A stretch of DNA of 63,319 nucleotides, counting the filler, from Guillardia theta CCMP2712 (lineage: Eukaryota > Protista > Cryptophyta), in NCBI RefSeq assembly GCF_000315625.1. It is 5 parts of 5 records of this genome, joined end to end, with 100 filler letters (N's around TTAATTAATTAA, not from the genome) between each part and the next. Parts side by side here need not be neighbours in the genome. Positions count along the whole stretch, not along the records: positions 28,678 to 58,769 come from NW_005434585.1; 4 more parts are not named here. One strand, written 5' to 3'. Shown one piece after another: positions 1 through 63,319 of the stretch. Under the pieces are notes generated by a model. That model was not told where the DNA came from and did not search any database. It worked only from the letters and a program-made list of their open reading frames with translations. The first letter of the stretch is position 1, and every line of letters starts with the position of its first letter. Made by a program: the position numbers and the translations under genes.

Positions 1-523
1 TCCGTGATCGCCGACTGAGCCTGAGGACTCCGGGAACCGTCGGAATCGGATGCTGCCGGGCCCTTGAAGCCCGTGTCCGGGCCCCGGGAGTGCCAGTGAT
101 CCACCCCGGGCCCGGGGCCCCAGTCACTAACCCGGCCGGGCCCGGGTGACCCGGTTCCGGGACCCCCGGGCCCGGCGGCCGGATGGCGATCAGATGGAAC
201 TTCACTAGCCTAGTGATTTCACTCACACTGTAAACCACCGGTACTAGAAGCCAACTTTGAAAAGTACCCCTCCTTTTGACTATCTTGTACCCCCAAATAT
301 CTGAGGTTTCCAGTCACTTCTTTACAAACCTACCCTCCCCCCAATGGTGCCTTCACACCCACCCCACTGGTAAACACTGACTACCCCCACCTGCCATTGA
401 TCCCTTGATTACCCTACCCTTTCTAGGAAGTACAGAATGTACCTACCCCCCTACTCCTCACAGGCGTTACCTGCAGTTTCAATGCTGCTACCCGCCAACA
501 TGACGAAAACAAACCATGCTACA

Positions 524-652
524 GCTCTCCCTCCTCCTCTCCCTCCTTCTCTCCCTCCTCCTCTCCCTCCTCCTCTTCCTCCTCCTCTTCCTCCTCCTCT
601 TCCTCCTCCTCTTCCTCCTCCTCTTCCTCCTCCTCTTCCTCCTCCTGCTCCC
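524..652. repeat. (CCTCCTCCTCTT)n-type polypyrimidine tandem repeat
   Basis: Directly visible. It generates the spurious poly-P/L/E/R ORFs at 437-902. Confidence 0.9.
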
Positions 653-879
653 TGAATCCCCCAACCTCTTCATTCCCAACCTTCCTCCCACTCCCACTCC
701 CGCTCCTCCAGCTCCGCTTCCCGCTCCTCTCATTCCTCCCACTCCCCACGCACCTCGCATTCCTCAAGATCCTCACATTCTCAGAACTCCTCAGGCACCT
801 CCCACTTTTATCACAGCTCGACATCCCCTCTCCAACGCTCCTCCTCTCCTTCCTCGTTCAAGTCGTTGTTGTATAGCTC

Positions 880-2061
880 ATGCATGTTGCCATGTCGCAT
901 AGACTGACGTCGGTTGACATCTGAATCTGTCCATCAGACATGTCTGCTGGTGATGATCGCCCAGGGCGTTATTGTTCATATCAGTACAGATGAGAATGAC
1001 TGCACTCATACCATGCCAAGACGCACCGTGATCGAGTCAGACTGGAGAACGAGATCCTGAGAGTTTGTTGAGGTGTGAGTGCAGTGTGATGGTATAATGA
1101 CTTCCTGTGTGACTTTGTACTTGTCCAGCTTGTTGTGCTTCAGCACACCTGTCCAGCATGTCGTCTGACTCCCAGGTAGAGTAGCATCTACCTTGAGCAG
1201 CAGAACCTGATCTGATGTTGACGCTGCAGCACACAAGTAAAGCGCTGAAGAAGCTCTTCAGTGCGTACTGCAGCAAGGTGATGCTGGCCCGGTCATGAGC
1301 AGGAGTGTGACCCCTTGCGACTGTCAGAACGAGGAAGGGGACAAGACGATGGACTGGGAGGCAAGGATGTTGTGCTGACGTCGTCTCGATTGCTAACGAT
1401 GAGGATTGCAGGCTCTGAGCTGCTTCCTGCAAGACTTGAGGATCAGTCCAGAGCTTCTTTCTCCTGACGAGGTCGAGATAGAACATGCTTCCGCGTTGCT
1501 TTTCAAGATCCTGCAAACGACTTCACTAATTGCATCTGTGTCCAGACCCATGCAGTGCTTGCAGAGACAGTGAAATCAGGTAATCCAACTCAAAGCTTTT
1601 TGTCGTGCATGCTGTTGCGAACTGGATTCTGTTATTGGAGACATGATCGATGCTCCTTTTTGCCTGTTCCCAGCGCTGACACCGACTTGCGCAGGCTCGA
1701 ACGAGATCGATTTCTCGGAATTCAAGAAGTTTTTGCGAAAGTGAAGAACTTTTATATGAGGATCGCACCTTCGGTCCTGATTACCATCTCAGACTTGCCA
1801 TCGTTGAGTTCAAGAAGAAGCAGTACAGGAACAAGTACGTGGCGCATGATGAGCGGTATGCTACCACTAGCGCTTCTCTGTTTGGTTGGTGTGATGACAC
1901 TACATCTCTTCGTCAGGTTCACAGCTCTGCTCGCTTACATGCAGATCGATCGAGTAGACGAGATGCTCGCAAGGCGCAAGGGCAGTCAGCAGAAGACGGT
2001 CTGTGATAGCGACCGTAGTTGTAGCATTGATGGAGCAGTGAATGTCAATAGCGAGATTTGA
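880..2061 (+). CDS. probable multi-exon hypothetical protein (boundaries approximate)
   Basis: Short GT..AG intron-like segments separate coding-like pieces (e.g. FTALLAYMQIDRVDEMLARRKG). No recognisable domain. Confidence 0.3.
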
Positions 2062-2873
2062 CGATGATGACGGACGTGCTGTTTGAGATCATGGAGATGA
2101 TGATTATGGAGATGATGATGATATTGGGGGTGATGATGATTGGGAGGAGGAGGATCGGGAGGAGGAGGAGGAGGATGGAGATGATGATGAACTTCTTTGT
2201 GCAGGAGAAGAGAGATTCCAAGAAGAGTTCGAAAGGTGATGATTGCTTTGACATGATGGCAAGTGCTGAAGTTGCTTGTGCAGGAGGAGGGAGTCACAGG
2301 TATCGTGTGACGTCAGCCATCATAGCAGAATCTGATTTGGTTGATTTTACTTCTTCCGTCAGTTCGAGCTCTTCCAAGGTGGTAGACGTTGTTTTCGCAC
2401 GTGCACCTGATTGTGAATGATCCAGAAGAAGGCTGAGAGACATGCGGATATCCTTCTGGAAGAAGATTTGGTACATGATGAGGAAGCACAGACTGAGAGG
2501 GAGGGAGGGGGGGGAGAAGGGGGGGGGAGAAGGGGGCGAGAGAGAGGGGGGGGAGAGAGAGAGTGACTTTGGTACGTAGGACGAGACACAGGAGGAAAGG
2601 CACGGAAAGCACCATGACAAGGTTAGAAGGAATTTTTGTGAGCGAGTTTGAGTGACATGTATGGAAGGCATCGGAAAGCGGGAGAAGGAAGGTGAGGGGA
2701 TTCACATACTGAAGGGAGAAGCTGTTGGCTGGGAGGAGAGCGAGGAGGAAGAGGATGGTTTGTTCACCTGCAGACAGGAAGCGACAAGAGAGAGCCGAAT
2801 GCCGTCTAGGAGGCCCGCGGTCGGTCGTCTTGCTCAAGTTGCTCGCGGCATGACGTGCTGGCTCAGGTTGAAG

Positions 2874-5800
2874 ATGAGCGGGAGAGGCCACGAGGAAGCG
2901 TACACAGTGACGACGAGGTCTCGTCGGGATGGGATCAAGCCGCCAACCACAGGGAGGAGGATCACCTGCAGAAGAGGTGAGGGGAAGTAGAGTGCTGTGA
3001 AGGGTGTGAGGCGTCAGCAGCTCGAAACCTCCAGCAGGGGAGGAGCGAGACGATTTGAGCGAGGACTTCGAGGATGAAGACATCATCATACTGGACGAAG
3101 ACGGTGACGAGCTCATGCATGGTGAGAAAGGCAACGAGCTTGACCGCGACCAGTTTGACGCTCGTGTGACACAGAGGGAGAAGAGATGCGGGAACAAGAT
3201 CAGCACGACAAGCTTGCAGCAGAAGAACTTCACCCGCCCTCCTCCTCCTCGCCAGCAGCAACGGCAGGAGGAGAGGACGAGAACTCCGTCGTAAGGCATG
3301 CGAGCATGGAAAAGCGAAACCTGTCGAGGCCACAAAGCGCCGTGAGACCTCCGAGCGCGACGAGGCATCGACCAGACAGCGCTCATCGGACAGGATCGAG
3401 CTCGAGCGGGCTAGGAGGAAGTAAGACCTCGACTGCCTCCTCCTCCTTGTGACCCTCTCGTAGCAGTGGGAGGCAGCGGAGCCGGAATCGCCATGGCTGC
3501 CGACACTTCATCCCTCCTACGGCAGCCGCGCAGCAAGTGAGTGGAAGGAGGATAGGGAGGAGGAGGAGAAGATGGAGGAGGTGGAGGAATGATGAGAGTG
3601 GCAGGCTTCAGCTGAGGTGCAACTGCGGGGGGAGGACAGGCAGTCTCTTCCTCACGACAGACATGAGCTGGGAGCAACTTTGCGGGCACTTCCGGGCTCT
3701 CTTCGGGCTGGAAGATGACGTCCCCATCGTCTTCTCCTACAGGATCGGATGGGACGCAGAGAGGGGAGGGGGGAGAGTCTCCGTATGCACCTCCAGCAGC
3801 GACCTGACCCTGCTCTACGAGAGCATCGCGAAACATCCTCCTCCCCAAGGGACGCTCAAGGTGAGGATACCTAGGACTTGCTGCGATCTGACCTGCTCCT
3901 CCTCCCCTCCCCACCCCTGCTCCTCGCAGGTCAACTTGCTGCTGTCAACGGATGAGGAGTCTTCATCGGATGAGCGACACCCGCCGGAGGAGGCGACGGG
4001 CAGCAGGGAGCGAGACTCAGGTCCCGTGAGCATCGTAAAGAGCATGCTCACTAAGATGAGCAGAGCTGGACAAGCGAGTGGAATACATCCCCGGAGGAGC
4101 AAACCAAGGTGGTAGAGGTGAGGAGGAGGAGGAGGAGAGGGATGCGGGGGAATGCAAACTGATCGTCTGAAGTAGCTGAGCACATGAGCTTCAATGATTC
4201 GGATGCCTCGGCGTACCGTCAAGTGAGTTCGATGCCTCAATTCCATCGTCCTCCTCCCAGCCGAGACGTCCCTGACTCTTGTACCTTGTGCTCACTCCTT
4301 GTCCCAGCAAGCTGTTCGCCCCCCGCGGCCCCAGGTCTCCTCTCTTCCTCCTCTCCCTTCTCCTTCTCATCTTCCTCCTTCACCTCCTCCTCTCCCTCCC
4401 GGTCTTCCTCCTCCTCGTTAGCTATGTCCTTCCCTTTCTTTCGCTTCATCCATCCAGTATCCATAGCGACTGGTGACGTGCTGGGGTAGAGCGCTACCAG
4501 CAGGCCGATGTCAGCCCCAAGGAGCACGAGAAGTGGACTTGACTCATGCCCGCAAACGGTGAGAGTGAGCCAAGGGATACGATCCTGCTATCCTACTACC
4601 TTCCCCTCCTACTCCTCTCTCCCTCCCTCCCTCCCTCCCTCCATCCATCCATCCATCCATCCATCCATCCCTGCTTCTCCTACTCCTCTCCCTACTTCTT
4701 ACCTTCTCCCTCACTCCTCCTTCCTCTGCCTGCCCCTTCACCACCATGGCCATCTTGTGCCTCATTCATGCTCTGCAGCAAGACTTCGATCTGTCGTTCA
4801 GCTCGTCACAGGGCATGCAGATCAGACCAGGAATCAAGGTATGTCTCATTCCTATCTTGCTCCTACATTGCTCCTGCCGTGCCCGCTCCCTGTCTTCTTC
4901 TCGTCTTCTTCTCGTCTTCTTCTCGTCTTCTTCTCGTCTTCTTCTCGTCTTCTTCTCGTCTGCTCTTTCGCGCGTTCGTCTTCTCTTGTCTTGGTGGCTC
5001 ACGGTGCAGCAGCAGGGGTCAGATTCTCTCTTGCAGAACATATCGGAGAGGAGGAGTCGCGTTCAGAGTGCTTCTCGCAATCCCACGGGTCGACGAGAAG
5101 GGCTGGCAGAGCAGTCGTCTATGGCGCCCTCTGTACAGGTGACAGGACTGGGAAGAGGGAAGGGAGAGAGGGACGGAGGGCAATGGAGGAGAGGACGGAG
5201 AGTAAGGGAGGAGAGGGAGGAAGGAGAGGGAGGAGCTAGATTTGTCAAGCTGAGGAGGGAGCAGTCGGAATCGTCGCAGCTCAACTCCAAGGCCTACGAG
5301 AAGCTTCGCTCTTGCGTAGCCCTGGGGATCCTCCCGGCAGACGCCAAGGTGTTGATAGGGAGAAGAAGAGAGGAGGAGGGTGACAGGAGATGTGTCAGTT
5401 GAGGCTCGAAGTGGAGCACTGCACGGCGAGAAGACCAAGTGCAACCTTAAGGTACGGAGGAGAGGGAGGAGGAGGAGGGAACGAACGGTTGACAAATCAA
5501 CAGAGGTTCTTCCGAGGCCTACGTAAAGAAATTTTCGACGTTCAAGTTCAGAGTGAAGGTGAGGAGAAATGAGGCGCTGGGGCGGGAGATGCGACGAGGA
5601 GGAGCGGGAAGGGAAGGTGAAGTCGGAGTGATGGACGTGCAGGACAAGATGAGCGCATGGAATGTTGAGGTGGAGAGTACTTCAAGGAAACCCAAGATAG
5701 GATCCTTTGAGGTTACGGCAGACCTGATGCCTCCTGTCCCTCGTCACTCACTGCGACCTCTTGACAGATCAACCTGCAATGGCAGTGTAACGGGTTTCCT

Positions 5801-6522
5801 TACGAGATCTTGATCTTTTCTAAGGTCCTTCCCCTCCCTCCCTCCATCCATCCATCCATCCATCCATCCATCCATCCTTCCGTCCTTCCTTCCCTTCTCT
5901 TGCAAGCTCGTTCTCGCTCGGGGCTGCTGTGACTTGCATCCGGCAGCTCAAGACCAAACGATGGCCTGACGTGGAGAGCATCGTCTCGACCCTCTGCGAG
6001 CTGCTGCCGAAGCAAGAAGAGGTGGAAGAGGCGGTGGGAAAGGAACAAGTTCTTTACTCGTCCGCTAGAAAATGCTGCTGAGAGTGGTCGATCAAGACTT
6101 GAACACCATCGGTGAGGCTTCGAAGCCTCTCGCGCACGCCTGACGTCAGTGGCAGGGGATGCTGAAGTCATCATCAGCGACCCGTACACACAAGCGGTGG
6201 AGCTGAGAGCCTGAGGAGACTGTACTGACCCCTTGACAGCCTCTTCGCAAGTCCTACAGCGACTTGGCCGGGGAGTGCGTCGTGTACCTCAAGGAGGTGA
6301 GTGAAGCTCCAGCACTCGCAACCCGCCGACCTCGTGCAGGGCGACTATGACATCAAGATCAACGCGGAGAAGTACAAGGAGATCATACTGACCAAGACGC
6401 TCAAGGTGAGGGAGAGGGAGAGGAGTGAAGACGGTGAGGCTGCAGCATCAGATCTCGGAGATCAACGAGGTGGAGTTGTTCTCCAACTGAGAACAACTCA
6501 AATGAAGGTCAACGCGAGATGA
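2874..6522 (+). CDS. multi-exon hypothetical protein with a possible PB1-like segment (boundaries approximate)
   Basis: Coding-like exons are separated by purine- or pyrimidine-rich introns. The segment LRCNCGGRTGSLFL..MSWEQLCGHFRALFGL..IVFSY..CTSSSDL (3610-3860) resembles a PB1/ubiquitin-like fold. Confidence 0.4.
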
Positions 6523-6742
6523 ACGCGAAGTTCGAAGTGGTTGTACAGAGAAAAGAGACAGCAAGGGAGAGCAAGGAGGGACAATCTTGAACGCCAGTGC
6601 TCTGAGTGAGAAAGACGAGCTACTAAGCCACTTAAAATCAATTGAATGCGAATCAATAGAAACTACTAAGTCACTGTAACAATCGAATTCGAATCAATAC
6701 TGTGCGATTTATTATGCAGTTTACAAGTCGCTGTTGTTAATC

Positions 6743-7037
6743 TTACTGCTGGCGGTAGTCGCAGTAGTTGTGGGAGCGGCCGCCATCGCAGCTGTTGACG
6801 AACCCAGTGGGGGGATGGTAGAGAGTCTGCATGGAGGTCAAGCGAGCTCAACAGGAAGAAGCATCAGAACTCACGCCGTAGAAGTCGTGGCCGGAACCCT
6901 CACCGTCGAAGTCACCAGCTCCGTCTGGGGAGATCAACGGTCAAGAAACCTTATCACCACAAGAGGATGGCAAACTCACAGAGGATGTAGCCGGAGTCGA
7001 GCTGGGTAGCAACAAGCTGGGTGAAGAGAGCGAACAT
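6743..7037 (-). CDS. 63-aa three-exon small protein (not in ORF track)
   Basis: Exons 7037-6980, 6924-6875 and 6826-6743, with two GTGAGT..CAG introns (55 and 48 nt). They splice in frame to MFALFTQLVATQLDSGYILYGAGDFDGEGSGHDFYGTLYHPPTGFVNSCDGGRSHNYCDYRQQ*. Confidence 0.8.
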
Positions 7038-8264
7038 TGTCTGAATCAATCAGTCAGATCGAAGATCGATGCAGTTTGGTATGAAATGTAACAACGAACT
7101 CGGAACACAAACACGAGCACACGAAATGAAATGCAGAGGGGTAGCATGCGTTGAAATTGGGAACGAAACGACAAAAATCAACCAGTTCTGTAATCAGTTG
7201 ATCATGAAAATGACATCTTGCAGCACAAATTGACCGTGAGAAGAAAGTGGTTGATGATAGGATGGTGTGAACCACGAAGAAGAAGATGAATATGATGATG
7301 ACAGTGAAGCATCGAATGGAGATGATGGAGGTATAAATCGCAGACTGATAACAGTCACTCCCATGTCGCATGTTGTGCATGCAGTCAAGACATCATTGTT
7401 GCCGCGGCAAGCGACATGGCAGACCTGCACTTGACAATCTATTTCCGGCACGCTTTTTTTATAGATGTTGGGGGTGGGGTACCCCACCCTTGGGATCATG
7501 TTCCTACATTTGTCTTTACACGGGACCGGTGGTGAGGTCCAGACTACCCCTGTTGCCAAGCCTCAAACCCACCACCCCCTCGCTGTTCTATTTCCATCCA
7601 AAGTGCAATTCAGCCGTTACAATGAAGCTCAGCGACTGTAACGGCTCCGCTCTGCGAGTTTCAAGGCCCGCACCGTCTGCGGCACTGCGGCACTGAACCG
7701 GCGGGCCGCCCACTGCCACTCAGCCCGCTCGGCCGGGCGCTGATTAGCCGCCAGGGCGCGGCAGTGACCCGAGTCGTGACACAAGAGCTGGAAACCCCAT
7801 GATAAACGATCAGACGTGAAGTTTCTCGTGAATTCTGACGGTATGTAACAAGGTGCTAGCTGACAAGCCTGACCGTCGGACTCCGAGTCTTTGATGCAGA
7901 AGACTCCCGAGCGATGGCAGAACTACTGGGCCGGGCTAGGCTAACCCGGTGACCGTCAGTGGGAGACTCACTGAGTCAGGCCCTGAGGGCCGGGCGGCCG
8001 CTGCCACATGAGTTCTTTATAGTTTGAGCTATAAACCTGACAGAAAAAAAATGTGTAGGACATTGAATCCTACCTAGACCTAGCTTGCGTTTATATCATC
8101 CCATATTTGGTGCCTTTCTCCCGGCACTGCCGCGGCAGCCGGCAAAAGCTTTTTCAAATCAAGTCGGAAAATGCCGCACATAATTTCAAATATGTGAGAA
8201 CAAATATCGGAACCTTCCCTAATCTCTCCTACTGAGTTGAGAAGTAATAAATCTCTCTCGCGCC

Positions 8265-9899
8265 ATGCTCAAACGCGGCAGGCAAGATGGGGGCGACGAT
8301 GAGCAGTCCGCTCGTAACAGCAATTGGAAAGGTCTCCGAGAGAGAGAGAACCACATCTCTTGGAAGGAGATAGCTCGGAATCGTGACGCGGTGGGGCATA
8401 TGGAGGAGAGCAAGCTTTTTTGTCTCGATGGATCGTTGTGGGATCAGACCAGCTCTGGACAAGGAAGGCAGCGGGTGCTCTACTGCAGGGAATGCTTCAA
8501 TGAGCAGTGGCATTTCATCAAGGAGAGAGTGTGTGAGGCCGGGCGTCTGGGTTGGATCCTAGGCCCTCCAGGGACGGGGAAGTCGACGACGACCATGTCC
8601 TTTATACAATCGCTGAGCATGGAGGAGGGATGGATGGTGATGTGTGTGCGGCTGTTGAAGTGGAGTTCAATTCAAGTGCTACAAGTTGATGATGGAGTTT
8701 TGAGAATTGCTGACTTGCCACGCAATGGTGCAGAAGAGATGCTGAGAAGGGTCCTCAGAGAATGGTCCCAGAGCAACAAGAAGTATCTTGTGTCCTTGGA
8801 CGGTTACCAAGAGGATGTACATGATCTGGTGCTCAGTGAATGCATATACTGGCTTCACAAGGATCAGGAAAACCGGCGGGTTGTGATCACGACGTCGATG
8901 AGTTCTCGAGTAAAGAAAAAAATTGAGCTCGATAGAATGGAGAAGGTAGAGGAGCTGATGGTGTACTCGTGGACACTGGAGGAGTACCTGGAGGCCATTA
9001 AGTACGAGATGTTCTACAAGAGTGTGGCTAGTGTAATGGAATGGAGCTTGGATGCGGAAGAAGCCTCGGAGGAGACAAGGTCAAGAGTTGTCGAGTCAAA
9101 GTATCAGATTGTTGGAGGCTCATGCCGCCATATGTTCGAATGTACGACAGATCAAGCTATCCAAGAACTCTGTGCAGCGATGAACTCTGTCTCTCATTTC
9201 AGGACGCTCTTTGAAATGAATGTGGGCGACCTTTCAAAGCAGTTTGTCAATCGGCTGCATGGGAAGTATCGAATCGGAAACCAGGTGTACCGGACTTTTA
9301 TCAGTAGGTTTGTTGCCAGGGAGCTAGCAGAGAAGCTCGGAGAATCGTTTGTGAGCAAGATTGAGCATCTCCATGGCATGACTGAGAATCCGTTTCTTCG
9401 GAGGATTTGGTTTGAGATGCTGTTCTTTGCTCGGATAGGACGAGAGCCAGGGCTGCAGGTCACCCTCAGGTCAGAGAATCAAGCCGAGTCAGAGAAGCAC
9501 GACGACTGGCAAAGGTGTAGCGTAATACCTCTTGAAGCAAGGGAAGTACAGAAGGCTCTGAAGCAAGGGCCAGCAAGGTTGTGCCTGAAGCCGTTGAATT
9601 GGAATCAGGGTGGCTATGATGCTGTGATTGTGGACTCGAATGACAATTTGGTGCATTTCATACAGGTAACCATTGCGGAGACGCGTGACCTCAAATTGCG
9701 ATTCATGTATGATTGCCTGCAATCTTTGGGCATTGAGCAAGGGGGGACCTGGAAGGTGGAGGTTGTGTTTGTCGTTCCAAAGGCGAATCTCTACAAGTTC
9801 AGATTGAATTGTGTGGAAGACGAATTGATACTTACACAGTACGGGTGGACAACAACAGACGCTCATGTAGTTGCAATGAACTCCAGACCGCAAGGATAG
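8265..9899 (+). CDS. Crinkler/RHS (CR)-like protein: P-loop NTPase + C-terminal restriction-endonuclease-like domain
   Basis: Intronless 544-aa ORF. Walker A GWILGPPGTGKST, Walker B-like LVSLDG, and C-terminal NQGGYDAV...VHFIQVTIA, as in Crinkler NTPase-REase proteins. Confidence 0.75.
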   Translation: MLKRGRQDGGDDEQSARNSNWKGLRERENHISWKEIARNRDAVGHMEESKLFCLDGSLWDQTSSGQGRQRVLYCRECFNEQWHFIKERVCEAGRLGWILGPPGTGKSTTTMSFIQSLSMEEGWMVMCVRLLKWSSIQVLQVDDGVLRIADLPRNGAEEMLRRVLREWSQSNKKYLVSLDGYQEDVHDLVLSECIYWLHKDQENRRVVITTSMSSRVKKKIELDRMEKVEELMVYSWTLEEYLEAIKYEMFYKSVASVMEWSLDAEEASEETRSRVVESKYQIVGGSCRHMFECTTDQAIQELCAAMNSVSHFRTLFEMNVGDLSKQFVNRLHGKYRIGNQVYRTFISRFVARELAEKLGESFVSKIEHLHGMTENPFLRRIWFEMLFFARIGREPGLQVTLRSENQAESEKHDDWQRCSVIPLEAREVQKALKQGPARLCLKPLNWNQGGYDAVIVDSNDNLVHFIQVTIAETRDLKLRFMYDCLQSLGIEQGGTWKVEVVFVVPKANLYKFRLNCVEDELILTQYGWTTTDAHVVAMNSRPQG

Positions 9900-9917
9900 A
9901 GCCGACAGATCGATGAA

Positions 9918-9980
9918 GGAAGGAGGAGGGGTCGCGGAAGGAGGAGGAGGGTCGCGGAAGGAGGAGGAGGGGTCGCGGCC
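9918..9980. repeat. 21-bp tandem repeat x3 (AAGGAGGAGGAGGGGTCGCGG)
   Basis: Directly visible just downstream of the Crinkler-like stop. Confidence 0.85.
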
Positions 9981-11058
9981 CCCTCCCCTGCATCATGTGA
10001 TAGAGTGCCTCGAATAAATACATCCCAGATACCAACTCTGACAATACCTCACCTCCGCAGCCTTGGGCACGTCACTACCCCTCATCTCTCCTTCCACGGG
10101 TGCGTGCCCGGCACCTTTTGAAGGACGCGATCCTGGTGATGATTGGTGTTCCCTGCCGGTTCTCAGAGAAGGAACCATGGCATATAAGCTGATGACGATC
10201 AGCAGGCATGAGGTAGGTCCTCCTGACGTCTTGATCTCACTTGATGCCACCAATCATCATAAGCGTCTCGTTAGGGCCACTGGGTTGCAAAGGCTAAAGA
10301 CGTTTTGCTCAAGACCTCAACCAAACCCGAACATTGCTTCAAGCTGAGAGCGAAGCAGGACATGCGGAGCAAAGCTGCGATACCACCGTTTCCGACTCTA
10401 GCTCAGTCACCTCATGCCTCATGCTGGCGACTTGAAAGCAGCCTGTGCTGCATTCACACATTGATTGTTTGGCATGCTGGAAGGAATACCTGCCCCTTCC
10501 GACATGTCCCCGTTTCCTGACTTTTCTCACTGGCAAGCTGCAAGATCTTGTCATACATCTGTTCATACTGTGACACATGTTGTACACACAACCTTCGGGA
10601 AGGAGGGAGATCGCCAGAGCGATCACTGCTTCGTTCACTAGAACACGACGAGCCTGGCACGACCGTCTGATCGGACGGCGGGCTACTGCTGAGTCTACTG
10701 AGTCACTGAGAGAAAAGACAGCGAGGCGGCCCGGTTGAACCAACTTGCCCCTCATCCTGCCGACCGACTGCCGCGTCTTCTCTGATCATCACTGCATATT
10801 CCGAGGCTGCCGGCCAAGCCGACTGCATGGCAGAGTCCGATCACTGAGCCCGGGGAGTTCACCGGGCCCGGCCCAGGCCGGGCTGAGCCGCCCGGGAGCC
10901 CCGGACTCAGTCGCCGAAGATAAACTGCATGCACAATTCTTGAGGGGTGGGGGTGTTGAAAGAATGGGTAGTCTCTATCAAAATGGGGGTAGTTGCACAG
11001 GGATGAATGGGGTGGGTGTGAACAAACTACACCGGTGGGCCGGGGTGGAACGCAAGCC

Positions 11059-11730
11059 ATGTTGGCAGGGATTGTAATGAGGAGGATGGGGACTAAGACG
11101 ACGATGATGATGAGAATGATGAGGACGACGACGAGAAGAGAGATGATGACAACACACAACTTGAGGCTTCACTCTCCTCCTCTTCGCTCTTCTCCTCCAT
11201 CCTCTCTTGTCTCGCGCTCCAACATCTGCCCCCTACCAAGGCTGGACGCTTTCGGAGGTTGCAGGGGAAGAGCGAGCTTATCTAGCGCTGTCGAGGAAGT
11301 GAAGGACGAGTCGAACGCAGCAGAGGTCAACCCAGTTGTGGAAGAGAATCTGAAGGAGCTCCTTGAGCTCATAGAGGAGAAGAAGGGTGCCGACGTTCAG
11401 GTCCTCAATGTCAAAGATTACCCCAAGTTGATAAACATCTCAGAGTACACTGTGATCACAACGTGTACGAGCAGGAGACATATGCGGATCGTTGCCGAAC
11501 ACGTTGTGGAGCACTTCAGGTTGAAGGGGATGCTGGTGGAGAAGGTGGACGAGAACGATGAGGTGATAAAGGCGTCCCCCGCCATCGAGGGCATGGAATC
11601 GGATCGCTGGATGCTCGTAGACCTCAACGAGATTGTGTTTCATGCTTTCACCCAGGAGGGACGCGACTACTACAAGATCGAGGAGAACCTGCGGACTGAA
11701 AGCCCCATGGATGGGATAACTATGACGTGA
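11059..11730 (+). CDS. rsfS: ribosome silencing factor RsfS/Iojap (MALSU1-like), organelle-targeted
   Basis: KKGADVQVLNV..SEYTVITTCTSRRHM..WMLVDLNEIVFHAF..GRDYYKIE matches the RsfS motif set. The R/S/T/M-rich N-terminal extension resembles a transit peptide. Confidence 0.88.
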   Translation: MLAGIVMRRMGTKTTMMMRMMRTTTRREMMTTHNLRLHSPPLRSSPPSSLVSRSNICPLPRLDAFGGCRGRASLSSAVEEVKDESNAAEVNPVVEENLKELLELIEEKKGADVQVLNVKDYPKLINISEYTVITTCTSRRHMRIVAEHVVEHFRLKGMLVEKVDENDEVIKASPAIEGMESDRWMLVDLNEIVFHAFTQEGRDYYKIEENLRTESPMDGITMT

Positions 11731-12201
11731 GCGTGCATGGGACATGATTCTTGTGGGGGGCAGGGGAGGGGAGGAGAGCGTGGAAGATTGTTTTTTGAAG
11801 GCAGGAGGAGCGAAGGAAGTGTGGAGAGTAGCGATGGAGATTTTCCGTGTACAAGTTTCTTCTTGTTCCCACGATCGCAATCACAAATAAACCTCCTCTT
11901 CGCTAGGAGACACCCAACCGATCCTTCCGAGAAACTCCTCCTCCTCCTCCTCCTCCTCCTCCTCCTCCTTCTCCTCCTTCTCCTCCTTCTCCTCCTCCTT
12001 CTTGCAGACCCACACCTGCTCTCCCCTCCCTCCTGCCCTCGCTCGCCGCCCCCGCCCCCTCCGACCTCCTACCAGCCCCTCTGCTGCCGTTCAGTCCCCA
12101 TTCCAACCCCCGGGTTCCCTTGTAAACATACAACAAGAAATTCGATAGCCGTTGGCGGGCAGGAGGAGGAGGGAACTGAACGGCAGGAGCGAGCGAGCGA
12201 G

Positions 12202-12598
12202 ATGGAGACGAAGATGACTCACAGGTGAGAAGGAAGAGGAGAGGGAAGGAAGGAGGAGATAGGAGGAGGTGCGGGAGAGGAAGCGGAGGGGAGGGGGGGC
12301 AGGACTTTGGAGAGGAGAGAGAGAGGAGGAGGGGAGAGAGAGAGGAGGAGGGGAGAGAGAGAGGAGGAGGAAGGCGCAGGAGCTGATGAGGCCCAGCCTG
12401 ATCAAGGCAGTGTCGGGAGAGTTCGACCTGGAGAGCGTGTACAAGTTGACGCTCTCGCGGATGAACATCAAGACGATGGAGAACCTGGAGGCGTGCGTGA
12501 ACTTGCAGGTAGAGGAGAGGGAGGGGGAGGAGGGGGAGGGGAAGGAAGGGGAGGAGAGGAGGGAGGGACACGAGGGGAGGGGAGGGGAGGGAGGGGCA
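12202..12598 (+). CDS. leucine-rich repeat protein, LRRC61-like (5' part, cut by gap)
   Basis: The exon LIKAVSGEFDLESVYKLTLSRMNIKTMENLEACVNLQ resembles the LRRC61 N-terminus and first LRR. Confidence 0.6.
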
Positions 12599-12698
12599 NN
12601 NNNNNNNNNNNNNNNNNNNNNNNNNNNNNNNNNNNNNNNNNNTTAATTAATTAANNNNNNNNNNNNNNNNNNNNNNNNNNNNNNNNNNNNNNNNNNNN
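12599..12698. other. artificial assembly gap/linker
   Basis: 44 N + TTAATTAATTAA (stops in all frames) + 44 N. Confidence 0.97.
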
Positions 12699-14203
12699 TT
12701 GTTAGAGGGGGCCAAAGAGGAGGCCAGGAGGGGGACGGGGGGGGGCCAAAGAGGAGGCCGGGAGGAGGACGGGAGGCCCCCCCGAGGTAATTGTCCCGCA
12801 AAGGATCCCAGTTTGGAGTGAGCTGGTCAAGGTTAATCTCCCCCCCCCCCCCCCCCCCCCCGGATCTCATAAGAAGTACCCCCTCATGACGTTCGCAAAC
12901 CCCAAATCGTAGGTATCTCACCTCTCCGAGTGATCATCCGATTTGTAATTGCTGCCCCTTTTTAAGACTATATGAAAATCTGAGGGGAGCCTGATATGCT
13001 AGTGATACAGTGTTTTATTACCCCCTACCCTCCGTGCTATGTTCAAAAGAACCTCACCAGTACCCCTATACCCCTGCCCTCAACATATCCCCATCCAAGT
13101 TCTCAGTACCGGTAATTGGTTAGATCAAAGTACCGGTATATTTAAAGGATATCTCACCCCCTACCCCACCTTTCTCGAGTGCCCTCTGTCGAAAAACACC
13201 ACCCCATACTTTGGAGACTACCCCACTGGTTCGAAACTCTACTCCACTTGAGTTTTCTCTATCCCATAGCTATGACTTGTTCTAATTATTCTACTAGTGA
13301 ATTATGCCTATCCTTCATACATTTACCACCCTTCGCTTCTGATCACCCCCATCAGGAACACCCCCACCGCCGTCCATGGCTACACCCTACCCCTCCCCTC
13401 TCTGAGGGCTTTCCCGCTCCTCGCATGCTCTTCTCCCGCCAGGCTGACGCTGTTCGCTTCTATCATCCGCCTCCTGCCGCCTCCTCTTGCTTCCTCCTTC
13501 TCCAACTCTATCTCACCTCCTCCCTCATCCTCCTCATGAACTTTTCATCTTCTCCTCCTCATACATCCTCTTGATACACATCTTCATTGTTTAATCAATA
13601 CATCGGTATAGGTGTGCTTCTGGTCTCTTGATTCCAGGCTTCTTTCCCCACGTGTCTTCCTAGATGTCTCGCCTTGCAACTTAATGATGTCATTGTCTGT
13701 TATCTGCTCCACTTCGTGATGAGCATCATGCTTTTTTTTTTTTCACAAGCAGTGTTTCGCTTCGCCTCAAACCTGATTGCTTGTCTCTACCATGCAAATC
13801 TTGTAAATAGATATGATGTCGCCATGGTCGTTGTCACTCTGGTACTGACCCAGTGGATCTTTGACTGTTGGAATTGTCGGGTGTGTACTGCTACAACAGC
13901 TTCGATTTGATTTACCCCAGACATGTTTACTCTATTGAACGATGTTTTTGTGAGGATCCACACATCATACTCGCATATGTTCATCTTGTCTCAACATTTC
14001 ATGCTTTCTTGTCACACACATGTTGCTTTCTTCCCATTCAGCTCATCCTTTCTTTTGAGATACTTATTTTCTTCATAGCTGCCGACGAGGAGGACCTTCA
14101 CCCGACATGTTCTGTTGATTTTCCAGGTTTGTTGCGCAGCAGACGGATAAGATTTGATCTGTGCAACAACTCTTTGGAGGTTTCTCCGCATTGATATTTC
14201 ACA

Positions 14204-17200
14204 ATGGATGATTTTATGGACGATGACGAAATTCGTCAACCAGATACCTGGGAAATTATTCGAAAATATTTTGATGAAAATGGTCTAGTCCAACAGCAAA
14301 GAGCTTCTTACAATGAGTTCATTCTACAGAATGTCCAAGAAGTCATTGAAGACTACAAAGGACAGATTGAAGTCATTGCTACTCCGCAGTACAAGCCAGG
14401 CACAAAACAAGATTACAAACAGAAAATTCAGGTTGACTTTGGTAGAGTCAGGATCGCGCAGCCCAACATCACTGAGGTGGAGGGCAGAAAAGAAAGATTG
14501 CTTCCTTACATGGCCCGTTTGCGAAAGTTGACCTACTCATGCCAACTCTTTGTGGACATCACGTTGAGAAAATACAAGGTAGCGTCCGATGGATCCGAGC
14601 AGCTGGATAACATTGATGAGCATGAGAGGGTTCCTTTAGGTAAAGTTCCGGTTATGCTTCGATCTGAAGTTTGTCGTCTTTTTGGGAAATACAATAAGGA
14701 CATCATGGACCTGAAGGAGTGCCCTCAAGATCAAGGAGGATATTTTGTTATCAACGGCAGTGAGAAAGTTTTGCTGGCCCAAGAAAGAAGGGCTAATAAT
14801 CTTGTTTTTGTTTTCAAGAAGACTCTTGGAAAGTTTGCATATGTTGCAGAGGTTGGAAGTCAGGTGGAGAAAGGAAACAAACCACCTTCTACTCTCTACA
14901 TGAAGTTGTGGAATAGAGAAAACAACGCGCGATTTGGTGCTTCAGTTGTGCTCACACTGCCATATGTCAGGAAAGAGATCCCGATCGTGATCGTTTTCCG
15001 AGCTTTGGGTATTGAGAGTGACCGTGAAATTCTTGAGCATATCGTTTACAACTTGAAGGATGTCCAGATGATGGAGGCATTGAGACCGTCGCTTGATGAA
15101 GCAGCTCAGGGCAAAGATCTTTCAACTCGTGAAGCGGCTTTGGATTACATCGGTAGGCGAGCCCTCGGGATGACGACTTCACGTGAAAATCGTATTCAAC
15201 ATGCACATGATATTTTGATTCGTGAGTTGCTGCCTCACATCGGCATAACAGAAGAATCTCTCACTAAGAAACAATACTTCCTCGGTTATGTCTGTAATCG
15301 ACTCCTGGCATGCTCTCTTGGCAGGAGGCAACCCGACGACCGTGACCACTACGGTAACAAGCGTGTAGATATGGCTGGTCCGCTTCTTGCCGGACTTTTC
15401 AAAGGGTGTTTCAAGCGCCTCGTGAAGGAATTTCGGAAGTCACTTCAGGATTCTCTGGATAATGGAAAGGAAGTCAACATGAACACAGCCTTCAAGCAGG
15501 ATTTCATCACCAAGGGCATCAAGTACTGCATGGCAACTGGTAATTGGGGAGTGGGCAAAGCTGCTGTTGCTGGTCAAGCCACGCGGACTGGAGTGAGCCA
15601 GGTGCTCTCGCGTTTAACATTTGCAGCCGCTCTCTCTCATTTGCGAAGAGCCAACACACCTATCGGTATTTACTTCCATTCAATTGAATGTATTTCTGAT
15701 GATTGTAACAGGCAAGGAGGGGAAAATTGCACAACCTCGACAGCTGCACAACACACAATGGGGTGTCGTTTGCCCAGCAGAGACTCCCGAGGGCCAGGCG
15801 TGCGGTCTGGTCAAGAATCTTTCCCTCATGACCTACGTCTCGGTCGGTGGCGCATCGCAAGTCATAATCGAGCTGCTTCAGGCTGGAGGTATGGAAGAGC
15901 TCGAAGAGTTGGCATCTCCAGCTATCTGTGCCAGCTCGCGATTTAGCAAGGTCTTCGTGAACGGTGTCTGGGTGGGCATGACCGACGATCCCGACAACCT
16001 CGCGAACACGCTGCGAGAGCAGAGGCGTGAGATGACGATTGGAGGCATGATTCATGAGGTCGGGGTAGCAAGAGATATTGGGGAACGTGAATTGTTCATA
16101 TCCACAGACTATGGACGTCTGATGCGTCCTCTGCTGATCGTTGACAAAGAAACAGGATTTTTGAACTTGAAAAGATCGAACATCATCCACATGACACAGA
16201 ACGAGCAGACGACTTGGTCTGAAATCTTGCGTAAGGGCTTCATTGAGTACATCGACGTGATGGAAGAGGAGACTTGCTACATTGCCATGTTGGTGAAGGA
16301 CGTTGGCAGCAACGACCTCTACCAATATACTCACTGTGAGATTCACCCGGCAATGATCCTCGGTGTTTGCGCGAGTATTATTCCTTTCCCCGACCACAAT
16401 CAGTCTCCTCGTAATACTTATCAATCTGCTATGGGCAAGCAGGCTATGGGCATCTATGCCACCAATTATCAGGTATTACACTCTGCATTAGACTCTCTGC
16501 TTCTATCGCGTTTTTTGAATTTTTATGTTTCCTGCCTTTGAATTATACCGGTTCTGATTATTTGTGATCAGGTTCGAATTGACACTTTGGCTCATGTATT
16601 ATATTATCCACAAAAACCACTTGTCAAGACGCATTCCATGGATTATCTCAAGTTCAGAGAGTTGCCAGCAGGGCAAAACCTCATCGTGGCAATCGCAGTA
16701 TACAGTGGATACAACCAAGAGGATTCTCTTATTATGAGCCAGGTACGATGCTTCTTCCTAATTTTTCTAGCGCTGATTGTGCATTGCAGTCATCAATTGA
16801 TCGAGGGATGTTCCGTTCAATGTTTTATCGCAGCTACACAGACGAGCAGAAGACTGAGGGAGTTTTGTGCCTCGAGCAGTTCGAGAAGCCGCAGAGAGAA
16901 GAACTTGGCAGCGCAAGCTCGAGGGTGAATTACGACAAGCTCGATGTTGACGGCCTGGTGTTCCCAGCGCAGAATGTTGAGGACAGGGACATCATCATCG
17001 GCAAGACCACCCTTGTGACCAACTCTGATGACTCGGACCAGGCGCAGATCGCAGTGAAGAGAGACTCTAGCACTCGCCTGCGCCACAACGAGCACGGAGT
17101 TGTCGACCAGGTCTTGCTCACGACCAACAGTGACACTGGCCAGCGATTCGTGCAGATCAAAGTCAGGGCTGTCAGGGTGCCACAGATCGGCGACAAGTTT

Positions 17201-18141
17201 GCGTCTCGCCACGGGCAGAAGGGGACCGTGGGTATCACTTACCGTCAGGACGACATGCCCTTCACCTCAGAGGGGGTGAGCCCGGACCTCATCGTCAACC
17301 CTCACGCCATCCCATCCCGCATGACCATCGGGCATCTCATCGAGACCTTGCTGGGCAAGGTTGGATGTTTGACCGGAGACGAGGGAGACGCGACTCCCTT
17401 CAACGAGGTGAACGTCAAGGACGTTTCTGACATGCTCCACTCTCGCGGGTACCAGCGACATGGCAACGAGCGGCTCTACAACGGCCACACTGGCCGTCCC
17501 CTCACCGCCCTTGTCTTCTTCGGGCCCACCTACTACCAGCGTCTGAAGCACATGGTGGACGACAAGATCCATTCGCGAGCTCGCGGCCCGACGCAGATGC
17601 TCAACCGGCAGCCCATGGAGGGACGAGCGCGCGATGGCGGCTTGAGGTTCGGCGAGATGGAGCGAGACTGTATGATCGCACACGGATCAGCCAACGTGCT
17701 CAGAGAGAAGCTGTTCACGCAGTCGGACGGATACATGACGCACATCTGCCAGGATTGCGGACTCATTGCCATCGCTAACCTTGACAGCAACCTGTACCGC
17801 TGCCCTAACCAGGCCACTTGCAGGAACTCGTCGGTTGGTCTTGTTCTGCTCGTTTGCTCGATGACTCATTCGTTGCGACAGATCGGGATGATTGAGATTC
17901 CTTATGCAGCGAAATTGCTGTTCCAAGAACTCATGGCAATGCAGGCGAGTGTCCTTGTTCGTGATGTTGTTGATGAGGTGGAACACGATTCATGATGGTA
18001 GAGATGATGGTGGTAGACATGGTGTGGTTGTTTCGATTATGACACAAAGATGACGATGGTAAACATGCTGATGATTTCTTTCAGATTGCTCCAAGGCTCA
18101 TGACATCTCTTCCGGGCAACTGGCGACTGTATGACACCTGA
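14204..18141 (+). CDS. RPB2: DNA-directed RNA polymerase II second-largest subunit (multi-exon)
   Basis: Motifs [67 protein letters not shown] and [11 protein letters not shown]. Short introns explain the split ORFs. The last exon IAPRLMT..* ends at 18141. Confidence 0.97.
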
Positions 18142-18199
18142 GGGTCCTTACGATCGCCTTTCAATTCGAATCGATAAAGCATCAAAGGGAGGACGACTC

Positions 18200-19780
18200 T
18201 CTCTGTTCCTCTTTCTCTCAATCTCTCTACCCGCGGTCATAAAGGAAAATCTTCTAGACTTTCGAGTAGCCGATCGCTCCGACAAAGGCACGGGCGTGTG
18301 CATTCTGCTCCTGCAGGACCCTGTTAGCCATAAGGCTCCTCCTCCCTCTCCACTTGCCGCAACGAAGATTTTCTCGGAGCACGGCGGGCCTGCACGAATC
18401 TCCAGGTCGAGGGTGTAGTCAGTGACTCCTCCGATGTCGAAGGCGTTCTTGATGCCCTGGAAACAGAGCAGAGGACGTGGAGATCCAGAGAGAGAAGGGA
18501 AAGGGCAGGGGCGCGGAGAGATGGGAGGGAGCAGGTGGATGCGAAGGGGAGGGAGGAGTGATGGGAACGAGTGAGAAGGAGAGGGGGAAAAGGGAGATCA
18601 ACATGTCAGATCGGCTGATCACGAGCCGAGCTTTCATCCTCCTCCTCTATCACCTCCGGCCCAAATCCTCCTCTGAGCACCAGGCCGAAGGGAGAGTCGG
18701 TATAAAGCAGGATCCCGACAGTTTCGCCATCATCCAAGGGTATCTGCAGGCGACACGAGGGAGCGAGCGTGAGTCAAGAGGAGGATGTCATGTCCATGGA
18801 AGACAGCAGGACAGTCGCTCACGGGTTCATCAAGAGGGAAAGACTTGTAGAGCTCCGTCTTGATCGTGAACTGCCAGCACGTTCACAAACAATCGGCTAA
18901 TCGCCCAGGAGTGGGTCGAATTTCACCTCTCCCTGCTCGAACTCGATCACGTTCATCACTTGCTTTCTCTTTCCCAGGCACTTCCATGCAGAGGGATCGT
19001 TCTCGTTCCCTAGAAAGCTTCCTTTGGTGCACTTCCAAACCTGAAGGTCCAGCTCGACATCCTGGGCCAAGCTAGACGGGAAAACGGTATCAGGGACCAA
19101 GGGCAGGGAGATCAGGGCGGGCAAACCTCGAACATCCCGACTGAATGTCATGAATTTTCAACTTGCCGGACTTGCTTACAAGGTCAAAAAAGACTCCGTA
19201 CCTGAAAGGCATCTCAACATCTCAACACAACTACTTCTCTACACTGAGTGAGTTTTCAAAGATCGCACCAGCAGTTTGACGTTCGTGGCCTAGTGATGAG
19301 CAGCTCATCAGCCTGCTGACTCATCTTCATCGCTCTTCCTCCTGACCGCACGATCGCTGGCCTGGTCGCTGCATAGCGCCAGGGAGCAGAAGGTATGATG
19401 CCTGGCCTGCACCAACATAGTGAGGTGCAACCTTTCAAGTGCAGGAGCAAGTGAGGATCAGATAGCAGGGCAGAGATCGAGAGGCAGCTGGCATGTACCT
19501 TGATGATGCAGCAAGGCAATTATCAGCTCGAAACAGTCCCGCTGGGGAGCAGAACAACATCGTTCCTCTCCTCAACGAGGAGTCGGAGGAAGAGATCGGG
19601 ATCTGAGCCCGTGACGAAGGGGAGGTAGACAAAGGCATGGAATCAGGCGATGGGGAGTGAAGGAGTCGACAAGAAGGAGAGGAAGAGAAGAAGCTGGATG
19701 AGGAGGAGGAGGACGCAAGAGAAGCCTCTGCCATCCCCAACCCCAGCGACATCAACAGTCCCACTACCCGCATGTGCATG
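18200..19780 (-). CDS. probable multi-exon hypothetical protein (boundaries approximate)
   Basis: Coding-like minus-strand segments with intron-like interruptions and a hydrophobic N-terminus. No domain recognised. Confidence 0.3.
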
Positions 19781-20329
19781 ATGGCCCCCGATACGTCCGG
19801 GCGATTGGGTCGGAGCGGGGATGAGGATGCTGAACCTTGCGGCGGCGAGCCGCGGCCGGTCACCGGGTGCCGGGCGGCCGGGCTCTGGGGACGGTCGGAC
19901 CCGGCCGTACTGCACCGTGACGGACCGGCCGGGACGAACTTGCCGGGCACTGCATCAGACTGAGAGTGTCTGTTGCCAGCCTGAGTCGGAACGCCGCTCG
20001 GAACGAAGTTGCTCCTTGACAATCAGTGGGACTGAGTTCACGGTTTCCGACTGAGTCACAGTAGCGCCGGGCGACTGCTGTACGGCCTTCACAGACGGTG
20101 ATCGAACAGTGACGGTTGAACTTCTGAAGCCTGACCGTCGGACCGTACGGTCCGGCCGGCGGTCAGCAACCTCGGACTCGGGCTACTAAGGCTAAGTCGG
20201 CGTCCAAGCAGCGTTTTGTCGAACATCACTGAGATTCGGTTTTATTCCGATGGTGTAGCTCGCCAACAGAACTTCACTCAGCACACGGGGGACTGAATGG
20301 TGAGTTCGATGTCAATTTCTTTACTCAAA

Positions 20330-21073
20330 TCACAAAAATTTCACACTATTCATAATACGTCTACACAATGTCTCAATTTTACAGGCATGCAAATCGTTCG
20401 GAGCCTACTTGCGTCATCAAAAAGAATAAAATTCTCTCCAAACTGGAGATTACATTGTCGTCAACTTTGCTGTGAAGGACCCAATACCCCGGAAAGATTT
20501 GGGCGCGTCGGCTGTCCAAGCAATATTCTACACATTGTACACTTGTTCTATCATCAAATCAATCCTTCCACCAGATTATGACTGGAATTCTGGGTACAGT
20601 CCAAGTTGGAGTTTGGTATAAACCTTTCCCGAAGCATCAAATTCTGGTTTGTACTCGTGGTTCTGGCGTCTCCTGGTCTCAAAAGGTCCAGCACGCCTAG
20701 TCCTAAGTCCAGTGTACCTGTCCGTTCTGGGCGTGAGAGTGGGGCTTTGCTGTTCAACATCATCCTCCTTGTCAAAAGCCCAAAAGAAGTCCGTTTCCAC
20801 AAGATTCTGCCTAACTGATACAGTTCTCCTGAGCCTCTTGCCCTTGCCTGACGACAAGCCACCGTTCATTTGGCAGACGTTGTTGTTTGATCCCAATGGC
20901 GAACCAGCTGGCGAAGGAGAAGGGGAGGTGTTTGCAGTACATGGTTCTGCCGGCGGAATGTTGGATGGATCCAAAATGACTCTCCTCAGCGCATTGCTCG
21001 AGCTGTGCGCAATGCTCATAGCATAGCAAGGAAGGCAAATGATCAAGAAGGCCAGGCGAGAAATCCGAACCAT
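20330..21073 (-). CDS. hypothetical protein with signal peptide (3' end approximate)
   Basis: 165-aa first ORF beginning MVRISRLAFLIICLPCYAMS. Confidence 0.45.
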
Positions 21074-23299
21074 CTCAAGAAGAGAAGGCTAGACAGTGGA
21101 GAGCACCAAGTCAATATTCAACTACGTCCTGACAATTTTTCAAGTTTGTCGAGGACAATAGGTCACTTCACAGGTGCGATGCACGTCACGTGAACAAGAG
21201 CAAAAGCTAGAACGTGCAAGTTCTGGACTTCAAGAGCTTAAGGAGAGGACTGGGCCACAGGTGCAGTTGTGGAGGAGCAGTGATATGGAAGAGGGAGGAT
21301 GGGGAGTCGTATATATAGAGGAGGGCCTGAAGAGCAGGGATAGGGAAGAACAAGGAGCAAGAGCAGGACGTGATAAGGCGGAGGGGGCGGATGGATGAAG
21401 AATGAAGGATGTGGAGTACCCCTACCCCACTACCCCATTTTATAGGACCCTACCTTTTTCTGATACGCACACTGATACCCACCCTCTGGTCCTCTTACCA
21501 TCATGAAGTACCCTACCCTTGTACAAAAATAATCAGAACCACCCCAGTAAAATTCATGATCCCCTACATTTGACCAATCAATGACCCACCATTTTGTGAG
21601 GATTTCTTACAAAATAAAAGATATAACCGGTAGTAAGATACTCCACCCACCCTTTGAAAAACAGGACCCTCGTGTGCGACTAGCATGTAAAGAAGTACTC
21701 TTATTGGAATGACCCATCCCCCTAGGACAGAAGTCATTGTCTGTAAGGGGGGGTCCATGCCAACACTACAATTATTATTGTTTGCATTAGGTCTCGAAGA
21801 ATAAGGTCGTATGTTGGGGTGGGGGTGCTTTTCGTATTACATTACGGGTACCTCAGACTGCTCCAACAGGGGTACTGAAAGACAGGTAACCGTCTGCTTT
21901 CGCGGAGGGGTGACTGTCGTGGTAGGGTCTGTCAATCAGCCATACCTTGGGGGTAGGGTGTGTTTGAATCAATGAATGGGGTGTTCATACCCCGCAGGAA
22001 ACATGAACCGGTACTTTACCCTGATATTTATGGGGTAATTTCGGTATCTTGTTGGTGGTTGATTTCACAATTGTATTTGGGGTGGGGGTTACGACATGAA
22101 AAAGTGGAGGTGGGGGGGTTGCAGCATCCTCGTCCCTACGACCCGTGGATCCCCTGAAAGACAGAGTGGTCGTAGCAGCCAGAGGCTATAGGTCAACGTT
22201 TCTCTATGAAACTCAATAAGAAAATCTAGGAGAGTGAAGAGAACGAGCGAAGGGGGCGATTCTAGGGTGGAAAATAGTGCCAATGGGGGTAGGGTGAGCC
22301 TGTGTTGTGCCCTCTTACTGTTGGTGGGTAGGGGTTGTCCAATGGTTGAGATCATGAAGGTGGTCTGAGGGGGAGGGGATCTGCTGCGACTGCATCAAGA
22401 TGGTCGATTTTATAGCAGGAGCAATAGCAAGATTTAGTGAGGGGTCAAGGATGGCAAAGGAGGGCATCCAGGTGCAGTGGGGTCTCCATGCCAGAGTCGT
22501 ACCCCATGCAGAAAGACCCTACCCTCTATTGAAGGGCAATTCTTGTGTCAATTGAGGGGTACATATGGGATCACATCAAGCACCCACCCTATCACAAAAA
22601 TCCATGTTCACCATCCACGATCACCGTCGCTTCCACCCCCACCCCTCCCTGAAGGAGTCAGCTTTCATGCCACGTTGACCCTCTGAATCTCATAAATTCT
22701 TTCGAAAAGGAGGAGTTTGAATCGCTGGGGTCGGAGCTGAGTCGTATCTTGAAACCAAAAGGAGTCTTATCAATATATTTGTGACTGAATCTGTTATCTG
22801 GTCTGATCTCGTCGAAACGATGTTATTTTGGATGTCAGGCCTTATGCGGTTGCAGAAGGCTGGGATCTGGGGTGTTGAAGATTCCGACATGTCTCTAAAA
22901 GTATTTACAAATGCAACGAATCGCTTATACTAAATTGTAACACGGAACGAGGTCACGTTACCCTAAAACCACTTCATTCTGGGGCGGGCTAGGACAAGCC
23001 GGAGGATGCAGGGAGGATGAGGGAGATGAGCTGGTGGATTGAGTGGGAATGAGGGTTGGGTCGCATTAGTCGCAATGCGAGGACTTTCATTACCAACAAC
23101 GAATCATCCCCGCGATCTTCTTGCCTCCTGTTTGCACAGAGGAAACTTGCCAAACGTGATTGCAAGTTTCAGCACTACATGTTGTGTTGTGCTACCATGT
23201 AACATTTGAGTTTCTGTGCAGCGCACAGTACTTGCGGCTCTGACCCCTCCCTAAGAAACGAACATGCTTGTCACAGCCTCCGGGAAAGTGGCAGCTAGG

Positions 23300-25303
23300 T
23301 GGAATGTCAGCGATTGCGGCGAACAAGGGCAGGGGCACGTGTGGACAGCAAGATGGACGTCGTCGACTGACTTGTGTCTGCTACCTGATGTACGATGTCA
23401 GTCTCCCAGACATAGTCGAATGTTGGCCAAGCATACAGTGCAGCTTCTTCGAGCATGGCCGTCCCGAGGCCTGCTATGACCATTATCCCGGCCCGGGGTT
23501 CTAATGCAAACTCCTACCTTGTGGAACTGTCGCCCCCACGAGGCAGTCTTGGTGCAACGGTAGCATTTCAAGTGCAGAGAGAAGAAACGCGCACTCTGCA
23601 AACAAGTTGAGATGACCGGCAGAGCCTGAGCATAATAGTGACCGTCTGCATGCTTGTATCGGACGTTCGGGGGGACCGTGTCTTCGACAGAGTTGAACAG
23701 ATCCTTTCCACGAACGACGTTCTGTTCTCGTCCCTGTACGTGGCATCTTGGACCCCATCGACCCGCCAGCCGGGGGAGTCAAGGGAGTCAGAGACGGTTG
23801 CCTTCGGCTTAAATGGTGCGCGGGTTGCTGGCTTTGCAGGAGGATTGCGAGACACCGCCTCTGTTCCTACTGTCAGGGCAGGGCTGTATTCCTTCCTCAG
23901 CCGATCGGACTTGGAGCCTCTGTGCGCTGCCGGTGATCGTGTGGTCAAGTGCTGTACGAAGTTTACCGCTGCAGTGTGAATGCAGAACAGAAGAAGAGAA
24001 CCTGATTTTGCAGGAAGAATATCATCTTCTGGACATCAGTGTTGCAGTTAGCGACGTTCCGAAGTTTTGCTTCCGATGTCGATTTACATTTGCTGATTTG
24101 TGAGATGAGTATTCCTTCGCATCCCCCACAATGCTTCCACACACCTGCAGAGAAGAAGACGCCATTCGCTCTGGTTGTCCGCCAGACCCCACGAGCTGCT
24201 CCAACGTCAACTATTTTCTTGAGTCAAGATTCGATAAGATTACGCTTTTCTTGTACAGAAACAGCAGTATCTCGTGGAATTCCAGCTACGATCTCTTTCG
24301 ACATCCACATCAATGTGGAATAAGGTGAACACATCCTTCTTCTTCTGCAGACATTTCTCAGACTCGGGGAACCCGCATCAGGTGCATGAACCATCATCGA
24401 CATTCTGAAGTCGGGTAGGGGAGGTATCCGTGGATTCTCGAGGCATTGATCCAGGAACTGCTGTACTTTGAAATCCTTCGAAACCTTTGAAAAGACCTCT
24501 TCGTCTTGCGGAACCACATTCAGCATGAAGAGCAAATGTGATCGGCTCCATTGAATGTCGTTGAAAGCTTGACTCTGACGGAGGCGTTCGGTTGTAATCG
24601 AGCTCATCAATTTGATGACAGCAAAGAGAGTTTTCTGAAGACCCGATTGTTGCTTGTCTGTGAGACTGAAATATGTCTTCTGTTTCTCTAAAGAGATGTG
24701 CCTCTTGCTGAAAATCAGATGTTTGATGCAGATGAAGAATTTAGTCCAGGGGCAAACGTAATGTCCCTTTGACTCGTTTGACATCAACCTATCCACATAT
24801 GTTGACGTTTTGCAGATCTTGCAGATTGCTTTGAGTCTTCCACTTATGTCTTGAAAGATAAATACCTCTTCAAGCTCCTCGTCACAGGATTCATACACTG
24901 ATCTCGACAGGTTGAGGTGCTTAAAAATGTGATTCTGTAGTGAGGATCGCCAGAAGACCTTTTCTTCAGGATCATCCACGTTGATTCCATCCTCTGAGAA
25001 AGATTCGCAAGAATCGTGGCTGTAATTCTGAAGCAAATGTTCAGAATATTCTCCATACAAACTTGACTCGTCTTGTAAGCTTCCTGTCCTGCTACTTTCC
25101 GAAGAACCCCCTCCTCGCAGGGCCCTGAGCCAGAGTCTTGATGGTTGTTGGACCTTGTACAAATATGTCCAAGGAGTTGTAGAGTGAGCTATGTTCAGAT
25201 CATGAGTAGAGGATGGCTTTATATCAGATCTGGAATGCCCTCTGCTCGACCAGGTGGCCAAAAACAAGCACATGAGGCAAGCTCGTTCGATTCTACCTCT
25301 CAT
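23300..25303 (-). CDS. hypothetical protein with signal peptide and LRGG leader motif (3' exons approximate)
   Basis: 359-aa ORF 25303-24224 with a hydrophobic N-terminus, then WLRALRGGG and a CxxC..C..H cluster. It probably continues into the ORF at 23948-23568. Confidence 0.55.
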
Positions 25304-25903
25304 TCACTTTTTCGGCAAGAGGCCATGTCGTTTACATTCGGATCCTGCAAGAGATAATGCAACGCTTTCATGCAACACTTGCCCGCATCCTCTAATATAC
25401 CATTCCAAGGACTCGCTCCAGTCTGTACACGACTCGTCAACCTCGTTGCAATCGCCATCACTCATCACCTTGCCGCCCGCGCTATCTCATCATCGTCTTC
25501 GACATCAAACTTCGCCTCCTCCTCTTCCCTCTCTTCATGCCTTCTACATCCTCACATGCTGCCATGCAACAGTCGCTTCACGCCATGCCAGCGGCCGATT
25601 CACTTCACAGCGAAGGTAAGTGAAGGTATCAGTTAAGTTTGGGGGACAGCAGTCGGCAGGATGAGGGTAGGTTATTGCTGTCTCTACTCTCCTGATTTTC
25701 CTCGTACTGGTTTTAACTTAATTTTGAGTAAACTTCACTTCAGTCTGTACCCCAGGTTCCATCACCCTACCCTAGCAATCAGAGCAGTATTGTGAGGAAT
25801 AAATGGGGTACTGCAACTATCCTTAGGACACCGGTGGTCAACTACATATCGTTCTAGTCGACCGCTTCAGTCGTTACGCATTTCGTTGAAGCCATAACGG
25901 ACA

Positions 25904-27640
25904 ATGGCGCCGATGCGGCTGACAGTTTTCTTAACCGCGATGTTGGTGGTGGTGACGGCGTCGCATGGCAGAGGAGGAGGAGGAGGCGAAAACTCTGTTG
26001 ACATGCGAGGAGGAAGAGTTGACGCAGCCCATGGAAGAGGAGGACGGGCTCATGCGCGAAGAGACAGTCTTGAAGTTCCAAACATGGGCCGAGGGCAAAG
26101 GGGCGTAGGAGCGCATGAGAAGCGGAGGCAAGCTCGATCCAAGGCACACAGGGGATAGATCGAGCACTGGACTCCGAGCAGGGAAACAAGAACTCTGCAG
26201 CCATTCGGTTCCTGGAGCACTCCTGCCCTCTGGCATCACTGGCTTGTGTGTGGTGATCGATGAGGGTACGAGCATGTGCAGTGGTCAGGTGATGATGGAG
26301 GTGAAGTTAGCTGGCGACGAAGGAGCTGTCATCTTTAACAAGCCTCTTGACGTGTCCGAGCTCCAGACCTGTGCGACCGCACAGGAGATGCAAGAAGCTC
26401 CAATCATCGTCCACACGTGCTCGAACAACGCGAAGATCTGTGTGGACTTCATGAGAGATGGGCAGAACACTCTTGGTGAGCTGTAGGTGGAGGGTGGCGA
26501 TGATAGCTTGAGGAGCTGATTTCGAACGACATCATCCTTTGCTGCACCGTGTTGTCTCCACACTGCCCACAGAGATTTCTGAAAGATATTGCTGATGTCT
26601 GCAACAACATTGCTGGCAGACTGCAATCACTCTTTGTGACTCTTTGTGCAGCAATCAGCCAAGAGTCTGTCTCTGGGTGTCCAACAATCTACGTCGTCGA
26701 CTGTGCACTGGGCCCCAACGGGAGTTTCCCGCTTCCACCTCTGCCCTTCGAGCTCGAATGTAAACATGATCCTGCTTATTAACGCACGACTGATCTGAGA
26801 CCGGCAGGCTTCTCTTTCGGCGATGATTGCTCCAAGTATTCAGACTGTGGATCCTGCATCAAGAATGGATGTTAGCATCTCTTTCTGCCAGTGTTGGGAG
26901 GATTCAGACGTTCTGTCTCGGTGCAGGTGGCTGGTGCTCAGCTGGGTACTCGAATCAACATTCCTGCAAACCCGGCAATGCTGCTGGCGCGCTGTGCAAC
27001 GGTAGGAACGCATGGCCCCGATGCGAAGGTCTGAAGTTTTGATTTCAAGACTGCGGGGTTCCAAATTGCAACTGTGACTGGAACTTTGGGAAGTGCCCTG
27101 TGCCAGAAGTAGATATGGAGGCAAACGACGCCAAGATGTAAACGAGGCGGCCTACTGCTCCCTGCCCTCTCCTGACACACTTCTCAAGGAACCAGACGAT
27201 CTGGAAGCTCAACATGACGACTGAAAGGTCCGTGAGTGACGGCGCGTGCCGTGGCCCTGATCTGAATCGTTGCAGCCTCCAGTCGATGAAGTCGGATGTG
27301 GTCGACGGACAGCTGGACTTGGATGGCCGGCAGTATGACTGCCTCGCTACATCAACCATCGCGCGCGACTCCTCCTCTCAGACTGCGGTATTTTGCAACA
27401 ATCCTCTTGCTTTGAGGAGGTCGTGATGCTCGATGCTGCAGATCCTTGTCGTGCTTGCCATCGTCACTGCCCTCGTCGGCGGCTGTGCCGGGTATATGAG
27501 CAAGAGGCGATTTATGGTTCGCTGATTTCTGTCCTGCAGAATCGCCTTCGGAAAGGCTGGCTACTGGGATCTTGTTTTTAGGAGAAGGTTTGGATCGGGG
27601 GGTGAAGCTGGCAGCTGACGAGTGCGACAGGGGGGATGAC
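25904..27640 (+). CDS. multi-exon hypothetical secreted/membrane protein (approximate)
   Basis: Signal-peptide-like MAPMRLTVFLTAMLVVVTASHG, several Cys-containing exons and a late hydrophobic segment. Confidence 0.4.
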
Positions 27641-27915
27641 GAGGGCCCGATGATATCTAGGGACGCCACAGGCTCCTACGTCCCTCCAGACATCTGATTG
27701 AGTTGTCTGACGACCTTTGCAAGAGTTCGGCTTGAATCTTGGTGTGCAACAGAATGTTTCTAGTAGAGATGCCTGAAAGTGAAATGATGGTGCGAGTGGT
27801 TTGGGACGGGGCTTCCCTTGCGTCCCCTGCCGCAGCATTTCACTGTGTGAAAGATATTGATAAACAAACGTGAAGCAAAAATTCAGCCGGTTCCCCTCCT
27901 CCCTTGGCAGGATCT

Positions 27916-28343
27916 TTACAGCTTCGCAGAGATGGGCTTGTGGTGCTGGTACCAATGGTTGCAGATGTCGATCCTCCTGCAGATCCAGACCTGTCACTCG
28001 TCTCAGCGCCGCACCGCAAGCACCGTCACACCCTTGACCTTCTCCTTGGACTTGATGTAGTCGAGGAACTTGGCGAGACCGAGAGCCCTTCCAGGACGTC
28101 CGATGACGCGGCAGTGGAGGCCGACAGACATCATCTTCGGGCTCTACCTCGCGCGGTTACAAGCAAGAAGATAGCAGCATATTTGTCAGACTGACCTTCT
28201 CTCCTTCCGCATAGAGGACGTCGAAGGCATCCTGGGGAGGAGGCAGAGGAGTTGAGAAGTATGAGAGGAGGATCAGAGTCTACGAGCACCTTGAGGTAGT
28301 TGAAGAAGCGATCTCCCTCCAGTGCTTGAGAAAACCTCATGTC
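27916..28343 (-). CDS. puuE: PuuE-type allantoinase / polysaccharide deacetylase family, C-terminal exons only
   Basis: Spliced exons read DMRFSQALEGDRFFNYLK / DAFDVLYAEGE / SPKMMSVGLHCRVIGRPGRALGLAKFLDYIKSKEK / VWICRRIDICNHWYQHHKPISAKL*, matching the PuuE C-terminal motifs. Confidence 0.85.
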
Positions 28344-28577
28344 CTGCCATCGGGTTAGAAGCCTCTCCATCTCCCTTCCTCCTCCCCCTCTCCCTTTCCC
28401 TCCCCCCGCAGCATCAACCCGTCGACCAGGACACTTCGTGTCGTTGCCTCCTTGCTTGTAACCGCGCGAGGTAGAGCCCGAAGATGATGTCTGTCGGCCT
28501 CCACTGCCGCGTCATCGGACGTCCTGGAAGGGCTCTCGGTCTCGCCAAGTTCCTCGACTACATCAAGTCCAAGGAGA
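28041..28577. repeat. 127-bp perfect inverted repeat (28041-28167 / 28451-28577)
   Basis: The right arm is the reverse complement of a puuE exon region and runs into the gap. Confidence 0.9.
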
Positions 28578-28677
28578 NNNNNNNNNNNNNNNNNNNNNNN
28601 NNNNNNNNNNNNNNNNNNNNNTTAATTAATTAANNNNNNNNNNNNNNNNNNNNNNNNNNNNNNNNNNNNNNNNNNNN
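28578..28677. other. artificial assembly gap/linker
   Basis: N-run with TTAATTAATTAA. Confidence 0.97.
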
Positions 28678-28944
28678 TCGTCGGCGTCGTCCAGAGACGC
28701 CCATACTCGCAGAGATACTGCCGTTGTTCGGCTTCAGAAGCGTCACTTGAGAAGAGAGAAGAGAGAAGAGAGAAGAGAGAAGAGAGAAGAGAGAAGAGAG
28801 AAGAGAGGTGAAGAAGGAAGAGGAACAGAACAAGGAAATAAAGCAGGGGCAGGAAGAAGAAGATTACTATGATAGCAGGAGCAGGCGGAGAGTGAGGAGG
28901 GGGAAGGAAGAGGTAGGTTAGAGACGAGCAGGGGAGGAAAGCTT

Positions 28945-30844
28945 TACATGCTCCTCCTGCATTTGCTGCGATCACAGCAAGACCTCCGAGAAGCCGACGA
29001 GTCTCCTGGTGAAGGTGAGGAGGAGGAACGGAAGGACGTCTGTTGCTGACCTTCTCGTTGGGAGGAAGGAGTTTTCCGAGGACAGAGCACATGACGATTG
29101 TGGTCGTGAGGTTGTCAAGGACTGAAGGCAGATGGGATAAACATCAGAGTGTACATGGAGAGAAAGGAGAAGTTGATGTGAATGATAAAGAACAAGAGGA
29201 TCAGCAATCAAAGAATGGAGAAAATACTATGAGCAGAACGATTGGGTTGAGGAGAAGAAAGTGAAACGAACAATATTGTGATGTAGATGGAGATGGAGAT
29301 GGAGATGGAGATGGAGATGGAGATGGAGATGGAGATGGAGATGGAGGTGGAGAGATGGATGTGATGAGGTCGGAATCGTTGTTGTCACCTGAGCTCATGA
29401 AGAATGTGACGAAAGAAACAATCACAGCAAGGAGGCGCTTGTCGTTGGTTTGAATCTTCTCGGTAACGATGGAGAAACCTGATCGGGCGCTGAGCAGAGA
29501 AGAACAAACAGGCGGAGGGAGAGGAGAGAAGGAGGAAAGAAGACGAGACGAGGCGGAGAGTATTTGAGCGTAGAGGAGATTAGAGAAGGCAAGTAAGAGA
29601 AGAAGAGGAGAGAGGAGGTGGGGGGACTGCATGGAACCTTTGTGCGCATCAATTGTCTCTACGATCGTCATTGCTCCTGTTCAAACGCAATATCAGAACA
29701 AGCGAAAGGAGAAGAGAAGGAGAGCAGAGAAGAAAACTTCATGGCATAATGGAGGGCGACGAGAATGGAAGAGGAAAGGAACAAAGAAGCGACCGATGAG
29801 GAAGAAAACAATCTGACTGACGCCGCTGAATGATTCCGAAAGAGCTTTCAAAACCTCAACACAATGTCAACTCAACACCTCAGCTTCACTTGCAGGCATC
29901 CAAATCATCATCACACAGGTCATCATCATCGTTTGTCTCTTCTGTTTCCTCTCGTTCTTCTCTCATTTCCACCACTTTCCTCCTTTACCTGCTCGCTGCC
30001 GAGGCCTGTCGCGTGCCCCACAAGGCACCAGCACATCATCCTGGTGTTCGCGTCACTAGCCAGCAACTCACGCACGTCAAGACCCCATGGCGATGGCAAT
30101 GGCGCTCTTGTTGACGTCGAGCGTCTCCTCGAAGATGATGGACAAGTAGCCGACGACGAAGGTGAGGACGAGCGGGAGAGAGGCTGCGGTCTAGTCACCT
30201 TCCTCCTCTCCTCCTCTCTTTCACCTGGAACGGCTTGGGAGCTGCACAATGCGAAGATGGCGGCGAGGAAGACTGACACAGTAGCCAACATGGGAGCAAC
30301 ATCCTACCACCCGTGTGAGCAGACCTTCACTCGCACAAACGCGTCTTCCTGCCTCTGCCCCTTCCTCTGCTCTGGATCAAACATACCGGGATCACGGATC
30401 GCTGGTTCAAGATAGCCTCATCCTCGGGAAAGCCTTTGAAGCGCTTGGCCGCGGATCTCCCGAGGTCTACGAGCTGGAGGAGCATGAGGGAAGGACGAGG
30501 CCGACGCTCTTACCGCTCGCTCCTCGCCACCATCAGAGCGACTGATGTCCGGGGGTGAGCTATCGGAGTTGGAAGAGCGAAGGGTCGAGCGTCTTCGATG
30601 CATCCATGGGGGGGAGAGAAGGGGAAGGTGAGAGGAGGGAGCAAGAGGGGCATGCAGAGGATTCTGAGATGAGCATGTCAATCATTCTTCCATGCCTTGA
30701 AGCACACACCGATCTATGGGAGATGCTGACAGCCTTGGTTGGGGTGGCATGAAAGCTGATGATCTGAAACGCGTTGCATGAAGTCGAGCTAGAGCTCAGC
30801 AGCGATAGGACGAAGAGAAGCCGACGCGACTGTGGTCTCGCCAT
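28945..30844 (-). CDS. nhaD: NhaD-type Na+/H+ antiporter, plastid-targeted (N-terminal half; 3' part not seen)
   Basis: Exons read FVVGYLSIIFEETLDVNKSAIAIAMG, IVFFLIG..MTIVETIDAHKG, DNLTTTIVMCSVL and VIAANAGGA. The N-terminus is a signal peptide ending SCNA|FQ (bipartite plastid leader). Confidence 0.85.
29287..29346. repeat. (GATGGA)n microsatellite in intron
   Basis: Directly visible. Confidence 0.9.
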
Positions 30845-30961
30845 ACTCGACCTCTCCATGAACGATACCCAACAACCTCCAGCCTGCTCAAAGTCTCTCA
30901 CGCTCCTCTCACCTGGTGATATATTCATTTAGTAAGGCAAAGCCTCTGTACCTCATGCTCC

Positions 30962-31110
30962 CTCCCTCGCTCCCTCGCTCCCTCGCTCCCTCGCTCCCTC
31001 GCTCCCTCGCTCCCTCGCTCCCTCGCTCCCTCGCTCCCTCGCTCCCTCGCTCCCTCGCTCCCTCGCTCCCTCGCTCCCTCGCTCCCTCTCCCTCTCCCTC
31101 TCCCTCTCCC
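30962..31110. repeat. (CTCCCTCG)n octamer repeat followed by (CTCTCC)n
   Basis: Directly visible upstream of nhaD. Confidence 0.9.
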
Positions 31111-31431
31111 TCATTTTCTCTCGAATCTTGTTTGTATGTTCCCCATCATATTCTGGTGCCCTCATCCCCCTCCGAAGGCAGACTGAGGCTGAGCCGACAG
31201 CTGAGCCGAGCCACCTGCTGAGCCACCTGCTGAGCCACCTGCTGAGCCACAGCTGAGCCGCGCTTCAAGCCTTGACTGAGTGCCAGTGACTGCTCGGACT
31301 CGCTGAGTCGGTGGACATGCAGGTCGAGCCAACGAGAGAGACAAGGCAGGGGACGGAGAAGGAGCGGGAGACATTCACATACGACTTAAGTGTTACAAGC
31401 GGCTAAGGAGAAGCGTGCAGTGCAGACTCGC

Positions 31432-34400
31432 TCATTCCAGGCTCCTGACTGACTTGCGGCCCCTGCTCGGCGGCCGCAGCTTCGTACTCTCTACATCGCT
31501 CGTCCCATCCTCGCGCGAACTCTGAGTAGACGTTGAGGTGGTGGAGCAGGTGGGCGTGCTTGTCGCGCCCCAGGAAGACAGAGACAACGCCAAGGCCGTT
31601 GAGGAGGAAGAGAGCAGCTTTCTTGTGCAGCAGAGGAGGCGTATCCTCTCCGATGTCCTAGTTTTCTCGTCATTTTCAGGCTCGCGTGCGGCACACATCC
31701 TTCACCTCCCAGCGGTTTCCTCCTCCCTTGAGTTGATAGCGATACCTTGTCTTCCCATGCTCAACCTATACGTGTTCAAGCCGCGCTCAGCTCCACAGCC
31801 TCTGCATCCTGCAGCTCTCTACCTGCACCGCGTTGACGCGCTTGACGAGGTTGTCGCTGGTGGGCGCACTCTTCTCGCAGCTCAACTCCTTCTCCTTATA
31901 ACCCCATCGCCACATCTGCACAGGACAATCACAAGCAGCAGCTCAGCCTTCTTCCGTCACGTGCTCCTTGAGATCGTTCATCCATGGGTGGAGGAAGAAG
32001 CCGTCAGGAAAGGCTGTGCGCAGAAACGAGAGGAGCAGGTCCCTGTCAGAGCACCTCAGTCTGGTCGGGTAGACTGCTCCTCCTCCTCACTTGAACTTCT
32101 GATCCAGCGTGAGATTCCCCACCCATCGCATCTGAGCAGTCGAGTCACTTCCTGCCTTGAAGACGCTGTCCCTCTACCTCCCGGTTGTCGAAGAGGATGG
32201 CGAACTGAAGATCCTTCCTGGGAGACGACGAGGATACATCCTGCTTGACTCCTACGATAGCCTGCCTGCCACGTCAGCAACGAGCGAAGGAGAGATGGAG
32301 AGGAGGCCTGAGGCTGCGGGCAGGAGGGGCTCATGTTCATCCTCAGGATGCTGATGGGGCTGAAGTTCAAGTGAGTTCTGCTCTAGTTCTGCTCTAGTCG
32401 TCGCACACCTTCCTGCCTCCCCCTCGCTCAGATCGATCTGCCAGCTTGCCGTTCGCAGGTTCTCCAGGTACGTCCCGTCCTCGTATGAGACTTCGTGCAC
32501 GGGTCCAATGTGCCCATGGCTGTAGGAGGCGTCAAAAGTGCGGAAACGCAACGCAACGACACAAGGTACGAAGAGGAGGAGGCAGAAGGGGAGGGGATGG
32601 GGCGGAGGTGTGAGAGTGTGGGGGGAAGGTGTGTGGTTATAGGGAGAAAGAGGGAGAGGGAGGGGTTCTGGCAAGAGAGTGGGTAAGGATAAGAGAGGTA
32701 CCTATCACTAGCATTGAGGCTCTTGTCGTATGACTTGACTATGCCTTCATACCATTTCTCATCGTCATCCCAATACACCTGTCAGCTCCCGTCATTCTCT
32801 CCTGCCTCTTCCCCCCCCCGCTCTCTCGCTCTTCTACTCTGCACGCTCAAAAGTTTCTCCTCCCTCCCCCCTCGTCACCACTGACTGACCCGAATTCTCC
32901 GGCCGACCAGCCACCTGCCGTCCTTGAGCCACTCGCCATGCGGCGTCTGCCACTGCGGCTCATGGACGCCACTGGGCGCCGCTTTACAGGACAGTCAAGA
33001 GCTGGGCAAGGAGCAGGAGGGTGCACCTGTACGAGCAGAAGACTTCTTGCCTGAGGCCCTGGACCTCTTGAGCTTCTGCGTGGACGCGACCAAGTTCGCC
33101 TCCTCATTCGCTCTCTCCCACTTGAGAGACTTTAAAACCTTGCGACGTTCTCAGCAACTCATGGAGGCCAGGGTGCGAGAGAAGAGAAGATGAGAGGAGG
33201 GCGACGATTCAAGTCGAACCTCTGAGCCATTCACGAGAGATATGAATTTTGTCTTCATTGCCGCCGCTTGCTTCACTACGGCATCTCCAGGCTTGTTGTA
33301 GAGCACAGCATTGTCCAGCATGTGAAGGACATCTTCAAGTACCTGTATGGCATGGTCAACGATCACATCGAGTGAGAGAAAGCAGCAACCTCGAGAGGAG
33401 ACGAATAGAGATTGTGCTCAAGATTTGAGTCAATGGTCCCCAGATCCATCGGGCTCTTGACAACGTTGAAGTAATCTGTTGGGAGTCTAAGCCTCTTCTC
33501 CTCCTCTTTTCCTTGTCCCTCTGTGCTCCACTCTCCTCACCTAATATTCCCATCTCAACAGGGTCCACTGGTTCCAAGAAAGGATCAGCAGTTTCCTGGC
33601 GCGTCAATCGGCCAAGAAGTTTCAGAAGAGCATTGTGGCATTCTTCATTCATCGCCTCCTGCTAAAGGTATGTCAGATGAGTAGCCAATAAATCAAAGAA
33701 ACATCAGTAATTTGGCTGAGAGTAAGCATGTTTGTTTGCTACATCCTTGTCATCGCATCTTCTAGTAAGGAACTAAACAGTATTTTGATTACTTTGCTGT
33801 CTTGCCGCGCTGGCATTCCTTCTTCGGAGTCAAACTGCCAGAACTCAGGTCCCAGCTGCCTGGTTTGCGTCTTCGTCTCCAGCTGAGTACAGATGCTCAT
33901 TACCCACAACCCTCGCTCCTCCTCACCTCACCGCAAACTCAATCTCGTGCCGGCCGTCGGGCTCACATGCGACAACCTTTCCTTCCTTCCAGCAGAGATC
34001 CTGCTGTACCGTCAGCCCCAGCAGCTCCCCGGCTAGTCTGACACCTCGAAGCAGAACATTCGCATCCTTCTGCCCGCCATCCAACTACCCCCTATTCGCT
34101 GATTCCGCAGAGGGGTCATCCATCTCCTCCTCGACACTCCGAGGTCTGATGTTCTCTTGCCCTTGCCCTGTCGATCCGGTCAGACGGGTGAGAAGTGAAG
34201 AGCAGAGGTGGTGCCGAGCTGGACTCTACTCACATGTCTCCCTCCCAGGGATGCAGAAGGGGCAGCATGAAACATTCGCTCGTCCTCCCCCCGGAGCTCT
34301 CGATGTCTATCTTGTTCTTTACTTCTCTTCTTCCTTCAGGTTTGTAATCAGCATGAGCAGCTGACAAACAGCTAAGAGAGAACCTTCCTCGCTTCTTGAC

Positions 34401-36916
34401 CTGGTCATCCCGAGGCGATCTTTGCCCAAGGACCGGAACACGTCAAAGAGCAACAACAGAGATCGAAGAGAAGGCGCTGCGAGAAATGCGTTGCGCAGGG
34501 GTAGCAGCAGGACAGGGGCAGGAATATGGGTAGGGGCTTACAAATGCTGTCTATTGTCTCCCAGTGCTTCCGACGAGATGCGATCTAAACGGCTTTGGAA
34601 AATTGAGAAGTGAGAAGGAGGAGGAGGAGGAGGAGGAGGAGGAGGAGGAGGAGGATACAGCTTTACCTGCTCCCCCCCTCAAATATGTCAGAGTGTTGGT
34701 GAAGATCCTGACTGCTTCCCCGCGAGAGAAATTTGACTCCGCAGTCTCGCGCCTATTGGGCTCGTCAGCATCAGTCGACCAACGGAGAGAGAACGTGACG
34801 TCATCGAGGAAGAAGCCGTCATTGTCAAAGATCATGTGCCGCAGCTGAATCTGTTCACCGTCATCGAAACGAACCTCGTAGCTGTGGAGCTCGTCACAGA
34901 TTATTGGGGAATGGGAGGCAGAAGAAAATCACTTGGATGTGGTGCTGTCGTAGCCGACTATCACGCCCCCATACCAGTCATACTCATCAAATTTCGCTCT
35001 CACGCGCCGCCCGTTGGTCAGCTGTATTGACATCGTCGGACTGAGCAGAGGAGAACAGGGGCACCGAGGCGAGAAGATAATCGTAGAGGTAGCACGTGAA
35101 GCCGCAGATCGGGGGAAGGAGACGAGGAAAACAACAGGAGAGCAAGAGAGGGGGGCAGAGGTGTACAAATCGAAATGGATGAGGAGAGAAGGAATTTGTG
35201 TAACAACAGTGAAAATGCCGATCACCTTTAATCTTCCGTATCCGGACAGGAGAGTCTCGTAATGCGCAAGGGTCATGGTTGATCCAGAGACGATGAGCTT
35301 GGTGTGAGGGCTGCACGGCACCAATCAAAAGAAAGAAATAGAGGTGGCAAAAAGGCAAATGAATGAACGCCAAACGGTCAACAAACATACTCACTTAACG
35401 TCATCGTGATCCCCAATGAAGTCTGTCATAGTCATACACTTGTCCGTATATTTGATGAATAGGTCATCATCGATCATCACGATCTCGCCCTGCAAATGGC
35501 AACTATCACACTTGCCCAGAAAAGAGTCAAAGAGATCGCATTGAAAAGAATTCTTCGGATCATCAGAACGATCGTCATAACAATCAAACCTTCATACCTC
35601 TTTTTTGCTCTTTTTGCACGACACCTTCAACCCGTGCAATGACTCTTTGATCTGGGCATTTCATCCGGCTCAACTTTCTTTTGCAGCACAAAGATCAACG
35701 GACCAATCTCCTTCTTTCTTGCAAGATGTCTTCAGCTCTCTTGAGGTTTCTTGCACAAGCTGGAATACAGTCTTGTCTCCCTTCCTCGGCTTTCTCTGGT
35801 TTGATCTCTACATGCACTTCAGTCGTCTTTTGACTTCGAGATTTTCTTTGATAAAATTCTCCTCCATCTAGAAATTTGATGATTTTCTGTCACTAGATTA
35901 GAAGTTTTGAAAGCAAGCACGTCGTGCTCACATCTGATAAGTCTTTAGCAACTCGTGTACCCGGTCTATCGAGGTACTCTATCTCATGCAGACCTGTCTG
36001 TAGGAAGTAAGCAGACACCTGAAAGTCATCGCGATCAGGCACAGAGCTCTCAAACATGTCAACAAGCTACTTTGACGTTTCTCCAGCAATCGGGCGCCGT
36101 GTCTTCGAGAATCTGCGACAAGTCAACGAGCTTCAGGACATCTGCGGCTGCTCTCGTCACTTGGATGCGATGCCCTACGAGGGGGTCCGAAGACCCAGAT
36201 TCTCTCGGCTGCGATGCTCCAGGTGACTTGTTGCCGCTGATCCGCAAGGGCAGAAGAGCTTCAACTTGCTCCTGCTGTGCGTCTGATCCAGGCGATGGGC
36301 GATAAAGCATAGTGTCCTGGTTAGTCCCCTTTGCAGGCAAAGGATCTTCCAGCTGCTCAACACCCGATGCCTCGTGTGCTCCCTCGCTTGTCCTCCCTGC
36401 CGCAGCCCTGGCGGAGGAGTCATCCCGTCGACACTTTACCGAATGATCTTCGTTGACAGAAGAATCATCCTCTCGAGATCTCTTCCTCCACCCAGAGCTC
36501 TGCGATGCAACGCTGTCGGCCTCGCTCTTCGACGGCTCGCCAACACAGTCGTCATCCATGTAAGTTTCGGCGGCATCTTGATCTGGCGCTTGCAAGCTTG
36601 AATGTTGTGAAGGATTTGATGGCTCGTGCTCTTGTTCGCTGTTGCTGCTGCTCAGGTTTCGAGCACCCACCTGCTCTGATGTATGCTGTGCGTAACCTCT
36701 GTCTTGCTTGTTGTTATCCTTTTCTTGAAAACGAGAATCGTTGAAATATGCTGTTTCTTCTTGCACGCAGATTTGGACATCGTTGTCTTCGTCGTCGGAG
36801 ATGACCACTTGTTCGATACCATCTTGTGAGTTGGCCGTTTCATGATCATTTCGCTCCTCGTGGTCGTCGATGTTCATTTCGTCTTCCTTAATAAACTGAG
36901 ACAGAATCACATCCAT
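31432..36916 (-). CDS. large multi-exon chromatin reader with Tudor-like domains and a bromodomain (3' end approximate)
   Basis: Tudor-like GRRVRAKFDEYDWYGGVIVGYD and YWDDDEKWYEGIVKSYD. Bromodomain ADPFLEPVDP..DYFNVVKSPMDLGTI..MLDNAVLYNKPG. Confidence 0.75.
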
Positions 36917-36980
36917 GGATCGCAGAAGCGGGCAAGGGTATCAACGTATCATCCTAGTTTTGCTATTCCACGTCTAGTAG

Positions 36981-37178
36981 ACCCTCTCCTCAACTATCTC
37001 TTCGCTGTCTCTCCTCTAAACCCTCTCCTCAACTATCTCTTCGCTGTCTCTCCTCTAAACCCTCTCCTCAACTATCTCCTCGCTGTCTCTCCTCTAAACC
37101 CTCTCCTCAACTATCTCTTCGCTGTCTCTCCTCTAAACCCTCTCCTCAACTATCTCTTCGCTGTCTATCCTCTAAACC
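36981..37178. repeat. 39-bp minisatellite x5 between divergent genes
   Basis: Unit ACCCTCTCCTCAACTATCTCTTCGCTGTCTCTCCTCTAA; near-identical copies with no spacers. Confidence 0.93.
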
Positions 37179-37323
37179 TTCAGCTACCTCGCTGTTCCTT
37201 CCCCCTTCCCTCATGCCGCTGCTCCTGTCACCATCTCCAAGATGCCTGATGCGGGCCTTTGCCGGTTACTTGTATGTTTACTCAATATTTTGGGAAGTGC
37301 CTAGGAAGGTCCAGGGCAGCAAG

Positions 37324-39600
37324 ATGGAAATAGAGCAAAGAGGAAGGTCCCACCCTGAAGCCAGGGCGCCCGACATGCTGTATGGGGCAGCATGTCGGCA
37401 GCCGGAGCCTGAGACGAGGGGAGGCGACGGCGGCGAGCGAGGGTGGACCAAGTTGACAGAGTCAGAGCAACTTGAACGCTTTCTCTCAGCATCTAAGAAC
37501 GAGCTGGGGATGGACAGGAGAGCGGGTATGGCGTGGTATCGTGCGTCAGGTGTGATGAGGAGATCAGCATTTGAACGTTATGAACTTGTCAAGGAAGCGG
37601 TTAGCAAGATGGACGAGAGAGCCGATGTAGAGACTCGTTTGATTGCAAGCTCGGCTTTGTTTCATTTCTACGATGAAGATCAAGACGGCAGGCTTTCTAG
37701 GAACGAGATTGCAGCATTCATGCGTGACATGTGTAGAGGAGAGGATCATGTGATTTGGTGCATGGATGCTATTGGGCTCGGTGAGTGTTCGGAACTCACG
37801 GAGGAAGCATTCTTGCGGCTGATCTCAGACAAAAGGAAGATGCAATCAGTCGGCCTAAGAACGCGGAGCCTTCGTACGAGGCGTTTTCTGGGGAGCCACA
37901 GCAGACAACAGTCGGATTCTGAAGCGCTTCCTCCCAAGGTTGTGTTGGATCCTCGCCAGGTGCTAGCAAGCAATGACACTCACTGTCCTGATGTCACGTC
38001 GCTGTGGATTGGTCCGAGCGCTGTCAACAAGGAGTTCCTCCTCGACCCAACCTTGGAGAGCGAAGGAGACTGGAGGGGCTACATCGCTGCTCCTCGCGGG
38101 ACGATCGAGCACTCGATTGCCTCTGGGGTGGTCTCAAGGATGCAAAACCTGGCACTGAAGACGCGATGGCTCTCCGAAGACATCGGAGACGAAGAATGGG
38201 AGCGAAATGGTTCCCTTCTGTCCAGGATGTTTAAGGAGGACACCATTGAAGGACAAGCAGATCGCATCATGATCATTATGGGAGCTTGTAAAAACATCGT
38301 TGCCTTGCAACCGACACTCGTGCATGTACCTGCACCTTGCAAAGTCATCGGGGATCTCCATGGGCAGCTCAGAGACATGTTGTTGCTACTAAGTAGTTTC
38401 GGTTTCCCATCGCATTATGGGGGCGACATTGAGAGCACTGCTTACATCTTCAACGGTGATTGGGTGGATAGAGGATGCCATCAACTCGAAGTTGTCGTGC
38501 TTCTCTGTGCTCTCAAGATTCTTTATCCTCTCAAGATTTTTCTTGTTCGAGGAAACCACGAATTTCGAGCTCAAAATGAGTTCATGGGCAAGGTCGGTTT
38601 TCGGCAAGCCTGTATAACCGCATTGGGGGAGCAGGAGGGAGAGAATGTATATCACTCGGTACACGAAGTCTTCGATTGGCTTCCTCTGTCAGCTCTGATT
38701 GAAGATAGCATCCTCACGTTACATGGAGGACTAGGCGATGGAACATGGGGATTGAAAAACCTCGCTGACGACATCCCTCGGCCGTTGAGAAACGAGGTTT
38801 TCCAAGATTTGACTCTATTCCTTGATTGATGTAACGCAAACAGGCTCAAGGACCAGCATTTGTTACTCAAGTGGGAGGCTAAGGACCCAGCGATGAAAGA
38901 ACTGACCCGGTTTCAAAAGGTACTCTGGTCTGATCCGACTGACTCGGATGCTTTTATGGCTCATGGTGTGCATCCCAACCCTAGAGGTATGGAAGTTCTG
39001 ATGGAAGTTCTTCACATTCTATCTTGGCGGCTTATTATCCTTCCTCGTCATTGTCTCATGTGTTCCACCCGTTCCAGGTTCACACATACAAACATTTGGT
39101 CAAGACATCACACATAAATTTTGTTTGAGAGAAGGAGTTCAGGTGTCATTCGTGCCAGACCCAAGCAAGCACCTCACGACCATGCACAGTGCATCATACG
39201 GTCTCATCAATGTGTAAAGGATGGATACAAGATCATGCATGGCGGGTAAGAACGGTTTGTAATTTCCCTGTCGTTGATGTTCTTCGCAGACGTTTGATCA
39301 CCTTGTTCTCAGCGAGAAATTATGCCTCTGCTGTGTGTAATTCTGCAAAGATTGGGCAGGGGGTGATGACGATGACAGGAATCGAACGACGGAGCGCTTC
39401 TCCTAGTGGCGTACGACGATAACGTACGACTGTTTGCTTCCTGCCGTCGGCTCAATTAGCAATTGCTAGGGACATTTGCGAATACGTCCGAAGCGACTGC
39501 AGCATTCGAGCTTTGTCTGCGAGGGTGAAGTTTACGGCCCCGTGCGCTCAAGTGACTGACACGCTTTTCCCACCATCTGCAGATCCGAGTGCATCATAAG
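37324..39600 (+). CDS. PPP-family Ser/Thr protein phosphatase with N-terminal EF-hand (3' end approximate)
   Basis: Motifs GDLHGQ, GDWVDRG, RGNHE, HGG, LWSDP, IRSHQ and TLFSARNY. EF-hand loop DEDQDGRLSRNE. Confidence 0.9.
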
Positions 39601-39709
39601 CACATTGCGAGGCTACCCAAGTTCTACCCCAATAAGGTATATTCTAGTCTCTGTGTGAACAAGATGCATGTAGCCCCTAGACTAATTTTTCCAAAGACAT
39701 TGCAAGCCT

Positions 39710-41071
39710 CTATCGAAGGATAGAGAAGTAGATTACAATAATCGCGCAGAATGCGATGACCTGTCGTTAGCCAAACGAACAAAGGTTCAGAGCATAACTG
39801 TGCGACAGGAAAGATCACCACAGCAAGAATAATGCTCTCCATCTTCTTTCGACGCTGTATGCGACCTAGTTTGTTGTGTCAGTCTCTTGCAAATATGATG
39901 CTTCAACTAACCAATCAACGAGTCGATCGTCGGTAGTCGGGAGCGGAAAGAGGAGAGCTTTAGGGCTACGTTGCTGCGAGAGAGTTAGACGGAGTCGAGT
40001 GCTGTTTCGATTTTCACTTGTAGAACTGTCTCTGACTCCGAAGTGCATCGTAGGTTGTTGCTGCCCCGCTAAGAATCTTGTCGACTGTTCTTAAACTGCA
40101 AGATAATCAGATACCTCTCTCCTGAGCTCTTCAACTCACCTGTGCTGTGTTGCTCCCCGTTCGCGCACCAGCGAATCTGTCCGCGAGCTTGCAGCTAGGG
40201 CAGTCAACAAAAAATGAATATTCGATCGCAGCTGAAAACCTGTTCTAAATTCGCCTATATCCTGTCGAACGCTATGGAGAAGATCGTCTCTTTCACGTTG
40301 TTCCTGTTTTCACATCAGACGACATTCGAGGAGCTCTGCGTTACTTTGATATTAGCCTTGATCTTTCGAAACTCCTTTTCGTACTCATGAAGGAGTTCCT
40401 TGCGAAAATCTGAGTGCACTACGAGCGAACGTTTAGCCATTTCATACCCTGTGACGTTGTAGAACATTTGACATCCGAGCTCCTTCGCCAGTCTGGCAAT
40501 CACTTACGCATCGTCCCATCCCATCATTAGTTTCAGACAACTGAAATGGAGTGAGAAAGACAATCAAGTCATGATCTTTCAGCAAGTAACAAGTTGACGT
40601 CTGACCTGCAAGAGAAGGGACTCAAGCTCGGCAGCCAAAGAAGCCGAGACAGAATCTCCATTCTGCAACAAGGCATCCCTTTCCGTGTCAGCAGCAGCAG
40701 CAGCAGCAGCCAGAGGCGAATCCTGTATACTAAATATTGATACATAGCAAGCTCAAATCGAACATAGCTAGCTCAAATCGAACTCAATTGCTCTCATGTT
40801 TTCAGCGCGCATCAATGAATTCGCACAATAAGAAGAGAAGGGAAGGAATTTTTGATAGCAATTTGCATGCACGGGAAACTATCCATTGCTTCATGGTCAA
40901 TACACTCATACATACAAACATCAAAAGAGGTGAAGAGATAAGGTGCACCTGTGAAATGCTCATCCGATTATATGCTATCAGTTTGCCATCCACGTCGGCT
41001 TCCAACTGCCTTGCTCGTTTCCTCAATTCCTCCCATTGCTGGAGGAATGCAGAATTTCCATTTGCCATCAT
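39710..41071 (-). CDS. GOS1: Golgi SNARE GOS1/GOSR1 family (multi-exon)
   Basis: N-terminal WEELRKRARQLEADVDGKL, middle ELLHEYEKEFRKIKANI, and a C-terminal RRKKMESIILA..VIAFCAIIVIYFSILR* tail anchor. Confidence 0.85.
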
Positions 41072-41246
41072 TCCTCTTTGGCTGAAGAAAGAAAAAAATC
41101 AGAACTTTGTCATAACATAATTTCAACGAAATAATGTTTAAAAAACATCTCTACGGTAAGAACAAGTTCGAGAGACTTCAAGTTCCACTCTGTCTCTTAT
41201 CAAGATATTTCCTTGTCCAAGCAGTTTCCCCTTAATCTACACGTCA

Positions 41247-41333
41247 CCCAGCCTTTTCTCTTATTCTACACATCTCCCAGCCTTTTCTCTTATTCTACAC
41301 ATCTCCCAGTCTTTTCTCTTATTCTACGCATTT
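41247..41333. repeat. 29-bp minisatellite x3
   Basis: Unit CCCAGCCTTTTCTCTTATTCTACACATCT, upstream of GOS1. Confidence 0.85.
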
Positions 41334-42249
41334 CTCAATTATTTCTTTGCATGTTTCTCGTCTTTTCACTATCCTACATTCATTCTCTCTGCCTTGCCAA
41401 CGCGACGGCAGTCCTGCATCTACCCTAAATTTCAAGCTACCCTACTACCACCTACTTTGAAGGCCCACCCCATGTCCTCTACTACTTTACCTCCCCACCC
41501 CCTTTTTCAATACCACGACCCACCCGATTCCATCTCTTTTGTTGTTTACAACCCACCCTTTCCGTACCCACCCTCACGGTCCGTAAGAGTAGATACCACC
41601 ATACCCTATCACACCTAGACCCATTATCAGTGTAATAGGCCCTAGTACCCTCCTGCTGGAGATCCTCTCGCGTTATTACTCCTTGTTCTTGAGTAACGGT
41701 CGTCTACGAATAACTGCCGGGCCCGCCCAGGCGGCGGCGGGGCCCCCGGCCCGGGCCCGGCGGCTCGCCGCGGCCGAACTTCGGAATCGCACTCGGATCC
41801 GATCGGAAGGGGTGGTGGCGGCAGAACCCGGTGACCGTCATGCCTCAATTACAGCGATTACTACCGTGTGTGAGTTTACTTTCAAGTTTCAATTACGCGC
41901 TGACTCAGTGACCTGGCGCGGCCGCCGGGCACGCCCGGCGCCGGGGCGGCGTGTCCGGTGACCGCACAGGCTGATTGCCGTGAAGTGTCAAGTTCCCACT
42001 GGCTCGCCCTCTGACAGCCGATGGCTACGGAAGGCGGCCGCCCGGAGCCACTGAGCCGCTCGGACTGAGTCCACCGAACTCTGCTACTGTCCGCAATCGG
42101 CCGCGGCTGCGGCATCAGGGCGGCCGTTAGCGTTCTCAAAGCTGAAGTTCAAAAAGTTTTCCACGTATCTGTAAAAAAAATGTAAGAAAGAGTCTGTGAT
42201 TTGAGGACTCACGTTGGTTTGAAGTTTGAAAAGATTTCACGAAGTTGAA

Positions 42250-44000
42250 GTTCATTCTTGCTCTGACAGAATTCTCCAGAAGAGTGAATAGTCGTTCGAC
42301 AAACTGCACATGGTAACGAGAGGTTCGAAGACTGAATCATACAGATGTTGGAAAGCTGGAGCTTAAAACCTGTCTGGAATCAAGTATCATTCGCTTCATG
42401 CCAAAGAAGCAGGTGAATTCATGGAAGAGAAATCATTTTCGGCTGCTTACCGTACAGGGGGCAGATGAGAAAGCTAAAAGATATCCTCGGGTTCCAAGCA
42501 GGAGCTCTCTGCAGCTCCCATCTGCTGATCTAAAGTCTGGAATGGAGCAAGTGACGGCGACATAGCTGATTCCATCATGGAGGAGGGGTAGCTGGACTTG
42601 AGCCTACCTTGCACGTCAGCAGCTGAGAGGGATCGAGGTTCGATCACAGTTCTAGTGTTTCCATCGCAATCATTGTTTGTTCTTCCAAATGGAATGCACC
42701 AGTACGTGTAATCATTCAAGTTGATACGTAGAATCATGTCGACGTCCCGGAGATGTGCAATCTGGAATTTCAAGTCAGATAAGAATTGAAGCAGAGCAAG
42801 CAAACCTCATGCAGACTGAAGTATATGAATGGACCACTCAAGTCCGACAAACGCTACACAGCATAAATTCACAAGGGATCATTGTCAGTAGAGAGAAGTG
42901 CTTACAGGCAGGTCGCATGTGTCCGGTATGGTAACGGCGGTCGCCTCAGCAGGTCTCTCTCGGCCGTGGAGAGCTCCAAGAGGGTACATCAGCGATTCAG
43001 AGACATTTTTTTGAAGCAGATTTCTCCATGATTTCTCGAATTTTTCTTCTCTTTCTCTATCAATCAATTTTCGGAAAGCCTAGAGTGTCAAAGTTACTTT
43101 CTCCTGCAGAATATTTAGATATGATACCGGTATTTTGCTAAGAACACTGTAATTGCTTTCTCCAGTGAGTCTATAGGTAATTTAGGGCTCGCAAAAGGTT
43201 TTCAGCATTTTACCGAAAGCTTTTAGGCATTTCCAAACTGAAGTCCACATTCATGTAGAGAGCAGAAGATAAGCTCAAGCAGAGTAACAGGAAGACTGAT
43301 ACAAGGCTAGCGTGATGGCGCTTGAGAGTTTGACAACCATTATTACGACAAGCCCATTCGTTTGTTATAGTTCTCGACTTCATTACTTTGATCTAATGTC
43401 GAACTGCTCCTGCAGTGTTTCCGTTCTAATATCCTGTGTTCCTTCCAGAATCTTTCTGCCTCAATAAATCAGATATGAATTTGAATTCACCCCTGTCATA
43501 TTGTCTGGGAAAGTGTAAGAAATTAGATTCAATGTTCATAAACACATATTAATCTGACCTGCGAGTGTCCTCGTTTGATAAAATTGCGAAAGCGTTCTGT
43601 ACTTGTTGAAATTTCTTTCTGATCACCACACCCAACGATCCACAATAAAATGTTAGAAATAGGAATCGCTGAGTCATGCAAAGACCTTGCAAGTGTTGGC
43701 GTGTGTGCATTGCGATCAGGATGCCATAATGCAGCCTTCTTTATGTATGCTCCTTTAATTGTGTACAGTTCTGATGACTTGGAAACCCCCAGTACCTTGT
43801 AGAGATCGTAATTCTGATCGGTCACATTTCCGTCCTGTTGCCAGCATCTCATCACAACCGCTTGTATTTTCTCCGAATCACCTCATTTGAAACATCAGAA
43901 AATTGCCTTTTGCATGCTGCCTGGATGCTCCGTGGTAGGAAAGAGGTGAGAGGCCCCCTTCGAATCCCTGTCCACGAATTTCATCATGTACAATAGCCAT
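42250..44000 (-). CDS. DnaJ-domain protein (multi-exon, boundaries approximate)
   Basis: DLYKVLGVSKSSELYTIKGAYIKKAALWHPDRN is a J-domain with the HPD motif. Confidence 0.7.
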
Positions 44001-44437
44001 CACAATCTTGTCAAGCTATGAGGAAGTGCTTGTCTGCTGTTCTAACGTAATGATCTTGACCATTCCTTTGGAATTTATTCACTCTGTATTCTTGCTTCTG
44101 TTTATCAGTTGGGGCTGATCTTTCCCTAGCATGTTGCGTTCTTACCAAGCATGCCGAGGCAAGAGGGCTGAAATAAAGGAAACAACTTAGCAACTTAGGT
44201 ACGAGTCGGGAGCACTAGGCGTGTTTGTAGGAGTATATGACCTTAGGTGGGTCCTTTTCGTACGTCATAAGGCATATGTGAACGTGCATGAGAATGAAGC
44301 ACGTGCATAATCTGGAATTGATTTGTTACTCATATCGGAATTTCAATACAAGTTATAGTATACTCAAGTTCCCCTCAGAGAAAATTGTAATGAAATATTT
44401 TAGGAGTTCCAGGGTGGTACTACTCTGTAGCCCCACC

Positions 44438-45756
44438 ATGCAGGGAGCAATATCTGTCGGGCGATGCTTGTTTGGCGGCAGAGAAAGCGGTTCCCTGTGC
44501 AAGGTACTTCCTGAGCATTTCGAAGTATGTCCTTTGGAAGTATGCAGCCGCTGCAAGCGTCTTTTCCATGCGATTTGTGCTAGTAACATGGACGAGTATG
44601 AAAGAACAGGGGAATGTGGACAGGCAGAATGCAATCAAATAGCATCTGCCGCCGCCCAAGCCGCCCAAGCCGCCCAAGCCGCCCAAGCCGCCCAAGCCGT
44701 CCAAGCCCCCCAAGCCCCCCAAGCCCCCCAAGCCCCCCAAGCCGCAGAGGCCTTTGGAGCGTCAGAGCTTCAGGCAGTTCCAGCAATATCAGTTCAAGAT
44801 TCGAGTCTTAGATCTCCACAGCCAGTACCCCAGGCTCATAATGCTGCCCTTTCACGTCGAGAATTGCTAAGATTGGAGGATTCAGAACGATTAAGACGCG
44901 ATATGGAAGATATTTTGAACAACAATCTAGCTGACAGCACACGAAAAATGTATCACGGGCATATGGCTCATTTCATTGAGTTTTTGTATGCAAGAACAGC
45001 CGTGATGGTAGGGTGAATGCAGTGACGGTCAGTGGAGACTTCGTTCAGAATGTTCTAGATTCGCAAAGTCGGATGTTGGATTCGCAAAGTCGTTTACTTG
45101 AAGCTCAGAACAGATTCAATGAGAAGATGGATACAATTCTGATCAGAACGGAGCACGGGCGTGTGAGCAATACAGAGATACGGCAGGTTCAAGATGAAGC
45201 GGGAACCGGGATGCCGATGCCAACGAGCATCTATGGAGGAAGTGCAATGGACTCAATATCAGCACAAACTGGCCCGGCAAGTGGAAGCGTGGCCGCCATG
45301 CCAAGCGGGAGTGGGGCGGGCACAAGCAGCCAAGTGGACGAGTGCAAGTTTGAGTGGGGTGGCAACACAACAAGAAGCATGTACATGATTTATCATTTCG
45401 GACACGCAGATACGAAGCTACCTCCATTCAAGTCCATGAGAGGTATAGACTTCCCTACGAAATCTGATGGGAAGAGACATTCTGACCTGAATTTCATGGT
45501 GAGAATGATCGATGCCGAAGCCAGCGCTCTGGGTATCTACAAGGCCAACCCCGATCGCAGAGAGGCTGATTTCATATTCGACCATTGCGAAAATTACTTG
45601 TTTGAGCAGTATCAGAGGGTGACAGGTGCCATTCCGACGCAAGAGGACGTGTCGAACTTCAGTCTGTTATGTTGGTTGACAGTGGTAGACATGCTCAGAA
45701 AGAACGAGAGAACACGAAAGAGGAGCAGGATAGATAGAAGCTGTAATGAGGGTTAA
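44438..45756 (+). mobile_element. internally deleted Crypton-like (tyrosine recombinase) transposon remnant
   Basis: ORF1 has a Cys/His finger and ends just after the integrase N-terminal helix LADSTRKMYHGHMAHFIEFL. The out-of-frame ORF2 has FEWGG..YHFG..LPPFKSM..D, similar to Crypton C-terminal domains. No YR catalytic domain lies between them. Confidence 0.55.
44648..44746. repeat. 9-bp coding repeat (GCCGCCCAA / GCCCCCCAA; AAQ/APQ)
   Basis: Directly visible. Confidence 0.9.
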
Positions 45757-47342
45757 TGGAGAACATAAGAACTAACTTACAGTATCGCGATGGTAAAACC
45801 TTCCTGCGATACTAGATAACGTGAATGAAAAATTGCTAGAGTGAGATATGTGTAATCACCTCCACATGCTCATGCTCATCACCATCTTCATCACCTCCAT
45901 ATCCTCATGATCATCTTCATCACCTACACATCCAACACCACACCACCTCATCCTCCTAACGTCCTCGTCATCATCATCTTCATCTCCTCCACGTCCATCT
46001 CCTCCAGGCTCCACCACCTCCTCCTCCTTGTCTTCGTCCACCTCCTCTTCATCATCACCATCTCATGCATACATACATTCAATACTTGTTCAAAGGAATG
46101 ATTGAACAACAACACATAGCAACAATCAATGAGTATATGCATGGAAAAGACGCAGAAGCCGATACAAAGCGTCCATAACGCCACCATTGCGCCACACTTG
46201 GAAATTTTTTCAAGTTTTTGAATTAAGGAATTAAGTAAATCTTTACTCAAAAACCTAAGATATACCTATGTTCCAGGAGCTTCCTCCTATATAGGGATTG
46301 CGCCATAAAAATTAATTGTCACTTTTGAGGGGGGTCGTTTAGTGCTCGGGTGGTTTTGTTATAATGATTCAATAGGAAAAATTGACCAGATCCCACCACT
46401 GAATGGACCCCCTGTCCTTTCTTTACTCAAAGTTAAGTTAAAAAGCAGTGTCATGTGATCTACCAGCACCCCTCGTCCTTGTGCATTTCACCCCTCGGAT
46501 ATAACCTTTGAGGGGGTAGGGTCTTAGTATATACTGCCAAGGTCCTAGGAAGGACTCTAGAAAGGCAGGAGCTGCCGCGCAATGGAAGTGGCGGCGGCGG
46601 CGCCGGGGGAGGAGGAGGGGGACGAGGAGGGGAGGGGGACGGGGAGGAGGAGGAGTTCAAGAAGGATTCCCGAATCAGGGTGGGCCGGAGGCTGGCACTA
46701 CCGGTACTCCAGGCGTATGGGGGGAGGTGGTAGGGGAGCCTTCCCTGGCCAAGGCGCCGCGTGCAGGCAGGCAGAGGCGGCAGAGGTCGAGGTCATGCTG
46801 GTGGTCACATTATTTTGTGATATTTGTAGAGGAATCTATCGTACTGCTTTGTACATATCGAAAACATTTTCATTCCCTTTCCTTGAACCGTTGTGTTGTA
46901 CGATGTGGAGCATGTGTGAGACCGAGGCGGGTAGAGCCAATGTCTCAACCTGCTTCCTGGTGTGCTGAATTGTGCAAAGAAATGCCAAGAATGATGTTTG
47001 CCATGACACCATCTGCACGATAATTTACTGACTCTATTCTGCCTCCTTGGTTCCATTCTGCAGCGGGGGGAGGGGGGACAACATACCAGACCTGGTGAGC
47101 CATTATCTGACCATTTCGTCTGACCTCAAAGTATTCACCATCTTGACAGGCCCTGAAGGAATCATTGTGCAGCAACCAAACATGAGCTCGCAGAAGAATG
47201 GGTCAAATCAAATTCCAAACCATGTACAGCCTTATGAAACAGCGCCTGCACTTTCCGATAGCCCCGATTCACCTGATCAAGACACAACAGGTTTTGTTAC
47301 TTTTTCTGCAGACTGGTAAATAAGTGATGACTCCTTTCAGCT

Positions 47343-49828
47343 TTGTCAAGTGCTTCGATGAACGCACAATCACGAAGCCGCGTTGGAGCCATGATGCGGC
47401 AGCACATGACTTCACCGGGCTTTCCTAGTCTAGAATCGGGTCCAGGGCAGCCTCCTGGACCTCAAGCTATACCGGCGAGACCTACTGTTCCAACAACCCA
47501 GGGGCATAGTCACCAGATGACGTCTCATGTGCCGACTGCTAACATGGGAGCAAATATGAATCCGTGCATGGCTGCTGCACCGATCCCTACCGGCATGTCC
47601 CCGGGAATCGCACCAGGCCCCAATGCGAACGTGAATCCCAATATGGCAGCGGGCATGCCCGGTTCTGCTTTATCGCCTGATTTTCAAATGTACTGGAATC
47701 AGATGGCGGCGATGCAAGCAGCTGCAGCGTATCAAAACCGCCAGGATGTTCAAAGTCCAGTCATGCCTCATGTTGATCGTCCAGTTGCCCGGCAAATTCC
47801 CCCAAAGCATGAGAAGAAATCCCTTTTCAAAGTGAAAGAGAACAGAGACATTGTACTAGTATCAAACGTTGGTGGAAATGCATCTAACATGCCATCGCAA
47901 TCACAAACAACTCCAGACACTAAAGATGCAACCTCGGGCATGCCCGGTTCTGCTTTATCGCCTGGTTTTCAAATGTACTGGAATCAGATGGCGGCGATGC
48001 AAGCAGCTGCAGCGTATCAAAACCGCCAGGATGTTCAAAGTCCAGTCATGCCTCATGTTGATCGTCCAGTTGCCCGGCAAATTCCCCCAAAGCATGAGAA
48101 GAAATTACTTTTCAAAGTGAAAGAGGACAGAGACATTGTACTAGTATCAAACGTTGGTGGAAATGCATCTAACATGCCATCGCAATCACAAACAACTCCA
48201 GACACTAAAGATGCAACCTCGGGCATGCCCGGTTCTGCTTTATCGCCTGGTTTTCAAATGTACTGGAATCAGATGGCGGCGATGCAAGCAGCTGCAGCGT
48301 ATCAAAACCGCCAGGATGTTCAAAGTCCAGTCATGCCTCATGTTGATCGTCCAGTTGCCCGGCAAATTCCCCCAAAGCGTGAGAAGAAATCCCTTTTCAA
48401 AGTGAAAGAGAACAGAGACATTGTACTAGTATCAAACGTTGGTGGAAATGCATCTAACATGCCATCGCAATCACAAACAACTCCAGACACTAAAGATGCA
48501 ACCTCCAATTCAGTACAGCAGAGCTCGATTCAACCCAACAGCAATTCAAGTGAAGTTGAATCAAGCATCGGATCGAAAGTATCGATACTTTCGATCCTTG
48601 ATTTGATTGGACTGACATTTATTTTGAAAATTCCTGGTTTTGTTTTCGCAGTGCAAGGAGAGGGAGGAGCAGCAGCGCAAGGAGAGGGAGGAGCACGACG
48701 TTGCTTCCCAGGTCTTTTGTGCCATGTCTTGTATCTCGATGTGCGAATCCCTTTCCGAGCCAATTTTTTTCTCAGTTGGGTCACATCCCATCGTGGAATT
48801 TCGAGTCCTTCACGGGCCTGCAGCAGATCGGCTCAGGCTCCTCCAAGCTCGTCTACAGGGCTCGGTGGCAGCATCCGCATGGCAGCAGCGCTGAGGTTGC
48901 CATCCAGCGAATCAGTGGCAGCGGAGGCACTAGGAGGAGAAAAGAGTTCGACCAGGAGGTGAAGATCTTCCGCGAGCTGGGCCGTCACCCCAATCTCCTT
49001 CGCCTTCTCGCCACCAGCATCGAGCCGAGCTCCGGCGACTGCTGCCTGGTGACTGAGTTTGCTTCCAAAGGCTCTCTCGATGTGATCTTGTCCAACTTCG
49101 CCGAGGAGGAGGAGACAATGAGTCTGCTGGTGCAGCTGCAGGTGGCGAGGCAGATCTGTGACGGGATGGTGCAGCTGTCGCTGCATGAGGTTGTGCATCG
49201 GGACCTGGCGGCGAGGAACGTGCTTGTGTTCAGCCTAGACCCGGAGGATCACCTGGCTCTCAGCGTCAAGATAGCCGACTACGGGCTGTCCATCATGGCC
49301 TCGCGCGGGTACGGGGAGAGTAGGGCCGGGTGCGTGAGCACGGCAGGCTCGACAGCTCGGCCCGTCCGGTGGATGGCGCCGGAGAGCATAAGACGAAGGC
49401 AGTACTCGGAGAAGAGCGACGTGTGGGCGTTCGGGGTGACCATGTGGGAGGTCTGGACTTACGGAGAAGTGCCTTATTGGGAAATCACAAATGACGCTGA
49501 AGTGGGACCCAAGGTTGTAGATGGCGAGCGACTTGCGGCTCCTTCAGCATGCCCGCCTAACGTTTATTCCATCATGCAAAAATGCTGGAAGGAGAAGAAG
49601 ACCGAGCGACCAAGTTTCAGCCAGCTACAGCAGCTGCTTCAGGAGCAGTACGACGAAGCCGTCGGAGATCGCGGCCAGGAATGCGTCGTCTGCTTGGAGC
49701 GAAGAGCTGAATGGGCGCTCATCCCCTGTGGTCACAAGTGTTTGTGTGAGGACTGCAAGGAGGGAGCGACGTCGAGGCCATGCCCGATGTGTCGCTCGAG
49801 CGCGACGAGCATCTACAAGATTTACTAG
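47343..49828 (+). CDS. tyrosine-kinase-type protein kinase with C-terminal C3HC4 RING and N-terminal 95-aa repeats (further 5' exons likely)
   Basis: HRDLAARN, KIADYG, PVRWMAPE and SDVWAFGVTMWE. RING CVVC..IPCGHKCLCEDC..CPMCR. Linkage to the upstream repeat exon is inferred from splice sites. Confidence 0.85.
47650..48505 (+). repeat. 285-bp in-frame tandem triplication
   Basis: Units start at 47650, 47935 and 48220 and differ by only a few substitutions. Confidence 0.95.
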
Positions 49829-50006
49829 TACAAGATCAGCCAGCAGGAGCTATGAATTGTTGGCTCGTCTCAGCTCGTCATGAGGCGCGATAGTCACAGT
49901 CTGACTTGTTTACCTCAAGTAAACCTAGTCTACCTTGACCTAGTCTATCCCAGTCTTTCCTGTCACGTGCTCTGCTAGGGCCTCTGCTAGGGCCTGGCCG
50001 CAGAGT

Positions 50007-50715
50007 AGGACAGCTCATGCTTGCAAGGCTGTAACGCTCGACGCATGATGAAGCAGCTGCCCTTCTCCCTCGAAGGCGCAGCAACCAAGCTCGAAGCAGT
50101 CGGCTTCGACAGGGAGCCTGAGGCAGCTGGTCAGCGGGGCACCAGCGACGCTGGAGTTTACAGACCTGGAGAGGATCACAATGGAGGCAGCATCTCAGTC
50201 AAGCCAAGAGGACATGCAGCTCGTCAGCGAGCTGTCAGCAGTCATCGAAGATGCAACTTCCCTGAACGACACGGGGACAAGCGAGCCGATCAAGCTGGTC
50301 CTGGACAAGGCCGTTGGCAACCTCCACGACACCTTCTACTCTCCGGGGAGCCTGGAGTTCATGTCGCTGGGAGAGTGGGCGAAGATGCCAGAGGAGCAGG
50401 GAGTGGGACGCAACGTTCTCAAGGAGAAGCTGGGGGAGTGGCTGCAGAGCAAGCGCTTGACTCGCGTGCAAGGAGAGAGCAAGAAGGCAAGGAGGGGCAG
50501 CGCGTTTCGAGTCGCCACGGGCAACGGCAGCTGCTGAGCTTGAGCAGGAGGCGGAGAGCGACGACATCGAGCTTCGATCTCTTAGCGTCCTGTTCATAGC
50601 ACTGAGTAAATTCGCAGAGATGCACGTGCTGGAGGCTGCTCGCTGAAGGTGGACAGGTATGAAGCAACCGAAGGCCAAGGGGAGGAGAGGCAACTCTCCC
50701 GACTGAGGCTGAGGA
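50007..50715 (+). mobile_element. element A copy 0 (degenerate, internally deleted, tail-less)
   Basis: Homologous to parts of the ORF and 3' repeat of A1/A2. It ends at GAGGAAG directly joined to telomere repeats. Confidence 0.85.
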
Positions 50716-50753
50716 AGGGTTTAGGGTTTAGGGTTTAGGGTTTAGGGTTTAGG
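50716..50753 (+). repeat. interstitial telomeric repeat (TTTAGGG)n
   Basis: About 5 units, G-rich strand on +. Confidence 0.97.
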
Positions 50754-51017
50754 AGGCGCCGTTATTTTCCGCTCAGAGCAATCAACACACCCTCATCCTG
50801 TTATACCTCGACTTTGCAAACTTTTTAACAACGTGGCAGTCGAATCCATCGCAAAAATCATGGAAGTATATGGCTTCCATCACTGTGATGTAGACGTGGT
50901 AATCAGCGGCAGCAAAGGGATAGCATTGCAGATTCAAGAGAAGACAGCAGAAGTAGAGAGTAGAAAGACGCCTCAGAAGCAGGGTTCGCATCGTAGGCCG
51001 TGTACTCCCAGTGCTCG
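50754..51017 (+). mobile_element. element B copy 1 (mini derivative with RT fragment, frameshifted)
   Basis: Shares the A 5' tip AGGCGCCGTTATTTTC and part of the A 3' region. The middle encodes an RT motif-A-like peptide (5-T run versus 6-T in B2). Confidence 0.8.
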
Positions 51018-51086
51018 AGGGTTTAGGGTTTAGGGTTTAGGGTTTAGGGTTTAGGGTTTGCTGAGGGTTTAGGGTTTAGGGTTTAG
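51018..51086 (+). repeat. interstitial telomeric repeat with GCTG interruption
   Basis: (TTTAGGG)n-TTTGCTGAGGG-(TTTAGGG)n. Confidence 0.97.
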
Positions 51087-53483
51087 AAGGCGCCGTTATT
51101 TTCGGCAGCCTGCAGGCGCCGTTATTTTCGGCAGCAGGCGCCGTTATTTTCGGCAGCATGGCTCCTTGCCAGGTGTAGCCTCCGGGAAGCCGCCAGGGCG
51201 CCAAGGAAGCTGCAAGCGAGAGGTTTGTATACTTCAAATAGCTTTCTAAGTATGGTTCTTCAGTATGATGAAAATGTTCGCAACCTGCTGTATCGGAGAT
51301 CATGCCAATACACGGCGGCAGAGCGGACTTGTGGATGCCTCTGTCCTCGAAGCTGATCTCGTCGCGAGGGTGAAGAGCTTCGCGAAGCGGTATCCGAACA
51401 GCAGGACAGCCCAGGCTTGCAAGGCTGTGGAGGGATGCACCCCCGACGCTATCGCAGAAGCCATCCGCTCGACATGTCAGCAGGCACGACGTGAGCTTCT
51501 ACAAGAAGCGATGACTGGATGGAGTGACGCATCCAGAGAGTGGTTTATGCAGCAGATTGAAGAAGCCAAGAAGGAGAAGGTCGAGACATACACCGCCTCA
51601 GCAGGCAACGAGGTGACTTCCTTCATCTCCATGACTCTCCTGGGCATCTCCTCGGTGTATGTCAACCATGAAGAGAAGCTGAAGAAGAAATTTGAAGAGA
51701 TCGGACTGATCGTAGACTCAGTGCAAGAGAGTAAAGCAATCATGTGGAAGGCTCCGTATAGACCCGAGATAGCGAGTGCTGAGGAGATCCCGGTGACTGT
51801 TTCCTTCCTCCGCAATGCACAAGCGGAGAAGCTCTGGCAGGGAAGAGAGGACTTCGCGATCGATGGTCGCAAGTTCACAGCTGTACATGTGAGCATCGTG
51901 CACGATAGATCTTTCAAGATTCGAGCCAAGAGAGGACCCTGGGGCAAAGGGGGCAGCTTGGCAGAGCTGACTCACCTGCTAACCTTGGGCGGCATGACAA
52001 CGGCTGAGATAGCTGCCGTCTATCGCTATCAGCTGCTGCGCCAGTCCCTTGCAGCGGTCCAACTCCAGCCGCTGGCAGGCATGCTGGTCGCTGGGGCGCC
52101 AGGACAGCAAGTCCACAAAGGCTTAGGTCAGAAAGGCTTCATCGCTGTAGGGGCCAACGTCATCTGGAGACAGAGGGAGGTGGAGTGGATCGTCTCCTCG
52201 AGCTGCCCAGAGGCGAATGATACAGCATTTCGAGCTTTCCGAGAGAGCGAAGCGATGGAGGGAGTACACCTGACTCTGTTCAGCGAGGACCCGAAGATCA
52301 GAGAGGCGCTCGCAGTCGAGTTGACAGCTGATCGCTTTGTGTCCAGAAATAAGTTGAAGAAGGCATCAAGGATGCAGAAGAAGGCAGGCGGCAAGGACGG
52401 CAAGGAGATCAAGATCATCATCAAGTCGACGGCGGCATCTGGTCGCTTCACGAGGAAGGAGATGGAGGGGCTGTGCAACGGCGGCAACACGTCTATCGCA
52501 AGAGTCAAGAGAGTCTTGTTGGAGATCGCTAACAGGCTCGAGATCAACGTTGAAGGCATCGACATGGAGGAGGATTTGAACACCAAGTCCTGGAACGGGT
52601 CCAAGCTATGCATCCTCCTTGGCTCCACGGAGGATGCTCGACGCATGATGAAGGAGCTGCCCTTCTATCTCGAAGGCGCAGCAACCAAGCTCGAAGCAGT
52701 CGGCTTCGACAAGGAGCCTGACTCTGAGGCGGCTGGTCAGCGGGGCACCAGCGACGCAGCGCAGCGACAGGAGGAGAGCGAGGGAGAGTGGCTGGAGTTT
52801 ACAGACCTGGAGAGGATCACAACTTGTGGAGGCAGCATCTCCGTCAAGCCAAGAGGACATGCAGCTCGTCAGCGAGCTGTCAGCAGTCATCGAAGATGCA
52901 GCTTCTTTGAACGAGGCGGGGACGAGCGAGCCGATCAAGCTGGTCCTGGACAAGGCCGTTGGCAACCTCCACGACACCTTCTACTCTCCGGGGAGCCTGG
53001 AGTTCATGTCGCTGGGAGAGTGGGCGAAGATGCCAGAGGAGCAGGGAGTTGGGCGCAACGTTCTCAAGGAGAAGCTGGGGAAGTGGCTGCAGAGCAAGCG
53101 CTGGAGGCCAAGGTGAGGAGAGGCAACTCTCCTGACTGAGCTGAGGAAGCTGAATGGAGGTAGAGTAGGTGGCGACCGAAGGCCAAGGTGAGGAGAGGCA
53201 ACTCTTCTGACTGAGGCTGAGGAAGCTGAATGGAGGTAGAGTAGGTGGTGACCGAAGGCCAAGGTGAGGAGAGGCAACTCTCCTGACTGAGGCTGAGGAA
53301 GCCAAGAGAAGACAGCAGAAGTAGAGAGTAGAAAGACGCCTCAGAAGCAGGGTTCGCTTTGTAGGCCGTGTACTCCCAGTGCTCGAGCGCCTCTTTAGAC
53401 TAGGATCAAATTGCATAAGCCCACAACGAGGCCGAGCAACATTCTAGCATTCTAATAAACTCACATAATAATAATAATAATAA
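51087..53483 (+). mobile_element. element A copy 1: RT-less ORF1-type non-LTR derivative with (TAA)6 tail
   Basis: ORF 51265-53139 has a 4-bp insertion CTTG at 52823-52826 and a C-terminal deletion versus A2. Also 75/76-bp 3' repeats, AATAAA, and a tail at 53466-53483. Confidence 0.85.
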
Positions 53484-53508
53484 TAGGGTTTAGGGTTTAG
53501 GGTTTAGG
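53484..53508 (+). repeat. interstitial telomeric repeat (TTTAGGG)n
   Basis: About 3.5 units. Confidence 0.95.
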
Positions 53509-53773
53509 AGGCGCCGTTATTTTCCGCTCAGAGCAATCAACACACCCTCATCCTGTTATACCTCGACTTTGCAAACTTTTTTAACAACGTGGCAGTCGAA
53601 TCCATCGCAAAAATCATGGAAGTATATGGCTTCCATCAGCGTGATGTAGACGTGGTAATCAGCTGCAGCAAAGGGATAGCATTGCAGATTCAAGAGAAGA
53701 CAGCAGAAGTAGAGAGTAGAAAGACGCCTCAGAAGCAGGGTTCGCATCGTAGGCCGTGTACTCCCAGTGCTCG
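53509..53773 (+). mobile_element. element B copy 2 (mini derivative with in-frame RT motif-A fragment)
   Basis: The frame from 53529 reads QSNQHTLILLYLDFANFFNNVAVESIAKIMEVYGF. Confidence 0.8.
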
Positions 53774-53803
53774 AGGGTTTAGGGTTTAGGGTTTAGGGTT
53801 TAG
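53774..53803 (+). repeat. interstitial telomeric repeat (TTTAGGG)n
   Basis: About 4 units. Confidence 0.95.
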
Positions 53804-55329
53804 CCGGGGATGGATCGACTGAACCGGGGATGGATCGACTGAACCGGGGAGGGATCGACTGAACCGGGGATGGATCGACTGAAAATATGGCCGGGGATGG
53901 ATCGACTGAAAATATGGGATAAGATAATCAGAGAAGAACAACTGGAACGGAGGAGGAAAGAAGCCCCCCTTACCTTGACGGAAACCTTTCTCCTGGAACC
54001 ACAAGTGGGCAGAAGGATCCTAGGTCGAGCCTTACAGAGGTGTCGAGGATCAGTACTTCGGACAGCCATCCAAGCTATTACCTGGTCAGCACCTACGAGG
54101 AAAAAGCTGTTCCAGTGGAAGAAGACGACATCCCCCTGTTGCCCATGGTGCGAAGGCAGGGAAGAAAGCTGGGTGCATATCCAGCTAGCCTGCAAAGAAT
54201 TTGAGCTCATGATCGCTTTGGCACACAACAGAGTAATGGAGACAATCAAGGGATGCCTGACAGAAAGCTGGAAGAAGAAAAGTGTTGAACAGGAGAGTTG
54301 GTGGCAAACGCCAATCAACTCTATGACAGGGCTAGGACTGACTGCACCAGAGCACGGCAATCTTATACCAGATGGGCTCTGCTACTTCAGAGGGAGCAAT
54401 CGCATTGTGCTGGTGGAGATAGCAAGAACTTCAGAGTTCACGGGCGAGGGAAGCAGTCTGGCAAACCTGAAAGCAAAGTTTCAGGAGAAAGAACAGAAAT
54501 ATGCAGCACTGCGGGCAGAGATGACAAGTAGGAGCGACAACACAGAGGTCATACAAGCCACGTTCATTGCAGGAGTGAGAGGCAGTATTATGGAGCGGGA
54601 ATGGACCACAAATTTCCGGAACTTGCTCATGGACGAGGATATGAATGACAGAGCCATGACCAAGATAGTCATCCAGCTGCTCGAAGTGCAACACATGCTG
54701 TGGACCTCAAGGAGACGAGGAGACACGACCAACAGCCTGAGAGAACAAGCATGAAGGATATAAGATGGTTGGAAGATGAAGGGGTAAATATCAACGAGGA
54801 CAGATCACAAGGGAAGCCTCAAAAGCTAGCAACCAGGATCAGCATGGCTGGGAAGGGGCAAGGACACAGAAGACAGATGGAAGACGAAAGGGCAACGGTC
54901 AACGGACAGACCGAAGGTGAAGCCTCATAGGCGAAAAACAACCAACATGGCAAGGAAGGGGCAAGGACACAGGAGACAGATGGATGACGACAGGGGAAAG
55001 GTCAACAAGGACAGACTGACGGGGAAGCTTCACAGGCGGCAGGCGGGGAAGGGACATGGACTTAGCGCAAAAACTGGACAGGTGGACGGTTACACTGAAA
55101 CCGTCAACCCGGGCCCGGAGGAGACACGGCCGCACCGGCGGCTCGGAACTGAGGAGTATGGAAACAACAGAAACAGCGAAACAACGATAGAACCCTGGAT
55201 GCCACAACGGGCCATCCAAGAAGGGCCGCTCTGCCAAGCGTGAGAACCCATTTAGACTAGACTAGACCGGGAAGGTACCCGATGCGACTACTCTAGCATT
55301 CTAATAAAATCGACTACTACTACTACTAC
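53804..55329 (+). mobile_element. element C: 5'-truncated RLE-type non-LTR retrotransposon with (TAC)5 tail
   Basis: ORF 53870-54754 has the CCHC knuckle CPWC-x7-H-x4-C, AHN, PDGL..VLVE..KEQKY and GVRG, the C-terminus of R2-like restriction-like-endonuclease elements. 3'UTR with AATAAA; tail at 55315-55329. Confidence 0.88.
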
Positions 55330-55378
55330 TAGGGTTTAGGGTTTAGGGTTTGCTGAGGGTTGAGGGTTTAGGGTTTAG
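55330..55378 (+). repeat. interstitial telomeric repeat with GCTG interruption and a TTGAGGG variant
   Basis: Directly visible. Confidence 0.95.
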
Positions 55379-58068
55379 AAGGCGCCGTTATTTTCGGCAG
55401 CCTGCAGGCGCCGTTATTTTCGGCAGCAGGCGCCGTTATTTTCGGCAGCATGGCTCCTTGCCAGGTGTAGGGGAAGCCGCCAGGGCGCCAAGGAAGCTGC
55501 AAGCGAGAGGTTTGTATACTTCAAATAGCTTTCTAAGTATGGTTCTTCAGTATGATGAAAATGTTCGCAACCTGCTGTATCGGAGATCATGCCAATACAC
55601 GGCGGCAGAGCGGACTTGTGGATGCCTCTGTCCTCGAAGCTGATCTCGTCGCGAGGGTGAAGAGCTTCGCGAAGCGGTATCCGAACAGCAGGACAGCCCA
55701 GGCTTGCAAGGCTGTGGAGGGATGCACCCCCGACGCTATCGCAGAAGCCATCCGCTCGACATGTCAGCAGGCACGACGTGAGCTTCTACAAGAAGCGATG
55801 ACTGGATGGAGTGACGCATCCAGAGAGTGGTTTATGCAGCAGATTGAAGAAGCCAAGAAGGAGAAGGTCGAGACATACACCGCCTCAGCAGGCAACGAGG
55901 TGACTTCCTTCATCTCCATGACTCTCCTGGGCATCTCCTCGGTGTATGTCAACCATGAAGAGAAGCTGAAGAAGAAATTTGAAGAGATCGGACTGATCGT
56001 AGACTCAGTGCAAGAGAGTAAAGCAATCATGTGGAAGGCTCCGTATAGACCCGAGATAGCGAATGCACAAGCGGAGAAGCTCTGGCAGGGAAGAGAGGAC
56101 TTCGCGATCGATGGTCGCAAGTTCACAGCTGTACATGTGAGCATCGTGCACGATCGATCTTTCAAGATTCGAGCCAAGAGAGGACCCTGGGGCAAAGGGG
56201 GCAGCTTGGCAGAGCTGACTCACCTGCTAACCTTGGGCGGCATGACAACGGCTGAGATAGCTGCCGTCTATCGCTATCAGCTGCTGCGCCAGTCCCTTGC
56301 AGCGGTCCAACTCCAGCCGCTGGCAGGCATGCTGGTCGCTGGGGCGCCAGGACAGCAAGTCCACAAAGGCTTAGGTCAGAAAGGCTTCATCGCTGTAGGG
56401 GCCAACGTCATCTGGAGACAGAGGGAGGTGGAGTGGATCGTCTCCTCGAGCTGCCCAGAGGCGAATGATACAGCATTTCGAGCTTTCCGAGAGAGCGAAG
56501 CGATGGAGGGAGTACACCTGACTCTGTTCAGCGAGGACCCGAAGATCAGAGAGGCGCTCGCAGTCGAGTTGACAGCTGATCGCTTTGTGTCCAGAAATAA
56601 GTTGAAGAAGGCATCAAGACTGCAGAAGAAGGCAGGCGGCAAGGACGGCAAGGAGATCAAGATCATCATCAAGTCGACGGCGGCATCTGGTCGCTTCACG
56701 AGGAAGGAGATGGAGGGGCTGTGCAACGGCGGCAACACGTCTATCGCAAGAGTCAAGAGAGTCTTGTTGGAGATCGCTAACAGGCTCGAGATCAACGTTG
56801 AAGGCATCGACATGGAGGAGGATTTGAACACCAAGTCCTGGAACGGGTCCAAGCTATGCATCCTCCTCGGCTCCACGGAGGATGCTCGACGCATGATGAA
56901 GGAGCTGCCCTTCTATCTCGAAGGCGCAGCAACCAAGCTCGAAGCAGTCGGCTTCGACAAGGAGCCTGACTCTGAGGCGGCTGGTCAGCGGGGCACCAGC
57001 GACGCAGCGCAGCGACAGGAGGAGAGCGAGGGAGAGTGGCTGGAGTTTACAGACCTGGAGAGGATCACAATGGAGGCAGCATCTCAGTCAAGCCAAGAGG
57101 ACATGCAGCTCGTCAGCGAGCTGTCAGCAGTCATCGAAGATGCAGCTTCTTTGAACGAGGCAGGGACGAGCGAGCCGATCAAGCTGGTCCTGGACAAGGC
57201 CGTTGGCAACCTCCACGACACCTTCTACTCTCCGGGGAGCCTGGAGTTCATGTCGCTGGGAGAGTGGGCGAAGATGCCAGAGGAGCAGGGAGTGGGGCGC
57301 AACGTTCTCAAGGAGAAGCTGGGGAAGTGGCTGCAGAGCAAGCGCTGGACTCGCGTGCAAGGAGAGAGCAAGAAGGCAAGGAGGGGCAGCGCGTTCTCGC
57401 CACGGGCAACGGCAGCTGCTGAGCTTGAGCAGGAGGCGGAGAGCGACGACATAGAGCGTCGATCTCTTAGCTTCCTGTTCATAGCACTGAGTAAATTCGC
57501 AGAGATGCATGTGCTGGCCTGCTCGCTGAAGGTGGACAAGAAGGACCGACTGCGGGTGGAGATGAGGGAAGATGACGAAGAAGAGGAAGACAGTGGAGGA
57601 AGAGCAAGGCGAGGGCGAGGAAGAAGACGGGGCGAGCCCGTACCGAGCTTGAGCTGAGCCCAAGGTAAGGAGAGAAGGTAGGAGGCGACCGAAGGCCAAG
57701 GTGAGGAGAGGCAACTCTCCTGACTGAGCTGAGGAAGCTGAATGGAGGAGGAGTAGGTGGCGACCGAAGGCCAAGGTGAGGAGAGGCAACTCTCCTGACT
57801 GAGGCTGAGGAAGCTGAATGGAGGTAGAGTAGGTGGCGACCGAAGGCCAAGGTGAGGAGAGGCAACTCTCCTGACTGAGGCTGAGGAAGCCAAGAGAAGA
57901 CAGCAGAAGTAGAAAGTAGAAAGACGCCTCAGAAGCAGGGTTCGCATTGTAGGCCGTGTACTCCCAGTGCTCGAGCGCCTCTTTAGACTAGGATCAAATT
58001 GCATAAGCCCACAACGAGGCCGAGCAACATTCTAGCATTCTAATAAACTCACATAATAATAATAATAA
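55379..58068 (+). mobile_element. element A copy 2 (most complete; 701-aa ORF 55552-57657; (TAA)5 tail)
   Basis: Near-identical to A1, with a 39-bp in-frame deletion versus A1. Tail at 58054-58068. Confidence 0.88.
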
Positions 58069-58113
58069 TAGGGTTTAGGGTTTAGGGTTTAGGGTTTAGG
58101 GTTTAGGGTTTAG
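58069..58113 (+). repeat. interstitial telomeric repeat (TTTAGGG)n
   Basis: About 6 units. Confidence 0.97.
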
Positions 58114-58769
58114 AGAGGCGCCGTTATTTTCGGCAGCATGGCTCCTTGCCAGGTGTAGGGGAAGCCGCCAGGGCGCCAAGGAAGCTGCAAGCGAGAGGTT
58201 TGTATACTTCAAATAGCTTTCTAAGTATGGTTCTTCAGTATGATGAAAATGTTCGCAACCTGCTGTATCGGAGATCATGCCAATACACGCAGAGCGGACT
58301 TGTGGATGCCTCTGTCCTCGAAGCTGATCTCGTCGAGAGGGTGAAGAGCTTCGCGAAGCGTTATCCGAACAGCAGGACAGCCCAGGCTTGCAAGGCTGTG
58401 GAGGGATGCACCCCCGACGCTATCGCAGAAGCCATCCGCTCGACATGTCAGCAGGCACGACGTGAGCTTCTGCAAGAAGCGATGACTGGATGGAGTGACG
58501 CATCCAGAGAGTGGTTTATGCAGCAGATTGAAGAAGCCAAGAAGGAGAAGGTCGAGACATACACCGCCTCAGCAGGCAACGAGGTGACTTCCTTCATCTC
58601 CATGACTCTCCTGGGCATCTCCTCGGTGTATGTCAACCATGAAGAGAAGCTGAAGAAGAAATTTGAAGAGATCGGACTGATCGTAGACTCAGTGCAAGAG
58701 AGTAAAGCAATCATGTGGAAGGCTCCGTATAGACCCGAGATAGCGAGTGCTGAGGAGATCCCGGTGACT
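58114..58769 (+). mobile_element. element A copy 3 (5' part, cut by gap)
   Basis: Same 5' tip (single copy) and same ORF N-terminus. Confidence 0.88.
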
Positions 58770-58869
58770 NNNNNNNNNNNNNNNNNNNNNNNNNNNNNNN
58801 NNNNNNNNNNNNNTTAATTAATTAANNNNNNNNNNNNNNNNNNNNNNNNNNNNNNNNNNNNNNNNNNNN
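58770..58869. other. artificial assembly gap/linker
   Basis: N-run with TTAATTAATTAA. Confidence 0.97.
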
Positions 58870-59123
58870 GTGGAAGAGGAGGAGGAGGAGGAGGAATGTT
58901 TGTGATGAATTTTCAGGCTTCAAGTCTCGGTTTCAAGGAAAAATGAACAAAGATTTAACGATCTTGGCGTCTAAAGCTGATGATCCAGAAAAGGTCAGGA
59001 TGATTATCTTGCTCCTTCTGCTCTTTCTCCTGCTTCTGCTTCTGCTGCTGCTTCTGCTCCTGCTCCTCGCCTTTTGATTCTTCCTTCTCGTCCTTGTCCT
59101 TCTGTTTTCCTTTGCTCTGTCTC

Positions 59124-59237
59124 TCGTCCTCGTCCTCCTCGTCCTCCTCGTCCTCCTCGTCCTCCTCGTCCTCCTCCTCGTCCTCCTCGTCCTCCTCGTC
59201 CTCCTCGTCCTCCTCCTCCTCCTCCTCCTCCTCCTCC
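59124..59237. repeat. (TCCTCGTCC)n/(TCC)n repeat, possibly an acidic D/E tract on the minus strand
   Basis: Directly visible; coding status uncertain. Confidence 0.7.
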
Positions 59238-61356
59238 ATCTTTCCCAACCCAGCTTCCCACCGGCTCCAGATGAGCGGGGATGAGGGGCGGAACTGACCC
59301 GGCGGCCCGGCGGCGATGACCGCCACGGTGACTCACTTACTAGTAACTTCTCCCAGTCCTCTTTTCGCTTCTCTGAGGCTCAGAGCCACACGTCACGACA
59401 AGCAACGATGCTACCGCGCAGGTGTGACCGTTCGACGCTTGATCTTCCGAAGACGTTCCGGGCCGGGTGCCACCGTGACGGACTCGGATCGGATCGGACT
59501 CAGTCGGGATCATCGGACAGTGATGGCAGGAGATCATCGGATGCATGATGATGAGACCGGCGGCGGCGGGGAGCAAGTTCAGAGTCTACACATTGTGACA
59601 GTGGTCGATACGAGCATTTGTAGAAATTCATTCAATGATTGCAGCTTCAGTCAATGGAAGTCGCTCTTCGTCTCCGGTTGGTACTCGGACGAGTGGCATA
59701 TGACCTGAGTTAATACATTTGTTTCATTCCACCGTTGAAAACTGCACGGTTCTGACGTCAGTGACGATTGAAGAAAGGTTAAAGTAGGTAGTTGAGGTGT
59801 GAGAATGAGTGATCAATCATTCAATAGTTACATCACAGCTCATGACCATGATCGTATTGAACAACCTTGTAGCTCATACTCCCAGTGACGTCTGTCAAAG
59901 ACGAGGAGGAATCTCCCGAGAGCTTGCTGGCGCTCGAGGCTTCACTGCATGTTTGCATCCTTGTTTCCCCGACCCCGTGTGCTGCTTTTCTTTTCTGAAA
60001 TGCTGCAGAAACATTTGCAAGGAGTTTTTGCCCGTCCTCAAAGACTTGGATCCTCTGAGAGGAACGAACGCCCCCACATGCAACGGTGGCCGGATGATGA
60101 TGGGAGAGAGTCGCACTGGCTTGCAAGTAAGCCAGTTGTCGAGGGTTCAACGTGAGCCTTGGGGTAGGTGGATGCATATTGCTGCTAAGTCGACGAAGAA
60201 GAACGCTGAGATGTTTCGAAATCTTGTAGCGAAGAATTCGATGTGGAAGAAATAAGTAGATCCAGGAGGATGATCGAAGAAAGGAGGAAGGGGAAACGAG
60301 GTGCAAGGAGAGAGGAGACAGGACGTAAAAGGAGAGAGGAGGTAGAAGGAGACAGCAGGTACGAGGAGAGAGGAGGTACGAGGAGATAGGAGATACGAGG
60401 AGAGAGGAGATACGAGGAGAGAGGAGGTAGAAGGAGACAGCAGGTACGAGGAGATAGAAGTTTAGGAGGAGAGAGGAGATAGAAGGAGGTAGGAGGTGCA
60501 AGGAGAGACGAGGCGCAAGAAGAGCAGGTTGTGTTATTTTCGCTCGGACGCATTTCTGCCTTTTTACTACTGCCGTGAGGATTCAGAGGTACCGGGATCA
60601 AGGGGGTCGCATCGAGTTGAGATCGCCCGGAGATCTCAAAGCTTCTGCATCCGTGACCATGCCATGACCAGCCACGTGACAGTCAGACGGCCGCCGCTCA
60701 GACTTCTTCGGACTCACCGTCGACTCGCAACTTTCGAACCGTGACGGTCGGCCCGAACCGTCGGCCGACAGTGGGCCCGGTGACGCGCCGGGGCCGCTGC
60801 GGCCGGGGCCCGGGAAGCCGTTCCGTTGAACGGTTCAAGTGCGACAAATCAGAGTCACCCGGGCCCGTGCCACCCCCGGCGGAGGCTAGTGACTTGTACT
60901 GTACGGTAACTAGAGGGTCGCAGTGGCTTGGTTTACACTGACAGGGGGCCCTGAGAGTTTTAAGGAGTCGGCGCCGACGGCTGGCATGCGATCCCGTCAT
61001 CATGGTACTCAGTGCATCTCATCCGATCTCTCAGCAGCTGCCCTGCACAGCGCCGGGCAGCACGCCGGACCGTACGGTGCCGGGCTGCGAGACCGTACGG
61101 TACGGTACTGGCACGGTACGGTCCGATCACCGGGCCGGGCGGATCGGACCGTACGGGCCGGTGACTTGAGTGTGTTTAACGGATAATAACGGTTTCGTCA
61201 CCCGCAGGTACGTATGGGAATTGGACGCATGTGATACAAGAGGTGGGCTGTGCTACAAGGGTGGGGTACTTGAAGTGGAAAGTAGGGGTTAGAACGAGTA
61301 GGGGTGGTCACTGGTGGTTGGCATGACATGCCGGGGGCCGAAGGCAAAGCTGCGAC

Positions 61357-61418
<62 letters not shown>
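61357..61418. repeat. (CAGGAG)n microsatellite at contig end
   Basis: Directly visible. Confidence 0.9.
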
Positions 61419-61518
61419 NNNNNNNNNNNNNNNNNNNNNNNNNNNNNNNNNNNNNNNNNNNNTTAATTAATTAANNNNNNNNNNNNNNNNNNNNNNNNNN
61501 NNNNNNNNNNNNNNNNNN
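61419..61518. other. artificial assembly gap/linker
   Basis: N-run with TTAATTAATTAA. Confidence 0.97.
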
Positions 61519-61520
61519 TC

Positions 61521-62951
61521 CTACCTCCTCCTCCTCCTCCTCCTCCTCCTCCTCCTCCTCCTCCTCCTGGGGCTCGTCCTCCTGTTGGAGGTTGGGCGGC
61601 TGTTGACAGCTGGCTCCTTGGAGGAGGAGACGTCGACGGCAGGAGCAGGAGTGTTGGCAGCGGTAACATCGGCCGGCTCCTCGTCCCCCTTGCCCTTCCT
61701 CTTTCTCGTACCCACCTGCACCTCGGACGTGAGCTCCTGCACCTTAACCTCCAGCAGCCGCTTCTCCCTCCTCAGCGCGTTCAGCTCATCGATCAGCACA
61801 GCGTTCTCCGTCGCCTTCTTCTGATTGTTTATCTTCACCGCCTCCTCGTTCTTGGCCGCCCTCCGCTTCAGCGTCTCCAGCGACCTCTCCATGTGCTCTC
61901 GCTGTCGTGCAAACTCGTCCATGCTGTCAGGCACGTCCCTCGCTCCCTGCTCCTTGGCGCCTTTCTTCACGTAGGAGCGATACAGCTGCCGGATCGCGTC
62001 CCGCCAGTAGGAGGGGTCGATTTCCGTGACGAGTTTTCCAGGTCGGACAGGAACAGGTTGATCACTCTCTCCTTCTCCTGCACCATCGCGCGCTGCCTCT
62101 TAATCTCGATGTTGAGGTTGTCGATCTTGTGGGCCTTGTCGTTGAGAGCTTGTCCGAGAGCATGGTTCGTCCTCACATCCCTCTGCAGCTCCTCGTCCAT
62201 CTCCTTGATCTGCTCCTTCATGTGAATGATCTGCGTCTCCTTGGGCTCGATCTCCTTCTTCAGCTCCTTGTACTTGTAGTCGAGCACAAACTTAATCTTC
62301 TCCAGCTCCTTGGCCTTCATTCTCAGCTCGCTGATTCTCTTCTCCTTGTTGTCAATCGTCTGCTCCCTGTCTCTGATGTCGTTCTTGAGCATCTGAATCT
62401 GCCGCTCCTGCTCCTCCCCCTTCTCGTTCGCCTGCCTGAGCTCGTCCTCCTTGTGCTTCAGCTGCGTCTTCAGCGTCTCCATCTCCCCCTTGTGCGTGTC
62501 GAACTTCCTCCTCATGATCGCCGACTGGCTCTTGAGGTTTAAAACCGCCTCCTGCTCCTCCTCAAGCGCCTTCCTGTGGTTCTGCTGCACCTTCAGCACC
62601 TCATCCTCGTGATCTTCGTCCTGCTGCCGTACAAACTCCTCGTACGATGCCTTGGTGTTGGCCAGCTCCTCCTTGAGACGGTTGTACGCGTCCTGCTGCT
62701 CCTTCGTCTTGCTCTCGTACTCCGCCTTGAGCTTCATGATGACCGAGTTGTACTTGCTCTTGGTGATCTCCAGCTGCTCCTCGTACGAGCACTCCATGTC
62801 TTCCTTCTCGTGCAGCAGCGCGCGGTACCTCTGACCCTCCATGGCCAGCTTCTTCTCGTACAGAGACTCTAGCTCCTCCGCTGCCTTCATGTGCGCCCGC
62901 TCCATGTTCTGAATCGCCTCCACTGCCTCCAGCTCTTGCTGCTCCTTGCGC
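61521..62951 (-). CDS. CFAP57: cilia/flagella-associated protein 57 (WDR65) coiled-coil region, partial, with a 1-nt frameshift at ~62034
   Basis: KELEKIKFVLDYKYKELKKEIEP and EFARQREHMERS..ENAVLIDELNALRRE match the CFAP57 C-terminal motifs. Confidence 0.8.
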
Positions 62952-63319
62952 CTGGGGGAGGAGAGGTCATGTACGGAGAGGAGGGGAGAGGAGAGGAGAG
63001 GAGAGGAGAGGAGATGAGAGGAGAGGAGAGGAGAGGAGAGGAGAGGAGAGTAGGGAAAACGAGAGCAGAGCGGAAGAGGGAAAAGAGGACCTCTGAACCA
63101 TGTTGATCAAGAAGGGAGCTGAAGACTAGTGACGCTCAAGAATCAAGTTCACAGTCGTTCCTCTTCAGGACGCTGAAACATTCAATCCTCGTTTAAAACT
63201 ATCAAAAAATAATCAGCGACGAAAGAAACTTGTTTTGCTCGTTTGCTGGTTAGTATGCTGATGAAAAAATGTTTTGTATCCCCCTCAAACTTTCATTCTC
63301 CTCCTTCTTTGCCTCATCG

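Follow-up and report, generated by a model that had tools for sequence, protein, structure and literature searches.

Telomere-repeat-associated Dualen-like retrotransposons in an array at a Guillardia theta scaffold end

Telomere targeting by LINEs arose several times, in R1-clade SART/TRAS, CRE-like MoTeR and Jockey-clade HeT-A/TART elements; the last belong to Drosophila, which lacks telomerase repeats. In SART1 a UAAUG stop-start overlap links the two ORFs. To our knowledge, Dualen is the only clade with both the ancestral restriction-like nuclease (RLE) and the later APE nuclease. Insertions of SART1 in Bombyx mori lie at TT^AGG and have the sense strand on the G-strand, and its 3’UTR is recognised in trans (PMC7265360). 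The telomere tracts of MoTeR arrays range from half a unit to many units, and interstitial tracts encourage breaks and changes in the arrays (PMC7367193). For Chlamydomonas Dualen (Kojima and Fujiwara 2005) we follow what is relayed in PMC9977147 and PMC4640811; active copies make dispersed insertions with very long duplications (PMC9977147). Cryptophyte Dualen LINEs are known from transcriptomes (Dualen-1_GCr as well as Dualen-5_CCu; Lescot et al. 2016, PMC5029228), and LINE/Dualen has been described as expanded in cryptophytes ‘except Guillardia theta’, with the elements presented here unmentioned (PMC12747079).

Our analysis concerns a 63,319-nt window of G. theta CCMP2712 DNA, filler included, in which positions 28,678 to 58,769 come from NW_005434585.1. 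We conclude that 50007-58769 is very probably proximal subtelomere built from telomere-repeat-specific Dualen-clade retrotransposons. A preliminary description knew of no such system reported from cryptophytes. That holds for its targeting, as we found no report of Dualen telomere targeting or of ORF1-only partners in the literature searched, but not for cryptophyte Dualen as such, which was already known (PMC5029228).

Seven units at a scaffold end

Seven co-oriented units occupy the scaffold end head-to-tail, in the order A0-B1-A1-B2-C-A2-A3 (Table 1). Between them lie six short tracts of TTTAGGG, and in 6/6 the plus strand is the G-strand. A search for a two-unit TTTAGGG pattern, tolerating at most one mismatch, gave 20 matches, all on the plus strand, where 100 shuffles gave an expectation of 0.00. 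The array continues to the end of the piece, where A3 is cut. The last unique gene before it is a kinase-RING gene (stop codon 49826-49828), and a short tandem containing TAGGG forms the border between the two; this tandem may be a decayed telomere-repeat seed.

Table 1. Units and telomere-repeat tracts of the array, in window positions
Feature	Position	Strand	Description
Border tandem	49970..49995	+	12-nt tandem, 2.2 copies, contains TAGGG
A0	50007..50716	+	ORF1-only element remnant
Tract 1	50717..50753	+	telomere repeat, G-strand
B1	50754..51018	+	RT-fragment mini-element
Tract 2	51019..51087	+	telomere repeat, internal GCTGAGGG variant
A1	51088..53485	+	ORF1-only element
Tract 3	53486..53508	+	telomere repeat
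B2	53509..53774	+	second RT-fragment mini-element
Tract 4	53775..53803	+	telomere repeat
C	53804..55331	+	5’-truncated ORF2 tail
Tract 5	55332..55379	+	telomere repeat, GCTGAGGG variant as in tract 2
A2	55380..58070	+	complete ORF1-only element
Tract 6	58071..58115	+	telomere repeat
A3	58116..58769	+	5’ part of ORF1-only element, cut by piece end

Some of this array did not arise by separate insertion. Because A1 and A2 are 99.4% identical and the tracts upstream of both carry the same unusual variant, the two are products of local duplication, which therefore contributes to the array. The same probably applies to B1 and B2 (98.5% identical), which are confined to the window among the loci examined and lack a proper 3’ end. 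Observations of this kind can also be read in favour of a broader alternative, in which recombination made most of the array, through unequal exchange, break-induced replication and the healing of breaks by telomerase; the elements would be ordinary LINEs trapped near the end, and the tracts healing scars instead of target sites. About eight units across the loci are 3’-truncated with the repeat directly after them, and MoTeR arrays expand through break-induced events (PMC7367193). The 3’-truncated units, B included, need an origin such as healing, internal priming or recombination, because they lack the 3’ end that TPRT requires. The junctions of complete elements, described below, bear on whether recombination could be the main source.

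A dual-nuclease element and its derivatives

The A units encode ORF1 and contain no RT apart from an 85-nt remnant. In A2, three 5’ units (55380-55449) precede an intact ORF1 (55552-57657, 701 aa) with no Pfam match, followed by 76-nt repeats (57669-57890), the RT remnant (57891-57975), and a 3’UTR in which TTAGAC and TCTAATAAACTC boxes precede a (TAA)n tail. A1 also has three 5’ units, of 22-26 nt each, and is complete at its 3’ end, where it carries a (TAA)n tail; its ORF1 (51265-53139, 624 aa) is broken relative to A2 by a 4-nt insertion and a 344-nt deletion. A3 starts with a single 5’ unit, and A0 is 5’-truncated and internally deleted, with a 3’ truncation that falls in the 76-nt repeat region and adjoins telomere repeat directly. 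Among GUITHDRAFT gene models the A ORF has 38 matches, which fall into two subfamilies, one at about 85-97% identity and one at 50-65%; it also matches one Hanusia phi sequence (36% identity). Its dN/dS is below 1 among intact copies (0.14-0.61), and transcripts are present in MMETSP.

Aligned over nearly its full length, the A ORF is 29% identical (E 7e-75) to the 771-aa ORF1 at locus L006, and the TTAGAC and TCTAATAAA boxes are common to A, C and autonomous copies. ORF1 homology to an RT-bearing element, the lack of an RT domain and the common 3’ signals mark A as an ORF1-only partner, as had been proposed. Judged by sequence, A is an internal-deletion derivative of the autonomous element that retains the 5’ end, ORF1, the RT remnant and the 3’ end, and it is presumably mobilised in trans by the ORF2 protein. 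Such derivatives outnumber autonomous copies.

The autonomous element is a non-LTR retrotransposon that we estimate at ~10.5 kb from two partial copies. The full-length reconstruction with RT envisaged in the preliminary description was carried as far as a composite of L006 (5’ 5.8 kb) and of L007/L001 (ORF2 plus 3’ end), with an identity of about 76-80% where they overlap; no single copy running from 5’ end to tail was found among the loci examined. At the 5’ end stands a 19-22-nt unit, single or repeated. ORF1 (about 700-770 aa) has no recognised fold and possibly carries an RRM-like domain. At L006 a telomere tract is followed by ORF1 and then by ORF2, which begins at a UAAUG stop-start overlap with ORF1 and is open to the scaffold end. 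The 3’UTR has conserved TTAGAC and TCTAATAAA(C/A)TC boxes and a (TAA)n or (CTA)n tail.

ORF2 encodes, in order, a C48 protease, an APE endonuclease, RT, an apparently decayed RNase H, CCHC and RLE, and this dual-nuclease architecture was found at other scaffold ends (L006, L007 and L001). Peptidase_C48 lies in the N-terminal part of L006 ORF2, upstream of APE (E 7.7e-6; 26.3 bits against a cut-off of 20.7 bits), and likewise in a relative, P0151. The L007 ORF, open over 8273-15058, contains Exo_endo_phos, RVT_1 and zf-RVT, with the motifs NVNG, QEV, GGDFNAS, LDHVF, LLYLDFANFF, GLPQG and SFADD. APE was recognised by Pfam Exo_endo_phos (E 5e-4 on L007 ORF2, E 2e-3 on P0160), by a profile match to LINE-1 endonuclease (E 3.5e-5) and by conserved N, QE, GDxN, LD and DH motifs. 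The RT is of non-LTR type (RVT_1, E 7e-28); its nearest solved relative is R2 (E 7e-22), and next L1 ORF2p. The RNase H region aligns to the RNase_H of relatives, with the catalytic D/E/D/D replaced and no Pfam match at E 10. No SET domain was seen in ORF2. CCHC and RLE close L007 ORF2 with the same domain as in C, and both nuclease domains retain catalytic motifs. An RLE-type family, as first suggested, is thus only part of the picture: RLE is present, but together with APE, the C48 protease and the apparently decayed RNase H. We assign the element provisionally to the Dualen/RandI clade, from its architecture and its metagenomic relatives.

B1 starts with 16 nt of A-type 5’ end and continues as an ORF2 RT fragment spanning the motif A to B region, with RT motif A (LDFANF) readable. 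By tblastn, B corresponds to residues about 783-861 of autonomous ORF2, and it has 89% nucleotide identity to the L001 RT. B1 is 3’-truncated and ends ..CTCGA. C belongs to a second ORF2 lineage. At its 5’ end (53804-53917), coding sequence for PGMDRLK(IW) recurs in units of 20 nt and 27 nt, and in its 3’UTR a 103-nt repeat (54843-55038) is followed by AATAAA and a (CTA)n tail. The ORF between (53870-54754, 294 aa) comprises a linker, CCHC and RLE, with CCHC and PD..E..K motifs (C91 C94 H103 C108, P167 D168, E183, K207) and a match to the R2 C-terminal region. Its profile matches R2 proteins at E 1e-18, and the AF2 model (pLDDT 87.6) has R2 structures as top Foldseek matches (TMq 0.62); the nuclease is thus R2-like in sequence and in predicted fold. 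Locus L003 holds an in-frame A’-C chimera. Neither the A lineage itself nor the C lineage is represented by an autonomous copy among the loci examined. The RT motif-A fragment in B and the CCHC and RLE in C, both noted previously, stand, but homology identifies B as an ORF2 RT fragment and C as a 5’-truncated CCHC-RLE tail, neither of them a separate family.

Junctions, orientation and a model of insertion

We compared ten G. theta loci, each on a scaffold of its own. In 10/10 the locus is at the end of its scaffold and the element sense runs outward, and these loci and the window together contain 38 G-strand tracts, 0 C-strand tracts, and no minus-strand matches to ORF1 or ORF2. The 15 complete 3’ ends share one structure, AATAAA, a spacer of 4 to 6 nt, a tail of either (TAA)n or (CTA)n, then TA followed by GGGTTTAG, and all 15, across eight scaffold ends, adjoin the telomere repeat in one register. 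Two further A-type ends have a degenerate tail or tract (L001 12571, L008 12574). At 5’ junctions the element follows ..TTTAG(G). The 5’ units number from 1 to at least 14, with boundaries that vary between copies, and in two 5’-truncated copies the terminal 17-27 nt of the copy itself are freshly duplicated. With telomere repeat on both flanks, constant orientation and constant register, the copies have the pattern of telomere-specific LINEs such as SART/TRAS and MoTeR. A distant metagenomic relative has the same AATAAA..(CTA)n end without a telomere-repeat flank (one case). None of the scaffolds examined ends in a long terminal telomere tract; judged from the scaffold ends, the loci are presumably terminal and the array subtelomeric by position. 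The preliminary description is borne out here in its layout of units and tracts running into the piece end, its colonised subtelomere, its sense strand on the G-rich strand of TTTAGGG, and the telomeric flanks of further copies.

These junctions make recombination an improbable main source of the array. Complete 3’ ends meet the repeat in one register right after the tail, full-length 5’ ends begin right after TTTAG(G), tract length differs at every junction, and divergent families (at least three ORF2 lineages and at least seven 5’-unit types) share one junction grammar and orientation. Healing alone would leave unexplained why tailed complete elements never occur away from the repeat in the 10 loci. 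Collapsed or chimeric repeat joining in a Sanger/454-era draft might also be suspected, as scaffold ends break within these arrays and some copies contain N-gaps (L002, L003). However, junctions of these types are seen again on 10 further scaffolds, where tract lengths and neighbours differ, C sequence occurs in runs from 13 studies and A sequence in runs from 7, and gene models and transcripts exist; we regard an artefact as highly improbable.

Equally hard to credit is attachment to chromosome ends without an endonuclease, with the 3’ G-overhang priming RT as for HeT-A/TART, MoTeR and endonuclease-less Penelope-like elements. Head-to-tail arrays, short tracts and an ORF1-only partner are indeed the picture in MoTeR1/2 and HeT-A/TART, but G-strand 3’ priming predicts antisense on the G-strand and the element 3’ end centromere-ward. 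In G. theta the sense strand is on the G-strand in 38/38 tracts, 3’ tails point outward, and APE and RLE retain their catalytic motifs.

The orientation and junction pattern fits endonuclease-driven, SART1-like insertion into the C-strand. Starting from the anatomy, homology, orientation, junction register and scaffold-end location, which were observed directly, we infer TPRT of the following form. An element nuclease would nick the C-strand of duplex telomere repeat at a fixed position, and the 3’-OH ending ..CCCTA would prime reverse transcription on an RNA tail ending ..UA; priming from the C-strand would place the sense strand on the G-strand and the 3’ end distally. The G-strand would be cut after TTTAG(G). 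On reaching the 5’ end of the RNA, RT may often re-copy the terminal ~20 nt or jump to another RNA, which would yield variable 5’ unit numbers and chimeras. The head-to-tail array would then reflect insertions made time and again into tracts, whether terminal or internal, together with local duplication and the healing by telomerase of elements that had broken or eroded. The strand choice assigned to each nuclease, mobilisation in trans and current activity are likewise inferred. A more ambitious reading combines three propositions and is, taken whole, doubtful: that the two nucleases share the work, one cutting the C-strand to prime cDNA and the other the G-strand; that RT reiterates the 5’-terminal ~20 nt in a telomerase-like manner, rebuilding a promoter-bearing 5’ end; and that arrays with an abundant ORF1-only partner are a renewable chromosome-end buffer in a telomerase-positive protist.

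Relation to described elements

The G. theta elements would add an independent origin of telomere targeting, both for the Dualen clade and for Cryptista. A member of the clade that is specific to a 7-bp repeat offers a clean system for asking which nuclease picks the target and which strand each cuts, and this question bears on how RLE gave way to APE in LINE evolution. In their 5’ unit repeats, which are variable and freshly made, the elements keep a natural record of end-copying or template jumping by RT. In this reference cryptophyte genome, some 40 gene models annotated as “hypothetical protein” are copies of ORF1 or ORF2 fragments, and these elements were probably overlooked in the G. theta repeat census, which reported little Dualen.

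As in cryptophyte and Chlamydomonas Dualen, ORF2 combines C48 peptidase, APE, RT, a putative RNase H region, CCHC and RLE, and the RT is closer to R2 than to L1; metagenomic relatives (about 25-34% identity) carry bona fide RNase_H, APE and C48 domains. Unlike known Dualen, the G. theta element has replaced RNase H catalytic residues, no SET domain seen, and a separate ORF1 ahead of ORF2. Its insertion is confined to telomere repeat, in one orientation and with very short target duplication, and ORF1-only derivatives are more numerous than autonomous copies.

A UAAUG overlap joins ORF1 and ORF2 in SART1 as it does here. Insertion within duplex telomere repeat, at a fixed position by the TA/AG step, is also shared with SART1 (PMC7265360). 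SART1 differs in belonging to the R1 clade, in having APE as its single nuclease, in its poly(A) tail in place of (TAA)n or (CTA)n, in targeting TTAGG in an insect, and in having no dominant ORF1-only family. Head-to-tail telomere arrays and a non-autonomous partner with shared ends recall MoTeR1/MoTeR2 of Magnaporthe oryzae, CRE-like elements with RLE (PMC7367193). However, MoTeR 5’ ends face the chromosome end, in the opposite orientation, and bear variant repeats resembling telomere sequence where the G. theta elements have a reiterated 20-nt unit; MoTeR has no APE, and MoTeR2 carries an unrelated insert instead of ORF1. Membership of the MoTeR/CRE clade (RLE only, 5’ end terminal) was rejected given the APE and the outward 3’ ends, and that of endonuclease-less Penelope-like elements (Athena/Coprina) given an RT nearest R2 and L1, two nucleases and the opposite orientation. 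Like HeT-A/TART of Drosophila, the G. theta system has a Gag (ORF1)-only element dependent on an RT-bearing partner, in head-to-tail terminal arrays. HeT-A/TART differ in attaching to the end, with poly(A) centromere-ward, whereas in G. theta repeat tracts persist and telomerase is therefore evidently active.

Telomere tracts and element junctions

The array comprises the long copies A1, A2 and A3, a remnant A0, two B copies of 265 nt each and a single 1.5-kb C, with A3 interrupted by the end of the piece. The preliminary description of seven co-oriented units with the G-strand on + was confirmed by six tracts of the 7-nt unit TTTAGGG, 23 to 69 nt in length, that part these units. A two-unit telomere pattern was found 20 times, against 0 expected.

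Telomere tracts parting the units of the array (positions along the window)
Feature	Position	Strand
Telomere tract	50717-50753	+ (G-rich strand)
Telomere tract	51019-51087	+ (G-rich strand)
Telomere tract	53486-53508	+ (G-rich strand)
Telomere tract	53775-53803	+ (G-rich strand)
Telomere tract	55332-55379	+ (G-rich strand)
Telomere tract	58071-58115	+ (G-rich strand)

The junctions of elements and repeats follow a common grammar. In fifteen complete 3' ends, AATAAA is separated by four to six bases from a (TAA)n or (CTA)n tail, whose final TA is followed by GGGTTTAG; the register of the repeat after the tail was constant across all of them. In two more A-type 3' ends, the tail or the tract is degenerate. 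Full-length 5' ends begin after a tract that finishes in TTTAG or TTTAGG, in some cases with one or two bases intervening. All families have in common a TTAGAC box ~80 nt from the 3' end and a box TCTAATAAA(C/A)TC directly before the tail, as would be expected if one ORF2 protein recognises all of them. At another scaffold-end locus (L002, 11103-11138), a 36-nt telomere tract stands in place of ~55 nt within an otherwise continuous A copy, the halves of which flank it almost in register; this tract is annotated within gene model GUITHDRAFT_107157.

We sampled 10 G. theta loci bearing ORF1 or ORF2, each on its own scaffold (scaffold lengths 69 kb to 1.4 Mb). The queried copies at 10/10 loci lay no more than ~17 kb from the scaffold end, with the sense strand outward. 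Across the window and these loci, 38/38 telomere tracts were in the elements' G-strand orientation, and there were no minus-strand matches to ORF1 or ORF2. At proximal borders, a decayed repeat typically lies between the unique sequence and the first element. From the scaffold ends, we infer that the arrays occupy terminal positions on chromosomes. Scaffold-end position, outward sense and a single junction register thus support the earlier interpretation of a subtelomeric family that inserts into telomere repeats, and the analyses that follow sharpen it.

The last gene before the array (47650-48505, inside an ORF at 47343-48962, and 48701-49828) has an apparent product made up of three perfect tandem repeats of 95 aa (285-bp unit, 98% identical), then a Tyr/Ser-Thr kinase domain and, at the C terminus, a C3HC4 RING finger. 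Only ~180 bp separate the stop codon of this gene from the first remnant of an element.

ORF1-only elements and their autonomous partner

The intact ORF1 of A2 (701 aa, 55552-57657) has no Pfam family. It matches 38 gene models of Guillardia theta CCMP2712, each annotated as a hypothetical protein, which split into one group at ~85-97% identity and another at ~50-65%; a Hanusia phi transcript matches at 36%. The gene-model matches identify the window as G. theta nuclear DNA and, together with the H. phi transcript, A as a multi-copy family kept across related cryptophytes. Among intact A copies, ORF1 has a dN/dS of 0.14-0.61, indicating that selection has kept the protein. MMETSP data contain transcripts of A and of C, both of which are also present in many probable RNA runs.

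A is made up of 5' units, ORF1, 76-nt repeats, an 85-nt RT remnant and a ~95-nt 3'UTR. Its description as a long ORF without RT was borne out, RT being limited to the 85-nt remnant (A2 positions 2512-2596, equivalent to B positions 181-263). Judged by its sequence, A is an ORF1-only derivative of an autonomous element. ORF1 had no PDB sequence match, with a 16-sequence profile, and no Atlas match, and its AF2 model was poor (pLDDT 46.6). Matches to an RRM- or ferredoxin-like fold were confined to residues 364-475 and scored Z 7-9, inside the tool's stated background range; a possible RRM-like fold there is a hint and not a finding.

Two observations concern the wider occurrence of these sequences. 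A transcript labelled Heterocapsa arctica (protein match P0013) shares 97% identity with G. theta ORF1, and a near-identical C sequence occurs in freshwater and aquatic metagenome runs; both probably reflect cross-contamination, or G. theta as prey or spike-in.

The B copies join the first 16 nt of the A type to ORF2 residues ~783-861, which span RT motif A, in agreement with the motif-A fragment that had been assigned to them. The C ORF (53870-54754) was aligned with 13 relatives and has conserved positions C91, C94, H103 and C108, then P167-D168, E183, R186, K207 and Y211. Among solved structures, the alignment profile matches R2 retrotransposon proteins in their C-terminal part (E 1e-18), and a structure search with its AlphaFold model (pLDDT 87.6) ranks R2 structures first (TMq 0.62). 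Profile and model together show that C encodes the linker, CCHC knuckle and restriction-like endonuclease of an R2-like protein, with nothing upstream of the linker, and so uphold the CCHC motif and endonuclease first proposed for it. C belongs to a second lineage, whose identity to the type at scaffold-end locus L007 is 58%, and is equivalent to ORF2 residues ~1794-2074; a third lineage, at L011, has 47% identity. More distant relatives have RT, RNase H and zf-RVT upstream of the CCHC-RLE domain.

A tblastn search with these relatives located an RT at L001, followed downstream by a tailed 3' end and oriented as in the array. A sister copy at L007 has a single ORF, open over 8273-15058, with an APE-type nuclease (Pfam Exo_endo_phos, E 5e-4), an RT and a CCHC-RLE tail. 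As a single-sequence query the APE had no match in PDB and a profile was required; this matches LINE-1 endonuclease (E 3.5e-5), with every catalytic motif present. The RT (RVT_1, E 7e-28) is closest to R2 and next closest to L1. Between RT and CCHC, a segment without a Pfam match aligns with the relatives' RNase H and has lost the catalytic residues. A Penelope-like origin was rejected because the RT resembles those of R2 and L1 and because nucleases are present.

The 5' part is found at L006, where a 204-nt telomere tract leads into the element start and a 771-aa ORF1 (29% identity to the window A ORF, E 7e-75, over nearly the whole length). ORF2 starts at a UAAUG stop-start overlap with the end of ORF1 (8712-8716), an arrangement known also from Bombyx SART1, where translation is coupled in this way. 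It encodes a C48 cysteine protease (E 7.7e-6) and an APE, and is open up to the scaffold end. The assembled architecture is C48 - APE - RT - RNase H region - CCHC - RLE, which matches that of cryptophyte Dualen LINEs rebuilt from transcriptomes by Lescot et al. (PMC5029228); the Dualen clade is characterised by having both APE and RLE (PMC9977147; PMC4640811). A single full-length copy was sought and none was found among the fetched loci, where the L006 copy ends at the scaffold end, L001 and L002 were read to a 10-kb flank only, and the L007 copy is 5'-truncated, adjoining a Ty3/gypsy-like pol ORF, with no telomere tract within 15 kb of the scaffold end.

That pol ORF (L007, 5470-8904; 1144 aa) is RT/RNase H/integrase-like, with a long N-terminal run of the 8-aa repeat RSDDGRQR, and the Dualen ORF is open into it. 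At L001, an A copy is interrupted precisely at A2 position 750/751 by a 2952-bp insertion (16015-18966) that resembles a TIR DNA transposon. The terminal inverted repeats of the insertion are 23 nt long and 96% complementary, and it carries a 335-aa minus-strand ORF without an assigned family.

Reiterated 5' units, chimeras and truncated copies

Every family has its own 19-22-nt 5' unit, in one to at least 14 copies, with boundaries that vary between copies within one family. In two 5'-truncated copies (C, and an A at L001), the first 17-27 nt of the copy itself are freshly duplicated in tandem; in C, the 20- and 27-nt units code for PGMDRLK(IW), a conserved ORF2 motif that relatives have only once. 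Pieces of different families are also joined. The chimeric gene model GUITHDRAFT_116523 (L003, 9316-11831) fuses, in frame, a subfamily-2 ORF1 (A'), up to ~residue 390, to a C-type CCHC-RLE tail, with the junction inside the CCHC motif and flanking tracts as in a normal unit. The L006 5' end is preceded by a piece of another family's 3'UTR, and a truncated A by the 5' units of a different family. The alternative is slippage after integration; we read reiterations and chimeras together as probable re-copying or template jumping by the RT at the RNA 5' end.

Insertion does not account for every unit. The upstream tracts of A1 and A2, two copies at 99.4% identity, share an unusual GCTGAGGG variant, which marks the pair as a local duplication. 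B1 and B2, confined to the window among the loci examined, have no tail at the 3' end. In about eight units the 3' part is missing and the repeat has been added directly after an A, a pattern consistent with internal priming or with healing by telomerase of ends that had eroded or broken.

Insertion geometry and known systems

The G-strand of a chromosome end runs 5' to 3' outward. Priming by the G-overhang would set the antisense strand on the G-strand, with the tail centromere-ward. End attachment, as for HeT-A/TART and in the proposal for endonuclease-less Penelope-like elements, was therefore rejected, the orientation here being opposite to that predicted. A sense strand on the G-strand would instead need a nick in the C-strand of the duplex repeat, from which cDNA would be primed. 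The constant TA ahead of GGG suggests two-base pairing of the RNA tail with the nicked C-strand, and the element ends imply a target duplication of 1-4 bp.

No description of these elements was found in the literature searched on Guillardia, Dualen/RandI, cryptophyte, telomere and non-LTR elements. According to one recent paper, LINE/Dualen elements are expanded in cryptophytes other than G. theta (PMC12747079). A complete-looking distant Dualen occupies 276-10073 of a marine metagenome contig (L012), with genes for a 2578-aa APE-RT and a 622-aa RNase H-CCHC-RLE. Its tail, AATAAA..(CTA)3, is of the G. theta type, but a telomeric flank was checked for in this relative (L012/L013) and was absent; telomere targeting is thus probably not general across the Dualen clade. 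MoTeR elements have their 5' ends outward (PMC7367193), opposite to the orientation in G. theta. The geometry of the G. theta elements is that of Bombyx SART1, whose insertions at TT^AGG place the sense strand on the G-strand (PMC7265360).
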